Shown here: one piece after another, positions 1-64,000 of the stretch
How the letters are laid out: each line of letters begins with the position of its first letter
How positions within the stretch are numbered: the first letter of the stretch is position 1
Assembly: GCA_041483895.1 (NCBI GenBank)
Contig: JBGPGO010000007.1
Coordinates: forward strand, 14,304 to 78,303
Origin: Fimbriimonadia bacterium
Lineage (GTDB): Bacteria > Armatimonadota > Fimbriimonadia > Fimbriimonadales > JABRVX01
DNA: 64,000 bases
Reading direction: 5' to 3'
Made by a program: the position numbers and the translations under genes
The notes under the pieces: model-generated
The model's input: the letters and a program-made list of their open reading frames with translations, nothing else
What the model was told of the DNA's origin: nothing
Database searches by the model: none

Positions 1-333
1 GTCGGCGGGGTCAGCACCGGTTGGCTGAAGGAGCATTTCGAGGAAGAGTCGGCAGAATCGATCGGGCACGCGCAAAAGGTGCGGGCGATCATCGCGCACC
101 TCGATGGGATCCCCACCGTCACCCCGGACCCGACCCCAATCCCCCACACGTTGGACGCTGTCGAGATGCTGAAGAACGCCCTCAAGACAGAGCGGAAGGC
201 CGCCCAGGCCTACTCCGAGGTCATGCCCCTCATCAAGGAAGACCCCATTGCCACCCACGACATCATGCATATATACATGGACGAGGTTCGCTCGACCGAA
301 GAGGTGGAACAGATTCTGCGGGGATCCATTTAA
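1..333 (+). CDS. ferritin-like/bacterioferritin-family protein, C-terminal part (5' end outside window)
   Basis: Frame 1 is open from base 1 (VGGVSTGWLKEHFEEESAESIGHAQKVRAIIAHLDG...EEVEQILRGSI*). The EExxH and helical pattern resemble ferritin-like four-helix bundles. Assigned by recall only. Confidence 0.5.
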   Translation, partial: VGGVSTGWLKEHFEEESAESIGHAQKVRAIIAHLDGIPTVTPDPTPIPHTLDAVEMLKNALKTERKAAQAYSEVMPLIKEDPIATHDIMHIYMDEVRSTEEVEQILRGSI

Positions 334-334
334 C

Positions 335-1183
335 ATGAGCGAAGATCATAACGAAGTATCGCGGCGGGATGTTTTGGCGCAAGGCCTGGGATCGGCACTT
401 GCGCTCGTCATGAGCCGGTTCGGCATGGCCCAGACCCCGCAAAAGTCAAAGGAGAAGGAGTTGTTCAAGGTCGGCCTGCAAAGCTATTCCTTCCGCACGT
501 ACAATTTTGAGGATGCGGTCCTTCGCTCGCGAGACATCGGCATCCACTATTGGGAGTCTTTTCCGGACCACATTCCGATCACCGGCGAGGCACAGAAAAT
601 TCAAAAGGCGCTCGGGATTCTCAAGGCCGCCGACATCAGCCTCTTGACATTTGGCGTGTTGAGTTTCGATAAAGACACCGCGAAAAATCGCAGCTACTTT
701 GAATTTGCGAAAAAGATGGGGATACAGACTCTGAGCGCCGATCCCGATCCTGAATCGCTCAGCCAGCTATCGGAGTTGGTGCATGAATTTGATATTAATA
801 TCGCCATTCACAATCATGGCCCGCAAGACCGCCACGGCCACATCGCGCAGGTGCAGAAGGCGATGGAGGGGCAGCACAAGCGCATCGGCGCGTGCGTCGA
901 CACCGGCCACTATCTGCGCTCGGGCGAGGACCCGGTGACGGCGATCAAGACATTCGGCCAGCGCGTGTACGGGCTGCATCTTAAGGACTTCCTAAAGGGC
1001 ACCGACATCGAGAAAGTTACCGGCGATGGAGACTTGGACCTGCATGGAGTATTGGTGGCATTGCGGGAGGTCGGGTACACGGGCGTCCTTTCCACCGAAT
1101 ACGAATTGGATGAGTCGGCGCCGGTTCCCGGCGTTCAGCGTTGCCTAGCCAATACTCGTGCAGCCGTCGCGAAGTTGGCCTAG
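335..1183 (+). CDS. sugar phosphate isomerase/epimerase (xylose-isomerase-like TIM barrel) with Tat-type signal
   Basis: The in-frame ATG at 335 lies 1 nt after the upstream stop. The N-terminus SRRDVLAQGLGSALALV is twin-arginine-like. The body (GLQSYSFR, NIAIHNHG, ACVDTGHY, HLKD) is typical of AP-endonuclease-2/xylose-isomerase-like TIM proteins. Confidence 0.75.
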   Translation: MSEDHNEVSRRDVLAQGLGSALALVMSRFGMAQTPQKSKEKELFKVGLQSYSFRTYNFEDAVLRSRDIGIHYWESFPDHIPITGEAQKIQKALGILKAADISLLTFGVLSFDKDTAKNRSYFEFAKKMGIQTLSADPDPESLSQLSELVHEFDINIAIHNHGPQDRHGHIAQVQKAMEGQHKRIGACVDTGHYLRSGEDPVTAIKTFGQRVYGLHLKDFLKGTDIEKVTGDGDLDLHGVLVALREVGYTGVLSTEYELDESAPVPGVQRCLANTRAAVAKLA

Positions 1184-2094
1184 TGCTCCCAGGTCCAGTG
1201 GAACTGCAGCCATCGCACGTCGCCGTTCGTTGAGCCGGCGACGCCGGATTCTATGGCCACCTGTGGCGTGATCTGATACCCGAGTCCAAAGACTGTGCTG
1301 TGGAAATCGCCAAGCTCTCCGGATCGATCGGACCAGCCATAGTATCCGACCCACGGCATCCACTTGCCAAAGCCCTGATAGGCCGTCTTAACAAATCCGA
1401 ATCGGAACGGCGTGTTGCCACGATTGTGCGCCTCGATCGCCTCGCCGGAAACATTCCAATGATGCAGCGAGACCGATGCATCGGCGCCAATCGCCTTATC
1501 GTGACTGCTGTTGAACATCAGCCCGCGGCCGGACGCCCAGGACACGCCGACGTTGACGCCTTTCGCTACGTCCGCACAGATGCGAAGATAGGTGTTGTTT
1601 GTGTACGTATCAAAGTTCTGATTGCTCGATACACTGGCGCTGATCGCTTTGTGATTCCATTGTGCCATCATGCCTGTCTTCGGCTCATACTCCCACTCCT
1701 GCAACCCGAATGGCACCCAATACTTGCCGGCGCGGAAAGCGAATTCGCCGAACGACTTTTCATACCATGCTTCAGCCGGCTGCTCAAATCCTGTGTTCCG
1801 CGCTGTAAAGTTTCTTCCAGCGCCGAGGCTTACCTTTGCTGATTGGCCGCCTGTGCCATTCCATGCCACATACATGTTTGAAGGCAGACTAGTAGATTCG
1901 CCGGCCCACACTCCATCGCGAGTGCGCCGCATCGCGGGCAGGTTTGTGAATCCAAAATACGCGTCCCAGCCGGCGCGGAACGGACTTTCCATTATTGGAA
2001 CGGTCTCGTTAGAAATCTGCGCGGGCACGTTTGCCCTGCCATGCACTTGACCTGTTACTAATACCGCGAACCAGACACCACTGAATGTCCACAT
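1180..2094 (-). CDS. putative outer-membrane beta-barrel (porin-like) protein
   Basis: 304-aa ORF with an N-terminal signal-like segment (MWTFSGVWFAVLVTGQVHG). It is rich in alternating aromatic/Gly residues and has an aromatic C-terminus (LQFHWTWEH). No specific family recognised. Confidence 0.5.
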   Translation of the reverse strand: MWTFSGVWFAVLVTGQVHGRANVPAQISNETVPIMESPFRAGWDAYFGFTNLPAMRRTRDGVWAGESTSLPSNMYVAWNGTGGQSAKVSLGAGRNFTARNTGFEQPAEAWYEKSFGEFAFRAGKYWVPFGLQEWEYEPKTGMMAQWNHKAISASVSSNQNFDTYTNNTYLRICADVAKGVNVGVSWASGRGLMFNSSHDKAIGADASVSLHHWNVSGEAIEAHNRGNTPFRFGFVKTAYQGFGKWMPWVGYYGWSDRSGELGDFHSTVFGLGYQITPQVAIESGVAGSTNGDVRWLQFHWTWEH

Positions 2095-2201
2095 GATGCG
2101 CTACCTCCACCAATCTGTCGCCAGGTAGGTTCCATATTTCCTGGTACAGTATCCCGGATTAGCTACCTGGATTACCGGCATTCGGTCGGTGAATCTGTGG
2201 C

Positions 2202-2230
2202 TTGCCAAATCGCTTTCCGTCCGGTAAACT
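2202..2230 (+). promoter_or_regulatory. candidate sigma70-type promoter of the efflux operon
   Basis: TTGCCA (2202-2207), a 17-nt spacer, then TAAACT (2225-2230), about 55 nt upstream of the MFP start. An imperfect palindrome TAAACTATTTA follows and could be a MarR operator. Confidence 0.3.
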
Positions 2231-2285
2231 CTCCATTCCTTTAGACGTATAAACTATTTAGCTGACTTAACCAAATGGAGCGTCA

Positions 2286-3869
2286 ATGAAACGGTGGCTT
2301 TACGTTGTGGCCGGTGCGGCAATACTGTTCGGCCTGATCGGGTGGCGGGTCGTTTCGAAGAGCCGTGATGCGGCGGAACTCAAGACTTCGCAACAGAAGC
2401 GGCTTCAGGCGCCGGTTCGCGTTGTTTTGGACACGGCCGGTCCGAGGGAGATTACCCAGCATTTAGAGGCGGTAGGCTCCCTCGAATCGCCATACAGCGT
2501 CAAGCTCTCGCCGAAGGTTGCCGGGCGGATCGACTATTTGCAGGTGCGCGAGGGGGATGCCGTGACGCCCGGCATGCAGCTAATCCGTATCGATCCGACC
2601 GCGGTTGAGGCCGAGGTGCTGCAAGCCCAGGCAGCCCTCGCGGAAGCGCGGTCCCGATACACTCAGGCTCTTCTCACGCAGAACCCCAACGATGTTGGAG
2701 TGAAAACCCAGATCCGCCAGCAACAGGCCGCAAATTCAAGCGCGGAGGCGGACTTCAAGCAGGCGAGCGAGAACTACGCCTCACAGGTCGCCGCCGCGGA
2801 TTCCGGCGTTGTTGATGCCGATGCCAAGGTTGCCGGCGCGAAATCGGGGATCAAGAGCGCGGAAGCCGATCTGAATGGCGCTAAGGCAAACCTCGACAAC
2901 GCGAAATCCAAGTTCAATCGAGTCAACGATTTGTATCACAAGGGATATATCGCCGCGCAGGATGTAGACGACGCCCGGACAACCGTCTCTGTTCAGGAGA
3001 GTCAATATGGGTCGAGCCAGAGCCGATTGGCTGTGGCGAAATCCGCGCTTGATTCCGCCGTGGCCCAACAGAAAGCCGCGCAGAACCAGGCCTCGATTGT
3101 AAAGAAGAAGGGCGTGGCCGATATCGAGGCTTCGCGCGCGAAGCTGACACAAGCGGGAGCCTCGCTGGATTTGGCAAAGTCAAACACTGCGCAGACGGCC
3201 GCCTACAAAGCGAATCTCGCCGCGCTCAAATCCGGAGTTGCCGTTGCGGAAGCCCAGCTTGGCCAGGCCATCGCGCACCGAGCCGACACGGTGTTGACGT
3301 CGCCGATCAAGGGCTCGGTGACGGCCCGGGCAGCCGATCCCGGAAGCATCGTTACGGCAGGTCAGCCGATCCTCACCATCCAATATCTCGACTGGCTGTA
3401 CGTGACGGCATCGCTGCCGGTGGAGGACAGCGGCCAGGTGCACATCGGCCAGGATGCGGATGTAATCATCGATGCACTGCCGGGTCAGAAGTTCGAAGGG
3501 ATGATTTCGCAGATCAATCCCTCCGCCGATCCGACAAGCCGGCAGTTCACTCTCCAACTGAAGTTGATGAACCCTGACCACAAGCTGCGGGCTGGAATGT
3601 ATGCCCGAGTGCAGATCGTTACGGAGCGGACTCCGGCTGCCGTGGTGGTTCCCAGGGAAGCGGTAACCGCACAAGATGGCAACTCCGTCGTCCGGGTTGT
3701 GGACGCGCAGAATGTTGTGCACGTTCGGTCCGTGAAGTTGGGGCCGTCGGATGATAAAGGGGTTCAGGTCCTCGAAGGCGTGGAGGCGGGTGACAAGGTG
3801 GTCGTGCTCTCCTATGCGCCGGTTCGCGACGGCCAAACAGTGACCGCAGGCAAGGGAGCCGCGAAATGA
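2286..3869 (+). CDS. efflux RND transporter periplasmic adaptor (HlyD/MFP family) with unusually long coiled-coil
   Basis: N-terminal membrane anchor and lipoyl/beta-barrel motifs (GRIDYLQVREGDAVTPGMQLIRID, SPIKGSVTAR, VVPREAV). About 250 aa of Ala/Gln-rich coiled coil. Overlaps the RND gene by 4 nt. Confidence 0.85.
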   Translation: MKRWLYVVAGAAILFGLIGWRVVSKSRDAAELKTSQQKRLQAPVRVVLDTAGPREITQHLEAVGSLESPYSVKLSPKVAGRIDYLQVREGDAVTPGMQLIRIDPTAVEAEVLQAQAALAEARSRYTQALLTQNPNDVGVKTQIRQQQAANSSAEADFKQASENYASQVAAADSGVVDADAKVAGAKSGIKSAEADLNGAKANLDNAKSKFNRVNDLYHKGYIAAQDVDDARTTVSVQESQYGSSQSRLAVAKSALDSAVAQQKAAQNQASIVKKKGVADIEASRAKLTQAGASLDLAKSNTAQTAAYKANLAALKSGVAVAEAQLGQAIAHRADTVLTSPIKGSVTARAADPGSIVTAGQPILTIQYLDWLYVTASLPVEDSGQVHIGQDADVIIDALPGQKFEGMISQINPSADPTSRQFTLQLKLMNPDHKLRAGMYARVQIVTERTPAAVVVPREAVTAQDGNSVVRVVDAQNVVHVRSVKLGPSDDKGVQVLEGVEAGDKVVVLSYAPVRDGQTVTAGKGAAK

Positions 3870-6800
3870 GTCTCGCACGATTCTCCGTTTCGCGCCCGGT
3901 TGCTGTTACGATGCGCATCGCGGCGCTTGTGCTTCTCGGCGCCATCTGTCTGACCAAACTTCCGATTGACCTCTTGCCCAAGATATCTCTTCCCATTGTC
4001 GCGGTCAACACCGCCTGGCCCAACGTCGCTCCGGAAGAGATGGAGACACAGGTGACGCGCATCATCGAGCAGGCCGTCTCCTCCGCTCCGAACGTTTATC
4101 AGGTCAGCTCCACATCAAGTCTCGGCCAATCGACGGTGCGCGTACAATTCAATTGGGGTACCGACATTGGGCAGGCCGCGGTGGATGTGATGCAGCTTGT
4201 TCAGCGCGCGCGGAATCAGCTTCCCAACGACCCGACGCTTCAGGTGCCATCGGTCTTCAAATACGATCCCTCGCAGCTCCCGATCCTGATCATGGCGGCC
4301 TCCGGGATCGACGATCCGGTGAAGCTGCGAACGATTCTGGTGAACGAGATCGGCCCGATGATCGAGTCCGCGGATGGGGTGGCGGCGGCGACAATCACGG
4401 GCGGCGACCAGCGCAGCATCATCGTCGACGTGGACCCCAAAAAGCTCCAGGCCTATAACCTTTCCCTCGACGATATTTCCCAGCGACTGAGCCAGGAGAA
4501 CATCAACCAGCCGGCGGGGATCGCGAAAGAGGGAAAGACGGAGCTCACGATCCGCGCGATCGGTTATTTTGATTCCCCGCAGGATGCGGCCCGTGTTCCG
4601 GTTGGCAACTTTGCCGGAAAAGTTGTCACCGTTGGCGACATCGCGACGATAAGAGATTCGCATCAAGAGACTCGAATCTTGACGCGATTGAATGGCAAAT
4701 CGGCCGTCGGCGTGATCATCACCAAACAGAGTGATGCCAATACGGTGGCGACCGCCGAGAACGTGCGGCAAAAGATATTGGATATCAATCGGCTCTATCC
4801 CGACATCAAATTCGGGATTGCCTACAACCAGGCCGGGTTCATCTCAAATTCCATTCACGACCTGATGACAACGGCGATGATTGGCGCGACCCTGGCCATC
4901 ATCATTCTTCTGTTTTTCTTGCGCAACGTTCGAAGCACCCTGGTTGTCGCAATGTCAATTCCCGTCTCTATCATTTCCACGTTTGCGTTGCTCTATTTCT
5001 GCGGGTTCACGCTTAATACAATCTCGCTCAGCGGGTTGGCTTTGGCGACCGGACTGATCGTCGATGACGCGGTGGTGGTGCTCGAGAACATTTTTCGGCA
5101 CATCGAGCGGGACAAACGCACTCCGGTGGACGCCGCCGTGTCCGCTTCCAATGAAATCATATCCGCAGTCGTCGCTTCCACACTCACAATCATCGTCGTG
5201 TTCATCCCATTGTTTTTCATCAAGGGGCAGGCCGGGCAGACATTCAGTCAGTTCGCGCTCGTCGTTATCTTCTCCATCTCCATCTCTCTGCTCGATGCCG
5301 CAACTGTCGTGCCCATGCTGGCCTCGCGCCTCATCAAGGACACGCATGTACATGACGACACTGTTCCAAATCCAACACTGATGCAGCGATTTTTCAATTG
5401 GTCGGGAAGTCGATTCAATGCCTTGGACACAGCATACCGCCGAGGTCTGAAATGGGCGATTCACCATCGCAAGGTCATCATCGGATTCGCGGCGGTCACG
5501 ACGCTGGCCTCGCTGTTAATCGTCCCCATGATCGGAAGCGAGATGCTGCCGCAGACCGACAGCGGCGATTTCAACGTTAACATCAAATATCCCGTTGGCA
5601 CAGCTCTAACTGTGACGAATGCGGGTGTGCGACAGGCCGAAAAGATTTTGATGGATGATCCGGATGTGGAAACCGTGTTCTCGGCGGCCGGCACCAACTT
5701 GGGAATTCGCGGCGCCACAAGCGCACAAACATCCTATCAGGGGTCCGCTTCGGTCCGACTTAAAGATAACCGGCGGCGCAAAACGCAGGACGTGATCAAA
5801 GACTTGCAGCGGAAGCTGGCCTCCATCGCCGGCGCCAGGATCATCGTCACGCCATACGACCTCGTCTCTCAGATATTGACGGGAAATGCCACGAACATGG
5901 AAGTGGACGTATTCGGGCAGAATTTGACAGCGCTCACCTCAACGGCGAAAGCCGTGATGGAGCGGCTGAGAACGGTGCCGGGCCTCGAGAGCGTCGACCT
6001 GGGTGTCCAGGACGCCACGCCGGAACTGCAATGGAAAGTAGACCGCCGCAAGGCACAGCTTTTCGGCCTCAACTTCTCCGACATTGCCAACGTGCTGACG
6101 ACAAGCACCAGCGGCAAGCTATCGAGCTACTATCAGGAAAACGGCTTCCAGTACCCGATCTATGTCCAAATGCCGGAGGACGAGCGAAAATCGGTGGATT
6201 CGCTGTTCAATCTGCCGCTGTCGACGAGCTCAGGAAAGCAGGTGCTGTTAGGGCAGGTCGCGCAACCGGTGTATGGCTTGGGACCAAACCAAGTGACGCG
6301 CCAGGATCGCCAGAGGTTTATCTCCGTCACGGGCCGGTTGCAGGATCGGCCGGAGAGCGAAGTGCAGGCGGACATAACAAAGTCGCTGTCCGCCATGAGC
6401 TTTACGCAAGGAACCTATTGGAGTTTTGGGACGCAGCAGAAGCGGCGGGCGGAGGAGTTCTCGGGTCTTGGTCTGGCTGTTTTCCTTGCCATCGCTCTCA
6501 TTTACATGCTGCTGGCATCGCAGTTTGAGTCGTTTGTATATCCGCTGATTGTTTTGACCAGCGTACCCCTCTGTGCTGTTGGTGTCGTGCTGGCCTTGTT
6601 CCTGACAGGCCGCAACTTTGGACTCACAGCATTTATCGGTCTGCTGATGTTGATTGGAATCGTCGTTAAGAATGGCATCCTGCTCGTCGACTACACAAAT
6701 CGGCTTCGGGGTCGTGGCATGCCCAGAGATGAGGCGATCCTGACGGCGGGCCCCACACGACTTCGGCCGATCCTCATGACATCCTGCGCGGCGGTTCTCG

Positions 6801-7060
6801 GCATGTTTCCATTGGCATTGGCCCTCGGTCGCGGATCGGAAACACAGGCGCCGCTTGCCACCGCCGTCATCGGAGGGCTGATCACTTCGACGGTCCTTAC
6901 CCTCTTCGTCGTCCCCGTTGTTTACACGTTGTTTGACGATTTGGCTCGACGGCGACGCAAGGATGACCGCGACTTGGCGCAATCATCGCTTGGACCGGGG
7001 GCCCTAGTGCCGCTTGTCCCGAGCGGAGCCGAGGGAACCGGGGAGGCGCTCGATGAATGA
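3866..7060 (+). CDS. efflux RND transporter permease (AcrB/AcrD/AcrF family)
   Basis: 1064 aa with a 12-TM layout and family motifs (SRFSVSRPVAVTM, GLIVDDAVVVLENI, GIVVKNGILLVDY). Confidence 0.95.
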   Translation: MSLARFSVSRPVAVTMRIAALVLLGAICLTKLPIDLLPKISLPIVAVNTAWPNVAPEEMETQVTRIIEQAVSSAPNVYQVSSTSSLGQSTVRVQFNWGTDIGQAAVDVMQLVQRARNQLPNDPTLQVPSVFKYDPSQLPILIMAASGIDDPVKLRTILVNEIGPMIESADGVAAATITGGDQRSIIVDVDPKKLQAYNLSLDDISQRLSQENINQPAGIAKEGKTELTIRAIGYFDSPQDAARVPVGNFAGKVVTVGDIATIRDSHQETRILTRLNGKSAVGVIITKQSDANTVATAENVRQKILDINRLYPDIKFGIAYNQAGFISNSIHDLMTTAMIGATLAIIILLFFLRNVRSTLVVAMSIPVSIISTFALLYFCGFTLNTISLSGLALATGLIVDDAVVVLENIFRHIERDKRTPVDAAVSASNEIISAVVASTLTIIVVFIPLFFIKGQAGQTFSQFALVVIFSISISLLDAATVVPMLASRLIKDTHVHDDTVPNPTLMQRFFNWSGSRFNALDTAYRRGLKWAIHHRKVIIGFAAVTTLASLLIVPMIGSEMLPQTDSGDFNVNIKYPVGTALTVTNAGVRQAEKILMDDPDVETVFSAAGTNLGIRGATSAQTSYQGSASVRLKDNRRRKTQDVIKDLQRKLASIAGARIIVTPYDLVSQILTGNATNMEVDVFGQNLTALTSTAKAVMERLRTVPGLESVDLGVQDATPELQWKVDRRKAQLFGLNFSDIANVLTTSTSGKLSSYYQENGFQYPIYVQMPEDERKSVDSLFNLPLSTSSGKQVLLGQVAQPVYGLGPNQVTRQDRQRFISVTGRLQDRPESEVQADITKSLSAMSFTQGTYWSFGTQQKRRAEEFSGLGLAVFLAIALIYMLLASQFESFVYPLIVLTSVPLCAVGVVLALFLTGRNFGLTAFIGLLMLIGIVVKNGILLVDYTNRLRGRGMPRDEAILTAGPTRLRPILMTSCAAVLGMFPLALALGRGSETQAPLATAVIGGLITSTVLTLFVVPVVYTLFDDLARRRRKDDRDLAQSSLGPGALVPLVPSGAEGTGEALDE

Positions 7061-7505
7061 TCAAACTCTTCAGCGGGCCGCAAATCTGGAAGATCTTCTT
7101 CCCAAAATCCTGCGGAGTCTTACCGAAATATCGACCGATCCGCTCGCCGACATCTCCCTCTCCCAACTTCGCGTTTTGCGAATCATATCCGAATGCGGCG
7201 GTACGCCAACCGCGATAAGCCAGGACCTTGGACTGACGGTCAGCGCCGTGACGCAAATCGCGAATCGATTGGAGCGGCGAGGCCTGATCGCACGATCGGA
7301 CGATCCGGTTGATCGCCGCATCAAGCATTTGGCTCTGTCGGACAGTGGACGGGAGCTGATGAAGCGACGTCGAGAAATGCGGACGCGGCGGGCGGCGGCT
7401 ATCCTTTGCCGACTGCCGGAGGGCCGTCAAGACGAACTTTTACGGTCCCTGAACGAACTGTTATGGGCATCGAACGCCGACACGGAAGTTGAGGAAGGCT
7501 CTTGA
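7053..7505 (+). CDS. MarR-family transcriptional regulator
   Basis: Winged-helix pattern (LSQLRVLRIISECGGTPTAISQDLGLTVSAVTQIANRLERRGLIARSDDPVDRR). The ATG at 7053 overlaps the RND stop (ATGAATGA). Confidence 0.85.
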   Translation: MNDQTLQRAANLEDLLPKILRSLTEISTDPLADISLSQLRVLRIISECGGTPTAISQDLGLTVSAVTQIANRLERRGLIARSDDPVDRRIKHLALSDSGRELMKRRREMRTRRAAAILCRLPEGRQDELLRSLNELLWASNADTEVEEGS

Positions 7506-8848
7506 ATCCATTGATCTTTTTGGCGGCGATTTCGGCATGCCTGCAGACGCAAACACCGCCGATAAAACCAAACCTGCAAGAGGTGCCGATTCCCCCTGCC
7601 ATCACCTTGGAAGGGCCGGAAAAGGTCGAGATTTCGAATGCTCCGATCACCGCGGATGAGGCGGCGCGCATCGCTGTCGCCAAGAGTCCCGTGGTGGAGG
7701 GCGTGCGGCAGGACGCCAACGCGGCGGCAGGCAGGACCCGCCAGAGCCGCGCCGGCCTGAACCCTTCCATGTCACTTTCTTCGGCTGCAACGCAGTTGAA
7801 GGCGATCGACGAATCCGCAACGACAAGCGGCAATCGAGTGGGAAGTCTGACGCAGGGTATCCAATCCAGCTTGACGGTCCGGCTGCTCGTTCTCGATTTC
7901 AATCATGCGCGTGACCTGATGAGGCAAGCGACGTCGTTTGAAGACTCCGCAATCCGAAATATTACGAGAGCGGAATCCGACACGGCCCTGCTTGCGAAGC
8001 TGGCATTTTACACCTTTGCGCAGAACACACAGCTCGTCTTGGTTAATGAGGCAAACGTAAAGAGCCGTCAAGCGCAGGTCGATCTCGCGCAAGCACGGTT
8101 GGACTCTGGACTTGGCGCGCCCGCCGATCTCGTCCAAGCGAACACGAACCTGGCCGATGCGGTGCAGTCGTTGAACATCGCGCGAAATGCCGCACTGACC
8201 TCGCGCATTTCACTGGCGCAAACGATGGGCATCGACCCGCGAACGCCCATCAATCTAGCGGACACGCACGAAGCGCAGGCCGCAGAGCAGCCGCTAAGCA
8301 AACTCGTGGAGACAGCGCTCTCCCAAAGGCCGGAAATCCATCAGGCGGACGACCTGATCGCCGCCGCAAAATATGGAATCGGCATCGCGCGGACGACGGA
8401 CAGACCGAGTCTATCGCTCAGCGCCGGTCTGTCCGCTCGCGGCGAGGAAGACCCATTTCGCGGCGCGACCGGCCTGGCAACGTTGACCCTATCCTGGCCG
8501 ATCTCCGATGGCGGTCTGACAACAGGCAGAGTGCAGGAGGCGAAGGCCAACTTGCGAATCGCGCAGGCAGCCCGGCGCCAGACGGAACTTACCGTTATCC
8601 AAGACGTATCGGCGTCGCTGGTGCAGCTCCAATCTGCCCAGCAGCGCGTCGGCATCGCCCAAGCGGAAGTGAAAAATGCCGAAGAGAGCGTGCGACTGTC
8701 CGAGGGAAGATATCAGGCAGGTCTCGTGACATTTATCGAGGTGACCGCCGCGCAGGCCGCGCTTGTGGTGGCGCAGACCAACGCAACGAACGCGGTTTTC
8801 GCAGTGGATCAGGCGCGCGCCACACTGCGGAGGGCAGTAGCAGATTAG
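7502..8848 (+). CDS. TolC-family outer-membrane efflux protein
   Basis: 448 aa with a two-fold repeated coiled-coil/beta architecture and typical TolC-like segments. The TTG start overlaps the MarR stop (TTGA). Confidence 0.85.
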   Translation: MNPLIFLAAISACLQTQTPPIKPNLQEVPIPPAITLEGPEKVEISNAPITADEAARIAVAKSPVVEGVRQDANAAAGRTRQSRAGLNPSMSLSSAATQLKAIDESATTSGNRVGSLTQGIQSSLTVRLLVLDFNHARDLMRQATSFEDSAIRNITRAESDTALLAKLAFYTFAQNTQLVLVNEANVKSRQAQVDLAQARLDSGLGAPADLVQANTNLADAVQSLNIARNAALTSRISLAQTMGIDPRTPINLADTHEAQAAEQPLSKLVETALSQRPEIHQADDLIAAAKYGIGIARTTDRPSLSLSAGLSARGEEDPFRGATGLATLTLSWPISDGGLTTGRVQEAKANLRIAQAARRQTELTVIQDVSASLVQLQSAQQRVGIAQAEVKNAEESVRLSEGRYQAGLVTFIEVTAAQAALVVAQTNATNAVFAVDQARATLRRAVAD

Positions 8849-9540
8849 CTCTCCGTCGGCATATGCATGTACATCGACTGTAACGCGATGCGTCCGGGAC
8901 CGGAAAATCTGTTCCAGAATATCTGTCCGGCGCTTGCAAACAGTCCGCTGGAAAACTTCTGGAAGATCGTCTCCATGGACACGGAGCGATCCTTATAGAC
9001 CCATCCGCCCGGCTCGATATCGATCTGCTCGCCCGGTTGCAAATTCACTTCGAACACATTGCCGTACCCATGCAGCCACAGAATCCCTTCACGGTCGGGA
9101 CAGTAAAAGGTGTCGATGAAAAAGCCCGTGCCGCTGAACAGAAGGTTGGCAACGCCCTTCACCCGCTGAAAGGTGTATTCAATGTTATCCGTTGCGGCAA
9201 GAAACTGGTGCTCGCGAACATCCACGCCCTGACCCTGGTTGAGGTGAAGCGCGAAAACATGGCCAACGCCGTCGCGGCTGAATGCGATGCGGCCGGGACC
9301 GCTCGCGACCGTCATGAAGACCGGCATGCCGGAAAGAATCCGCTTGATAGCGCCCTTCAGCGGCTTCAAACCGATGTCTACCCGCGGGTCTTTCCACAAG
9401 AGGATGTGGTGCTCGAAGAAAACCGGCATCGCGGACAGCTCAACATGGAGAGCGGGTACAAGCTCTCCTTCGATGTGATAGGTTACGCCGGCAAACGTTT
9501 CGTCACGGGCGGCGGTCGGGAGCAGGGTTGGAACGGGCAC
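8845..9540 (-). CDS. AIM24/TIGR00266-family protein
   Basis: 231 aa. The pattern (GELVPALHVEL, GMPVFMTVASGPGRIAFSRDGVGHV, GTGFFIDTF, LHGYGNVFEVNLQPGEQIDIEPGGWV) matches the DUF124/AIM24 family. Confidence 0.8.
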   Translation of the reverse strand: MPVPTLLPTAARDETFAGVTYHIEGELVPALHVELSAMPVFFEHHILLWKDPRVDIGLKPLKGAIKRILSGMPVFMTVASGPGRIAFSRDGVGHVFALHLNQGQGVDVREHQFLAATDNIEYTFQRVKGVANLLFSGTGFFIDTFYCPDREGILWLHGYGNVFEVNLQPGEQIDIEPGGWVYKDRSVSMETIFQKFSSGLFASAGQIFWNRFSGPGRIALQSMYMHMPTES

Positions 9541-9640
9541 TTTCTTGTTACCTCCAATGAGTTACAACCCTTATTCGCCGTGCCCAGAGCCTACCCTTTA
9601 TCACGTGTAGTTATTCGGACCTTTTCATCAGGCCATTTCA

Positions 9641-9858
9641 TTGAAGATCGCATTGTCAAACGCCGCGCTGTGTTGGGGTCCTCGTCCACAGATACCCTTG
9701 GCCCGACGACACCAAAGACCCCAACACAAGCACTCTCTATTGATGATCGCATCGTCAGCCCGCGCGCTGTGTTGGGGTCCTCGTCCACAGATACCCTTGG
9801 CCAGGCGATAACAAAGACCCCAACACTTTGCCCATTGACGACGGCGTCGTCAACAACG
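9641..9858. repeat. 2.2 tandem copies of a ~99-bp unit, each containing an 11-bp inverted repeat
   Basis: Units at 9641-9727 and 9740-9826 are near-identical, and a partial third copy starts at 9835. Each full unit carries GTGTTGGGGTC (9670-9680; 9769-9779) and GACCCCAACAC (9717-9727; 9816-9826) separated by 36 nt. The array lies between divergent genes. Confidence 0.85.
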
Positions 9859-9878
9859 TAAACTCGGCCTGGTGATCT

Positions 9879-10547
9879 ATGCGCGCACAAAATTCTCTGA
9901 CTCCGGTCTTGATCGGCTTTGATGCCCGATCGATGATTGCACCAGAGGCTCTGTGGAATCAGGAGCGTCGAGAAACGTATCTTCTCCGCCCTGAACTCCC
10001 GATCCCGATGTCGCTCGACGACTGGGGCTGGCCTTCTGTCCTTGACGACGTGTGGGAGAAGATGCCCGGTTGGCTCGGCCATAACATGCCATTATGGGAA
10101 GAGCTTGATCAACTCCAGACCGTATTGAGTTCCGAAGTCTGTGATTCGGTCGATCCGTATTGGCTGGTTGCTTTCACCGTTATGGTTGACGCCAAGAGTA
10201 TTGATCGGATCAGAGAAACTGAATATAAGTCGGTAGGTGATAATGAAGCGCCGCCCAGGCTCTTCCCGACCAAGCCGCCGGATATCCAACATGGTTGGAC
10301 GTTCCTCGGATACGATGTCGCCGACGGCAGCATCAGCGGCCTCAGCAACTGCGGGTATACAGAGGAGGACGATCCCCCGAAATTGCGCCGCGAGTGGGGT
10401 CCAAAACTCAATGGCTACGGTCTGCTGATGGACCTCCAGGACGCCGTCGAATTCACCGCCTTCACGGACGAGAGGGTAAAGGAGCACGCCCCATTTTTCA
10501 TCTACGGGATTTGGCTGATCGAGAAAGTTGAAGGGATGCGAGGCTGA
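9879..10547 (+). CDS. hypothetical protein (acidic, Trp-rich)
   Basis: 222-aa ORF with a plausible protein-like composition and no family recognised. A CAAAGACCC(C)AA motif occurs on both sides of it. Confidence 0.5.
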   Translation: MRAQNSLTPVLIGFDARSMIAPEALWNQERRETYLLRPELPIPMSLDDWGWPSVLDDVWEKMPGWLGHNMPLWEELDQLQTVLSSEVCDSVDPYWLVAFTVMVDAKSIDRIRETEYKSVGDNEAPPRLFPTKPPDIQHGWTFLGYDVADGSISGLSNCGYTEEDDPPKLRREWGPKLNGYGLLMDLQDAVEFTAFTDERVKEHAPFFIYGIWLIEKVEGMRG

Positions 10548-11016
10548 AAGGAACCCATTGGTCCCAAAGACCCAAAGAGTAGACAAGCGTCTATGCCTCG
10601 TGGTACACTCTCCCCAATGCGTGCACGCAGTCGGTCGGAAAAGTAGTCACATGTGACTATCATCCGGGACGAAGCGGATAGATACCTGCCCTAGAGGTCT
10701 GCCCTGAGCGGAGCCGATGGGCAAGTGCATCCGAAAGTAGAGTTCCGGTTTTGGGTGGGGTGGTTACCGTCAACGGTATTGAATCAAGCAACAGCGAAGG
10801 GCTTGTCCCGAGCGCAATCGAGGGGCTTGTCTAGAGCGAACGAGAGGGATCAGACCGGCACTGGCCACCCTCCCAACCAAATCAATTACAGGAAAAACCT
10901 CATCCTGCCGGATGGCGGGACGCTTCTTGCTGCCTTCCACCCGTATCTTCGCGGCCACTCGGTAGACGCGGGCCGTCTCGCCGATTCCTATCGATCACAA
11001 ATTCCAAGGCCCGCCG

Positions 11017-11799
11017 TCAAGCGACCGCGCCTGCGGCGATCTCCGTCTTCCCCTCCTGCCGCAGGCCATCCAGCGCCAATTTGTAGGCCGGCATCTCGTC
11101 CTTGTCCGGAACGAAGATCATGGCGACGGTGAGCAGGCCGGCGTTGCGGGCGACGGCATCCATAATCACGCGGGCCGCAAAGCCCTTATCGTCCCGGTCG
11201 CCGGAATATTCAAAATCGCTGGAAAAGTCCGCCAAGATAACCCCATCGGCCTGATGCTTTCCCGCTTCGTAGATGGCATGGTCATAGGCTTTCGCCGCGA
11301 CGGCAGGCGAGGTCAGGCCGTTGTCATCGAAAATGTTCACCGCAATGATCTCCTTGGCCTTGAATCGTCCCCCAAAGACAGAGCGCGCCTCGCACGGGTC
11401 CAGGTCGCCCAGCTCGCGCAACATGTCTTGAATGACATCGCCGCCCTCGTCCCTCACCATCTTACCGGTAGTCTTCCCTATCCAGCCGTCGGCCTTCGTC
11501 GCCACAATAATCGCTCCGGCGTTCAGCTTTTTCAGCGTCGTCCCCGGCTTGTTGAATAGCTGCACGCGCACGTCCCGGTATACGACCTCGTCATCCGGCT
11601 GGACATAGGTCATCTTGTGGACGAGAAAGCATAGGAAGAGCACACCAAGGATGATGATGGCGAGCGCGACCATGTTCATCCACTCGCTGCCGAGCCGTTC
11701 GACGGGAGTGTTGAAGAACTGGGCGTAACCACCGACGGCGGCAAGAGACAGCATGATGAGAGCAGCGAATTTGTAGGACACGGTTCGGAAGACCTCCAC
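11017..11799 (-). CDS. membrane-anchored hypothetical protein
   Basis: The long ORF 11017-12006 overlaps ilvE and the hairpin at its 5' end. The plausible start is GTG 11799 (or ATG 11754). It encodes two predicted TM helices (YKFAALIMLSLAAVGGYAQFF, MVALAIIILGVLFLCFLV) and a soluble domain. Confidence 0.55.
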   Translation of the reverse strand: MEVFRTVSYKFAALIMLSLAAVGGYAQFFNTPVERLGSEWMNMVALAIIILGVLFLCFLVHKMTYVQPDDEVVYRDVRVQLFNKPGTTLKKLNAGAIIVATKADGWIGKTTGKMVRDEGGDVIQDMLRELGDLDPCEARSVFGGRFKAKEIIAVNIFDDNGLTSPAVAAKAYDHAIYEAGKHQADGVILADFSSDFEYSGDRDDKGFAARVIMDAVARNAGLLTVAMIFVPDKDEMPAYKLALDGLRQEGKTEIAAGAVA

Positions 11800-11859
11800 G
11801 CGGCTATTATGGCCCGGATTGACGGAACCGAGCAACTTCAAGAAAGACCCCCACCCTAA

Positions 11860-11883
11860 CCCTCCCCCGCAAGCGGGGGAGGG
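11860..11883 (-). terminator. GC-rich perfect hairpin downstream of ilvE (terminator- or REP-like)
   Basis: CCCTCCCCCGC-AA-GCGGGGGAGGG is an 11-bp perfect stem, 38 nt past the ilvE stop. No clear U-tract follows. Confidence 0.4.
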
Positions 11884-11920
11884 AATTAAGACCATAGTAC
11901 TCGGGAGGTGGAATAAGACC

Positions 11921-12847
11921 TTAGAACGGGGTGCCGGTGGTGTGCGTGAGGTTGTGGTACTCGGCCATGATCTTGCGGGTGATCGGGCCCGGGACGCCGC
12001 CGCCAATCGGCCGGGAGTCCAGCGAAATCATCCCGATGATCTCCGCTGCGGTGCCGGTGAGGAACACCTCATCCGCGCTGACCACATCGAACATCGTAGT
12101 GCGCTCTTCAACCACGTCGTGGCCCAAGTTGGCCGCGATGTCCATAACAACCCGGCGCGTGATTCCGTTCAAAATGCCGCAGGCGGTCGTCGGCGTCGAG
12201 ACCTTGTTGCCGTGGATGACGAAGATGTTGTCGCCCGTCGCCTCCGCCACATGGCCCTCGGTATTCAGCATCAAGCCCTCGCCCGCCCCCTGGCGATTTG
12301 CCTCAAGCTTCGCTTGGATGTTCGCCACATATCGGCCGATGGTCTTGATTTGCGGGTCGAGGCACTGGGCCGGGAACACGCGCGTCGAGCAGGTGATCAC
12401 TTTAAGTCCTTCTTGATACTGCTGCTCATTATAAAGCCGTAAGAAATTCACCATTACCATGACGTTGGGCGTCTGGTTGATTTTCCACGGATCGAGGCCC
12501 AAACCGGTCCCCCGCGAAACATTGAGCCGCACGTAGCCATCGGTCAAGTCGGCCTGAGGGCAGACATTGAGAATAATCTCGCGAAGCTCTTCAACAGGCA
12601 TCATCCCGCGGATGTCCAGCATGTTGACACCATCGTACAGCCGGCTAAGATGCTCATCCAGCTTGAAAATCCTGCGATCGTAGAAACGAATCCCTTCGAA
12701 TAGGCCGTCCCCGTACAGATGGGCGTGGTCGGCCGCCGGCGTGGTGGCTTCGGCAAGCGGCTTGATCGTGCCGTTGAGCCATACGATGGGGCCGGTCGTG
12801 GTAGGGCTAATTACAGCCTGGGATTCCAATGAACTCATCGTTGCCAT
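11921..12847 (-). CDS. ilvE: branched-chain amino acid aminotransferase (class IV)
   Basis: 308 aa with class IV aminotransferase motifs (HLYGDGLFEGIRFY, RLNVSRG, GEGLMLN, EATGDNIF, GITRRVV, EVFLTGTAAEI). Confidence 0.9.
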   Translation of the reverse strand: MATMSSLESQAVISPTTTGPIVWLNGTIKPLAEATTPAADHAHLYGDGLFEGIRFYDRRIFKLDEHLSRLYDGVNMLDIRGMMPVEELREIILNVCPQADLTDGYVRLNVSRGTGLGLDPWKINQTPNVMVMVNFLRLYNEQQYQEGLKVITCSTRVFPAQCLDPQIKTIGRYVANIQAKLEANRQGAGEGLMLNTEGHVAEATGDNIFVIHGNKVSTPTTACGILNGITRRVVMDIAANLGHDVVEERTTMFDVVSADEVFLTGTAAEIIGMISLDSRPIGGGVPGPITRKIMAEYHNLTHTTGTPF

Positions 12848-12948
12848 AGATCCTCCTCATTGAGGTGTTGTCCCTTCGTTGGGGCTATCTGCATCATAAC
12901 CCAAAGATCGGTCTCTTGGCCACCCCAGGGGACTGCTGGTACAGACAA

Positions 12949-14106
12949 TTATTCGAGGCGCCTAAGCCGATCTCCTGCCGCATCCAGGGTTTCATCCCGC
13001 TTGCAAAAGCAGAATCGGACGTTCTGAGAGCCAAGCCTGGGTTCGCTGAAAAAGCTGCTCCCCGGCACGACGGCAACTCCGATCTCTTCAATCAGACGCC
13101 GGGTGAAGGCCACGTCGTCCGATGCGCCGAACCCAGAGATGTCGGTCCAAATGTAATACGCTCCTTGTGGGGGAAAGCACCGGAAGCCTGCCCTATCAAG
13201 ATCCGGAAGAAGGCGGTCCCGGCGTGCCTGATAGCCCTGCGCAAGCTTATTGTAATAGTCATCCGGCAGGTTTAAGGCGACCGCGCCGGCCTGCTGGAGC
13301 GGGGCGGCCGCTCCGACCGTGACGAAATCATGAACCTTCCGGATCGCGCCGGTAACTTCGGGCGGAGCGATGGCCCAGCCAACCCGCCAGCCGGTGACGG
13401 AATAGGTTTTGGATAGGCTGTTGATCGTGACCGTCCGTTCGCGCATGCCGTCCAAGGTTGCGATGGGGATATGCTTCGTTCCGTCGTAAGTGATGTACTC
13501 GTAAATCTCGTCCGATAACGCGATCACGTCGAATTCGATGCACAGGTCCGCGATGGCGCGCAGCTCCTCATGAGAGAACACTTTGCCGGTCGGATTGTTT
13601 GGGGAGTTGAAGATGACGGCCTTGGTTTTTGGTCCGAACGCGGCACGAAGCTCGTCCGGGTCCAACTGAAAGTAGGGCGGGCGGAGCGACACGTAACGCG
13701 ATTTCGCGCCACAGAGAATCGCATCGGGCCCATAGTTTTCGTAGAACGGCTCGAAGACCACCACCTCGTCCCCCGGATTGACAATGGCGAGGAGAGAAGA
13801 AAGCATCGCCTCCGTCGAGCCGCAACAGACCGTAATCTCCCGCTCCGGGTCAACCTCCATGCCGTAGCTTTTGGCGAAGCGTGCAGCAATCGCATCTCGC
13901 AACGGTTTGGCCCCCCAGGTGATGGCATATTGATTGAAATCGCTTTGCAGGGCCTCGCATGCGGCGTCCTTGATTTCTTGCGGGCAGGGGAAGTCGGGGA
14001 AGCCTTGGGCAAGATTGACCGCGCCGTGCTTGGCAGCGACGCGGGTCATCTCGCGGATCACGCTCTCAGTGAATCCGGAGGCTTTTTCCGAAACAAACCG
14101 GTGCAT
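12949..14106 (-). CDS. PLP-dependent aminotransferase, class I/II (YbdL/methionine aminotransferase-like)
   Basis: 385 aa with motifs LAQGFPDF, NSPNNPTGKVF and SLSKTYSVTGWRVGW (PLP lysine region). Confidence 0.9.
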   Translation of the reverse strand: MHRFVSEKASGFTESVIREMTRVAAKHGAVNLAQGFPDFPCPQEIKDAACEALQSDFNQYAITWGAKPLRDAIAARFAKSYGMEVDPEREITVCCGSTEAMLSSLLAIVNPGDEVVVFEPFYENYGPDAILCGAKSRYVSLRPPYFQLDPDELRAAFGPKTKAVIFNSPNNPTGKVFSHEELRAIADLCIEFDVIALSDEIYEYITYDGTKHIPIATLDGMRERTVTINSLSKTYSVTGWRVGWAIAPPEVTGAIRKVHDFVTVGAAAPLQQAGAVALNLPDDYYNKLAQGYQARRDRLLPDLDRAGFRCFPPQGAYYIWTDISGFGASDDVAFTRRLIEEIGVAVVPGSSFFSEPRLGSQNVRFCFCKRDETLDAAGDRLRRLE

Positions 14107-14158
14107 TGTGGGAGGTTACCTTATGGCCCCGTTGGTTTCTTGGTGGCCATCAAATAGA

Positions 14159-14485
14159 TCAGATGGATCGCGCGAAGGAAGCTGTAACATCCGCCGATAA
14201 GCGCCAGGAACTGGCCGATGCTTGGCGGACCATGCTCAGCAAGCCCACCAACGACAAGAAACGGGAGACGAAAAAGAAGGGCAATGGATGGTGTGTGAAC
14301 ATCGCGATGCCGGCGGCAGCGAAAACCAGTCCAAAAAAGATCGGTATGGTGATGAAGGCGCTATTATAATTCGGGGCTACGCCGTTGTGCGGGAAAAGGC
14401 TTACAGCAATGGCACCGGCAATATATAACATTCCCAACGCCATGACAGCATCTAGAGTTTTCCAAGGGTCTGGGCGCCATTTCAT
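14159..14485 (-). CDS. small hypothetical membrane protein
   Basis: ATG at 14485 (MKWRPDPWKTL...) and three hydrophobic segments. The 5' extension in the ORF track is Arg-rich and unlikely to be coding. Confidence 0.4.
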   Translation of the reverse strand: MKWRPDPWKTLDAVMALGMLYIAGAIAVSLFPHNGVAPNYNSAFITIPIFFGLVFAAAGIAMFTHHPLPFFFVSRFLSLVGLLSMVRQASASSWRLSADVTASFARSI

Positions 14486-14555
14486 TCGGTTAACATACCA
14501 GACTTTTCGCCGACGGGTCTTCACTGGCACGAGCTCTGCGGGACTCGTCCTTGTG

Positions 14556-14876
14556 ATGAACGTTAAGTATCGCCCGTTGCCGCATTCTCTGTTGCTCCTT
14601 GCCATCGGTCTCATCGATCTGGTCACCACAATTCTGCTGGTAGAAACCGGGCTATGCCGCGAGCTGAACCCCCTCATGGCGCCGTTGCTGAATCAACACT
14701 GGCTCGTATTTGCGCTGGTCAAGAGTCTAACCCTGGTCGTGGCATTCGCGGCAGGCGAATGGTATCGGAAGCGGGACGAGCGGTTCGTGAAGCTGGCCAT
14801 GAGCGCCGGCGCGATCACCTACCTGGTCGTCTGGGTGTTCTGGTTCGTCAGCGGCTGGAATCCTATGGGCGTTTAG
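14556..14876 (+). CDS. DUF5658-like small membrane protein
   Basis: ATG at 14556 (MNVKYRPLPHSLLLLAIGLIDLVTTILLVETGLCRELNPLM...). This pattern is typical of DUF5658 proteins. Confidence 0.55.
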   Translation: MNVKYRPLPHSLLLLAIGLIDLVTTILLVETGLCRELNPLMAPLLNQHWLVFALVKSLTLVVAFAAGEWYRKRDERFVKLAMSAGAITYLVVWVFWFVSGWNPMGV

Positions 14877-15325
14877 GACAGGAAAACCCGGACCACTCCA
14901 AACAGCACCGTTGCCACCGCGACTCCAATAAAAGCGTTTTGCACCCAGTACAATCGGCCAACAATCCGCCGCCCCGTGATGACCGAGTAGCCGCTTGCCA
15001 CCCCAAGAATACCAATGTAAAGAAACAGCAGGGGCCCAATCGCGTGCGCGCGAAACGCCGTACACGGCTGCAAATGCGCCATCGCCGAGAAGCTGGTTGT
15101 GAGGCCGCAGGTGGGGCATGGTTTGTGGAACGCCGCATAAAATCCGCACGGCGGCAACCCGAGCTGCAAGTGCGTACCATGCAGCTGCGGCGACGGATGC
15201 AGGTAGAGCGCCACTCCGATCAGCAGCAGCCATAATGAGAAGAGAATCGTTTCCGTCTTCAGTTCCCTTCTCGGAACGGCGACGGTCCAAAACGGCCTCA
15301 TTCGATAGCCTGATATCGAGCTCAC
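14873..15325 (-). CDS. DUF2752-domain membrane protein
   Basis: Contains PPCGFYAAFHKPCPTCGLTTS (the CxxxxxxxxxCPxCG signature of DUF2752) followed by TM helices. Confidence 0.65.
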   Translation of the reverse strand: MSSISGYRMRPFWTVAVPRRELKTETILFSLWLLLIGVALYLHPSPQLHGTHLQLGLPPCGFYAAFHKPCPTCGLTTSFSAMAHLQPCTAFRAHAIGPLLFLYIGILGVASGYSVITGRRIVGRLYWVQNAFIGVAVATVLFGVVRVFLS

Positions 15326-15397
15326 GAGTACAGTTTATCACGTCATGCGTCCTCGCTGGGCAGGACGAGCCACATTGAGGTACGAATAGAGGAGCAA

Positions 15398-17296
15398 GTG
15401 AGCGCATTCATTCTTCTGGCGGCAATCCTGTCCATGGCAAATAGCAATATCCAAGCGCCGGACCTCGGCGAGATCCAGCGCGTTTCCGACCAAGGCCCGT
15501 TTCATCCCACCTGGGCGTCCCTTTCGGCCCTGAAAGTTCCCGACTGGTACCTGGACGGAAAATTTGGGATCTTCATCCACTGGGGCGTCTATTCCGTGCC
15601 GGCGTATGGCAGCGAGTGGTATCCGAGGCAGATGTATCAACAGGGCTCGGCGGAATTCAAACACCATGTGTCGACCTATGGTTCGCAAAAGTTGTTCGGA
15701 TATAGGGATTTTATTCCGCAATTCAAGGCCGAGCGCTTCGATCCGGATGCTTGGGCGGCGTTGTTCAAGGAGGCTGGGGCGAAATTTGTCGTGCCGGTTG
15801 CCGAGCACCACGACGGCTTTGCCATGTATGATTGCTCCCTGTCTGACTGGTGCGCCGCAAAGATGGGGCCCAAGCGCGACATCATCGGCGATTTGGCAAA
15901 AGCGTTGCGCAAACAAAAGTTGGTGTTGGGTCTCTCGAGTCATCGGGCCGAGCACTGGTGGTTTTTCAATGGCGGCCGCGCGTTTGACAGCGATGTGGCC
16001 GATCCCAAGAACGCCGGCCTCTATGGACCCGCGCGACCGGAGAACGAACCACCAAGCCAAGAGTTCTTGGATGATTGGCTGCGTCGCACATGCGAGCTAG
16101 TCGATAAGTACAAACCGCAACTGGTTTGGTTTGATTGGTGGATCGAGCAGCCGGCATTCAAGCCCTATCTGCAGAAATTCGCCGCCTACTACTATAACAG
16201 TGTGAAAGGCGCGGCGATCAACTACAAGAATGCTGCTTTCCCTCGCAAGGCTGCCGTCTTGGATCTGGAGCGCGGGCAGCTCGCCGGCACAAGTCCCACC
16301 TATTGGCAGACAGATACTTCGATATCCAATAATTCGTGGGGATATGTCGTTCCGCAGCATTATAAATCCGCCGAATCGATTGTCGGCGATTTGGTGGATA
16401 TTGTCAGCAAAAACGGCGCGCTTCTTCTAAATATCGGTCCGAAGCCGGACGGAACGATCCCGGATGAAGAGCAGCAGATCCTCCGCGACGTGGGAAAGTG
16501 GTTGCGGGTGAACGGCGAGGCCATCTATGGAACCCGGCCCTTTCTAGTTTTCGGTGAGGGGCCAACCAAAGTGGGCGGCGGAATGTTCACGGACACAAAC
16601 CGAGCAGCATTTACCGGTGAGGATTTCCGGTTCACCGTCAAAAAGAACACACTGTATGCGATCTGCTTGGCTTGGCCGGGCAAGGTCGCCCACGTCCGAT
16701 CGTTGGCGGACAAAAATCTGCGGTTCGGCGGCACGGTCACGAAAGTGGAGCTGCTGGGACACAAGGAGGGCCTTCGATGGTCGAACGGACCGGGCGGGCT
16801 GACGATTGAAGTTCCGGACGAGAAACCATGTGACTATGCGTTCGTGTTTCGGATTTCGGGACTGAAAAACATTCAATTCGGCGGTCCAATCCGTGCGGAT
16901 TCCTCCGGACAGTTCATTCTGCCGGCTGCATTGGCGGAGCTTCACGGCGCAAAATTGCAAATCGAGTCGCAAGGCGGCCGGCAGGACATTGGATTTTGGG
17001 ATGATCCTTCTGAATGGGTCAGTTGGCAAGTGGAGGAGATCAAGAACGGTGAGTATGACGTTGAGTTGGATGTAGCGGCCGCGGCGGGGGATTCGGTGGC
17101 TGTGGTCGGAATCGGCGATGAGAAGCAGACCGTTGCCATACCCAAAACCGCTGCCTGGTCAGAGTTCCGCACGATCCATTGCGAACCAATAACGGTCGAC
17201 AAAAGCGGCGCGGCTACAATAACCGTCCATGCATCTTCAGCTGGCGACTGGCACGCGATCAATTTGGCCGAGATCCGTTTGATTCCGCGAAAATGA
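15398..17296 (+). CDS. alpha-L-fucosidase (GH29) with C-terminal carbohydrate-binding-like domain
   Basis: GKFGIFIHWGVYSVPAYGSEWYPRQMY and VAEHHDGFAMYD are typical of GH29. GTG start with a signal-like N-terminus. Confidence 0.9.
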   Translation: MSAFILLAAILSMANSNIQAPDLGEIQRVSDQGPFHPTWASLSALKVPDWYLDGKFGIFIHWGVYSVPAYGSEWYPRQMYQQGSAEFKHHVSTYGSQKLFGYRDFIPQFKAERFDPDAWAALFKEAGAKFVVPVAEHHDGFAMYDCSLSDWCAAKMGPKRDIIGDLAKALRKQKLVLGLSSHRAEHWWFFNGGRAFDSDVADPKNAGLYGPARPENEPPSQEFLDDWLRRTCELVDKYKPQLVWFDWWIEQPAFKPYLQKFAAYYYNSVKGAAINYKNAAFPRKAAVLDLERGQLAGTSPTYWQTDTSISNNSWGYVVPQHYKSAESIVGDLVDIVSKNGALLLNIGPKPDGTIPDEEQQILRDVGKWLRVNGEAIYGTRPFLVFGEGPTKVGGGMFTDTNRAAFTGEDFRFTVKKNTLYAICLAWPGKVAHVRSLADKNLRFGGTVTKVELLGHKEGLRWSNGPGGLTIEVPDEKPCDYAFVFRISGLKNIQFGGPIRADSSGQFILPAALAELHGAKLQIESQGGRQDIGFWDDPSEWVSWQVEEIKNGEYDVELDVAAAAGDSVAVVGIGDEKQTVAIPKTAAWSEFRTIHCEPITVDKSGAATITVHASSAGDWHAINLAEIRLIPRK

Positions 17297-18558
17297 CGCA
17301 AAAACCGATTCACGAACGATTGCCGCTGCGAACAGCAATGAGTTTTCGTAAGCCGATGCCAAATCCCATCGTGATCGCGCTGGGACGTATGGTGTTACCA
17401 TTGCTATTGCGATGGAAAGAGGGAATTGTCGGCGTAGAGTATCTCCCGGACGAGTTGCGCCGAATTAAGAACCTGGCGCCGGAACGCATTGTGCTGACTC
17501 CCAATCATCCTACGCACGCGGAGCCGCTTGTGCTGTTCCACCTATCCAAGACCATTCGCTTCCCCTTCGCCTACATATCAAATCGGGAGGCGTTTGATCG
17601 CTGTGGCGGCCTCTTTGGATGGCTATTGCAGCGAATCGGTGTGTACTCAGTGATACGTGGCATGCCGGACCGAGACTCTTTTCGCATGACCAGAAAACTG
17701 TTAGTCGATGGTCCCAACAAGTTAGTGGTATTTCCGGAAGGGGAAGATTACAGTCAGAACGATACACTTCTTCCCTTCCAATCCGGCCTGTTCCAACTAC
17801 TGTTCTATGCGTGCGACGATATGACTTTCAATCACGCCCTGTATGTCCAACCCGTTGCGGTCAAGTATCATTACGTGGACGCAGCGAGGCGAGAGATTGA
17901 CAAGTCAATGACCAGATTGGAGCGTGCTCTGCAGTTGCGTGGCGAGCCACCCCCTGACACGTACGATCGCTTGCGCCGCATTGGCGAATCGGTAGTGACA
18001 ACCGCGGAAACAATGTATGGATTGGAACACGGAACCTTAGACGATATGAATCCACGCATCGACGCGATCAAGGAGGCGATGATTGTGCGAGTCGCCGATG
18101 CGGTTGGCCTCGATCGATCGTCGTTGGGCCGCACGTTGCCCGATCGAATGCGCACACTGATCAACACGGTCCATAGCGTCACAAAGGTCCAGGCGGAGCC
18201 AGAATCGATCTATCAGGTCCGATTGTTGCTGCAAGAGCGCGACCGCATTCGACCGCTGTTGCATGATCTCAATCGTCTGTCGAACTGGATCGCGGTGAAG
18301 GATGAATATGTGCGCGTGAAGCCGACGACGGAACGGATGATGGATACGCTTTCCAGGCTGGAGATCGAGGTTTTGGGCAAGGTGCGAATTGGCGCCAAGA
18401 AACGATGTTTTGTGCGATTTGCTGATCCATTTGACTTGCGCGACTATGCCGAATCATACGCCAACGATAGGCGATCCGCGGTTCGGGACGTCACGATGCG
18501 AACGGAACAAGCGGTTCAGGCGCTCTTGGATGAAATGAACGAGACTTTCTCCAGGTAG
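17293..18558 (+). CDS. lysophospholipid/glycerol-3-phosphate acyltransferase-family protein (PlsC-like)
   Basis: The ATG at 17293 overlaps the fucosidase stop (ATGA). Contains NHPTHAEP and VVFPEGE acyltransferase blocks. Confidence 0.75.
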   Translation: MTQKPIHERLPLRTAMSFRKPMPNPIVIALGRMVLPLLLRWKEGIVGVEYLPDELRRIKNLAPERIVLTPNHPTHAEPLVLFHLSKTIRFPFAYISNREAFDRCGGLFGWLLQRIGVYSVIRGMPDRDSFRMTRKLLVDGPNKLVVFPEGEDYSQNDTLLPFQSGLFQLLFYACDDMTFNHALYVQPVAVKYHYVDAARREIDKSMTRLERALQLRGEPPPDTYDRLRRIGESVVTTAETMYGLEHGTLDDMNPRIDAIKEAMIVRVADAVGLDRSSLGRTLPDRMRTLINTVHSVTKVQAEPESIYQVRLLLQERDRIRPLLHDLNRLSNWIAVKDEYVRVKPTTERMMDTLSRLEIEVLGKVRIGAKKRCFVRFADPFDLRDYAESYANDRRSAVRDVTMRTEQAVQALLDEMNETFSR

Positions 18559-19418
18559 TCGATTGTCGATGATAAGATATCACGCTGGCGATGAAGATCA
18601 GCGAGAGCATGATCGGATACTCGCCGCGCCAGGTTGCGCCTTTCTTCGGAAGGTGAAGACTGACACGAAGCGGTCTTTTGGTAGATGCACCAATCCGCTG
18701 TAGTTGCGGCGATAACGGATCGCTCCGGCCCTTGGATCAGTTGCATTCCCGACACTTCGAGAAGCTCCTTATACAAAAAACCGTAGTAGGCAGACTCCGG
18801 TCGATGGAAGGGGCCAGGATTGTATAGGTCCACTGCCAGGTATAGTTGTCCGCCGGTTTCAAGATGGCATGATAGATCGACTAGCAGTCCCGGCAGATCT
18901 TCGACATGTTCGGCGACATCATAGCAACTAATAGCATCAAATCGCTCTTCCGGCAAGGATCTCGCATCAACGATTCGTATCTTTTGGCCGCGAGTATGAT
19001 ATCTCCAGGCAGCGAAATCGGTCTGAATTCCGGGCACGTCGGCATGTGTCACTTCGAAACCTACCAACGCATGTGCAAGGCAATCTCGCCCAATTCCTGC
19101 GCCGACATCCAAATACCGAACACCTCGTAAGTTCTTCGCGTTTTGCAGGGCGACGGCCGTGCGCGCTGTTAGATGGCGGACGCGAGCATTGCCTGCCAAG
19201 AGAGCGAATAGAAACTCCTCGGAATCTTCGTAGAGTTCAGAGTTGTGGATGTCCGGGGGAGTGGCTTGTGCCGTTTCGCATCGGGTGACGACATCCTCAA
19301 CCGGTTCGCCCTTGTAGTCTGCGTACTCGGTCAGAATATCCAGATAGGGATCGTCCACCTTGTAACGGGTCAACTTTCGAACCCATTCAAATTCATTTTG
19401 CGCCGGCTCCATGCACAC
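18516..19418 (-). CDS. class I SAM-dependent methyltransferase
   Basis: Contains YLDVGAGIGRD (SAM motif I) and FDAISCYDVAEHV. It converges on and overlaps the acyltransferase 3' end by 43 nt. Confidence 0.75.
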   Translation of the reverse strand: MCMEPAQNEFEWVRKLTRYKVDDPYLDILTEYADYKGEPVEDVVTRCETAQATPPDIHNSELYEDSEEFLFALLAGNARVRHLTARTAVALQNAKNLRGVRYLDVGAGIGRDCLAHALVGFEVTHADVPGIQTDFAAWRYHTRGQKIRIVDARSLPEERFDAISCYDVAEHVEDLPGLLVDLSCHLETGGQLYLAVDLYNPGPFHRPESAYYGFLYKELLEVSGMQLIQGPERSVIAATTADWCIYQKTASCQSSPSEERRNLARRVSDHALADLHRQRDILSSTIDYLEKVSFISSKSA

Positions 19419-19803
19419 CTCCGATTCAATTATCGGCTTAACCTCGTCTAGTTACCTGGCGTCGCACACGATAGATGCGGAAGGTAGTAGATCCCAGGGG
19501 TCGGGTAGAAATGCCGGCAAATTGGTAGTCTGTGCGTGTTGACGGTTCCAGCTCGCTGGGACAGGATGGATATGGAGGTTGTCGCGCGATCTAATCGCTG
19601 TAATGCCTGCTTCGATTTATGTCCCCATCGAGTGCGCAGATCGACCGGCTGCGAGCGGTCCCACCGTCCGCCAACCGGCAGAGGTCCTTGTTGGGCGCCC
19701 CGGCTCAACTGACGTGTACCGGGCCAACGGACCTAGCTGGCCGGCGGGCTTGTCCCGACAAGTTGACGATCCTGGGGGCCAAGGGTATAATTCGCCGCAC
19801 CGT

Positions 19804-19879
19804 TCCTCGGTAGCTCAGTTGGTAGAGCAGCTGACTGTTAATCAGCGGGTCGTAGGTTCGAGTCCTACCCGAGGAGCCA
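19804..19879 (+). tRNA. tRNA-Asn: tRNA-Asn (anticodon GTT), CCA encoded
   Basis: TCCTCGGTAGCTCAGTTGGTAGAGCAGCTGACTGTTAATCAGCGGGTCGTAGGTTCGAGTCCTACCCGAGGAGCCA. It has a 7-bp acceptor stem TCCTCGG/CCGAGGA, anticodon loop CT-GTT-AA and a GGTTCGAGTCC T-arm. Confidence 0.95.
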
Positions 19880-19937
19880 AGTTTCCAAGTACGAAGCCGA
19901 TCGTTCCTCTGCGCATTTTGTGCTTTCCCACTTACCT

Positions 19938-19958
19938 TTGACACCTTTTTTGACACGC
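19938..19958 (+). promoter_or_regulatory. candidate integrase arm-type binding module (TTGACAC direct repeats)
   Basis: TTGACAC-CTTTT-TTGACACGC lies 58 nt downstream of the tRNA. The same module recurs twice around the inverted tRNA copy at 47.2 kb. Tandem GTTTTCCGA x2 follows at 19972-19989. Confidence 0.45.
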
Positions 19959-20147
19959 TTTGGGCGCGGGGGTTTTCCGAGTTTTCCGAGGCTTCTTAAC
20001 GTGCGCGCGAGGCGGAATCGGTTGGTTTGGACCGGAGTGTTCGTTCCTTACATGACTCGCCTCGATCTTCCAGACAGTCGTCGCCGGTCAGGACGCAATC
20101 TAGGAACTTTTCACGCAATCATGTCTGCCTAGGAGGTGGCGCAAATC

Positions 20148-21335
20148 ATGGCGAAGAGACGATCCAATGGCGAAGGAACAATTACGCAAAGGAAGTGCGA
20201 CGGCCGATGGGAGGCTCGGCTGTTCCTCGGCTACATAGGCGGCAAACGAAAGTGGAAGTTCCTGCACGCCGCGACAAAGGAAGTGGCGGTGAAGAAGCTG
20301 CGCGAGGCGCAGGTCCAGCACGCTCGCGGCGTCAACGTCGCACCGGAAAGGCAGACGCTAGAGCAGTTCCTCTGGCGCTGGCACGAAGAGGTCGTGAAAC
20401 TCCGAAACCGACCGAAGACAATTCTCTCTTACGAGCAACTGATCCGCGTCCACCTCGTGCCCTCACTCGGACGCTTCACTCTCCAGAAGCTAAGTCCACA
20501 AGATGTTCAGATGTTCCTCAACGAACGGTATCGCTCCGGCCTCTCGCCCCGGACCGTTCAGTATCTGCGTGGCGTGCTCCGTTGCGCCCTGAACGATGCT
20601 CTTCGTTGGGACCTCGTGCATCGAAACGTGGCAACACTTGCCCAACCGCCAAAGGGCCAACGCAAAGAGATGACGGCGCTTGGACCCGAGGAGGTGAAGC
20701 GCTTCCTCATTGCCGCCGAGGGCCACCGGCTGGAGGGCTTCTTCGCGCTCCTCATGGCGACCGGCATACGACTCGGCGAAGCGCTGGGCCTCAAGTGGGA
20801 GGACGTCGATTTCGACAAGGCGACGTTGACGGTGAGAAAGCAACTCCAGCGCCTGAAGGGTTCCGTATCGCTTATCGATCCAAAGACGGACCGCGCCCTG
20901 CGCACCATCCCGATCGCGCCGTTCGCGATCGAAGCTCTTCGCGGGCATCGCTCTCGCCAACTCGAAGAGCGATTGAGGAATGCGGGCAAGTGGGAAGATC
21001 AAGGGTTCGTCTTCTGCACTCAGGTCGGCACTCCGGCGGATGAGCGGAAGATACGAAACGGCTTGCGGGAGATTCTCAATTCGGCGGGCCTTCCCAAGAT
21101 GCGCGTCCACGACCTTCGCCACACCTGCGCGACCCTGCTCCTCTCGCGCAACGTCAACCCTCGCGTCGTGCAAGAGGTCCTTGGCCACTCGAACATTAGC
21201 CTGACGCTCGGCACGTATAGCCACGTACTGCCGACGCTCGCCAGGGAAGCGGCGGACCAGATGCAGGCGGCCGTTGCAGGCTCGCCGCGCCCCACGGCCT
21301 TGCGACCATCCGGCTCATTTCTAGCCCGGCCATAG
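20148..21335 (+). CDS. tyrosine-type site-specific integrase (phage-integrase family)
   Basis: AGGAGG at 20131-20136 then ATG 20148 (the ORF track starts at GTG 20136). Catalytic blocks are TGIRLGEALGLKWEDVDF (Arg), HDLRHTCATLL (HxxR) and LGHSNISLTLGTYSHV (His...Tyr). It lies directly downstream of the tRNA. Confidence 0.9.
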   Translation: MAKRRSNGEGTITQRKCDGRWEARLFLGYIGGKRKWKFLHAATKEVAVKKLREAQVQHARGVNVAPERQTLEQFLWRWHEEVVKLRNRPKTILSYEQLIRVHLVPSLGRFTLQKLSPQDVQMFLNERYRSGLSPRTVQYLRGVLRCALNDALRWDLVHRNVATLAQPPKGQRKEMTALGPEEVKRFLIAAEGHRLEGFFALLMATGIRLGEALGLKWEDVDFDKATLTVRKQLQRLKGSVSLIDPKTDRALRTIPIAPFAIEALRGHRSRQLEERLRNAGKWEDQGFVFCTQVGTPADERKIRNGLREILNSAGLPKMRVHDLRHTCATLLLSRNVNPRVVQEVLGHSNISLTLGTYSHVLPTLAREAADQMQAAVAGSPRPTALRPSGSFLARP

Positions 21336-21605
21336 AACAATCAAGTGATAATTGCGGACGCATGCCCATGGAGTCGCACAATCTCTGCCGAATTACTTTC
21401 AAGACGCTCGCTCCTAATGGCTGGACGGGTAATAGTGCTTCAGGTTCAAGTTTTGTAGAATCGTCTGCCAAAATCCGCCAAACGGCGCCACCTGCCCCCA
21501 TGTCCGAGTCAGCGGGTAACTCGGTAGGTTTTGAGTACCAATAGCGCCGGTTTGAGCGCGAGTGACACGCAAGTTGACACTCATCGTAGACCGTGCGAAT
21601 CCAAA

Positions 21606-22016
21606 TCACATGTTGCCGTCGGTCATGGAGAACATCTGTCCTCCGGCGTTGTAGCTGTAGGCGCGAGTGTTGCCAATCTGGTCCTTCTCCGTGGCCTTCC
21701 TGTTCATGGAATCGTAGGTGAACGTCATATAGTGGCCGCGCGGATCCCGCACCGTGGTCAAATTGCCCACGTCGTCGTAATAGAGGGTCGTGATCTGGCT
21801 GGCCGCGTCCACCGTGTAGCTGACGCGGTTGAAATTGACATCGTACACCCGCTCCGTCACGTTCCCCATGGCATCGCGAGTGTACCGGAGATTGCTGGAG
21901 TTGTCGTAGGCAAACGTCGTGTTCTTGCCGAGCTGATCGGTGAGCGTGGTCAGCCGCCCCATACTGTCGTATTGCCGGCCGACTGTGTTGCCCAGCGGGT
22001 CTGTCGTGGTCAGCAA
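21606..22016 (-). pseudogene. RHS/YD-repeat fragment (no shell N-terminus, no core, no toxin)
   Basis: 136 aa consisting only of YD repeats (DPLGNTVGRQYDSMGRLTTLTD, FAYDNSSNL, TFTYDSMNR...), bounded by non-homologous sequence on both sides. Confidence 0.7.
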
Positions 22017-22070
22017 ACGCTACTCTTCATCACGAGGAAATGGGCCGAGGTGATAAACTGTCAATTAGCT

Positions 22071-22520
22071 TCATCTTTCCCTTTTGAGGAATAAGATACT
22101 CCACAGACAATAGCCGAAAAGTACAAAGGCAGGTATCCCAAGGAGAGCCACTACAGATGTGTCTCTCGAGGGGGTCTCCGAGAATGCAGTCAATTGCATC
22201 GCGTACAAAATCTCAATTATGGCTACTGGGAAGCACAGGACAAAAGCAGTAATGGGTCCCCAAGCCCGCTCTCGTTGAATTCCGATTCCTGCTATCATGA
22301 GGCCGACGCCCCAGCTCGATAATAATAGTCCGTTTGCGAGGCCGAATCCGGAAGAAAGCCCAAAGATGGGATTAACACCTGTTGCGAGTGCAGTCCAAAT
22401 CATCAGAATGTTCCAACTGACACCGATCAGCATGGCTAATAGTCCAAAGATAGTCGAGTGCCTAGAGAAATCGATTTGCTTTGACAACGGCTCCCCTTTA
22501 GGTCGTGAAGACGACCCCAC
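22071..22520 (-). CDS. 4-TM membrane protein, candidate immunity protein for the upstream Rhs toxin
   Basis: 149 aa with four hydrophobic helices, visibly more AT-rich than its surroundings. It overlaps the toxin ORF 3' end by 23 nt. The immunity role is positional inference only. Confidence 0.5.
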   Translation of the reverse strand: MGSSSRPKGEPLSKQIDFSRHSTIFGLLAMLIGVSWNILMIWTALATGVNPIFGLSSGFGLANGLLLSSWGVGLMIAGIGIQRERAWGPITAFVLCFPVAIIEILYAMQLTAFSETPSRDTSVVALLGIPAFVLFGYCLWSILFLKRER

Positions 22521-23574
22521 CGAGACATTGATTCTTGAGATCTAGGTCATTGCACATATATGCTGCGGTGCAAATTGCTGCCCGCACACACCGTGCCGGA
22601 TCTGGAGTTGAAAGCAAGGAGCATCCCTCATCGATGCAGCTCTTTGCGGCGGCGCACAGTTGCTCATCACACTGAAAAATCCCAAAACTCGAGAACAGCC
22701 CCAAAAATCCACCGACGTCACTATAGCATTGATCGTGGGCCCAGCAGGCCGCATCAATGCAATCTATCGGCTCGCCATATCCTGGATTATTGCCGCCACA
22801 ATAGCGACCATAACGGAAGAAAACATCGCCGGGCCTCCAGAAAACTGGCCCCCAACCCCCTGGTGGTTCCGGTGAACCGGGCCCCCATGGATTGGTCCTC
22901 GGACGCGGTCGTCGTGGTGGTGGCGTGCCGCCACCGAAGATGGGAGGCAACGAAACCCAGATTGGGCTCGGTGCAACAGGGAATCCTGGCGCAAAAGGCG
23001 GTACAAACGGTCCAGATGGTTTGGGCGCCCAAGGTTTGCAGCGAGCGTAATAATTGGAGGCCCATGCATCGCATGCAATATCGCACAGCATTCTGGCGAT
23101 GCCCTCGAGGGAGTTGCACCCCCAACAGAACGTCCAGAGCGCATCGTTCTCGCTCTTGCATGTGACTCCCATTGCGAACCATAACCCACTCGGATCAATG
23201 CCAAATGTCGGTCTGTTATCGACGTACGCGTACAGGTTTTGGCCTCCGGAGTATCCGATCGGATCGGCGGTCTGGAATCTGGCGCGATCAGTAGAGTAGT
23301 AACGCCGGCGAAGGAACTTTAGGCCGGAAGTCGTGCCATCGTCGTAGTAACCATAGCGGCCGATGAACTTGAACGGCGTGTCGTATTGGGCAGGAAGGGT
23401 GTTCGATAGGATATTGCCCCAGGCATCGTACTTGACTTCGCCCCTCGCATTCCCGTCCGTGTCGTAGAGGCCGGTTGTGGAGCCGTCAGCATCGAAGGTG
23501 TAGTAGCTCGCGACGCCGTCCCGTTCTTCCATCAGAAGCTGTCCGTTTGCGTAAATATATTTAACTCCCGCCAT
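22498..23574 (-). CDS. orphan Rhs C-terminal tip: RHS core plus Cys-rich toxin domain with phospholipase-A2-like motif
   Basis: GGAGGAG SD and ATG at 23574. RHS core YIYANGQLL...RRYYSTDRARFQTADPIGYSGGQNLYAYVDNRPTFGIDPSGL, then a Pro-rich linker and YGRYCGGNNPGYGEPIDCIDAACWAHDQCY. The upstream part of the track ORF overlaps the neighbouring gene and is not counted. Confidence 0.8.
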   Translation of the reverse strand: MAGVKYIYANGQLLMEERDGVASYYTFDADGSTTGLYDTDGNARGEVKYDAWGNILSNTLPAQYDTPFKFIGRYGYYDDGTTSGLKFLRRRYYSTDRARFQTADPIGYSGGQNLYAYVDNRPTFGIDPSGLWFAMGVTCKSENDALWTFCWGCNSLEGIARMLCDIACDAWASNYYARCKPWAPKPSGPFVPPFAPGFPVAPSPIWVSLPPIFGGGTPPPRRPRPRTNPWGPGSPEPPGGWGPVFWRPGDVFFRYGRYCGGNNPGYGEPIDCIDAACWAHDQCYSDVGGFLGLFSSFGIFQCDEQLCAAAKSCIDEGCSLLSTPDPARCVRAAICTAAYMCNDLDLKNQCLGGVVFTT

Positions 23575-23731
23575 TATGCCTTCTCCTCCAGCAGGTCTTC
23601 CCCGTCCCAGATCATGGTTCGGATTGTTGTCCCCGGTTCCTGCTTCGTCCTTCGCTTTCCATCCCCGGCGTAAGTATGGCTGCTCCGGGTCCCGCCGACA
23701 TACAGGATCGACACTTGCCGGTCTGCATGCC

Positions 23732-25903
23732 TTACTCGATCCGAATCTCGAATAACCGCATTTCCCCTGCGGCGAGGCGCCCCGTTTGTCCTTGCCACTG
23801 GCCGCTCGTAATGACTGCGCCGCGCGACCTGCCGTCTCCGCCAAACTCCGTCACCCGATACCGCCCGGAAGGCGACTTGAGCCAAGCCGACAGGTTGCAG
23901 GAGAACTTGACAGACCTCGCGGGGCCGTCGTTGACCACGACCATCAGAGCCCGGTCGGGGAGCACGTAAGACGTCAAATGCGCCGGGGACGGCTCCGAGA
24001 GCAGGCACTCGCCGATTAGCACGCCGTCCGTGAAGTACTTCAAGAACCGCTTGCGCAGCGCCGCGCATTGCTTCAATGCCTTGCTGAACGCGGGATGGTT
24101 CACAATCGAATCCGACCCGTTTGTGGACTCGGGCTTGCGCGGCATGACGCACAAATACAGGTTGTCGGCGAACGCCCGCTTGACTGCGAGCGGCGAGGAG
24201 TCGATGCAGTAGTTCAGCCTCGGCGAGGGGAACACGCTCGTCAGCGGGCAGAAGTCCTTGCCCTTGTACGGTCCCCAGTTCCACGTGTAGTCAAGGATGT
24301 TGGAGTCAAGTTCCCAGTTCCGCAGTTCCTCGCCTGAGAAGGTGGATTCCGGGTCGCGCCGCTTGGCATAGGCGCGGATCAGCGACGTCACGGAGTTCAT
24401 GTTGGGCGGCGGGACGTTCGTGGTCAGGTACTGGTCGAAGCAGACCGAGGCCACGCCCAGGTCGATCAGGTGCATGCAACCCTCCAGGATGTCTTCTGCC
24501 CATTTGACGCCCGCAGGCCCTGCCTGCACGCTGGCGAACTGGCTGGCATAACCCGACATCGTTCGCGGGACCAGTTCCGAATGGTAGGTCCAGGCGCCGT
24601 CGCTCGTCACTCGCAACCCGTAGCGGGGCGCTGCCTCCGCGCCTATCAGCAGCACGCCGATGAACGGAACAGCGTTTACGCCGAACTTTTTGCAGGCGGC
24701 CACGGCATCGGCCATGTCCTTCTCGGCGCCGATGTTCGGATACGGCTTGGGCATGGGCCGCTGAAGGTCGTCGCGAAACGACCAGAACATCAGCTCGTCC
24801 AGGCCGTGCTCCTTCGACTCCTTGGCCAGCGCGGGCAGGTCTTTGAACCTGTAGACCGGGTCCTTGGGGTCGGCGGCCTGATACTGCGACATCCAGACTG
24901 TACGGAAGCCGAGCCCTTCGCGAACGTGCTTCGGCACAGGCCAATCGCGCTTGAAATGGGTCTTCGCAAAGGCTCGATACGGCTCGATGCCCTTGGCCCA
25001 GCCGCCAGTGTGCGGGGTCAGCCAGAACTCGCCGCTTTCCCATTTCTCGCCAACGTTGATCGTGGCCGCGTGCAGGACCATCAGGCGGAGCTTCTGCTCG
25101 ACCTCCGAATGCTGGAGCATCACGGGCAACTCGGGGTCCCAGCCCCACCTTCTGGGGAACAGGCTGAAGCCGCCCTTCAGTCCGCCAAAGTCCATCCACC
25201 GGACGATCATGTCGCTAAGGTGCAGCCCGCCGGAAGTGTATTGCACCGAGTACGACGACGAGGGCTGTACGTAGTGCCAGACGCGCGATTCCTCCGTGGG
25301 CGCAAGCTGCACGAACGGCTGCATGCCGAACGCGCAGGTGCGAAAGGTCGTATTGGCCCGCCCTGCGAACGGCAGGAGCCCACTGAAGTCCGGGAAGATC
25401 ACCTGCCGGACCGGGGTCTTTGACCGGTTCTCGACCGTGCATGCCATGATCACCGAGCGCCCGTCCCTGGCTGCCTTCAGCGTGACGGTCGCCGAGACGT
25501 CGCCCTCGACCTTGGCCCAGTCGCGGCTCATGCCGAGCTGGTCCCAGTGGACGGTTACGGCGTCCTTGCTGACGTATATCTTCGCGCCGTGCGAGAAGCG
25601 CGATGCGCGGCGTAACGGTTCGAACTCGTGAATTGGAGTGGCGAGGTCGAGGATCGTGGCCCGTCCGGGCTTGGATCTCAGCATGTCGATCCCAGCGTAC
25701 CGAAGATGCAGGATGCTGCCGGTGTCGGCGTCGAGTGTGATAGCCAGACCGTTGAGGTTTGCGGTGACTGCGCCGGCGTTGCCCTTCCCGATCGCCCCGC
25801 TTGGGGAGGGCCAGGCCGCGGCCAGGGTGAGGAGGCAGAAAAGAGCGCGATTGACGGTGAGGCTCGGGCCGTGGAACATTGCGACCATTATTGCACGGCC
25901 CAC
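23732..25903 (-). CDS. secreted glycoside-hydrolase-like protein (DUF6259-like TIM-barrel region)
   Basis: 723 aa with a signal peptide. The central region is paralogous to part of 59765-63181. Family assignment is weak. Confidence 0.6.
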   Translation of the reverse strand: MGRAIMVAMFHGPSLTVNRALFCLLTLAAAWPSPSGAIGKGNAGAVTANLNGLAITLDADTGSILHLRYAGIDMLRSKPGRATILDLATPIHEFEPLRRASRFSHGAKIYVSKDAVTVHWDQLGMSRDWAKVEGDVSATVTLKAARDGRSVIMACTVENRSKTPVRQVIFPDFSGLLPFAGRANTTFRTCAFGMQPFVQLAPTEESRVWHYVQPSSSYSVQYTSGGLHLSDMIVRWMDFGGLKGGFSLFPRRWGWDPELPVMLQHSEVEQKLRLMVLHAATINVGEKWESGEFWLTPHTGGWAKGIEPYRAFAKTHFKRDWPVPKHVREGLGFRTVWMSQYQAADPKDPVYRFKDLPALAKESKEHGLDELMFWSFRDDLQRPMPKPYPNIGAEKDMADAVAACKKFGVNAVPFIGVLLIGAEAAPRYGLRVTSDGAWTYHSELVPRTMSGYASQFASVQAGPAGVKWAEDILEGCMHLIDLGVASVCFDQYLTTNVPPPNMNSVTSLIRAYAKRRDPESTFSGEELRNWELDSNILDYTWNWGPYKGKDFCPLTSVFPSPRLNYCIDSSPLAVKRAFADNLYLCVMPRKPESTNGSDSIVNHPAFSKALKQCAALRKRFLKYFTDGVLIGECLLSEPSPAHLTSYVLPDRALMVVVNDGPARSVKFSCNLSAWLKSPSGRYRVTEFGGDGRSRGAVITSGQWQGQTGRLAAGEMRLFEIRIE

Positions 25904-26327
25904 CCTCAGCGCGGAGGCAACCGGCGCATTGGAGCCGCCGCGTATCCCGCCTCACCGTGTCCGGTGCGTAGGCCATGGCCTCCACGGCCGCCACTCCGCC
26001 CGGCCAGGCCGCCTTTGCCCGCAACCCGAAACTGGGCGATCAAGCCGTTCACAAGATCGATGCGTTTCAAACGATTGGTAGGGCGAAGATGGAATTGGTG
26101 GTGCGACGTGGAAAGGCGTGCGTGTCGGCAGACGCCAAAATGGCTTCGGCACCATCCAGCGCCTCTACCCACTTTGGCAAGCACGCCATAAGATTGAGGG
26201 CCGGCGCGCCGAGCAGCCAGATCCCCATGCCGGTCCATCCCACAACAAGCACAGAGACGGTGGTTTCAGATTCTTAGGCTGAAAAGAAGGCAGTGCCAAC
26301 CACACCGGCTCGGGCGACCGCTGACTC

Positions 26328-29300
26328 CTAAGGCTGTCTCTCAACTGCCTCTCGGATGGCGGGGACGAAATGCGCCCTGCAGGTGACCTCGACATCAGCT
26401 GCAATGACCGCGGTAACCCGGAGTTGCACCTTGCGGGGGCGCTCATCGGGACCAAGGACGAGGCGCCAGCCTTGCCACGGACTCGGAAAAGTCCATTGCC
26501 CGAGAATAGGAGCCAACCGGACCTCCGCGCCATCGACCGTGCCGGCGGCGGCAAAGAGATTGCCTACGTTTCCAACAGGGACAACCATCTCGTTCCGGTG
26601 CATTTCGACGGTCACGGCAACGATCCCACCGGCCTTTGTGGCCGGGACGGTGCACTCGACCAAAAGGGCACGCTTTGGCCGCTGCACTTTATCTTGATCA
26701 ACCGGCGGCGAAGGAGCCTTCTCAGGGGCAATGGGCTCAACGCGAACCGGCAAGTCGACGCTGGGCTCTGCAAACCGCTGGGACTGTTCATTTCTCGTGA
26801 ACTCGCGTCCTAGCGAAGGCTTGCCGCCCGCTGGAACGAGTTCCAACAAAACGACCTCGAATGGGCTCAGCGCGATCTTTGGCGACTGGGTCGTCGAACC
26901 CAGAAAAGCTTGTGTCGGGTACCACTGATATACTCCCGAAACGCCTTTGACAGCCGGCAACGGAAGCTCGACATTCTGCCATGTGCAGTTGTTCAGAGCC
27001 ACGAAGGCGCGCGCTCCGTCGCTGCACAGATACCCGTAGGGCTCGTGCTTCCACGGATCGCCAAGAACCCGAACGGGATTGGCGAAGCACTTCGGGTTGG
27101 CCCGCATCAGTGCGGCAAAATCCGCGAACTGTTTGCGTTCGGGCTGGGTCATCCAGTCGCGGTCCGACCAGGGCTGAAGCAAGAGGCTGCCCCGGCACAT
27201 GTCCATGACCGTGCCCTCCTGCCAGCGCTCCTTGCCAATCGAGCTGTTAAAGCCCCAATTGGAGAGCCACACTCCAAGGGAGTCCTTTCCAAGCGGCGGG
27301 ACATCCGCACAATAGGCTTGGGCCTGGTCCAGCACGAGCGTGACGCTGTCTCGTGCATAGAGCGACGGGCTGTCGCTGGGGCTGGCGGCCTCTATCCAGA
27401 ACCCTGGCTCGAATAGCGTGTCGGCATGGAGCAGCCACCAGGGCGAGCGGTGTCCCCAATAGAGCATCAGCAGAGCTTCGGGGCACGCTTGGTCCAGTAT
27501 GTCCAAGGTCTTGATGATGCTGTCGTTGATGGCCTCTGTGGAGTAGACGCCAGCCAGGTGACCGTGGTGTGGGTTGTAGCAGATCGGGCAGTTCCCGTCG
27601 AACTTGAGGACGCGGGCGCCGCTTTTCAAGTGACTTAGCGCCGCAGAACGAAGCATCTCTTCGTAGAGTCCTTCCGCCTCACAAAAGATCACCCGGTCGC
27701 CGAGGCCGTAGGATCGATCCGAGTTCAAGCTATCCGATGCAACAGGGTTGCCGGTGATGGACCACCAGTAGTTGGCGGTGTCCCACCACACGCCGTAGGG
27801 AATGCGATTCAGGGCCCTCTTTATCGGGGCAAAGCCGTTCGGAAAGCGCTTGGGGTCCGGGCGCTCCAGGTCGCCGTTTCGATCGATCCAGAGCTCGATC
27901 ATGAACGCGTCGAAGCAGCACCCGGTCTCCTTCTCCGATTCCTGCATCTTCGCGACAAGGTAGAGGTTATCGGCTTCCGTTCCGCCCCAGTAGTCGCCGC
28001 TGGGCCAGCTTCCGAACGTCTCGAAAATGGCGTAGGGCCTGTCATGCCCACGCACGACGCGGCGCATTCGAGACTTGACGTGGGCGAGGAACGCCTGTCT
28101 TGCCTTTCCCGCCGGCGCGACCCCTAAGACAGTCTCCATGCAGTCGAGCCTTTGGCCGGGGGATAGCGCTCTGCCCGGGTATTGGCGCAGGCGAACCGTT
28201 CCGTTCTCCCCCATCGCCCACCCCGAAGGGTGTGCCAGCGACGCGAAGAACTGGCCGTCCAAATACACCGGGAAGCCCTGATCGCCGTCCGAGACCTCGG
28301 CCGAAGTCACGTAGCGAGCGAGCCGAACGTTGAGTACGCGTCTTGTCGAGCGCCCCTTGTTCACGATGCTCACGAACTTGTGCAGGACGGGTTCCGCTAT
28401 TTTCCAGCGGTAGATGACGGTGGCCCGCAGCGCCGGCTGCGCGCTTGACAGATGGACACGGCATTCGCCTGCCGCCCCTTGCGAGATTGTCTCGACCTTG
28501 ACGACTTTCATCGAAGGCGTGATCGTGTGCTTCCCGATCAAGACGTATTGCTCGAACTGCGGAGGCCAGCAAAAACTGTTCTCCAGGCTGTGCAGCTTCA
28601 TCGGATCAACCGCGTCGAGTTCCTTGGTGCGGGCCACGTACCCCGAAAGCTGCAGCGCGACGATATTCTCCCGGCCAAAGCGCAGGCACCTGTATCCGGC
28701 GCTCTTGGGGGTCAAGACGAATTGCCCGGGCTCGGGCCACCGCCCCTGCGTCCTCCTCACGGCGATCTCCTGGCCGTTCACGAAGACGCGCATGTAGCGA
28801 TAGTCGAACAGCCCGAACCCGCCGAGAACCAGCGTGACAGCCTTGCCTTCGGCGTCGCGCGGCAGGAAAACGTGAGTCCGCGCCCAGCGGTATTCGTCGA
28901 ACAGTCCAGACTCCTTCTGCGACGGCAGGAGAACGGTCGTTTGGCCGGACCAGCTGGTGTCGTCATGTTCCGGGAGGTATGCCTTGACTCCATAGCCATG
29001 CTCCTCGTCGGGCCCGCAGGGTTTGTAGCCCGTGTCGATGATCCGCCAGCCGGTGATGGGAATGCGCCTATCCGAAGCGTCGAGGTCCAGTTGCAGCTCT
29101 GGGTTGTTTCCCAACGCCAGCTTCTTACCCGTCAGGCGGTTGATCCAGGCTGTTGCGCGAAGACCATGTGCGGTGTCGAGCTCAAAAACGAACGAAGGGG
29201 AGCGCATTTGTAAAGCGTTTCCATTGAGACCAACCTCGCACTTGGGCGATTCCTTCGCAGTGGCACCCGCATTCCTTGTCCTTGGACCGGTGGCCAACCC

Positions 29301-29363
29301 CGGTGTCGCGAGAACCGCAACGAGAGCCAGCACTGATCCGACCTGTCCAAAACGTATCTGCAT
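26328..29363 (-). CDS. large secreted glycoside-hydrolase-like protein (alpha-galactosidase/GH36-like region)
   Basis: Start chosen at ATG 29363 (MQIRFGQVGSVLALVAVLATPGLA signal). The segment CFDAFMIELWIDRNGDLERPDPKRFPNGFAPI resembles melibiase-type TIM barrels. Assignment tentative. Confidence 0.6.
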   Translation of the reverse strand: MQIRFGQVGSVLALVAVLATPGLATGPRTRNAGATAKESPKCEVGLNGNALQMRSPSFVFELDTAHGLRATAWINRLTGKKLALGNNPELQLDLDASDRRIPITGWRIIDTGYKPCGPDEEHGYGVKAYLPEHDDTSWSGQTTVLLPSQKESGLFDEYRWARTHVFLPRDAEGKAVTLVLGGFGLFDYRYMRVFVNGQEIAVRRTQGRWPEPGQFVLTPKSAGYRCLRFGRENIVALQLSGYVARTKELDAVDPMKLHSLENSFCWPPQFEQYVLIGKHTITPSMKVVKVETISQGAAGECRVHLSSAQPALRATVIYRWKIAEPVLHKFVSIVNKGRSTRRVLNVRLARYVTSAEVSDGDQGFPVYLDGQFFASLAHPSGWAMGENGTVRLRQYPGRALSPGQRLDCMETVLGVAPAGKARQAFLAHVKSRMRRVVRGHDRPYAIFETFGSWPSGDYWGGTEADNLYLVAKMQESEKETGCCFDAFMIELWIDRNGDLERPDPKRFPNGFAPIKRALNRIPYGVWWDTANYWWSITGNPVASDSLNSDRSYGLGDRVIFCEAEGLYEEMLRSAALSHLKSGARVLKFDGNCPICYNPHHGHLAGVYSTEAINDSIIKTLDILDQACPEALLMLYWGHRSPWWLLHADTLFEPGFWIEAASPSDSPSLYARDSVTLVLDQAQAYCADVPPLGKDSLGVWLSNWGFNSSIGKERWQEGTVMDMCRGSLLLQPWSDRDWMTQPERKQFADFAALMRANPKCFANPVRVLGDPWKHEPYGYLCSDGARAFVALNNCTWQNVELPLPAVKGVSGVYQWYPTQAFLGSTTQSPKIALSPFEVVLLELVPAGGKPSLGREFTRNEQSQRFAEPSVDLPVRVEPIAPEKAPSPPVDQDKVQRPKRALLVECTVPATKAGGIVAVTVEMHRNEMVVPVGNVGNLFAAAGTVDGAEVRLAPILGQWTFPSPWQGWRLVLGPDERPRKVQLRVTAVIAADVEVTCRAHFVPAIREAVERQP

Positions 29364-29620
29364 ATCAGCCAACGTTACCAGAATCCGGCGGTTGGCATGT
29401 TCGAGGGTGGTCAAGCGCCCCCCTACGATGTCGTTGTTGCAGTTCCTGGCTCGCGAAGGCATTCAATCAATCGGTACCCGGTCGTTACCAGCAGCGTCGC
29501 GCTAGGAGCGATGGACGCATCGGCTCGTCAGATCATGTTCCTCCATTCCACATAAAGTGAACTTGTAGAGGCGGACCGCCACTAAGATTCGACCACAACT
29601 CCCCGCCATCAAGAGGATGC

Positions 29621-32455
29621 ATGACTCCGATAGAGAAGGGTGTTTCGTCTGATGAGGAGGATGACCGCTTGAGTTCGCTCCATTCGCGCACCATCGTTGC
29701 CTTTTTGGCTGTCTGCGCTTTCGGCCAATCCCTCACTCCGTATCGGGACATGCAAGATATGCCGAAGGCGCTCCGGGCGTACCCGGTTGCGATGCCAAGG
29801 GACATATCGTTTGAGGCGGTAGTAAAGAGCCAACCGTTTCCGGCGATGAAGTACCCGGTGCCGATCATCGGTTGGAAGGAGCATCCCGAGGAGGTGCATG
29901 TGACGCCGAACGGGGCCCTAGTCTTTCCTCGTCCGGGAGTCCCACGAGGTCTGTACCTGACTCCATTTCTCGGCGACGCACCGTTTTCGTTGGAGAAGGT
30001 GAATCGGCACCTTGTTGACGGCTACATGCCAGGCATCGAGAGTGAGTGGTCGGTCAGTGATCTTCGCGTGCGGCAGCTTGCCTTTTGCACGTTGCTCGGC
30101 AGTGACACAGTGAAGACCGGACGGGAGCCGTTGGTCGCGTTCACTCGCTATCGTGTCGAAAATCCATCCAAGAAGAGCCGCACGGTACGACTTTGGCTGA
30201 ATTTTGGGGAAGCGGTCATGGGGCAAAGCATGGCCTCGGTACCACCGCCCTATCTGCGAACCCTTCGCTTCCAGAGACCGTTTGTGATGGAGCCCGAAGA
30301 TACGGTTGCCGCCTGTGTTTTATCTCATGGCAGGGTCGGTTTCCGTCCCCTCTCGCTACCAACCCGGACTGATGACTCTCGTTACACGACCATCAATGTA
30401 CATGGCGAAGCCATGGGGCCGGACGTGCCCATCGACGTCGTGCGCGAGGGAGGTGCGGTGCGAGTAGGCAGGTGGAGATCGGAGCGCGGCTTCGATGTCC
30501 ACATGGAGGCGTCCATGGGCCACAGCGTGCCGGTCGCGGCCGAAGTGGACATCGTATCGCCAGGTGGTGAGATGATCCATCTTGGCACCCTGTATCGCGG
30601 CGGGCTGTCCGAGACCAAGCGGGGCGAATTCATCAAAGCGGGTGAGCACTCTGCACCCATTCCGTGGTCCCTGCTTGCGTCCGTGTTGCCCCAGGGTCCC
30701 AGCAAAATCGTGGTCCGAGGCAGGTATCCGGTGGGTAACGCGGTCGCGCCAGTCGGATCGTGGGAATCAACATTCTATGTGACCGAGCCGGGAGTTCCGC
30801 CAAATTTCAAGCGACCCCTTCGCGGTGATAAGACAGAAAACAGCCTATTTGTCGATCTGCCTCTTCCGCCAAGCGGGTCAGCCACTGTGGACATCGCCAT
30901 CCCGTACTTTCCGCTTGCCCGATCTGCCGCAGCCAAACTCGCTAGCCTCAATCTCGATCATGAACTGAGGCGCTTCCGACGTTATTGGGAGAAGGAACTC
31001 AACCGAAACGCTGAGTTCATCGTGCCCGAAAAGCGAATACGTGACTCCGTTCGCGCCTGCCTTGCGAACAATCTCATACTGACGGATCACGATCCCAAGA
31101 CCGGCCTCCTTTTGATGCATCCGGATGCAACCGCTTACGAAAGTGTCTGGGCCGGTGACAGCGGAGTCATCCTGCAGGCAATGGACCGAATGGGCTATCA
31201 CGCAGAGGCGGCGAGTTGGGCGCGGTTCTTTCTCCGCTACCAGGGCACGCGCAGGCCGGACGGGGCATCGAAGAGCGTCGACGGTTTCTACACCGGGAAC
31301 GCCGGACCCCGATGGATGTGTGAGAACGGCTTCATCCTCTGGGCTCTTTCGGAACACTACAAACTAACCCGTGACGCACGGTGGCTTCGAACGGTTGCGC
31401 CGAGCATGATAAAGGGATGCGACTGGATTGTTCGCGAGCGGGCCGCCACCAAAGGCGATCCGGATGCCCGCCACTACGGGTTGTTGCCGAAAGGTGCGCC
31501 ATCCGATATCGGGGTTTGGGACTATTGGTACTGGACGGACACCTACTCCTACATGGGCTTGCGCGGTGCGGCGGATGCGCTCGCTGATATCGGGATGGCT
31601 TCTGAAGCGAATCGGTTGAGAACGGAGGCCGAAGACTATAAGACGTGCATACGGCGTTCCGTCGAACGGTCCATCGTTAGGGAGGTCTCCCCGCCATTTA
31701 TCCCACCCAGTCCGTACACGAATCAGCCGCCAACCTTCGACCGTCTGGCGTCGTGGTGGTACTCCATCTGCAGCCCCATCTACATGGTGGAAGCAGGCCT
31801 CCTCAGCAAGTCCGAACCGTGGACGGCGGACATCGAGTATTGGCTGGAACGATACGGGTTGTATTCCGGACTGTGCGCGTTTGGCGGCGGATTGGTAGAC
31901 CCACATTACGTGTACAACCAATCGCTGGTTCAACTGCTTCGCGGCGAGACGGACAAGTTCCTCTGGACGTTCTACAGCCTCTTCGCCTATGGCCAGTCGA
32001 GGGACACCTACGCAACCATTGAAGGAATGAACCTCTTGACCGGCTCCAACGGCGATGATTGGGCGGCCAACCGCCAGCCGCACATGCACTCGAACAGCCG
32101 GGTGCTGGACATGGTTCGAATCGCGCTTGTTTTGGAGGAAGGGGACATGCTGCATCTGATGGCGGGGACCCCAAGGGCATGGCAGGCTTCAGGAAAAGTG
32201 ATCGAGGTGCGAAAAGCCCCGACCTACTTTGGTGACGTGGGCTTCAGAAGCGTGTCGTACGGCAAACGGGTCCGTGTGACGATCCAGCCGCCCACCCTTC
32301 GCGCGGCGAAACTGGTCGTTCATATTCGGCCACCTTCCACGGTTGGACCAATCCGTTCCGTCACAGTAAACGGAAGGCCATGGAAGCAGTTCCAAGACGA
32401 AAAAGTGATGCTTGGTGCGCGGCGCTCTAAAACCACCGTCGTATGCAGATTCTAG
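29621..32455 (+). CDS. large secreted protein with (alpha/alpha)6-barrel glycosidase-like C-terminal half
   Basis: 944-aa ORF. An alternative TTG start at 29669 is preceded by GAGGAGG (29654-29660) and gives a cleaner signal peptide. Family tentative. Confidence 0.6.
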   Translation: MTPIEKGVSSDEEDDRLSSLHSRTIVAFLAVCAFGQSLTPYRDMQDMPKALRAYPVAMPRDISFEAVVKSQPFPAMKYPVPIIGWKEHPEEVHVTPNGALVFPRPGVPRGLYLTPFLGDAPFSLEKVNRHLVDGYMPGIESEWSVSDLRVRQLAFCTLLGSDTVKTGREPLVAFTRYRVENPSKKSRTVRLWLNFGEAVMGQSMASVPPPYLRTLRFQRPFVMEPEDTVAACVLSHGRVGFRPLSLPTRTDDSRYTTINVHGEAMGPDVPIDVVREGGAVRVGRWRSERGFDVHMEASMGHSVPVAAEVDIVSPGGEMIHLGTLYRGGLSETKRGEFIKAGEHSAPIPWSLLASVLPQGPSKIVVRGRYPVGNAVAPVGSWESTFYVTEPGVPPNFKRPLRGDKTENSLFVDLPLPPSGSATVDIAIPYFPLARSAAAKLASLNLDHELRRFRRYWEKELNRNAEFIVPEKRIRDSVRACLANNLILTDHDPKTGLLLMHPDATAYESVWAGDSGVILQAMDRMGYHAEAASWARFFLRYQGTRRPDGASKSVDGFYTGNAGPRWMCENGFILWALSEHYKLTRDARWLRTVAPSMIKGCDWIVRERAATKGDPDARHYGLLPKGAPSDIGVWDYWYWTDTYSYMGLRGAADALADIGMASEANRLRTEAEDYKTCIRRSVERSIVREVSPPFIPPSPYTNQPPTFDRLASWWYSICSPIYMVEAGLLSKSEPWTADIEYWLERYGLYSGLCAFGGGLVDPHYVYNQSLVQLLRGETDKFLWTFYSLFAYGQSRDTYATIEGMNLLTGSNGDDWAANRQPHMHSNSRVLDMVRIALVLEEGDMLHLMAGTPRAWQASGKVIEVRKAPTYFGDVGFRSVSYGKRVRVTIQPPTLRAAKLVVHIRPPSTVGPIRSVTVNGRPWKQFQDEKVMLGARRSKTTVVCRF

Positions 32456-33270
32456 CCTTTCAGCGCCCCTGCCACCATGCTCTCATAGATTCGATCGCGC
32501 AGGATCCAGTAGATGATGAGAATCGGCGCCATCACGATGGCAAGCCCGGCAAACAGCGCTCCCCAATCGCTTTGGTAGTGCTCCACCATGACCAGGTTCG
32601 CGATGCCAAGTGGCAAGGTGCGATTTTCTTCACTCACAATCAAGACGAGAGCGAGTGGGTACTCGTTCCAAAGTCCAATGGCGTTGAATACCGCCACTAC
32701 CAAGAGGCCGGGCCTGGCGAGGGGGAGCATTACACGCCAGAACACCGTGGCATGTCCGCCGCCATCGATCATCGCTGCCTCCCCCAATTCCGCCGGCAGC
32801 GAATGGAAGAAGCCGGTAAGAACGAAGATGGTAAACGGCAAAGAGTAGGCTACGTAGACAAGCACCAGGCCTGGAAGCGAATCAAGCAAACCGAGCGTGT
32901 TCATCAGAAAGAACAGCGGCACAATCGCAAGGAATATCGGGAACATCATGCCACCGAGAAAACCGGTGAACAGCCAACTACTGCCGGGGAACGGGTACCG
33001 TGCGAAGACGTAGGCCGCCATTGCGCCGCATGGTAGGAGAATAGTCAGCGTTGCGAGCGTGACGAAGACGCTGTTGAGGAAGTAGCGGGCAATGCCGGCC
33101 TCCTCCCACGAGCGAACGTAGTTGGACCATTGTGGCGACTTTGGGATTCCCCAAGGCGAGGCGAAGATTTCCGGCGAAGTTTTCAGCGACGTGACCAACA
33201 CCCACAAAAGCGGAATAACAACAGAGAGCGCAAATAGGAATAGGAGGAATTTCGTTATAGTGCGGATCAC
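32452..33270 (-). CDS. carbohydrate ABC transporter permease
   Basis: 272 aa with 6 TM helices and an EAA-loop region (AELGEAAMIDGGGHATVFWRVMLPLARPG). Confidence 0.9.
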   Translation of the reverse strand: MIRTITKFLLFLFALSVVIPLLWVLVTSLKTSPEIFASPWGIPKSPQWSNYVRSWEEAGIARYFLNSVFVTLATLTILLPCGAMAAYVFARYPFPGSSWLFTGFLGGMMFPIFLAIVPLFFLMNTLGLLDSLPGLVLVYVAYSLPFTIFVLTGFFHSLPAELGEAAMIDGGGHATVFWRVMLPLARPGLLVVAVFNAIGLWNEYPLALVLIVSEENRTLPLGIANLVMVEHYQSDWGALFAGLAIVMAPILIIYWILRDRIYESMVAGALKG

Positions 33271-34158
33271 TTACGTCCTCGCGCCTTGCGGATCGCGGCG
33301 GAAGGCGGCGACCACCATCCCACTAAGCAGCAGCACGACAACCAGGTTTGCCACAGCCAGGGCGGTCGCGAATCCAAAATCACTATTCTTGAACGCCTGC
33401 TCATAGAGATACGTCAGCATCACTTCAGTGTGGCGATCGGGTCCGCCTTGCGTCATGAGAAAGACAAGGGCGAAGATATTGAGCGCATTGATCACAAGGT
33501 AGATCATAGCTACTCGCAATACAGCCCAAAGCATGGGCAGCGTCACTCGCCAGAGCAGAGCAAGGCCATGTGCACCGTCTAGCGTTGCCGCTTCCCGCAC
33601 CTCATCCGGGATGGTCTGCAGACCCGCAGAAAACAACATAATGTAGAAGCCAAGAGCATGCCAAACAAACGCGACTCCGACCGCAGGCAGCGCCGTACCC
33701 GATGTTCCCAACCAGGGGACCGCCAGCTTTTCAAGTCCGACGTTGCGCAGTGTCGCGTTCATGATGCCAAAGGATGGGTTGAAAATGAACATCCATAGAA
33801 TTGCGACGACGACCAGTGGCGTGACTTGTGGAAAGAGATATACTCCGCGCAGAACCCGAGCCGACCGGCTGTTGCCTCGAACGCCATGTGCGATGGCAAG
33901 GGAGAGAACGAGAATTATGCCGCCCGCGCCTATCAGCAGAGCAAGGTTGTGGGCAAGCGATTGCCAGAACACCGGATCTCCGAAGAGGCGCGAGAAATTG
34001 TCGAACCCGACGAAAACTCGAACTTGAGAAACGCCTCTCCAACGATAGAGGGACATGAGGAAGGCTTGCGCAACGGGCCAAATGACAAAGAGAAGATAAA
34101 GTGCTGTCGCAGGGAGAAGAAAAGTAACTATGAACCCGAAACGTCGGCGTTTAGTCAC
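33271..34158 (-). CDS. sugar ABC transporter permease
   Basis: EAA loop DEVREAATLDGAHGLALLWRVTLP. The GTG at 34158 overlaps the SBP stop by 8 nt, and the longer track ORF would overlap the SBP gene by 100 nt. Confidence 0.85.
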   Translation of the reverse strand: MTKRRRFGFIVTFLLPATALYLLFVIWPVAQAFLMSLYRWRGVSQVRVFVGFDNFSRLFGDPVFWQSLAHNLALLIGAGGIILVLSLAIAHGVRGNSRSARVLRGVYLFPQVTPLVVVAILWMFIFNPSFGIMNATLRNVGLEKLAVPWLGTSGTALPAVGVAFVWHALGFYIMLFSAGLQTIPDEVREAATLDGAHGLALLWRVTLPMLWAVLRVAMIYLVINALNIFALVFLMTQGGPDRHTEVMLTYLYEQAFKNSDFGFATALAVANLVVVLLLSGMVVAAFRRDPQGART

Positions 34159-35470
34159 GCACAACCCGATGCTTGGGGATGCTTGCGTCTTGCCGCACTT
34201 TCTCGGCGGCATCCTCCGCGCGCCGCACAAACTGCTCCGGTGTGGCTTCACCGTTGAGCAGTGCGGTCATCGCGTTTTCCAGTGCCTTGCCGACCGACGG
34301 ATACCATTGTGTGAACTGGATTGACCATACTGCCTTTGAGTTGCGAAACGCGGCAGCGGCCCCTGTAAGGTAGGAAGGAATGTTCGTTTGATCGCTGCCC
34401 CGAACGGACATCAGCGTGCCCTTTTCGGACACAAACTGCTTCGCCTTTTCCGGCGTTGTAAGGTATTTATAAAAATCGATCGCGATGTCCCGATGTTTTC
34501 CCTTTGACGGCACGACCCACGGTTCGATGCCGATGCAGATCGCGGTTGGATCGCCGGTTCCTCCCGCGACGATCGGGGGTGGCATATACTGCATTTCGAA
34601 TCGGGGTGGCAGTTGCTTGCTCATCTCTGAGTGTAGCCATGTGCCGCAGGGAATCATTGCCGCGCGCCCGCCGACAAATTCCATCTGCGCTTCAGTGTGG
34701 CTCATCCCAACGGCGCCCTCTTGGAAGAATCCCCGGTCCCGCAACTGCTTGATCATCTTAGCAGCCTGCAAGAATGCCTGAGACTTCCAAGCGCCGGGTC
34801 GCAGCTCCTGTGCCGCGTTGAATGCTTCGACACCGCCGATGCTGATCGCCCAAGGATACAGGAGGCCGGTGAGAACGTATTGCGGATACTTGCCCTGGAA
34901 AGTGATTGGCGCGATGCCCGCGGCCTTGATCTTGTCGCAAAGCGCCAGCAGCTCTTCGAACGTCTTTGGCGCGCTCCAACCGTGGTCCGCAAACAGCTTT
35001 GGGTTGTACCACCAACCCATAACGTTGAAAAAGTATGGGAGCATGTATCGCTTACCATCGTACTGGCCCATCGTCATGAGAGATGGTTCGAACGCATCGA
35101 TCCACTTTCCCTTACCGTCGTACGCAGGCGTGGCGAGGTACTCATCGAGAGGGATCACTTGGTCTTCGTAAATCAGGGACCAATAGTCCATGTCCCAGCC
35201 CGGCCAGGTGAGATCCGGTGGGGTTCCGGCGACAAATCGTGGACGGAGCTGCTCCCAGATCCTGGGGTTGCCCCAGACGCGCAACTTGACGTTTGGGTGC
35301 TTTGACTCATACTCGCGCGCAGCCGTTTCGAAGAAGTCGATCCCGTAGCCGCCTTGAAAGAGCGCAACCTCAACATCCGCGCCGGATCCGGATCTGGCTT
35401 GCTTCTCACTGCAGCCGGCAAGGCAAAGGCAGGCAAGGACAGTGGCGAGCAATCGGCATTGTTTGGTCAC
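34151..35470 (-). CDS. ABC transporter extracellular solute-binding lipoprotein (sugar)
   Basis: GTG 35470 gives VTKQCRLLATVLACLCLAGCSEKQ (lipobox LAGC). The body is typical of family-1 sugar SBPs. Confidence 0.85.
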   Translation of the reverse strand: MTKQCRLLATVLACLCLAGCSEKQARSGSGADVEVALFQGGYGIDFFETAAREYESKHPNVKLRVWGNPRIWEQLRPRFVAGTPPDLTWPGWDMDYWSLIYEDQVIPLDEYLATPAYDGKGKWIDAFEPSLMTMGQYDGKRYMLPYFFNVMGWWYNPKLFADHGWSAPKTFEELLALCDKIKAAGIAPITFQGKYPQYVLTGLLYPWAISIGGVEAFNAAQELRPGAWKSQAFLQAAKMIKQLRDRGFFQEGAVGMSHTEAQMEFVGGRAAMIPCGTWLHSEMSKQLPPRFEMQYMPPPIVAGGTGDPTAICIGIEPWVVPSKGKHRDIAIDFYKYLTTPEKAKQFVSEKGTLMSVRGSDQTNIPSYLTGAAAAFRNSKAVWSIQFTQWYPSVGKALENAMTALLNGEATPEQFVRRAEDAAEKVRQDASIPKHRVVRD

Positions 35471-35662
35471 AGGGCAGCTTTCGGCATATGCAGAAGCAGG
35501 TCCTGCGTCCGGTGCATGCTCCAAATATTGGCCCTCGATGGGAGCTTTGCAATCAGATTGGTCGCACTGCGGTGTGTGTCGCGGGTTGGTCCGGTCCAGA
35601 GAGGGCGCGACAGACTTTGGAGCACATGGAATGCGTGGCTCAGCGGTTTGGGTCAGCTTCCG

Positions 35663-35962
35663 GGCAGTGGCGACGGTCTGTTTTCGTTGCCCGCGCCTGT
35701 CGGGGTGTTGGACTTGTCGGTGAACGGGACGCATTGGCTGCGGCGGACCGTTGGCGAGTTCAACACGACCGGCGGCAACGCGAGCATGGGAACTGTACCG
35801 CTGATCAACGGCGACGCACACGAAGACAGCATCGTCGATCTGTTCGACTTGGTCCTGATCCTCCTCGACTTCGCCACCGCCGGCCCAACCGGCGACGGAA
35901 GCGTCGACCTGTACGAACTTTCCATCGTTCTCGCCAACTTCAGCATGATCGACGAACCGTAG
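35663..35962 (+). pseudogene. 3' remnant of a gene encoding a dockerin-like/EF-hand-like C-terminal tail
   Basis: The translation ...VLDLSVNGTHWLRRTVGEFNTTGGNASMGTVPLINGDAHEDSIVDLFDLVLILLDFATAGPTGDGSVDLYELSIVLANF looks like the tail of large secreted proteins. The upstream part of the ORF overlaps the SBP gene and is not protein-like. Confidence 0.4.
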
Positions 35963-36010
35963 CGTTCCTGAGAGCGGTACCGTTGGCTGGATGACGACAT
36001 TGATGCGGCA

Positions 36011-36946
36011 TCACGCCAGCTCGGACAGCAGTCGGCTCGTCCTGCCCGGCAGGTGTTCCCGTGCATCGTCGTAGATCATCAGCGTCTCCAGTTTGGAATG
36101 GCGGCTGAGCTTCTGCGCGCCGCGCACGTCGCCGTTGGTGGCGTGGAGGTAGGCGGTGATGCTGGTGTGCCGCCACTTGTGCGGACTGAAGTTCTGGATG
36201 CCGGCCTTCTTGGCATAGTGCTTTACCATGAACGCAAGGCCGACGCCGGTGATGCCGGATGGCTGGCCGGCGCAAGAGAGGAACAGTTCCGGTCGGCTAT
36301 CGTTCCGACATGCGAGGTAGTCGCCGATCGCTTCTATGGCCTTATCGCTCAGTGTCATCAGCACCTTCTGAGTCCCTTTGCCTTTGCCACGGACGGCTAG
36401 CGTCTTCGCATCCGGATCGAAGTCGGCCTTCGTCAGATTGCAGATCTCCTGCCTGCGAAGCGCCAGTTCCCAGAACAACCGGAGGATCGCCGCATCGCGC
36501 TTCCCCTTGACGGTAAAGGTGTTCGGCAGCATGAGCATCGCGGCCGCAGCGTCCTTGTCCACGCCCCTGGTGTCTCGATACTGCATTGTCTTCTCGCCCG
36601 GCACCAGTCCCTGCGGATTGACTTCCGTCAGCCCAAGCTGCCGCGCAACGCTCAGAAGCGAGCGGATGGCCGTTAGCCGACGATTGAGGGTCACCTCCGC
36701 CACGCCTTGCTCGATCTGCTGCATCTTGAAGGTGAGCATCGCCCGAACGACGCCGGTCGTCTCAAGCTTGAAGAACGCTCCGATTGTCTGCGGCGTTGGC
36801 TCGCTCCTGGCCACGACCCGGAAGAACAGCCCTAGATCCCGCTGGTAGGCCAGCCTCGTGACTTCGCTCCGCTTGGACTTCAGAAGGAACTCCAGTGCAT
36901 CCGGCGCCACCGGACTCGGTTCTGTAAGTTTGAGTTCAATTGCCAT
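36011..36946 (-). CDS. Xer-type tyrosine recombinase, copy A
   Basis: 311 aa with an N-terminal SAM-like domain (RLAYQRDLGLFF). Catalytic blocks are ELALRRQEI (Arg), GKGKGTQKV (Lys), PHKWRHTSITA (HxxR) and SRHSKLETLMIYDD (His...Tyr). About 90% identical by eye to copy B. Confidence 0.9.
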   Translation of the reverse strand: MAIELKLTEPSPVAPDALEFLLKSKRSEVTRLAYQRDLGLFFRVVARSEPTPQTIGAFFKLETTGVVRAMLTFKMQQIEQGVAEVTLNRRLTAIRSLLSVARQLGLTEVNPQGLVPGEKTMQYRDTRGVDKDAAAAMLMLPNTFTVKGKRDAAILRLFWELALRRQEICNLTKADFDPDAKTLAVRGKGKGTQKVLMTLSDKAIEAIGDYLACRNDSRPELFLSCAGQPSGITGVGLAFMVKHYAKKAGIQNFSPHKWRHTSITAYLHATNGDVRGAQKLSRHSKLETLMIYDDAREHLPGRTSRLLSELA

Positions 36947-36962
36947 GGTCCTTGCCTCCTTT

Positions 36963-36990
36963 GGTATCGAAAAGGGCCATTATCGATACC
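36963..36990 (-). repeat. dif-like 11-6-11 site a
   Basis: GGTATCGAAAA-GGGCCA-TTATCGATACC is the exact reverse complement of site e. It lies 16 nt upstream of the recombinase A start codon. Confidence 0.8.
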
Positions 36991-37108
36991 AACACCACAT
37001 GTACTCGAGGGCTCCCACAGAAGTCCAGGCCGCGTGTAAGTGTCGATAGAAGTAAGTCGGTCGGCACGGATCGGGGGCATCCGGGGAATCCTACGCAACA
37101 GAATGACG

Positions 37109-38434
37109 TCAAATGTCGATCTTGCTGCCAGATGTTGGCGCGATATCGAGGGCGAGTTCGATGGCCTGCTCCATTGTCAGCGCGCGTCCTTCCTGCCAGG
37201 CGGACGCGAAGGCTTCTTCGCCCAGAGCGGCGCGCGCGTCGGCGAGCTGAACGTCATGGCGGATGCGATCGTTCGGCGACAACGGTGAACCGCTTTGCAC
37301 CCGCATCACCTCGACCGCGCTCCACAAACGCGCGGCCCGCGCCGCCTCCCCTTTCGAAAGCCAGAGAGCGGCAAAGGCCTGAAGCGAGTGTCCGATGAAG
37401 AAGGGGAGCCCAATTTTGCGAAGAATCGCCAAGCTCTGCTCATGCAGTTCTCTCGACGAGCCGAAGTCGCCCCGCTGTTGCGCGACGATTCCCAATTCGA
37501 GGAGCATGACCCCTATTCCCGGCCGGTCTCCAACCTCTCGCCGAATGGTCAAGCTTTCCTCAAAGAGGGCGCGCGCCGATTCGTAGTCGCCCCGTTCTTT
37601 TGCGATAATCCCTAGGTCGCCAAGCGAGTCCGCGATCCCGCGCCTGTCTCCCACCTCTCGCCGCAAGGTCAGGCTCTCTTCATAAAGCGCGAGCGCCGAC
37701 TTCTGGTCGCTATGCGCTCTTGCGATGCCTCCAAGATTGTTGAGAGTGACCGCGATGCCCCGCTTGTCACCCAATTCTCGATAGAGCGACAGGCTCTCTT
37801 CATAAAATTCTCTCGCCGGCCCTAGATCGCCTTGCCGGCTGTAGGAGTTGCCCATATTGTTCAGAGAGCCGGCTATGCCCACCTCATCCCCTATCTCGCG
37901 AAAGACCGACAGGCTCTCCTCAAAGAGCGTCCGGGCTGCCCCATTGTCGTCCTGGAAGTGAGCCAAGCCGCCCGCCCCGTTCAACGCCTTCGCTCTCGCG
38001 GCCGTGCGACATCCACTTTCGTCCCCGGACAACACGATTCCGACCCGCTCGCGCCCCTCAACCAGATGCCCACGCACGGACCAGAAACGCCACAAGGCCC
38101 CAGCGAGACGCAGGGCCTCGGCGTCGTTCCGCAGCTCAAGGACTGATCTGAGGTTGTCATGATCGGACTCCAGTCGTTCCAGCCAAGCAGCCTGCTCCAG
38201 CCCCGTCAACTGCGGTTCCGCTTCCTCCGCCAGCGTCAAGTAGAAGCCACGGTGCCGGTCCCGAACGGCCTCGCCCTCGCCGCTCTCGAACAGACGATCC
38301 CGCCCATACTGCCGCACGGTCTCCAATAGCCGATAGCGCGTCTGCCCGTTATCCTCTTCGGTCACAACGAGATTCTTGTCGACGAGGGAAGCGAGGATTT
38401 CGCCTGCCTCGAAGGAGTCGATTGGCCCGCTCAT
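37109..38434 (-). CDS. winged-helix plus TPR-repeat protein (STAND sensor module, paralogue 2)
   Basis: Starts ...ILASLVDKNLVVTEEDNGQTRYRLLETVRQYGRDRL, then has about 8 TPR units (GIAGSLNNMGN, GIAVTLNNLGG...). Shares an ATGA overlap with the upstream ORF. Confidence 0.8.
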   Translation of the reverse strand: MSGPIDSFEAGEILASLVDKNLVVTEEDNGQTRYRLLETVRQYGRDRLFESGEGEAVRDRHRGFYLTLAEEAEPQLTGLEQAAWLERLESDHDNLRSVLELRNDAEALRLAGALWRFWSVRGHLVEGRERVGIVLSGDESGCRTAARAKALNGAGGLAHFQDDNGAARTLFEESLSVFREIGDEVGIAGSLNNMGNSYSRQGDLGPAREFYEESLSLYRELGDKRGIAVTLNNLGGIARAHSDQKSALALYEESLTLRREVGDRRGIADSLGDLGIIAKERGDYESARALFEESLTIRREVGDRPGIGVMLLELGIVAQQRGDFGSSRELHEQSLAILRKIGLPFFIGHSLQAFAALWLSKGEAARAARLWSAVEVMRVQSGSPLSPNDRIRHDVQLADARAALGEEAFASAWQEGRALTMEQAIELALDIAPTSGSKIDI

Positions 38435-39738
38435 GCCTCGTTCGCCTCTAATGCGAATTCAACAGCTTGTTCTGTCGTCATGAGGCGGCCCTCCTGCCAT
38501 GCCTGGTAGAATGCGGCATCGTCTCCCATATCGGCCCGGGCTGAGCTCACGCGTCGATCGTACTTCGATATTTCGCACGGCATTAGGGGTGATCCGATCT
38601 CTTTGCGTAGACGTTCCGACGCGCCCCAGATTTGGGCGGCTCGAGGAGGATGGGCGAGTGGCGCCAGTTGTTCCAGCGAGCCGGCGATGCCCCTCGGATC
38701 ACCAAGTTCCTGCCATATTTTCACACTCTCCTTGAGTAGCTGCTGTCCAGCAATGCGGTCATCCAGTTCTCCTGCCACAGCACCAAGGCCTTGAAGCGCA
38801 TTGGCGATTGTCCGCCGGTCGCCAAGGTCCCGAGCGATGGTCAGGCTTTCAGATTGCAGCGCTTCGGACATCGAGTACTCGCCACGATGCAAGGCCACAA
38901 ACCCTAGGTTGCATAGCGCCATGGCAATACCCAACCTGTTGCCGGCTTCCCTCATGATCGCCAGGCTCTCCTGATGCATGGTCCAAGCGGTTGGGTAATC
39001 GACCTGCTCGGTGGCCATAATGCCGAGGTTGCCCAGCGCAACAGCAACGCCATACCGGTCATCGAGTTCTCGAAAGATCGCGAGGCTCTCCTCGAACACG
39101 GCTCGCGCATTCAGATGATCGCCCTGTGCCTTCGCCACATTCCCGAGACTGTTCAGTGAAACGGCAACCCCGAGACGGTCGCCGAGTTCCCTCCTGATCG
39201 CCAAGCCCTCTGCCAACAGCTCTAGAGCGGCTGTATAGTCGCCTTGCTGTGAGGCCAACGAACCGGCGCCGTTAAGCGCCAATGCACGGACCGACCCAGA
39301 TTGTCCGCCCGGTTCGACAGCCAGAAGTCCGGTGAGCCAATCACGTCCTTCGCTGATATGCCCACGGATCCACCAGAATCGCCAGAGAGCACCGGCCAGC
39401 CGGAGGCCCAAATCATTTCCGTCACATTGCTCGCGGCACCATTTTAGAGCCGACCGAAGGTTGTCATGCTCTATTTCGAATCGTTCCAGCCAAACCCCCT
39501 GGTCGGGCCCCGACAACTGGGGCACGGCTTCTTCCGCAAAGGCCAGAAAGTTATCTCTGTGTTTAGTCCGCCACTCATCGCTCTCACCGGTCTCCAACAA
39601 ACGCTCTCCTGCGTACTGTCGCACGGTTTCCAACAGACGAAAGCGCGTATGTCCACCTTCCTCTTCAGTCACAACCAGATTCTTGTCGACAAACGAGCCG
39701 AGTAAGTCAAGGACTTCCCGGGTTTCTATGGCGTTCAT
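38431..39738 (-). CDS. winged-helix plus TPR-repeat protein (STAND sensor module, paralogue 1)
   Basis: Starts MNAIETREVLDLLGSFVDKNLVVTEEEGGHTRFRLLETVRQYAGERL, then TPRs. Its ATG lies 1 nt after the stop of the cyclase-NTPase ORF (TGAAATG). Confidence 0.8.
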   Translation of the reverse strand: MNAIETREVLDLLGSFVDKNLVVTEEEGGHTRFRLLETVRQYAGERLLETGESDEWRTKHRDNFLAFAEEAVPQLSGPDQGVWLERFEIEHDNLRSALKWCREQCDGNDLGLRLAGALWRFWWIRGHISEGRDWLTGLLAVEPGGQSGSVRALALNGAGSLASQQGDYTAALELLAEGLAIRRELGDRLGVAVSLNSLGNVAKAQGDHLNARAVFEESLAIFRELDDRYGVAVALGNLGIMATEQVDYPTAWTMHQESLAIMREAGNRLGIAMALCNLGFVALHRGEYSMSEALQSESLTIARDLGDRRTIANALQGLGAVAGELDDRIAGQQLLKESVKIWQELGDPRGIAGSLEQLAPLAHPPRAAQIWGASERLRKEIGSPLMPCEISKYDRRVSSARADMGDDAAFYQAWQEGRLMTTEQAVEFALEANEA

Positions 39739-39739
39739 T

Positions 39740-48931: not shown

Positions 48932-51877
48932 CTAGTCCACGATGACCGTCTGGTTGGTTTTGGGCGCAGTCGCCGGCCAGAGGAGCTTTTTGCCATCAGC
49001 CGTCCGAGCCACGATGTAGTACTCGAAATCCTCCTGCGCCGCAGGCAGTGTCGCCTGGTATACCGCGCGGCCCAGATGCCGGAGCTCGATCCTTTGGAAC
49101 TGCCCTTTGCCGAGCGGGCGAAGGCACAAGTACGCTTCACTCGCCGGCAAGTTGTCAAGGATGGCCACACGGAGCGCGAGTGATTCCCCTTTGCGCGCTT
49201 GAGTGCGCACGGTCGGCACAACGATGCGCGTCGCGCCGGCGTAGTGGTTGGACGGGGCGGCATCAAGAGGAAGCGGTCTTTCGAGAGCCGCCGTGATCTC
49301 ATTGTCGTAGGCATCGAGCGTGTGCATGGTACGGCGGCTCTGCATCTCAAAATTTGCTATCGTGCCTAATTCCCCGGGGGTGTCACAGGCGGCGGCCTGG
49401 TATGTCATCAACTCCTCCCAGGCGCGCGCTATGGCGACACGAGACACCAACGCGTCGGAAGCCAGTTGCTTCCGCTTGGAGGTATCCGTCTCATTCTTCA
49501 GCGCCGCCGCCGCCCGATCCAACTCCGCCCGCAGGCAGCCCACTCGCGCAATCGCTTTGACTGCGCGATAGGTGTTGAGCCAGTAGTCGAAGCGCTCGAG
49601 ATTGCCTGCTCCGCGTACGCGGGAACGCAGCTTAGCGAAGGACTCGACGAAGGCGAACTGCTTTTGGACGGTCTCCCACGGCACTCCGTTCGGCAAGATT
49701 CCTCCCGGACCGGTAATCCAGTCCGTTACTTTCGGCATATTCAGTCCGTCTACCGAAGCCATTATGGCAGCGGCGGCGACTGCGACTCCCGCCCCAAAGT
49801 TTGCTCGCGCAAAATCCTTGTAGAAATCCGCATCCGGCATCCCACGGTCCTTGCCCGCGGATGGGATGGCACCGACTACCGTGTCGGCTTCATAGCCCTC
49901 TACCTTACCGCCGCCGCAGTTAATCTTTCGGCTGAACGCCGTGCCTGTGTTCGTTCTTCCCTCAATCACAATCCCGGCTATGCACGGGAACTCGACTTGA
50001 CGGACGAATTCGATCCGGAGTGGATCGGCACTGACTTCGATGTCGTGAAAGACGTAGTCGAGGGCCTTGTTCCGGCCCACCTCTTTGAACACATCCAAGG
50101 TATCGATCACTGTCTTGCCTTGCAAGCGCACGCCAAACACGCGCTTACCTATCGCATCGTGGAACGGCTCATTGAATTGCAGTCTCACACGGTACGTGCC
50201 GTTGGGTACCGAAAGGCGATAGCCGTCCATGTCGTATCGGACAGTCTGGTACACGCCCACTTCCTCGGTACCGGTAACCGGCTCTGTAAATACGGCAGCG
50301 TTCCCACCAACCGCTCCGTCCTTTGTCATTTGAGGTTTCCAGGACTTGGCGAAGAAGTTCGCGGGGACCCACGATTGATCCCACGCTGCGGCCGATAGGG
50401 CGGAAACATTTAGCATCATTGCTTTGGTGCGCCAATGGATGCCAAGCAGCCCTGTGCATCCAAGCCGCCGTGCGTCGGCGGCATCGTACCGCATGCGCGC
50501 CACCCAAGGCTGAGGCTGAGTCAGCATCGGATCGTTTTCCATCCATGGTATAGCCCATTTTGGACGCCCCGCAATATCCGCGAACGCGGGTTCGACAGGA
50601 TCATGTCCCACCTGGCGATTAATGCAACTCATGGGAGATGTCTTCGGCAGAATTCGGTCAAGCGCAGTTCGGTCGTTCTGAGGTCCAAGAACCCACCCGC
50701 ACGTCGCCAGTACGAAAGGGTTCCCAAGGCATTGTAGAGCAGCAAGGGCCGCGCGTATGTCGCTTGTGGTAGCATCCAACCGCTGCTTGCTGTTGCCGCC
50801 CCACGTCCAATCCTCCGGCGTCCACAGCCAGTAGTAGTCCACCGGGCAGGCCCGTGAGATTCGCATGAAGATCCCCTCGTATATCTCCTGCACCGTATTT
50901 GGATCGCCAGGGTCTCTTCCAAGAGCTTTGAGCCGCTCGCGCACGACGGTGGGAATGGTTAGCGGCGTCTCCGTGCCAACACATGTTTTCACACCCAACT
51001 GCTTCGCCCGTGAAAACACGATGCGCATCATCTCGCCGACGCGCCTGAACAGCTCATTGGATTCCGTGGGAGTGGCTGGGCGTGGCATCAGCCCGGTCTG
51101 CGAGTAGTTGCCATAGCCGTCTTGCGCGAAAAGCAGCGCCGCGCCGCCCGCAAACTCTGAGGTTGCAACAGGGGCATACCCCCACGTGCCCTTCGTCGTA
51201 TTGGCCCACGCGGACGGATAGCTGAACTTCACCCCTCCCCGCTCGTCGCAGTCCGAGGGGCTCCCGATCCACACCAGCGGCTCCGGACCAACGCCGCCCT
51301 CCGGGTAGCAGTGAAGGCCCAAAAAGTTCATTCGCATCTTCGGCAGTTGTTCTACATACGCAAGGTAGTCATCCTGATCCCACCAGTCAGGGCCTTCTGG
51401 GAAGTCGTGAAATGGCTGAATACCTCGTATCGTGAACAACGGCGTTGCCGTCTCGTTGAGGTGGGGAAGGGCATATGCGATCCTCTCGTCCGGAATCACG
51501 TCGCCGTGCAGATAGAATCGCACACCCAGTTTCTCGGCGAAACGATACGCACCGTACAGCACGGCGACATCGCTCCCTCCGCTGATCATCAAACTCCCGC
51601 CTCTCGTTTTCAGACGAAATTGCTGCGGCGAGAGAGCAGGATCCACGCGCAGAACGATTCCCGTGGCGTGTGAGACGCGCGGGACTATTCGCAGCAGCTT
51701 CCCTGTCCGGAGGTAGACGTAGCGCCTTACCTCTCGCGCAGCCAGCCTGACGTTTGGAGAGGCGCCGGCGGGACAGACGATCACGTCCCCGGAAACCATC
51801 GCAACGCAGGCAACCGCCGCCAGGACTAACGGCAACCCAAAGTGCGACTTCGTTCTTTTCCATTTGCATGTGTGCAT
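48932..51877 (-). CDS. secreted glycoside-hydrolase-like protein with malectin-like carbohydrate-binding domain
   Basis: 981 aa with a signal peptide. It has an N-terminal GH20b/GH67N-like segment (VAVLYGAYRFAEKLGVRFY) and a malectin-like segment (YRVRLQFNEPFHDAIGKRVFGVRLQGKTVIDTLDVFKEVG). Confidence 0.7.
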   Translation of the reverse strand: MHTCKWKRTKSHFGLPLVLAAVACVAMVSGDVIVCPAGASPNVRLAAREVRRYVYLRTGKLLRIVPRVSHATGIVLRVDPALSPQQFRLKTRGGSLMISGGSDVAVLYGAYRFAEKLGVRFYLHGDVIPDERIAYALPHLNETATPLFTIRGIQPFHDFPEGPDWWDQDDYLAYVEQLPKMRMNFLGLHCYPEGGVGPEPLVWIGSPSDCDERGGVKFSYPSAWANTTKGTWGYAPVATSEFAGGAALLFAQDGYGNYSQTGLMPRPATPTESNELFRRVGEMMRIVFSRAKQLGVKTCVGTETPLTIPTVVRERLKALGRDPGDPNTVQEIYEGIFMRISRACPVDYYWLWTPEDWTWGGNSKQRLDATTSDIRAALAALQCLGNPFVLATCGWVLGPQNDRTALDRILPKTSPMSCINRQVGHDPVEPAFADIAGRPKWAIPWMENDPMLTQPQPWVARMRYDAADARRLGCTGLLGIHWRTKAMMLNVSALSAAAWDQSWVPANFFAKSWKPQMTKDGAVGGNAAVFTEPVTGTEEVGVYQTVRYDMDGYRLSVPNGTYRVRLQFNEPFHDAIGKRVFGVRLQGKTVIDTLDVFKEVGRNKALDYVFHDIEVSADPLRIEFVRQVEFPCIAGIVIEGRTNTGTAFSRKINCGGGKVEGYEADTVVGAIPSAGKDRGMPDADFYKDFARANFGAGVAVAAAAIMASVDGLNMPKVTDWITGPGGILPNGVPWETVQKQFAFVESFAKLRSRVRGAGNLERFDYWLNTYRAVKAIARVGCLRAELDRAAAALKNETDTSKRKQLASDALVSRVAIARAWEELMTYQAAACDTPGELGTIANFEMQSRRTMHTLDAYDNEITAALERPLPLDAAPSNHYAGATRIVVPTVRTQARKGESLALRVAILDNLPASEAYLCLRPLGKGQFQRIELRHLGRAVYQATLPAAQEDFEYYIVARTADGKKLLWPATAPKTNQTVIVD

Positions 51878-52219
51878 CGGTATCTAGGTGAAGATTCTAC
51901 GGTGGACGCCACCGACTCCTTGAAGCCGCTTCGAACGGAGTAGGCAGGAGCGGCGAACATCAAGTGGATGGCCCCAGCCCGGTTGATTATTCGTCCACCA
52001 ACAGACGCATGTTTGTGTCGCCAAAGCGGCCTTGAATGATGGATAGCAAATGGGACGCCGATTGAATTGGATCGTAGGACCGGTTAGAAATCCCTACGCA
52101 CGAAACGGCGCATTGGCGGACGGGCGAATGCAGTCACAAGTCCGATATGCCTACAATCGATAAACCCCTCGTTCCTTGAGCCTGGACTTCCAACCGCTCT
52201 TCCGAGTACCTGTCGTATT

Positions 52220-52247
52220 GGTATCGATAATGGCCCTTTTCGATACC
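52220..52247 (+). repeat. dif-like 11-6-11 site e
   Basis: GGTATCGATAA-TGGCCC-TTTTCGATACC, 17 nt upstream of the recombinase B ATG, with the GGGAGG SD in between. Confidence 0.8.
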
Positions 52248-52264
52248 AAAGGGAGGCAGAAACC

Positions 52265-53212
52265 ATGGCAATTGAACTCAAAGTTACAGAAGCCGCCCCA
52301 GCCGTACCGAACGCGCTGGAGTTCCTTCTGAAGTCCAAACGGAGCGAAGTCACGAGGCTGGCGTACCAGCGGGATCTAAGGCTGTTCTTCCGGGTCGTCG
52401 CAGGGACAGAACCAACGCCGCAAACGGTCGGCGCATTCTTCAAGCTCGATACCCCCGGCGTCGTTCGAGCGATGCTCACCTTCAAGTTGCAGCAGATAGA
52501 GCAAGGGGTTGCCGAGGTTACGCTGAACCGGCGGCTGACGGCGATTCGCTCGCTTCTCAGCGTGGCAAGGCAGCTCGGGCTAACAGAGGTCATTTCGCAG
52601 GGACTTGTTCCCGGAGAGAAGACGATGCAGTACCGGGACACCAGAGGCGTCGACAAAGAGGCAGCGGCCGCGATGCTGATGCTGCCGAACACCTTTACCG
52701 TCAAGGGGAAGCGCGATGCGGCGATCCTCCGGTTGTTCTGGGAACTGGCGCTACGAAGGCAGGAAATCTGCAATCTGACACGAGCCGACTTCGACCCGGA
52801 AGCAAAGACGCTGGCCGTTCGCGGCAAGGGAAAGGGAACGCAGAAGGTGCTGATGACGCTGAGCGACAAGGCAATCGAGGCGATCGGCGACTACCTCGCA
52901 TGTCGGAACGATAGCCGACCGGAACTGTTTCTCTCCTGCACCAGGGACGGAAACGGACAGCTCTCCGGCATCACGGGCGTCGGACTGGCGTTCATGGTGA
53001 AGCACTACGCGAGGAAGGCCGGGATCCAGAACTTTAGTCCCCACAAGTGGCGGCACACGAGCATCACCGCCTACCTACGTGCCACAGACGGCGACGTGCG
53101 CGGCGCACAGAAGCTCAGCCGCCATGCCAAGCTGGAGACGCTGATGATCTACGACGATGCACGGGAAGACATCCAAGGCCGAGCGACGAGGCTGCTGTCG
53201 GAATTGGCATGA
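52265..53212 (+). CDS. Xer-type tyrosine recombinase, copy B
   Basis: 315 aa with the same catalytic blocks as copy A (ELALRRQEI, PHKWRHTSITA, SRHAKLETLMIYDD). It differs by scattered substitutions and a 4-codon insertion (CTRDGNGQLSG versus CAGQPSG). Confidence 0.9.
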   Translation: MAIELKVTEAAPAVPNALEFLLKSKRSEVTRLAYQRDLRLFFRVVAGTEPTPQTVGAFFKLDTPGVVRAMLTFKLQQIEQGVAEVTLNRRLTAIRSLLSVARQLGLTEVISQGLVPGEKTMQYRDTRGVDKEAAAAMLMLPNTFTVKGKRDAAILRLFWELALRRQEICNLTRADFDPEAKTLAVRGKGKGTQKVLMTLSDKAIEAIGDYLACRNDSRPELFLSCTRDGNGQLSGITGVGLAFMVKHYARKAGIQNFSPHKWRHTSITAYLRATDGDVRGAQKLSRHAKLETLMIYDDAREDIQGRATRLLSELA

Positions 53213-53313
53213 TATTGTCAAATCAGCGCATGTTGCTGTCAATCGCCATAGCTGACGGCTTCCTAAACGCGACTTCATGAAGCGGAACAGATTCGAAAAG
53301 CAGGATCCGACGC

Positions 53314-55239
53314 TCAATCTCGACGCAGATTCTCATCGGGATGGAAATTAGGAAGATCCATATGGGGTTCAGACATAGCATGAATCAAGGTGATATCACC
53401 AGATCCCGTGTCACCTACCATCACCCCCGAGCGCCAACCATATCCCTTCAAAATCTGTCGGGGTCCCGGGCCGTTCTGAAATTGTTTATACTCGTCATGC
53501 GAGACAAGAAGAGAGTAATCGTAGAACGGTAAATCGATCGTTCCGTCTTCGTGATAACTGCCGCCGCCGAAAAAACAGCCGACGATGCCGGGCGCCGTTT
53601 CTTCGTAAAATGTAAGCGGATCGTCGTTCTTGATCAGGGGCGACTTGGCCGGATTTAGCCAAGGGCCGGCGCGACCATCATCTGGACACAATGCCTTGTA
53701 CGCTGTGAGCGCGTCTCTCTGCATCGGGGACAGAGCACGGGCAGGAATAGACTTGTCGCTCCTCAATACGCTCTTTTGGTTTGGGCTGAGGGTCGCCCAG
53801 AATCGCATCATCGCGATTTCTTCGGATTGGCATACCGGCCCTTGGAATCCCCTCCATGTCACTTGGAGCGTATCCAGCAGCTGTCGGAACCGGCTATCAG
53901 TCATGTGGGAAGCAATGGAGGCCAAGTCATCGAATGAGGGCACTCCGTTGAAAAGCACCCGATATAATTGATGCAGGATGGGGCGCGGACAGCTATCGTT
54001 GCCCGCGATCCGAACCGACTGACTGGCGGCTCCGACGATCCAATCTCCTGACGATTTCCAGCAAATTTCGTCCTGGCCAATCTGGTACAGCAGGTCGGCC
54101 AGCCGGCAATGACCCGTGGGCGCCTGACTTCGTAGCATGCCGTCGTTGAGCTCCACAACAATGGGCATGTTCGTCGAGCTCGATATCTGTCTGAGCAATG
54201 GAGAAGTCACGACATCGAGCGGGTCCAGAAAGTCGTTCGCACCGTGCGAATGGACCCATTGACCATATGGTTTCCAAAGGTACAAGAGCCGCTCGGCAGT
54301 GAGATCGGATATCGGTTTCGGAACTGAAATGACTGGATTGTCCTGAATTTGCACCAACGAGGCCGGGCTGGGTTTCTCGGCGCTTGGAAGCGGCAACATC
54401 AGCGAATGCGACTGCAACAAAGGACGATTGTGCAAGTCGATAAGCGAAGACACGACATCGACCGAATAATCAAATGCCTTTACTGAGATCCGAAGCGACT
54501 TACAATTGGCAAGTTTGCGACCTTCTTTGGAGCGCAAAATCGATCGGGCGTGGGTGGGGACGAAACCTTCCAGATCGTACTCTTTCGCAGCGGATACTTG
54601 CCATGTCTTGCATGGTTCCTCGATACCGCTCAGCCCAACAATGACCTGCGCCGTAGACCCTTCCAGCACAGTCCACCACTGCGCCTCGCTCCACTGATCC
54701 AGCACGTCGAACGCTATGTTGCTGTCGGGATACGCTTGCTCCCAACAGTCATCACTTTGCTCGGGCCCATACTCCTGGTCAGGCACATGGAACCGCTCAC
54801 TGGCCGGCAGATCCCGCTCCCGTCGCCGCCGGGCCATTTCGGTCATGATCGCGGCAAGGTTCCGATCCTCCTTCGCCTTGGCGGCAGATTGGCTAAGTCG
54901 ATTGCGATAGGCTCTTTGCTGAGGAGATTCCCGTAATACGTAGCCGCCACCTCTCTTGAACCAAGTGAGGTCCAGCGACTCAGCGAGCCGGTTCATCACC
55001 TCGCGAAGCGGCCGCCCTTTTGCGCAAAGAAAGACGATCCGATTCCTGTTGGCGGCATCGGCCGACAATGGGACTTTGGTTTCCCTCGTCAGCAGTTCAA
55101 GAATCTCTGCGACGGACAGGCAAGAGCCGGCAGAATTCACCGTCAAGTTCAAGGGATTTCTTGCCGGGAGGACAGTCTTCCGTAAGGTGGCTCCCCCCAA
55201 GATTAGTGCCAAGACCCCTATTGCAGCAACAAATCTCAT
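53314..55239 (-). CDS. hypothetical secreted protein
   Basis: 641-aa ORF with a signal-like N-terminus (MRFVAAIGVLALILGGA). No family recognised. Confidence 0.6.
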   Translation of the reverse strand: MRFVAAIGVLALILGGATLRKTVLPARNPLNLTVNSAGSCLSVAEILELLTRETKVPLSADAANRNRIVFLCAKGRPLREVMNRLAESLDLTWFKRGGGYVLRESPQQRAYRNRLSQSAAKAKEDRNLAAIMTEMARRRRERDLPASERFHVPDQEYGPEQSDDCWEQAYPDSNIAFDVLDQWSEAQWWTVLEGSTAQVIVGLSGIEEPCKTWQVSAAKEYDLEGFVPTHARSILRSKEGRKLANCKSLRISVKAFDYSVDVVSSLIDLHNRPLLQSHSLMLPLPSAEKPSPASLVQIQDNPVISVPKPISDLTAERLLYLWKPYGQWVHSHGANDFLDPLDVVTSPLLRQISSSTNMPIVVELNDGMLRSQAPTGHCRLADLLYQIGQDEICWKSSGDWIVGAASQSVRIAGNDSCPRPILHQLYRVLFNGVPSFDDLASIASHMTDSRFRQLLDTLQVTWRGFQGPVCQSEEIAMMRFWATLSPNQKSVLRSDKSIPARALSPMQRDALTAYKALCPDDGRAGPWLNPAKSPLIKNDDPLTFYEETAPGIVGCFFGGGSYHEDGTIDLPFYDYSLLVSHDEYKQFQNGPGPRQILKGYGWRSGVMVGDTGSGDITLIHAMSEPHMDLPNFHPDENLRRD

Positions 55240-55334
55240 TCCAACTCAATAATATCACAAATACGCAATGAGCTGTTGCGGCGGCTCCGTGGCCATGAAG
55301 ACTTCGAAACGCGACAGGTGCGTGCGGGCCATTC

Positions 55335-55362
55335 CCTATCGAAAATCGCCATAATCGACACC
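55335..55362 (-). repeat. dif-like 11-6-11 site f
   Basis: CCTATCGAAAA-TCGCCA-TAATCGACACC. Its reverse complement is GGTGTCGATTA-TGGCGA-TTTTCGATAGG. Confidence 0.7.
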
Positions 55363-55364
55363 AA

Positions 55365-55555
55365 GAACACTGCTGCGAATCGCACCGCGAGGGCTGCGCA
55401 GCATCGAGCGCCAGGATGGCGGTGAATTCCCGAGTGAGCGCACCGAATACATCCGCGACGGCGACGATGCTTTCGGCAAGTGGCATCCGTTCACCTTTCA
55501 AGCCTTCCAAGTAGCCGTTGCCGTACCAGCGTTCCTGATGGTATGGAAGCCTTCC
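55365..55555 (-). pseudogene. HD-GYP domain gene fragment
   Basis: The minus-strand translation PYHQERWYGNGYLEGLKGERMPLAESIVAVADVFGALTRE matches the HHERWDGSGYP...IPL..RI.AVAD.FDALT core of HD-GYP phosphodiesterases. There is a stop immediately upstream, and the fragment ends at site f. Confidence 0.6.
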
Positions 55556-55616
55556 TAACTGATTCTGTGCAAGAACGGGGCCGGATTAGCCGCAACTGAA
55601 GAAAGTCGAGTTCGAA

Positions 55617-56147
55617 GTGTATAATAGGGTCGGGGAGCGGCTAAGACTTGTACAAACCGATCCAGATCCGAACGCAACGCCTGTTCATAGGCGGACACTC
55701 TTGACCGACTTTACATGGTCGGTGCGAGTTCGCGCCGCAGGTAAACAGGAAGCAACGGTTCATTCTCGGAACCACACGTTCCGCGTTGGACCGCAGCTAA
55801 GCTTCGCCCAAAGCGATTCCAATCCCACTGCCCTCGAGTTCTTCATTGGCGCCTTCGCGGCGGATATCGTCAATGGCTTTCAGCGGGCCGCCGCCAAGCG
55901 GAGAATAGCGCTCGATGAACTTGAATTCTCCGTGACCTGCCGGCTGAACAACCCGCTGGTGCACGTGGAGGTTATCGGTGAGGAAGGCCACCCCGGAATC
56001 GAACAGATCGACGGAACGCTTTACGTCTTCGCTGATTCCGAACCGAATGTCATCGAAGAGCTTTGGAACGAAACGCTTTCAATGTCACCTCTGGTCACTA
56101 CACTGAAGGACTCGGTGACCTTAATGTTGCGTATAAATATGATCTAA
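55617..56147 (+). CDS. OsmC/Ohr-family protein
   Basis: 176 aa with a GTG start. The pattern (NPTALEFFIGAFAADIVNGF...ELEFSVTCRL) is compatible with the OsmC fold. Moderate confidence. Confidence 0.65.
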   Translation: MYNRVGERLRLVQTDPDPNATPVHRRTLLTDFTWSVRVRAAGKQEATVHSRNHTFRVGPQLSFAQSDSNPTALEFFIGAFAADIVNGFQRAAAKRRIALDELEFSVTCRLNNPLVHVEVIGEEGHPGIEQIDGTLYVFADSEPNVIEELWNETLSMSPLVTTLKDSVTLMLRINMI

Positions 56148-56160
56148 GGGGGAAACGAGC

Positions 56161-57312
56161 ATGTATGCACTAACAGAGAAGCAAGCGTCCATCGTCGGTC
56201 AAATCCACAAGCTCGTGGAAGAAAACGTCGCTCCGCAAGCAGCCGACGTTGATCGACAAGGAAGGTTTCCGAAAGAGGCAATCGACGCGCTGGCGGCTGA
56301 GGGATTGCTGGGGTTGACGGTCCCGCAAGAATACGGAGGCATGGGTGAAGGGGTACGAGTTGCCGCCGCCGCCCTCGACGAGATCGCCCAGGGCTGCGCC
56401 TCCACCGCGATGATTTATCTGATGCACCTGTGCGGGGTCGCCTGCTACAGCGCGGCCCCGAAAGTAGCCAACGGGCAGCTTCGGGACGCCGCCAAAGGCG
56501 AGCATCTCAGCACTCTCGCTTGGAGCGAAGCAGGCTCGCGCAGCCACTTTTGGGCTCCGATCAGTCAAGCCGCGCAGAAGAACGGCCATGTGTCGCTCAA
56601 TGCCAAGAAATCTTGGGTTACTTCGGCGGGGTACGCGGACGGCTACGTCGTATCCAGCCGTACCCCGGGAAGCCAAGCGCCCACCGATACCATGCTCTAT
56701 CTGGTTCTAAAGGAGGATCCGGGCCTGAAAGTGGACGGCCCATGGGACGCGCTGGGAATGCGTGGAAACGCCAGCGCACCGATGATTCTTGCGGACTGCG
56801 AGGTCCCTGCAAGCCGGGCGCTCAGCGAGCCGAGCAAGGGCTTCGACTTCATGCTCTCGGTGGTTCTTCCGACGTTTCAACTCGGCAACGCGGCCATCTG
56901 TGTCGGCATATGTGAGGCGGCGGTCGCCGCGACAACCGCCCACCTTATTGGTAAAGGCTTCGAGCACCTCAATACCAGACTCGCGGACCTGCCAAACCTG
57001 CGCGCACGGCTTGCGCAAATGCGCATCGAGACGGATCGTGCTCGCGCACACCTTGCAAGCGCGATCAACGCCGTCGAAACCCCAGGTCCGACGACGATGC
57101 TCATGGTTCTGGAGGTTAAGGCTGCGGCCGCGGAAAGCGCGATCACGGTAACGGACCTTGGAATGCGGGCCTGCGGCGGTGCGGCGTTCAGCAGGCAATT
57201 GGGACTGGAGCGCAACTTCCGAGACGCGAGGGCGGCGGGTGTCATGGCTCCAACGTCGGACGTGATCCACGACTTCATCGGCAAAGCGCTCTGCGGAATG
57301 GACCTGTTCTAG
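56161..57312 (+). CDS. acyl-CoA dehydrogenase-family protein
   Basis: 383 aa with typical ACAD N-, middle- and C-domain patterns (FPKEAIDALAAEGLLGLTVPQEYGG, KSWVTSAGYADGYVV, RNFRDARA). Confidence 0.9.
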   Translation: MYALTEKQASIVGQIHKLVEENVAPQAADVDRQGRFPKEAIDALAAEGLLGLTVPQEYGGMGEGVRVAAAALDEIAQGCASTAMIYLMHLCGVACYSAAPKVANGQLRDAAKGEHLSTLAWSEAGSRSHFWAPISQAAQKNGHVSLNAKKSWVTSAGYADGYVVSSRTPGSQAPTDTMLYLVLKEDPGLKVDGPWDALGMRGNASAPMILADCEVPASRALSEPSKGFDFMLSVVLPTFQLGNAAICVGICEAAVAATTAHLIGKGFEHLNTRLADLPNLRARLAQMRIETDRARAHLASAINAVETPGPTTMLMVLEVKAAAAESAITVTDLGMRACGGAAFSRQLGLERNFRDARAAGVMAPTSDVIHDFIGKALCGMDLF

Positions 57313-57313
57313 A

Positions 57314-58138
57314 ATGGCGGCCCCGATCCTCGTTGGCGCGGTCGTATATGACCCCAAGGTAGTGTTGATCTGGGAAATCATCAAGGACTTCTTCGAACAG
57401 AACGATTGCGCGATGGACACCGTGTTCTACAGCAACTATGAGTTGCAGGTCGAGTCTTTGTTGAAGAACCAAATCCATATCGCGTGGAATTCACCTCTCG
57501 CTTGGCTGGACGCCCAGCGACAATCAGGCGGGCATTGCCGTGCGATTGCCATGCGGGACACCGACCGGGACCGTGTCTCTCATATCGTCGCCCAGAAGCA
57601 AAGCGGTTTCACCAACCTTGGTGATCTTCGCGGCAAGACATTCGCCACGGGAGCGAAAGACTCTCCACAATCAACTCTTATCCCAACCGGACTGATGCAG
57701 CGGAACGGTCTGAACCCGGGAGTGGATTTCCAGGTCCGAAGATTTGATGTGCTTGTCGGAAAGCACGGGGATCACATTGGGGGGGAGCTGGACGCTTTGA
57801 AGTCCCTCCAAACCGGGGAAAGCGATGCCTGCGCTCTGCTGGACCTCAACTGGCAGAGGTGGAAGACCGACGGAACGGCCGATCCGTCGAAATTGGCCGT
57901 GATCGCGACCACCGATCGGTTCGATCACTGTGTTTTCACAGTCGGCAAGGAGTTCCCACAGGACGATCAAGAACGGTGGCTCACAGTGCTGCACGCGATG
58001 AGCTACGACAATCCCGACCACCGCGAAATGATGGATATGGAGGGTCTTAAACAGTGGCTCCCGGGCCGGACGACACAGTTCACGGCGCTGACGGAGGCGG
58101 TGGAGAGGCAGGGCTTCTTCGAAGGGAGCTCATCATAG
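57314..58138 (+). CDS. PhnD/SsuA-like periplasmic-binding-fold protein without signal peptide
   Basis: 274 aa. The pattern (IAWNSPLAWLDA, LRGKTFATGAKDSPQSTLIP, ACALLDLNW) resembles phosphonate/sulfonate-type binding proteins. Starts 1 nt after the ACAD stop. Confidence 0.65.
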   Translation: MAAPILVGAVVYDPKVVLIWEIIKDFFEQNDCAMDTVFYSNYELQVESLLKNQIHIAWNSPLAWLDAQRQSGGHCRAIAMRDTDRDRVSHIVAQKQSGFTNLGDLRGKTFATGAKDSPQSTLIPTGLMQRNGLNPGVDFQVRRFDVLVGKHGDHIGGELDALKSLQTGESDACALLDLNWQRWKTDGTADPSKLAVIATTDRFDHCVFTVGKEFPQDDQERWLTVLHAMSYDNPDHREMMDMEGLKQWLPGRTTQFTALTEAVERQGFFEGSSS

Positions 58139-59286
58139 AACGGTTACCTCTTTTTCCGGTCACCACAGTTGGCAGCTGGCCACGTTCGCAAGAGTTGCTC
58201 CGGGCGTTCCGGCTAAAGCAACGGGGAGAGATGAGTGCTGCCGCCTTCGATCAGATTGCCGATGTCGCAGTCCGAGAGGTTCTTAGGTTGCAAGACGAAG
58301 CGGGAGTGGACATTGTTACGGATGGAGAGCAGCGGCGCGACAACTTCTATTCGTTTGTGGCGGAGAAACTCGACGGCGTCAAGCTAATGTCCCTCGCGGA
58401 GATGCTGGACCTCGTTGATGATAAGGCAGGCTTCGAGAAGATCCTACAGACCCTCGACGTCCCCGCCTATTCCATCAAGAATCCCACCTGCGACGGCAAG
58501 ATCGCTCGGCGCATGCCGCTCGCACTCGACGAATATCTATTCCTGCGCCGGCATACCGACAAGCCGATCAAAGTAACGCTTCCCGGCCCCTATCTGCTCA
58601 CCCGGGCTATGTGGGTTCCCGAGGTGAGCCGAGAGTTCTATGATTCCAAGGAGGATTTGGCGGAGGATGTGGTGACAATCCTGCGGCATGAGCTGACGGA
58701 CCTCATGGATGCGGGAGCCACTTTCGTCCAGTTCGACGAGCCGGTGCTGACTGAGCTGATGTTCACGCAGGGTCAGACGCGCACGTTCATGTGCGCCGCG
58801 CTCGCGTCAAGAAACGATCCGGCGGAAGAGCTGGAATTCGCGGTTGGCCTGATCAACCGCGTCGCCGAGGGCGGTGAAGGGCTGCGGATTGGGTTGCATG
58901 TATGCCGGGGGAACTGGAGTCGAAATGAGGAGACGCTTCTTCGAGGCTCTTACCACCCGCTCGTCTCGTACTTTGACAGGATGCACGTCCAGCAGTTCGT
59001 GCTCGAATATTCGACGCCGCGCGCCGGCGAACTGGTCGCGATTGACGGGAAGGAGATCGGCCTCGGGGTCGTCAATCCACGCACATCGGAGGTGGAGACG
59101 GTTGATCAGATCGTCGCGAGAGTTCGAGCGGCCATGGACATTATTCCGGTGGAGCGCATGTTCCTCAATCCGGACTGCGGCTTTGGGACATTCTCCGCCC
59201 GTCCGATGAATGACACGGAGACGGCAACCCGGAAGATGAAGGCCATTGGGAGAGCCGCACAGGCATTGAGAGAGGGCGTCGCATAG
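58054..59286 (+). CDS. cobalamin-independent methionine synthase (MetE C-terminal-like) family protein
   Basis: LPLFPVTTVGSWPRS, DGEQRRDNFYSF, HVCRGNW and LNPDCGF motifs. The only canonical start (ATG 58054) overlaps the upstream gene by 85 nt, so the true start is uncertain. Confidence 0.8.
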   Translation: MAPGPDDTVHGADGGGGEAGLLRRELIIERLPLFPVTTVGSWPRSQELLRAFRLKQRGEMSAAAFDQIADVAVREVLRLQDEAGVDIVTDGEQRRDNFYSFVAEKLDGVKLMSLAEMLDLVDDKAGFEKILQTLDVPAYSIKNPTCDGKIARRMPLALDEYLFLRRHTDKPIKVTLPGPYLLTRAMWVPEVSREFYDSKEDLAEDVVTILRHELTDLMDAGATFVQFDEPVLTELMFTQGQTRTFMCAALASRNDPAEELEFAVGLINRVAEGGEGLRIGLHVCRGNWSRNEETLLRGSYHPLVSYFDRMHVQQFVLEYSTPRAGELVAIDGKEIGLGVVNPRTSEVETVDQIVARVRAAMDIIPVERMFLNPDCGFGTFSARPMNDTETATRKMKAIGRAAQALREGVA

Positions 59287-59598
59287 CCTGTCGAAGGATG
59301 GACCGGCCGGTTGCGAGCGATACAGCACACTTGCGGTTCGGAGGCGAGGAGCGCTAATCTGTTTTTGACGCCAATCATCGACATCGTACAATAATCAGGA
59401 CCGAAACTACGCGATCTCGGAACGCTCTACATCTCCCGCAACATGACGCACAGATCTCCAATAGGGTGTATAAGGCGGCGATGAGCGACAAGATGGGTTT
59501 GAAGTCCTACGCAAAGGATATCAAGCGAAGGGCGAAGGAACGGAATTAGCGTGCTCTTCTCCATGGTGGGAATATACCTCCCACAAATTCTGTCTCCA

Positions 59599-59626
59599 GC
59601 TATCGAAAATGTCCATTATCGATAGC
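59599..59626 (-). repeat. dif-like 11-6-11 site g
   Basis: GCTATCGAAAA-TGTCCA-TTATCGATAGC. Its reverse complement GCTATCGATAA-TGGACA-TTTTCGATAGC matches site e at 24 of 28 positions. Confidence 0.75.
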
Positions 59627-59764
59627 AACAAAATTGCTGAGCCCTCGAAGCGGTGCTTGCGAAGAGGTGAGATGAGAGAGATCGCCTCGTTCTTCACGAG
59701 CGGTGCCTGCATCAAGAGGCGAGCGAAACTCCGGCGACGCGATGGTGCATTCGACATGCAGGTC

Positions 59765-62700
59765 CTACGGCCCCGTGTGCAACTCCGGCGAACCGGTCGC
59801 GACGAACCGAAGGAGTACGGTCGCGGACGCGTAGCTTCTGTGCTTGGGCAAACCGGCCACGTCGACGAACGATAGTTCCACCCCAACCGGCAAGCCGTGA
59901 AGTTCTTCCGGTCGCGGCCAGTTCCCGTCTTCCCGTGTGGTTCCGGAGCTCCCCGGTTTGAGCTCCAGCCGTGCGACCAGCTTTCGACTGGCGGTGTCCT
60001 TGGATCCCACGACCACCGACCACGGAAGACTCGGTGACGACAATCCCATCCACAGCTTCGGCTTGCCTTCCTGGGCCTGGAAATACTGTTCCGGGCCATG
60101 GTCGCCCAGCCACGACAAGTTCTCGAACGTACGGAATATGTCGGTGTCTCCCGATCCGGCCCGAATGAGTTGGGTGGCTTTGAGTTGCTTGCGTGTATTC
60201 CCAAGCCCCTGGATGCCGCCGATGACCGGAAAGTACACTTCGCCGATGGGAAGTTCCGTCGGATTGTCGATGTGCAGGGCGAACTGCACACCGTCGGGGG
60301 TCAATTCGATGGTCTCGGTAACGGTGACTGGATATTTCTTCCCAAGGTAGTTCCGCAGCGGACCCTTCCAAACGAGCGTCACCTTCGCGCCGTCGGTATG
60401 GAATTCAGAAAGCTTCTGGCTGTTTCCGACGATCCAATTTGCTTCAATCGTCTGCCACGGCTCTTTGCCGGGAATCACGAGCGCGAAGCGATAGCTGCCC
60501 GCGAGTCTTGGTTCGCGAATCAACTCCAACCCGGACGCTTTGTCGCGCATGCGAGTGACTGCGCCGTTCGCGCGGCTGATCTCAACGAGACACTCTGCGT
60601 TTTCCAAGCGGATCGTCGATCCACGGACGGCATTCGGAATCGGTGGCGGCACTCCACGATAGGACGCCGAGAGGTCGGCCGTGTGGACGTCATCGATGCA
60701 CAGCATAGAATAGGTCGCGGCATCAGCATCGTCGACCGCTTCAACATACACTCGCTCTCCTTTATGCCCCAAACCATCTAGGAATGCGGTCACGAACGAG
60801 GTCGTATTCGGGGCGTACACGCGGTCCAGTTCGGTGCCGTCCGCAAGCTTTAGCGCGATGGTGTTCCACTTCCGCGGCTTTCCGGAGCCTTGGATGGAGT
60901 TCCACCCGGATATCAAAAGTTGCACGCCGTCCCGGTCGAGCAGGAACGGTTTCGATCTCAGCAATCCCTTGGCCGCCTCTCCGGCTCCACCGCTCCAAGC
61001 CCAGCACTTCCCCCGCCAGCCGGAGTAGTACCCCCGGGAGTCGCGTGCGATGACCCAGGTCGGATCCGCCGTCCACCCGGCAAAGGCGCCAGTTTCGAAT
61101 CCACCGTTCGCAGGGCGCTCCACCGGTCGTTGTGCCGCTGGCATCCGTGCGCCTCCGTCACGCCCCAGCTCTTCCACGAAGGCGATGCGCTCTGCCGGTA
61201 CGACCACGTTCGCCGGCAATCGAAGGACGCAAGACGGTTCAAATGGGATGCGCACACGCGCCGCGCCGCGGAAGCCCGTGAGCGTCAGCGACGCGCGCCC
61301 AAGACCGCTGTTCGTGACCACGCACACCCGCCGGCCGGTCTTGCGGTTGCGGAAGACGTTCCAATCGAGCCCGCGTCCCGGTTCGCCCACAACGCTCACG
61401 CCGCTTTTGCCAAGGATCTCGCCATAGAAGACCGTCTCTTGCAGGCTGTCGCGGATCCGCTTGACCTCGCGGATGTATCGTGCGAGCCCACGGAATGGTA
61501 CCCAGGCGGGACTGTGACAGAAGTTCATCGGCGCGACCATGACAGTGTGCCCGCCCCGCACGGCGTTGTTTACGCCAAGGAAGTCGTAGGGTTGATACAG
61601 GCCGAGAGTCTCGGTGTTCTCGGGGAAAACCTGCCTCGTGATGATCTGGTTCCCGACCCACCAGGTCGAGCCAGTGAATTGGAGCAACCGGTCCCAGTTG
61701 CACTCGAAGGACATTGCCCACTCCGGCCGGTACTTCCGGCAGGCTGCCATAACCTCTTTGGTCAGCAGGATTGCGCCTTCCCAGGTTGCGGTGTCGGGAC
61801 TCAGCGGCACGTGGGGATTGTATTCGATTGCCGCCGGGAACATTTTGTCGACATGCACGCCGTCCGCGCCAATCGCGGCCAGCTTTGCGAATTGCCGGAC
61901 AAGCATTTGTCGAACTTCGGGAAATCCGAGATCCAGCCAGGTCATCAGCTTTGGATGATCCATGCGCGCCCAAAGCGTCCCCATGCCCCAACCGGCCATC
62001 CATGTGTACCCGCCGTTTGCGGTCATTTCTCGGTAATGTTCCAGTTCCTTCTTGTACCAATCCGATTCCACCATCGCCGGTTGGTAGTTCACAAAGAAGT
62101 AGACCTTGAGGCCCAATCTGTGGCAAGCGTGGATTCCTGCCTGCAGCTCCTTCCATGTCCCCAAACGAGGGTCCGGGGTGTAGTCGGGGTAGCCGTTGTC
62201 GTGGCCCCCCTTCTGCCAGCCGCTGATCTGGACGGCACGGAGCCCACACTGCTTCGCCGCTTTGGCCCATGCAGGGATATCCTTGAAGCGGAAATTGATG
62301 GTCCCCTCGGGCAGCATAAACATCGTCATCAGGAAGAACGACTCCCGACGGATCCAACACCTTGAGGGCTGTGCAATGCCGAAAGCGTTCTTGAACCAAC
62401 TGCGATATACGCGCCCTGCAGTACGCCAACCGCCGTCCACGAAGCGAAACACTGCGGAGGAGCCGTCAAAAGCGCCGCCCGGCTTCGTGAATGGGTGGTG
62501 TTCGATGCAGGCACACACGTCCATGCCGCCGCGTTCCATGAACCGGAACTGTTTGTACCGCGCGACGCGATCTTGGGAGGCGATATAGAGGGAACGGCCC
62601 GATGACTCGATGCATGCGAACGACATACACATCTGTCCGGGGTAAGCAAATGATGCGTCGGCGAACGGCAGCCTGAGGGGCTTCACCCATGGCGTCGACG

Positions 62701-63181
62701 TCGGAATCCAGACCTCGGCGCTTCTCATTTCGTTTAGCCCGCCGATGAATGGGTAGGCCGCACTCTGCAGCGTACCCGGCCCGTGGTTTTGGACGCTCAG
62801 CCGGAATTGCAACTCACCAAGGCGGATGGTGACCATCATGCGCGCGCTCAGTGGTTGCTCTCCCCCCGCCGTGTCCTTGAGCGGCGACGCCCACCGGAGG
62901 GTGATCGTATTTCCGGTCCGCTCGCAGCTTGCAACGCGCTGGTCCTTGCCGAGGATGGAGACCGCCCCTTTCCCGGGGAGGTCAAGTACCAGACGGTAGT
63001 TCTCCGCGAGTCCGGCTGGGGCGGCGAGCACAGTACCTGCGATCTTGTCGCGAATGGCTGCGAAGACGCCGGTCTCCGGGTCGATGCTGAGCGCGATCCT
63101 GCTGTCTTGGAGCTCGATAGGCTGAGCTACTACCCCGCAACCGGCGAAGAGTGCGAAAAGAACCGCCGCCTGCACGTGCAT
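59765..63181 (-). CDS. very large secreted glycoside-hydrolase-like protein (DUF6259-like TIM-barrel region)
   Basis: 1138 aa with a signal peptide (MHVQAAVLFALFAGCGVVA). The central region is paralogous to 23732-25903. Confidence 0.6.
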   Translation of the reverse strand: MHVQAAVLFALFAGCGVVAQPIELQDSRIALSIDPETGVFAAIRDKIAGTVLAAPAGLAENYRLVLDLPGKGAVSILGKDQRVASCERTGNTITLRWASPLKDTAGGEQPLSARMMVTIRLGELQFRLSVQNHGPGTLQSAAYPFIGGLNEMRSAEVWIPTSTPWVKPLRLPFADASFAYPGQMCMSFACIESSGRSLYIASQDRVARYKQFRFMERGGMDVCACIEHHPFTKPGGAFDGSSAVFRFVDGGWRTAGRVYRSWFKNAFGIAQPSRCWIRRESFFLMTMFMLPEGTINFRFKDIPAWAKAAKQCGLRAVQISGWQKGGHDNGYPDYTPDPRLGTWKELQAGIHACHRLGLKVYFFVNYQPAMVESDWYKKELEHYREMTANGGYTWMAGWGMGTLWARMDHPKLMTWLDLGFPEVRQMLVRQFAKLAAIGADGVHVDKMFPAAIEYNPHVPLSPDTATWEGAILLTKEVMAACRKYRPEWAMSFECNWDRLLQFTGSTWWVGNQIITRQVFPENTETLGLYQPYDFLGVNNAVRGGHTVMVAPMNFCHSPAWVPFRGLARYIREVKRIRDSLQETVFYGEILGKSGVSVVGEPGRGLDWNVFRNRKTGRRVCVVTNSGLGRASLTLTGFRGAARVRIPFEPSCVLRLPANVVVPAERIAFVEELGRDGGARMPAAQRPVERPANGGFETGAFAGWTADPTWVIARDSRGYYSGWRGKCWAWSGGAGEAAKGLLRSKPFLLDRDGVQLLISGWNSIQGSGKPRKWNTIALKLADGTELDRVYAPNTTSFVTAFLDGLGHKGERVYVEAVDDADAATYSMLCIDDVHTADLSASYRGVPPPIPNAVRGSTIRLENAECLVEISRANGAVTRMRDKASGLELIREPRLAGSYRFALVIPGKEPWQTIEANWIVGNSQKLSEFHTDGAKVTLVWKGPLRNYLGKKYPVTVTETIELTPDGVQFALHIDNPTELPIGEVYFPVIGGIQGLGNTRKQLKATQLIRAGSGDTDIFRTFENLSWLGDHGPEQYFQAQEGKPKLWMGLSSPSLPWSVVVGSKDTASRKLVARLELKPGSSGTTREDGNWPRPEELHGLPVGVELSFVDVAGLPKHRSYASATVLLRFVATGSPELHTGP

Positions 63182-63437
63182 TTCGTCTGCCTCCCGTTCA
63201 CGTCTTCACTTTGTCGCCGCATGGGTGACGTCCTTTATTCGGCCGGCGGGCGGTTAGCGCGTAGCATCCAACTGCCACGTGCGTCATGTTCCGATCTCGT
63301 TCTCAATCGTGAATTTGTTCAGTTTCTTGAAGGCCGCTCGTCCGATTCCCATAGCGATATGTGAATTATTATATAATCTTATTGAGACACAGCGCCGGGC
63401 GCAGAGAACGCCGGGCGCTCCAAGGAGAAGGCGAGAG

Positions 63438-64000
63438 ATGATTAACGGTACCGTTAGGTTTACCTTGGTATTTGCGGGGCTACTTGGATTCAGTGGCGGT
63501 CGGGCAGCGGGGCAAGTTCCCATCCCGGACCATATCGTCATCGTCATAGAAGAAAACCACAGCTACAACCAGATCATCGGCTCGGCGAGCGCACCGTTCA
63601 TCAACGGCCTGAGAATTCAAGGCGCTTTGCTGACCAACTCGTATGGCATCACTCACCCGAGTCAGCCGAACTACCTCGCCCTGTTTTCGGGTTCGACGCA
63701 AGGAGTGACCACCGACGCGACGCCGACCAACCTTCCGTTCACAACGCCCAACCTCGGCGCGCAGTTGCTTTCGGCTGGCATCACATTCGCGGGATACTCG
63801 GAGGGAATGCCATCGGTCGGCTATACCGGCGACAGTGCCGGCGGTTCGGGGGGTTACCGTCGCAAGCACAATCCGTGGGTGAATTGGCAGCAAATCAGCG
63901 GCGCACCGCCTAATACGTTGCCGAGCTCGGTCAATCTCCCCTATGCGCTCTTTCCCAGCGATTTCACGCAGTTGCCAAGAGTCTCGTTTGTTATTCCCAC
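63438..64000 (+). CDS. phosphoesterase-family (acid phosphatase/phospholipase C-like) protein, N-terminal part (3' end outside window)
   Basis: Absent from the ORF track because no stop is reached. AAGGAGA SD then ATG 63438: MINGTVRFTLVFAGLLGFSGGRAAG (signal), IVIVIEENHSYNQIIG, HPSQPNYLALFSGSTQG and RRKHNPWVNW are typical of PF04185-type phosphoesterases. Confidence 0.8.
   Translation, partial: MINGTVRFTLVFAGLLGFSGGRAAGQVPIPDHIVIVIEENHSYNQIIGSASAPFINGLRIQGALLTNSYGITHPSQPNYLALFSGSTQGVTTDATPTNLPFTTPNLGAQLLSAGITFAGYSEGMPSVGYTGDSAGGSGGYRRKHNPWVNWQQISGAPPNTLPSSVNLPYALFPSDFTQLPRVSFVIP

Follow-up and report, generated by a model that had tools for sequence, protein, structure and literature searches.

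There is ample documentation of rhs tips that are orphaned or truncated and have immunity genes, and the orphan rhs-CT/immunity modules and C-terminal displacement described by Jackson 2009 and Koskiniemi 2014 are taken here as summarised in PMC5727410 and bioRxiv 10.1101/2025.05.08.652813. PLA2 domains are also found among polymorphic-toxin tips with RHS repeats, with Planctomycetes among the carriers; this Tox-PLA2 type has a Streptomyces-type fold (PDB 1kp4) and the motifs DxC[ST] and CxxHxxxYxN, and no immunity family is recorded for it (Zhang et al. 2012, PMC3482391). In the literature searched we found no experimentally studied Rhs-PLA2 toxin. Among T6SS effectors, Tle1-5 act from the periplasmic side on the phospholipids of the membrane, and Tli immunity proteins located in the envelope neutralise them.

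The locus described here lies within a 64-kb stretch of DNA, which was analysed as a whole and is referred to as the window, and it is probably what remains of an rhs polymorphic-toxin gene after 5' truncation and a frameshift, in other words a toxin/immunity cassette of the orphan type. As in orphan rhs-CT modules, the rhs gene has lost its 5' part but retains the end of the shell, the core and DPxGL, a distinct CT and a small downstream gene follow, and no delivery domain is present. Unlike the classic orphans, which lie directly downstream of a full-length rhs, the locus has no such gene within 64 kb and is found at the end of a tRNA-Asn/integrase islet; it has an extra frameshift, and a mid-shell YD fragment that is not connected to it lies on the opposite side. 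The gene itself is ordinary, since rhs evolution is well known to leave behind Rhs tips, truncated or orphan, with immunity genes. The parts of the cassette, in the order in which they are read, are:

23577..23714, minus strand: Rhs-shell remnant of 46 codons in another frame, reading VSILYVGGTRSSHTYAGDGKRRTKQEPGTTIRTMIWDGEDLLEEKA with a terminal TAA overlapping the start codon (ATG) of the 358-aa ORF
23574..23578, minus strand: frameshift junction TAATG, where the stop codon of the shell remnant and the ATG overlap, with one residue fewer than in relatives
22498..23574, minus strand: 358-aa ORF, the 3' rhs remnant, from the ATG at 23574 to 22498, spanning the end of the shell repeats, the Rhs core and the C-terminal toxin region
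23182..23574, minus strand: final YD repeats and Rhs-associated core (residues 1-131), ending in a DPSGL autoproteolysis-type motif
23035..23181, minus strand: first Cys-rich module (residues 132-180), with six Cys at 139, 150, 153, 164, 168 and 179
22831..23037, minus strand: Pro-rich linker (residues 180-248), with 24 Pro and 10 Gly in 69 aa
22501..22830, minus strand: secreted-PLA2-type domain (residues 249-358), with 12 Cys and the Ca-loop YGRYCGGN (255-262)
codons 22732-22737, minus strand: His280-Asp281 in CWAHDQCY (residues 277-284)
22071..22520, minus strand: 149-aa membrane ORF, candidate immunity protein, with a GTG start at 22520 and four predicted TM helices

The 46 codons upstream of the 358-aa ORF align collinearly with the repeats that close the shell in full-length relatives (e.g. 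L036), and their local alignment score of 55 compares with 24.6±4.3 for shuffles, none of 2000 of which reached 55. Because these codons are collinear and exactly one residue is missing at the junction, the ATG is a Met from the interior of a 5'-truncated rhs and was exposed by a frameshift; the sequence at the TAATG junction is consistent with a 1-nt deletion. The upstream neighbouring gene stops at 23732, and therefore at most ~50 rhs codons can lie 5' of the ATG. The TAATG site is spanned by Logan contigs of three independent runs (X1, X3 and X4) with a 100% match and no indel, and the contig of a fourth run covers the remainder of the locus, also at 100%; the contigs from the four sediment metagenomes are identical across the locus and represent one population with no variation. 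Like orphan-type short open frames are present in the relatives L035-L042.

These results change how the gene start is to be read. The first-pass annotation had given the ORF its own SD and ATG, had placed its start directly at the RHS core and had treated it as a stand-alone Rhs tip. A GGAGGAG string is present 8-14 nt 5' of the ATG, but it is accounted for by the codons for L-E-E-K; the ORF does not begin at the core, given that the shell continues for 46 codons further upstream in another frame, and the collinearity of these codons identifies the gene as a truncated and frameshifted remnant. A plausible SD and ATG can thus arise as an artefact when a gene remnant is frameshifted. The absence of the YD shell of more than 1000 aa, in contrast, was correctly noted, with ~175 residues of shell and core surviving in two frames.

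A functional stand-alone effector, made from its own ATG and delivered without a shell via a carrier encoded elsewhere or by some other export, would nonetheless account for the intact ORF with its SD-like string, for the retention of the His-Asp pair, Tyr52 and most of the Ca loop, and for the intact downstream gene, and short DPxGL-PLA2 tips without an Rhs shell do exist elsewhere (P0005, which has a signal peptide, P0041 and P0042/L033). Some orphan Rhs toxins are also expressed and active in other bacteria (PMC5727410). We consider this reading improbable, however, since the ATG belongs to a longer ancestral ORF with its shell codons in another frame, the SD-like string is accounted for as coding sequence, and the means of delivery are missing: the N-terminus, MAGVKYIYANGQLLMEERDG, is not hydrophobic and no signal peptide is present, neither Pfam nor NCBIfam reveals an N-terminal delivery domain (PAAR, VgrG-binding or other), and no T6SS, VgrG or PAAR family was found among the 36 large ORFs scanned in the window. 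A domain with six disulfides is, moreover, unlikely to fold in the cytoplasm. Having no shell, delivery domain or signal peptide, the 358-aa product of the remnant would therefore not be deliverable on its own. It may be mentioned separately that the 358 codons, which include every catalytic residue, are intact behind an SD-like GGAGGAG, so that expression of the ORF is possible, a point that counts against the remnant reading.

The 358-aa ORF is identical to a called gene in the protein collection (P0001). TIGR03696 (Rhs_assc_core) matches its residues 49-131 with 54.1 bits (cutoff 32.5), with the full profile covered and closing in DPSGL, and positions 1158-1261 of the 1261 of NF041261 (RHS_core) match the region of residues 1-131. 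The core reads ...ADPIGYSGGQNLYAYVDNRPTFGIDPSGL, contains the DPxGL cleavage motif and is 36-45% identical to that of full-length and orphan Rhs proteins from metagenomes, and a query reading through the core gave two weak matches. As had been described, DPSGL is followed by two Cys-rich regions with a Pro-rich linker between them, the first with six Cys (139-179) and the second with 12 (259-350), separated by 69 aa of which 24 are Pro. The first Cys-rich module has no credible relative in an exhaustive HMMER search, where the single match was a repeat protein over 25 residues, and no match within the fetched loci of relatives. A word-index homology search with the whole 228-aa CT returned the window's own proteins only.

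The second Cys-rich region had been recognised by its resemblance to the catalytic signature of secreted PLA2s, and this resemblance proved to be far beyond chance by profile, profile-profile and predicted-fold comparison. With the single protein, Pfam PF00068 gave E=0.0016 and 19.4 bits, below the gathering score of 32.1, and phmmer with the last 118 aa against the PDB gave 134 matches, of which the best 60 are all PLA2s (top E=1.7e-4). When a 35-sequence family profile was used, 140 PDB matches were obtained, the best 60 of them all sPLA2s, with a top E of 1.1e-11, and PF00068 is matched by 33 of the 35 family members (best E=1.5e-11). The alignment to bovine PLA2 by hhalign (98.1% probability, E=1e-13, 46% identity over 35 columns) pairs residues 252-288 with F22-K56 of the bovine enzyme, including Y255/Y25, G256/G26, Y258/Y28, C259/C29, G260/G30, D271/D39, D274/D42, C277/C45, H280/H48, D281/D49, C283/C51 and Y284/Y52. 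An AF2 model of the domain (pLDDT 84.3, pTM 0.78) places helices at 28-44, 52-71 and 82-96, and in a Foldseek search against the PDB its top 13 matches are all PLA2, with rice PLA2 first (probability 1.0, TM 0.47-0.51 over about 112 columns, although with a weak E of 0.02). Taken from these alignments and the predicted fold, the tail appears to be a genuine secreted-PLA2-type domain.

The domain might instead be catalytically inactive and act by membrane binding or pore formation, like the Lys49 myotoxins. In the Ca loop the equivalents of Y25, G26, Y28, C29 and G30 are kept, whereas Gly32 is replaced by Asn and two residues are inserted before G33, and this change, together with an Asp99 equivalent that is not securely aligned, is what would suggest loss of activity. 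The Ca2+ ligands of sPLA2s at positions 28, 30 and 32 are backbone carbonyls, and a side-chain change at Gly32 is therefore tolerable. Asp49 is the residue that is lost in inactive sPLA2 myotoxins; its equivalent is kept here and invariant in 35 of 35 family sequences, as are the His and four Cys, and the equivalents of His48, Tyr52, Tyr28 and Gly30 are all present, which makes an inactive domain rather improbable. As for Asp99, the family has an invariant Cys302 followed by D in 24 and N in 8 of the 35 sequences, and Asp303 falls within a conserved C-D-x-x-L-C motif. The family profile aligns this helix to bovine C91-C96 and not to C98-D99, and for this reason the assignment of Asp303 as the Asp99 equivalent is based on conservation and helix geometry only. 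Val330, which took the place of Asp99 in the first pairwise phmmer alignment, was discarded, given that the family alignment puts the conserved acidic position at Asp303.

Compared with known PLA2s, the domain resembles Tox-PLA2 in being a PLA2-fold C-terminal tip on an RHS-repeat toxin, but it has the canonical YGxYCG Ca loop and CxxHDxCY and matches PF00068 and PF08398. Of the Tox-PLA2 motifs, CxxHxxxY is present but its Y is followed by SD and not by xN, and DxC[ST] is absent, with YCGG instead; PF09056 gave no match to the 358-aa protein at E≤1 and none among the family members at E≤0.01. The best structural match, the plant group XI sPLA2 of rice (PDB 2wg7/2wg8/2wg9), is likewise small and helical with the same Ca-loop/HD core, but the identity is only 22-26%, and the domain here is bacterial, stands behind an Rhs core and a Pro-rich linker, and differs in its family-specific C-D-x-x-L-C helix and in its Cys pattern, with no Cys44 equivalent. 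With animal group I/II sPLA2s (bovine and porcine pancreatic, elapid venom) there is a one-to-one correspondence of residues along the Ca loop and helix 2, and the predicted model superposes with a local RMSD of 1.6-2.9 Å over 39-43 residues, whereas the N-terminal helix and the β-wing are missing, the helix-2/helix-3 connection is short, and there are 12 Cys instead of 14, in addition to the Asn in place of Gly32 and the two-residue loop insertion. The likeness to Tle1-5/Tli is one of functional analogy, an interbacterial phospholipid-attacking toxin with an envelope immunity protein, as the Tle proteins have unrelated folds (α/β-hydrolase or PLD) and are not Rhs tips, and T6SS genes were not found in the large ORFs here.

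The position expected for an immunity gene, directly downstream on the same strand, is occupied by the 149-aa membrane ORF, in agreement with the first-pass annotation, which had also described it as AT-richer and as encoding four TM helices. Its GC of 0.489 is the lowest in the cassette, against 0.635 in the neighbouring gene and 0.58 in the window, hydropathy reveals four hydrophobic segments, and an AF2 single-sequence model has four helices (18-46, 59-83, 87-113 and 117-148). With a pLDDT of 61.7, this model is too poor to be used for a fold search. The overlap of 23 nt with the toxin ORF holds for the GTG start at 22520, but for the alternative start of the public gene call, an ATG at 22433 that gives 120 aa, there is none; neither start is preceded by an SD. 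No family match was obtained in Pfam or NCBIfam, no homologue was found among 5.8 billion clusters, and the word-index search again gave the window's own proteins only.

The proteins downstream of related PLA2 tips include nothing like the membrane ORF. PD40 β-propeller proteins follow three Planctomycetota PLA2 tips (L005, L006 and L033), and small multi-TM proteins follow others (L029, 3 TM, after a PLA2 tip; L006, 4 TM, after a second orphan). It may be that the 149-aa protein is not an immunity protein at all, and is either an unrelated small membrane protein or a spurious ORF, the true immunity gene being lost or elsewhere; we treat this as a serious, though lesser, possibility. It would explain the lack of homologues and family matches, the uncertain start without an SD and the different partners of related tips, and it fits with there being no immunity family recorded for Tox-PLA2 (PMC3482391). 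Against it are the position of the ORF, which overlaps or abuts the toxin stop on the same strand, the low GC that it has in common with the cassette, the four clear hydrophobic helices and the occurrence of small multi-TM proteins after other tips as well; an immunity protein in the membrane or periplasm would also be expected against a membrane-attacking toxin. The 149-aa protein is thus kept as a candidate, its putative immunity role being a guess from position. The variety of downstream partners (4-TM, 3-TM and PD40 β-propellers) suggests several independent ways to neutralise one enzyme class.

On its downstream side the cassette is flanked by the following features, none of which, as a side observation, had been reported in the first-pass annotation:

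21606..22019, minus strand: isolated YD-repeat fragment from the middle of the shell, open over 137 codons and lacking both ends (Pfam RHS_repeat E=1.8e-19, 5 stretches)
20136..21335, plus strand: tyrosine integrase (Pfam Phage_integrase E=3.1e-29, Phage_int_SAM_3 E=4.3e-11), convergent with the rhs remnants
19804..19879, plus strand: tRNA-Asn (GTT) by ARAGORN, 256 nt upstream of the integrase

The rhs remnant is found at the far end of a ~3.9-kb low-GC islet made up of the tRNA-Asn, the tyrosine integrase and rhs debris in the DNA of an uncultured sediment bacterium, with a GC of 0.49-0.60 here against 0.635 in the neighbouring gene. The tyrosine integrase adjoins the 3' end of the tRNA-Asn gene, as in integrative islands, and the tRNA-Asn is the probable integration target. 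No direct repeat of the tRNA 3' end of at least 10 nt is present between 21300 and 26000, and the only other copy of the tRNA end (45 nt, inverted, 47223-47268) lies 27 kb away. An attR in the form of a direct repeat near 23715-23735 was considered and rejected, as no repeat of at least 10 nt occurs there; a joint of 19829→24186 in the X4 contig was likewise rejected as an empty-site allele, one of its sides being backed by 20 nt only and the joint lying inside a gene. The YD fragment (TIGR01643 E=8e-16) corresponds to positions 488-694 of the 1261 in the RHS_core model and is the only other rhs sequence in the window; as the annotation had stated, there is no full-length rhs in the window, and T6SS, VgrG and PAAR are absent from the 36 large ORFs scanned. 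A metagenome scan for a full-length rhs sharing the core gave no core more than 45% identical, in a scan that missed even the source contig, a promoter and terminator scan gave counts not above those of shuffles, and no RNA run containing the locus was found.

This context is also what one would see if both ORFs were neutral debris on a decaying integrative element, with neither an immunity nor a reservoir function. Two unconnected rhs fragments, the frameshift and the 5' truncation, the lack of an attR direct repeat and of a full-length rhs nearby, and a membrane ORF with no SD, an ambiguous start and no relatives found would all be in line with a pure relic. We nevertheless find it doubtful, as, barring the frameshift at the 5' end, 358 and 149 codons are free of stops and frameshifts, and neither the Cys (18 of 18 present) nor the His-Asp pair has been eroded, as they would be by random decay.

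In the reading that we favour, a remnant that still holds a toxin/immunity cassette, the surviving parts are ~175 terminal residues of shell and core, which the 1-nt frameshift divides, the complete C-terminal toxin region and the downstream gene. In the ancestral full-length protein the YD cocoon would have enclosed the toxin in unfolded form until cleavage at DPSGL freed it, and the released toxin would fold with six disulfides in an oxidising compartment, either the periplasm of the target cell or the extracellular space. There it would cut membrane phospholipids at sn-2, presumably by means of His280 and Asp303, with Ca2+ held by Asp281 and the YGRYCGGN loop. The four-helix membrane protein is the likeliest candidate for the cognate immunity factor and could work at the membrane, either as a binder of the toxin or as a shield for the lipids. 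The present 358-aa product would probably stay unfolded in a reducing cytoplasm, and the value of the cassette today, if any, may lie in retained immunity against kin with a full-length toxin or in a tip kept in reserve that could recombine into some full-length rhs gene elsewhere.

Of the 57 relatives from an exhaustive HMMER search, ~40 have DPxGL just before the PLA2 motif; the domain is therefore one that recurs as a toxin tip of Rhs proteins. Copies fused to Rhs are found in Planctomycetota, Anaerolineales, Deltaproteobacteria and Geothrix, more divergent copies terminate ~2000-aa proteins of Acidobacteriota, and several secreted stand-alone members of the PLA2 family are found besides the ~40 Rhs-linked ones. 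The tip family resembles the canonical secreted PLA2s of animals and plants and not the Streptomyces-type PLA2 already placed among polymorphic toxins. We propose tentatively, as an idea somewhat short of probable, that canonical eukaryote-type sPLA2 domains (YGxYCG, CxxHDxC), with plant group XI as their nearest structural kin, make up a sizeable and as yet uncharacterised family of tips on bacterial polymorphic toxins. Its members, carried by Rhs proteins of Planctomycetota, Acidobacteriota, Anaerolineales and others, would differ from the Streptomyces-type Tox-PLA2 and would be met by unrelated immunity solutions, a unique 4-TM protein here and PD40 β-propellers elsewhere. If this is true, it bears on the origin of eukaryotic sPLA2s, and the cassette would be the first PLA2/immunity pair of this class open to testing; as no studied Rhs-PLA2 toxin was found and no Tox-PLA2 immunity protein is recorded, the toxin and its candidate immunity protein are a pair that can be tested directly.

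The locus and its flank, from an uncultured sediment bacterium, comprise the following features:

19804-19879, plus strand, tRNA-Asn
20136-21335, plus strand, tyrosine integrase, convergent
21606-22019, minus strand, YD-repeat fragment of 137 codons, truncated at both ends (Pfam RHS_repeat, E = 1.8e-19)
22071-22520, minus strand, 149-aa membrane ORF read from GTG 22520 to 22071, overlapping the 358-aa ORF by 23 nt
22498-23574, minus strand, 358-aa ORF, from ATG 23574 to the stop at 22498-22500

The 358-aa protein is a called gene in a public protein collection (P0001) and is also found, 100% identical to the window, on two more JGI metagenome contigs. Its residues 49-131 match the Rhs-associated core TIGR03696 (54.1 bits against an NCBIfam cutoff of 32.5) and the ORF also matches the end of the RHS_core model (positions 1158-1261 of 1261); the core carries a DPSGL motif and has the terminal sequence ...ADPIGYSGGQNLYAYVDNRPTFGIDPSGL. 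Past the core, there is a first segment with six cysteines (residues 139-179), a 69-aa linker containing 24 prolines and 10 glycines, and a final segment with 12 cysteines (residues 259-350). The first-pass annotation, made from the sequence alone, had described the ORFs, their overlap, the core, the Cys-rich segments and the Pro-rich linker accurately, with a caveat on the start of the membrane ORF.

The final segment had been likened to secreted phospholipase A2 (sPLA2). For the single protein, Pfam matches to PF00068 (E = 0.0016) and PF08398 (E = 0.017) were both under gathering, and a phmmer search of all PDB sequences, with the last 118 aa as query, gave 134 matches with a best E of 1.7e-4, the 60 listed all being secreted PLA2s; at this level the sequence evidence is weak, though consistent. 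The evidence at the level of the family is strong. Searching 1.84 billion representatives exhaustively with HMMER gave 57 relatives (E ≤ 1e-3), almost all of which cover the last domain only; 35 of these were aligned (A1). The invariant columns of A1 are G256, C259, G260, D271, D274, C277, H280, D281, C283 and C302, with Y255, P269, A276, L306, C307 and C341 near-invariant. The A1 profile matched 140 PDB sequences (best E 1.1e-11), of which all 60 listed are sPLA2s, and PF00068 is matched by 33 of the 35 members, PF08398 by 15 and PF09056 by none. By hhalign, residues 252-288 align on F22-K56 of bovine pancreatic PLA2 (98.1% probability, E = 1e-13), matching Y25, G26, Y28, C29, G30, D39, D42, C45, H48, D49, C51 and Y52; the His-Asp pair is present, as is most of the Ca loop, with Asn in place of G32 and two inserted residues in the loop. 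The AF2 model computed from A1 is helical (pLDDT 84.3, pTM 0.78) and its top 13 Foldseek matches in the PDB are all PLA2s, the best being rice group XI PLA2 (probability 1.0, TM 0.47-0.51), while pancreatic PLA2s align locally at 1.6-2.9 Å. Family profile, hhalign and AF2/Foldseek agree on a PLA2-type domain, and the initial call was right. Asp303, in the C-D-x-x-L-C motif, is the most likely partner of the catalytic His, judging from its conservation (24 of the 35 sequences have D here and 8 have N) and from the antiparallel helix hairpin, although the sequence profile places the C-D-x-x-L-C helix differently.

This PLA2-type domain is a recurrent Rhs toxin tip: of the 57 relatives, ~40 have a DPxGL-type motif just ahead of the YGxYCG loop and several carry upstream YD repeats. 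A genome scan gave 32 loci. The domain is fused to Rhs proteins in Planctomycetota and Pirellulales, Anaerolineales, a deltaproteobacterium (1192 aa) and Geothrix (>1700 aa). Copies of greater divergence lie at the end of ~2000-aa Acidobacteriota proteins, and Methylobacterium, Microvirga, Peptoniphilus, Corynebacterium and others have secreted stand-alone ones. Tox-PLA2 is already listed among the polymorphic toxins with RHS repeats, with no immunity protein known (Zhang et al. 2012, PMC3482391), and was defined on the Streptomyces fold (1kp4) with the motifs DxC[ST] and CxxHxxxYxN (PMC3482391). Unlike Tox-PLA2, the tip described here does not conform to these motifs and has no PF09056 match, and it therefore belongs to a different, canonical-sPLA2-like branch. 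No experimental description of such an Rhs-PLA2 was found in the literature searched, and the family is under-described. Separately, small relatives (P0041, P0042; L033:3464-4102) start with 'MxYDGPxGMxLDLVGxSPDGVDL' and combine DPxGL with the PLA2 domain but lack an upstream Rhs core or shell; their N-terminus may be a different short N-terminal module.

The 358-aa ORF was initially read as a stand-alone gene with its own start, which proved wrong: shell-homologous codons continue upstream in another frame, and the SD-like string GGAGGAG before the ATG is merely Leu-Glu-Glu-Lys codons. Directly upstream, this other frame reads ...VSILYVGGTRSSHTYAGDGKRRTKQEPGTTIRTMIWDGEDLLEEKA up to a TAA that overlaps the ATG of the 358-aa ORF (TAATG), and relatives from the metagenome scan have the same stretch unbroken, ...VQVNLPNGSTVVYSYDHSGKRIAKTAGGVTIDYYFDGDDLITEAQG-ANILAYYTQGQ.... 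The upstream fragment alone is collinear with the relatives (local score 55; shuffles 24.6 ± 4.3, with 0 of 2000 at 55) and the window sequence across the junction is exactly one residue shorter than theirs; the ATG accordingly codes for what was an internal Met in a longer ancestral rhs, and a 1-nt frameshift has exposed it. An assembly error in a single dataset is ruled out by contigs from three independent sediment metagenomes (X1, X3 and X4), which span the site at 100% match with no indel there, and a fourth run covers the remainder of the locus, also at 100% match. As the 723-aa gene upstream has its end at 23732, there is no rhs homology beyond ~23714-23730, and the rhs gene is 5'-truncated even with the frameshift repaired.

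The YD fragment corresponds to RHS model positions 488-694, i.e. mid-shell. Its location, flanked by the membrane ORF and the integrase and with no link to the Rhs tip, indicates that an older rhs locus has been scrambled. From 19880 to ~23720 the GC content is below that of the gene beyond, and the stretch looks like a small decayed integrative islet with rhs debris as cargo. No direct repeat of the tRNA end was found at the far boundary of the islet. The only second copy of the tRNA-Asn 3' half is an exact 45 nt, spanning the anticodon loop to the CCA-proximal end, that lies inverted and 27 kb away (19835-19879, plus, against 47223-47268, minus). An att-like repeat is expected in direct orientation, and the inverted copy therefore points to an inversion, or to a second integration event that was rearranged. 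An X4 contig that joins 19829 to 24186, from the tRNA interior to inside the 723-aa gene and skipping 4356 nt, was considered as an empty-site allele and rejected; one side of the joint is only 20 nt and it is probably a chance or chimeric match. The window contains no further rhs sequence and none of the 36 larger ORFs scanned matches T6SS, VgrG or PAAR families, bearing out the earlier statement that a full-length rhs gene and, among these ORFs, the other three are absent.

The locus is an orphan or truncated Rhs toxin/immunity cassette, a known kind. In the full-length ancestor, the tip would have been encapsulated in the shell and freed at DPSGL; the freed tip would undergo oxidative folding outside the cytoplasm and, once folded, would hydrolyse phospholipids at sn-2 in a Ca2+-dependent manner. 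The present 358-aa product has no shell, delivery domain or signal peptide and would therefore not be deliverable, and it would probably not fold in the cytoplasm. If the cassette is kept for any reason, it may provide immunity against kin or act as a recombination reservoir, both known behaviours of orphan rhs modules (PMC5727410; bioRxiv 10.1101/2025.05.08.652813).

The membrane ORF had been put forward as the immunity gene. Its four TM segments and AT-richer composition hold: it has four hydrophobic segments, a low-confidence model has four long helices, and its GC content is 0.489, compared with 0.58 in the window and 0.635 in the adjacent 723-aa gene. The 23-nt overlap holds only from GTG 22520, as the public gene call starts at ATG 22433 (120 aa) and does not overlap; a Shine-Dalgarno sequence is absent at both starts. 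We found no homologue of the protein at all and no family match. The position and strand of the ORF, its tight spacing, the low GC that it shares and its four membrane helices fit an immunity gene against a toxin that attacks membranes, and the candidate role is plausible, with the balance tilting slightly in its favour. At three loci of Planctomycetota, a ~300-aa PD40 (WD40-like) β-propeller with an N-terminal anchor directly follows the PLA2 tip (L005:2790-3809, L006:483-1424, L033:4164-5072), and these proteins form a conserved family that is a candidate for immunity to that PLA2 subfamily. After the Geothrix Rhs-PLA2 comes a 102-aa protein with three TM helices (L029:5180-5488), analogous to the 149-aa ORF in kind, not in sequence, and other loci have signal-anchored proteins after the tip. 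None of the downstream partners of related tips resembles the 149-aa protein; such variety is normal for polymorphic toxins and lends no independent support to the immunity role. A tentative case, short of an even one, can be made that the tip family, together with its varied immunity partners, is an uncharacterised class that merits experiments. Locus L006 also holds a second, minimal orphan tip (1439-1822) that begins 'MNSPANGVDPSGL' and has an unrelated Cys-rich CT, and the ORF after it (1838-2203) encodes a 121-aa protein with four TM helices; orphan arrays with small multi-TM partners thus occur in Planctomycetaceae.

Elsewhere, the window encodes an RND efflux pump, a fucosidase, ABC transport, a type I restriction R subunit and STAND NTPases. 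Three tyrosine recombinase genes lie within the 64 kb, those at 36011-36946 (minus) and 52265-53212 (plus), besides the integrase at 20136-21335 (plus), being XerC/D-like with a Phage_int_SAM_1 domain. A defence-type cluster (39740-48509) comprises an adenylate-cyclase/STAND NTPase, two TPR proteins upstream of it, the type I restriction R subunit (41818-44784) and an ORF with a weak PIN-domain match (44988-45440). The cluster adjoins the inverted tRNA fragment, and between 44 and 48 kb the GC content drops to 0.52-0.54. ORFs at 23732-25903 (minus, 723 aa), 26328-29462 (minus, 1044 aa) and 29621-32455 (plus, 944 aa) have no Pfam match, the first two also no NCBIfam match, and a large ORF at 48932-51877 has a Malectin domain; these ORFs may encode uncharacterised glycan-active proteins.

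Follow-up and report, generated by a model that had tools for sequence, protein, structure and literature searches.

Dif-like 28-bp sites beside two Xer-related tyrosine recombinase genes divide an Armatimonadota genomic region into unrelated gene blocks

The window analysed here is a stretch of 64 kb (64,000 nucleotides) from a Fimbriimonadia bacterium of the Armatimonadota, in which short palindromic sequences between positions 36963 and 59626 separate blocks of genes in the neighbourhood of two genes encoding Xer-type tyrosine recombinases (Table 1). This locus raises the question of whether these sequences, seven of which (a to g) were listed in a preliminary description, are recombination sites belonging to the two recombinases, and what such sites may have done to the DNA between them. 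Each site comprises 28 bp, with two 11-bp arms sharing the motif TATCGAWAA around a 6-bp spacer.

Table 1. Sites, recombinase genes, gene blocks and island features of the window, in order of position.
Feature	Positions	Strand	Description
tRNA-Asn gene	19804..19879	+	Left end of the island
P4-like island integrase	20136..21335	+	49.5% identical to the second integrase of relative L001
Recombinase 1	36011..36946	-	311 aa; simple tyrosine recombinase, SAM-like core-binding domain and catalytic domain
Site a	36963..36990	-	GGTATCGATAA-TGGCCC-TTTTCGATACC (oriented); in recombinase 1 5' leader, 16 nt from ATG; identical to site e
Promoter-like element	36991..37029	-	CTGGACTTC, 17-18 nt, TACATG; reads through site a into recombinase 1
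Module a-b	37109..41206	-	Adenylate/guanylate cyclase-STAND NTPase fusion, then two paralogous TPR proteins
Site b	41396..41423	-	CCTATCGAAAA-TGGACG-TTATCGATAGG (oriented); 189 nt upstream of the cyclase-STAND gene
Module b-c	41462..47161	-	Type I restriction R subunit, PIN-like, two unknown-function and 236-aa HsdS-like proteins
tRNA-Asn 3' part, perfect 45-nt copy	47223..47267	-	Inverted orientation
Site c	47446..47473	+	GCTATCGATAA-TGGACG-TTATCGACAGC; inverted tRNA-Asn fragment 178 nt to its left
Module c-d	47479..48509	-	Overlapping ORFs; weak match to the C-terminal part of anti-phage SIR2 protein
Promoter-like element, third copy	48582..48620	+	Stranded at relic site d
Site d	48621..48648	+	Decayed chimeric relic, score <8 bits
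Module d-e	48932..51877	-	981-aa protein with Malectin domain
Promoter-like element, second copy	52181..52219	+	Reads through site e into recombinase 2
Site e	52220..52247	+	GGTATCGATAA-TGGCCC-TTTTCGATACC; in recombinase 2 5' leader, 17 nt from ATG
Recombinase 2	52265..53212	+	315 aa; catalytic residues R, HxxR, H, Y present
Cargo e-f	53314..55239	-	641-aa protein, no family match; converges on recombinase 2
Site f	55335..55362	-	GGTGTCGATTA-TGGCGA-TTTTCGATAGG (oriented); inverted relative to site e
Module f-g	55617..59286	+	OsmC-like, acyl-CoA-dehydrogenase-like, phosphonate-type binding protein and MetE-family genes
Site g	59599..59626	-	GCTATCGATAA-TGGACA-TTTTCGATAGC (oriented); between two converging gene ends

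The dif-like 11-6-11 layout is borne out by both a pattern search and a position weight matrix. The pattern TATCGAWAA-N6-TTWTCGATA, with three or fewer mismatches allowed, has exactly six matches in the 64-kb window (a, b, c, e, f and g), each at its previously reported coordinates; dinucleotide shuffles give an expectation of 0.02, and none of 100 shuffles contained six. The same six sites score 37-44 bits against a matrix derived from oriented sites (five of the window and five of relatives), while the runner-up in the 64 kb reaches 17.9 bits and shuffled sequence up to 18.2 bits, and the matrix scan of the window found no site beyond 36963-59626. Six of the seven sites are hence confirmed, while the degenerate site d is a relic. 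All seven are placed in intergenic gaps, as reported before, where only 10.4% of the 28-mers of the region are fully intergenic (p ~1e-6 for six independent hits). Chance palindromes, REP-like repeats or terminators having no relation to the recombinases would be compatible with the modest hairpins that can form in 5 of the 7 sites, but this explanation is effectively refuted by the shuffles, by the lack of any T-tract or terminator call overlapping a site, by site f, which has conserved half-sites and no hairpin, and by the conservation of the linkage between site and gene across phyla. Site g lies between two converging gene ends and therefore has no promoter position; from this and from the unfolded site f, conservation thus concerns the duplex half-site itself and neither a folded structure nor placement in a promoter.

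Every one of the seven spacers has the form TGGNNN on one of its strands; oriented by it, the sites are a-, b-, c+, d+, e+, f- and g-, and this replaces the earlier scheme, where sites were oriented from a GATAA arm to a GAAAA arm and site b was taken as plus; by its spacer, site b flips to minus. The sites form the blocks (a-, b-), (c+, d+, e+) and (f-, g-), whereas the genes from a to e are all on the minus strand, and the fixed, integron-like polarity of sites and genes that had been proposed does not hold. Identical spacers occur only in the pairs a/e and b/c, both inverted, while the sites in direct orientation all have different spacers. If they still react, the pairs a/e and b/c would invert DNA, not delete it. 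Differing spacers block the reaction in classical tyrosine recombination, and much of the array may be inert, since the spacers differ among most sites.

The two recombinases share 90% identity and are paralogues, not a C/D pair; both are catalytically intact and look active. As scored with curated HMMs, they reach 95-110 bits with the XerC model (cut-off 335), 77-88 bits with XerD (cut-off 330), 94-98 bits with XerA (cut-off 220), 59-61 bits with XerS (cut-off 267), 22-23 bits with the integron integrase IntI (cut-off 265) and 19.7 bits with the tyrosine-type DNA invertase (cut-off 221), while the best match among solved structures is archaeal XerA. By these scores they are Xer-related simple tyrosine recombinases outside the XerC, XerD, XerA, XerS and IntI models. 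More than 120 cyanobacterial plasmids carry related recombinases as single-copy genes with 40-47% identity, which is only suggestive of the 'Cyan' subgroup of simple tyrosine recombinases (PMC8138268). The sequences of sites a and e agree at 28/28 positions, compared with 86% identity for the flanking genes, which indicates that the site is under constraint. As both arms of each site are alike, the arrangement resembles Cre/lox, which works with a single protein, more than a site for a heterodimer of XerC and XerD.

All relatives examined, which range from Fimbriimonadia MAGs to cyanobacterial plasmids, have an 11-6-11 site immediately 5' of the recombinase gene; the cases include a third, truncated copy of the gene (L009), the relatives L001 and L103, cyanobacterial contigs L017 and L032, Calothrix plasmid2, and plasmids pCC7120epsilon, pCENA543b and pANA03. 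The distance from site to start is about 20 nt or less in most of them and larger in viral contigs L119 and L120; in the window, the reported 16-17 nt for sites a and e is exact. Each of three complete cyanobacterial plasmids (L106, L107 and L108) contains exactly one site, so that each replicon pairs a single recombinase gene with a single cognate site; the window has two genes and six to seven sites. The arms of L001 read GGTCACG...CGTGACC instead of GGTATCG...CGATACC, and the change is present at both the proximal and the distal site, 3.4 kb apart, so that, on this pair of sites, arm sequence is found to co-vary with the recombinase. On account of the family-wide position upstream of the gene, the single site per plasmid and the arm co-variation, the two neighbouring Xer-like recombinase genes very probably have their targets in the six intact sites and the decayed copy. 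The preliminary description was right in assigning the sites to these genes and in calling the proteins Xer-related, while an identity as XerC, XerD or IntI is not upheld by the HMM cut-offs.

The modules between the sites are functionally unrelated to each other. Module b-c lacks hsdM, and the sole match of its 236-aa HsdS-like ORF is the C-terminal region of specificity subunits; module c-d is probably a degraded SIR2-like gene. Truncated genes had been said to abut several sites, which applies to the SIR2-like fragment between c and d but not to the HsdS-like ORF, as the latter adjoins the tRNA fragment rather than site c. The order of promoter, plus site, recombinase, converging cargo, minus site, second module and minus site is common to the window (e, f and g) and L103, while L001 has the same layout minus the second module. 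The cargo is unrelated among the three loci, in agreement with the earlier proposal that the sites bound unrelated gene blocks, and module content does vary among relatives. L001 and L103 are syntenic in the backbone adjoining the last site; in L103 two direct sites enclose an additional 2.9-kb AbiE/DUF6941 module, which is absent from L001, and the equivalent position of the window holds a metabolic operon, the polarity of this second module being opposite in the window and L103. Under integron-like or pdif-like gene capture, the reading of the preliminary description, the dedicated recombinases would cut out single modules as circles and insert them at any of the sites in the array. This would fit the differences among these loci and the exactness with which sites bound modules. 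It is nevertheless improbable, as site and gene polarity is not fixed, no identical module occurs in two site contexts among L001, L103 and the window, the spacers of direct-repeat sites are not identical, the recombinase reaches 22 bits where the integron integrase cut-off is 265 bits, and circle junctions were not seen among the contigs described below.

The sites might also serve as operators only, bound by the recombinase or some other regulator to control transcription without recombination. Sites a and e are located in the 5' leader between the promoter-like element and the ribosome-binding site, a -10-like hexamer (GATAAT or GAAAAT) lies within the left arm and spacer of the sites, and the junctions are stable in all contigs. 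However, site g is between converging gene ends and site c is 5 nt from a stop codon, while the chimeric site d, the inverted att copy, the conserved catalytic residues and the pattern of one site per plasmid, typical of resolution sites, also speak against operators alone, which makes this a very unlikely explanation.

A programmed inversion switch is a further alternative. The promoter-like element outside site e would stay in place and drive either the recombinase or, once the e-f segment has flipped, the converging cargo, and the further inverted sites (a and b) would present other genes to this expression slot; such a switch would be akin to the Mu G segment, the Mycoplasma vsa locus or a synthetic FLEx switch. 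Sites e and f bracket recombinase 2 and the converging 641-aa gene. In 3/3 loci the cargo beside the recombinase converges on it and terminates at an inverted site, next to which a gene start lies on the inner side (at 95 nt in the window and at 26 nt in L001); at 9 of 12 oriented sites, as counted from gene tables and site positions, a gene on the same side is read away from the site; and the promoter-like element is conserved though the spacer between its hexamers is not. Against these, L001, L002, L007, L103 and L104 are all assembled in the same orientation, the spacers of e and f (TGGCCC and TGGCGA) differ at two positions, a flip would turn the recombinase off, sites c, d and g are off the pattern, and the orientation bias is not statistically significant. 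On balance, such a switch is rather unlikely.

The array sits inside or beside a composite tRNA-Asn genomic island with its own P4-like integrase, which had been overlooked in the preliminary description. The 45-nt tRNA-Asn copy is followed by the att-flank motif TTGACAC-NN-TTTTGACACGC, as at the tRNA-Asn gene, and is also preceded by a copy of TTTGACACGC.

Site d and this inverted copy suggest past recombination at the locus. Site d has lost one base and carries several substitutions, and is recognisable only by a left flank of about 40-58 nt homologous to the flank of sites a and e. This homology extends through the promoter and left arm and ends at the site: the promoter-like flank, left arm and start of the spacer are retained, followed by a different, damaged right arm and, to its right, by unrelated DNA with no recombinase gene. 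The inverted tRNA-Asn copy lies between the minus sites (a, b) and the plus sites (c, d, e), and exchange between any minus/plus pair of these would explain its inversion, though more complex histories could do so as well. A single b x c exchange would not be compatible with the outer bases, which are symmetric within site b and within site c (CC..GG and GC..GC). The window and four contigs of the same strain from two other metagenomes (L007, L008, L109 and L123) are collinear through sites b, e and f, where neither an alternative junction nor an excised circle was found; the junction at site b is seen again in the independent contig L123, and L007 spans both e and f.

The explanation preferred here, which is regarded as fairly probable, is that a separate clade of simple tyrosine recombinases related to Xer uses the 28-bp elements as its core recombination sites. 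Each site would offer two similar 11-bp arms for binding, one on either side of a 6-bp spacer where crossover takes place, and bind one recombinase dimer; two sites would synapse and exchange strands across the spacer, direct sites leading to excision or integration and inverted sites to inversion. The unit would consist of the promoter-like element and then the site in the recombinase leader, where binding probably also represses the recombinase gene. What the analysis shows is the sites, their family-wide linkage to the recombinase, the co-varying arms, the chimeric site d, the inverted att copy and the common architecture with differing cargo in relatives; binding, cleavage positions, this autoregulation, the site pair behind the inversion and any present activity are inferred. 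One gene and one site per replicon in cyanobacterial plasmids fits multimer resolution. In the window the unit occurs twice, together with five further sites, and these would be both substrates and scars of site-specific fusion, insertion and inversion events by which blocks of island genes were put together and rearranged.

The system shares features with several known ones. Consecutive pdif sites of Acinetobacter alternate in orientation (C/D then D/C) and their modules are known mainly from plasmids, whereas the orientations here run in blocks rather than alternating, and the array belongs to a chromosomal island in Armatimonadota. In Acinetobacter, the XerC arm of a pdif site differs from its XerD arm and the host XerCD is used (PMC6449649), whereas here the two arms are alike and a dedicated recombinase gene has a site of its own. 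In both cases multiple 28-bp 11-6-11 sites bound accessory blocks, including toxin-antitoxin and defence-type genes, and related replicons differ in module content (PMC6449649, PMC13141974). Canonical XerC/XerD-dif shares the 28-bp length, the 11-bp arms and the 6-bp spacer, but two different arms and two different recombinases are missing here. Canonical dif is a single FtsK-activated site at the replication terminus, against which seven sites in 23 kb argue. XerS/difSL, XerH/difH and archaeal XerA/dif likewise combine one simple recombinase, Xer-related, with a palindromic site, and difSL adjoins xerS, as the sites here and in relatives adjoin their gene. XerS, XerH and XerA systems have one site per chromosome and act in dimer resolution, whereas here the sites are multiple, inside or beside a mobile island, and the XerS and XerA scores are far below the cut-offs.

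Cre/loxP, ResD/rfsF and TnpI/IRS resemble the present system in their homodimer-type site with alike arms and an asymmetric spacer beside the recombinase gene, in probable autoregulation, and in one site per replicon, as in the cyanobacterial plasmid relatives; however, no close sequence relationship is detectable, and the site of the window is multiplied and spread among cargo modules. R64 Rci/sfx and Mycoplasma pulmonis HvsR vsa/hsd also have one tyrosine recombinase with many short sites in both orientations, where inversion can bring different DNA beside a fixed expression site. The segments rearranged in shufflons and multi-site inversion loci are alternative 3' exons or paralogous surface genes, whereas the blocks here are multi-kilobase and of unrelated genes, and the match to the invertase model is negligible. 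Integrons (IntI, attI and attC) share a recombinase gene beside a primary site and promoter, followed by an array of site-bounded units, but the sites here are short duplex-type palindromes and not folded attC (site f is unfolded), the IntI signature is absent and cassette polarity is not uniform.

In the literature, no description was found, for this recombinase family, of target sites that cut an island into swappable or invertible blocks. A candidate target site is now assigned to a widespread recombinase clade for which none was found described; for cyanobacteria, an earlier survey had not succeeded in predicting dif-like sites (PMC3025954). An active array would mean that a recombinase of the resolution type has come to serve the reshuffling of island cargo, independently of the host XerCD and in an organism other than Acinetobacter. 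Defence-type genes are part of this cargo, namely type I restriction, the SIR2-like fragment, AbiE in a relative and a STAND NTPase that may be defence-related. With a single protein, a 28-bp site and naturally varying spacers, the compact unit could also find use as a lox-like tool. Going further, a self-contained system of module exchange and expression switching may be proposed, in which a unit of about 1 kb (promoter, 28-bp site and recombinase) operates with satellite sites; this is a speculative and, as a whole, rather doubtful proposal. If true, such a system would stand functionally between integron, shufflon and pdif modules on its own lox-like, one-protein recombinase, and through it islands and plasmids of Armatimonadota, perhaps also of cyanobacteria, would be able to take up and invert multi-gene defence and metabolic blocks and to express them in alternation.

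The dif-like 11-6-11 sites proposed in the preliminary description are real, as a search of the 64-kb window with TATCGAWAA-N6-TTWTCGATA (up to three mismatches) recovers sites a, b, c, e, f and g (see table) and no others, while shuffles predict 0.02 matches. With a weight matrix built from oriented sites (five of the window and five of relatives), these six score 37–44 bits, and the next-best position in the window (17.9 bits) is inside the shuffled-sequence range, the sites thus being confined to 36.9–59.6 kb. The seventh site, d, is damaged, with a right arm one base short and several bases altered, and is recognisable only through the 40–58 nt on its left, which share homology with the flank of sites a and e. 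As had been claimed, each of the seven sites falls in an intergenic gap, whereas fully intergenic 28-mers make up only 10.4% of the region. The start codons of the two recombinase genes are 16 nt (site a) and 17 nt (site e) away, matching the spacing first described.

Features of the recombinase–site array and the tRNA-Asn island (window positions; sites written 5' to 3' on the strand whose spacer reads TGGNNN)
Feature	Position	Strand or orientation	Sequence or remark
Recombinase 1 gene	36011–36946	minus	adjoins site a
Recombinase 2 gene	52265–53212	plus	adjoins site e
Site a	36963	minus	GGTATCGATAA-TGGCCC-TTTTCGATACC
Site b	41396	minus	CCTATCGAAAA-TGGACG-TTATCGATAGG
Site c	47446	plus	GCTATCGATAA-TGGACG-TTATCGACAGC
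Site d	48621	plus	GGTATCCATGA-TGGCGC-TCTT-GATAGG
Site e	52220	plus	same sequence as site a
Site f	55335	minus	GGTGTCGATTA-TGGCGA-TTTTCGATAGG
Site g	59599	minus	GCTATCGATAA-TGGACA-TTTTCGATAGC
tRNA-Asn	19804–19879
P4-like integrase	20136–21335		after tRNA-Asn
Copy of tRNA-Asn 3' part	47223–47267	inverted	perfect, 45 nt

The sites were oriented by their spacers, each of which is a variant of the palindrome TGGCCA and reads TGGNNN on one of its strands. Under this scheme the arm-based orientation formerly given to site b is reversed, and the fixed polarity of sites and genes put forward with it is not found, as the genes from a to e all lie on the minus strand, yet the sites among them are of both orientations, minus for a and b and plus for c, d and e. 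Spacers are identical in two pairs only (a/e and b/c), both of them inverted, the b/c identity alone being not significant, as chance alone would give about 0.3 identical pairs. No two sites in direct orientation share a spacer; such sites would be the expected survivors under an active resolvase-type enzyme, but with so few of them the pattern is not statistically significant. The outer arm dinucleotides are of types GG, CC and GC, each of which makes one inverted pair (a/e, d/f and c/g); with regard to the order of events, no simple exchange series accounts for these pairs.

Recombinases 1 and 2 are Xer-related and share 90% identity in protein and 86% in DNA. Both contain an N-terminal SAM-like core-binding domain followed by the catalytic domain, where the catalytic residues R, HxxR, H and Y are intact, and their best solved-structure match is archaeal XerA. 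Membership of XerC, XerD, XerA, XerS, integron integrase and tyrosine invertase was rejected, as the scores are far under the curated model cut-offs; the HMM placement against XerC, XerD, XerA and IntI suggested earlier therefore assigns the two enzymes to none of these. The duplicated unit is compact, reaching from about 40–60 nt upstream of the site to the recombinase stop codon. Within it the site is identical at 28/28 positions and the genes have diverged by 14%, a contrast suggesting that the site is under constraint. A promoter-like pair of hexamers, CTGGACTTC and TACATG, separated by 17–18 nt, precedes the site; the hexamers are conserved in the window copies, in a truncated third copy and in two orthologues at 70% identity, while the sequence between them is not. 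The third promoter–site–recombinase unit (L009, JGI 3300053056, 387–910) comes from the same metagenome and contains the same site as a and e behind a different upstream flank, its recombinase gene being cut off after about 155 codons and joined to unrelated sequence.

The point best supported by the analysis is that the sites belong to the recombinases; from the comparison of loci, they very probably serve as cognate recombination sites for a clade of Xer-related enzymes that had not been characterised before. The closest full-length homologues (70–71% identical) are from Fimbriimonadia MAGs and metagenomes. In one such relative, L001, the gene is preceded, at the site–gene distance of the window, by GGTCACGATAA-TGGTCA-TTTGCGTGACC, where both arms are altered symmetrically relative to the window sites, and a second site 3.4 kb off has the same altered arms. 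In another, L103, GGTGTCGATAG-TGGCGC-TTTTCGATAGC lies ahead of the gene, with two more sites at 12143 and 15024. Homologues of 40–47% identity occur once each on more than 120 cyanobacterial plasmids, and on pCC7120epsilon, pCENA543b and pANA03 an 11-6-11 site with TATYGAWAA-like arms is directly upstream of the gene and is the sole such site on the complete plasmid; that of pANA03 is much weaker (7/11 arm positions paired). With a single gene and a single site on each replicon, these plasmids show the layout of a multimer-resolution system, and this simple form looks like plasmid resolution. In two cyanobacterial contigs retrieved by the DNA pattern alone, a recombinase homologue adjoins the site, and the arms differ considerably in a relative from the viral collection, whose 11-6-11 palindrome is perfect. 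In the distant homologues L110, L112 and L113 (43–49% identity, plasmid-like or phage-like contexts) a recognisable TATCGA-type site was not found, which means that members of the recombinase family do not all have this arm sequence. Searches of the literature turned up no account of this site or of the array. Dif site prediction failed in cyanobacteria in a 2011 survey (PMC3025954), and a classification of 2021 goes no further than to note, among simple recombinases, a separate 'Cyan' subgroup (PMC8138268).

Plasmid2 of Calothrix sp. NIES-4105 (AP018292.1, 16770–57657) encodes three full-length recombinase paralogues in tandem at 18930–34886, together with three or four recombinase gene fragments, all within 16 kb; a TATCGAAAA-type site is directly upstream of the middle gene only. 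This stretch of the cyanobacterial megaplasmid resembles a hot spot of recombination. Six independent assemblies with the 71%-identical orthologue (L001–L006) end within about 70 nt of one another, 220–290 nt upstream of the recombinase gene, which suggests a repeat or variable junction just past the promoter-like element.

Exact-pattern scans for TRTCGAWWATGGNNNTWWTCGAYA, in collections without the source genome, gave 34 matches in GTDB genomes, 59 in JGI metagenomes and 2 in IMG/VR, all of them singletons at roughly chance frequency (a rough estimate) apart from the cyanobacterial cases; a recombinase homologue is near the match in L017, L032 and L061 only. Two other site families were also seen. 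In JGI contigs L044, L045, L050, L056–L058, L073, L077, L088 and L100, the family GTTRTCGAAAA-TGGNNN-TATTCGAYAG recurs behind a conserved left flank (ggtcactcaag or similar), with right flanks that vary across many contigs and no homologue of the window recombinases near the sites; another mobile element may have its end or target there. RTTATCGATTA-TGGNNN-TTTTCGATAAY, found once per contig with both flanks conserved (L012, L013, L015, L051, L067, L068 and L071), may be the chromosomal dif site of its hosts, which are Comchoanobacterales, an unclassified gammaproteobacterial MAG and unassigned metagenome contigs.

The e-f-g part of the window shares a common layout with L103 (sites 7509, 12143 and 15024) and L001 (sites 222 and 3666): promoter-like element, plus site, recombinase, cargo converging on the recombinase, minus site, second module and, adjoining the backbone, another minus site, the second module being missing from L001. 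The converging cargo is a 641-aa protein of unknown function in the window, a C-type lectin protein in L103 and a Fic protein with small ORFs in L001, while the second module is a four-gene metabolic operon in the window and an AbiE toxin-antitoxin pair with DUF6941 in L103; the sites thus mark places where cargo differs. The backbone by the last site (ParB-methyltransferase and neighbours) is syntenic between L001 and L103, and the second integrase of L001 is 49.5% identical to the island integrase of the window. Taken with the shared layout, this makes the recombinase–site system part of a family of integrated mobile elements. Relative to the sites, the second module of the window and that of L103 run in opposite directions, hence there is no integron-like polarity rule. 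Elsewhere in the window, two paralogous TPR genes (37109–39738), in places about 77% identical in a 1307-nt register, have an internal 120-nt TPR periodicity and form one overlapping operon with a cyclase-STAND gene. The type I restriction system at 41818–47161 is incomplete as it stands, with an R subunit and a 236-aa HsdS-like ORF but no hsdM.

A programmed inversion switch, in which transcription from the promoter would reach either the recombinase or the converging cargo, is a less likely possibility, suggested only by the converging layout repeated in the three loci. Four independent same-strain contigs from two other metagenomes (L007, L008, L109 and L123), which were the contigs found when alternative junctions were sought by exact-protein look-ups, match the window at 99.98–100% identity and jointly cross sites b, e and f, all collinear with it. 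No flipped or excised form was seen in these contigs, and look-ups for recombinase 1, P0005 and the Malectin protein gave no match.

Past recombination is suggested by two probable scars. Site d shares with a and e the promoter-like element and the left arm, but its right arm is of another type and its flank is unrelated and without a recombinase gene; site d is a chimera of the kind left by exchange within the spacer. The second scar concerns the tRNA-Asn gene, which with the P4-like integrase forms the classical left end of a genomic island. The inverted copy of its 3' part, 27 kb from the gene and 178 nt from site c, is followed by TTGACAC-NN-TTTTGACACGC, as is the tRNA-Asn gene, and has a further copy of TTTGACACGC on its other side (within 47141–47384), and is therefore a genuine att region, probably the junction between tandem islands; this attP-like arrangement suggests that tandem islands were inverted later. 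The att repeat of an island should be direct, so the inversion places one breakpoint at 19.9–47.2 kb and another right of 47.27 kb. The tRNA fragment sits exactly between the minus sites (a and b) and the plus sites (c, d and e), any minus/plus pair of which would explain the inversion. One b x c exchange on its own is disfavoured, as b and c each have symmetric outer bases.

The sites could alternatively serve transcription control alone as operators, a reading in line with where they lie in the leader and with the GATAAT of the left arm, which resembles a -10 hexamer. It does not account for the placing of site g, where two gene ends converge, for the chimera at site d, for the att copy being inverted or for the catalytic residues being conserved. 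A hairpin or terminator was rejected, as site f does not fold although its half-sites are conserved, and terminator calls coincide with no site. Read as recombination sites with their own enzyme, the candidate system seems to work like lox-type and single-Xer systems, and the array resembles pdif modules and shufflons, although the tests applied place it in none of these families; it differs from integrons in the absence of their co-polarity rule and of any score at integron-integrase level. An active capture platform or an expression switch is a possible but less probable reading. In the window the recombinase–site system is present in multiplied form, inside or beside a composite tRNA-Asn island, and its sites bound blocks of genes.
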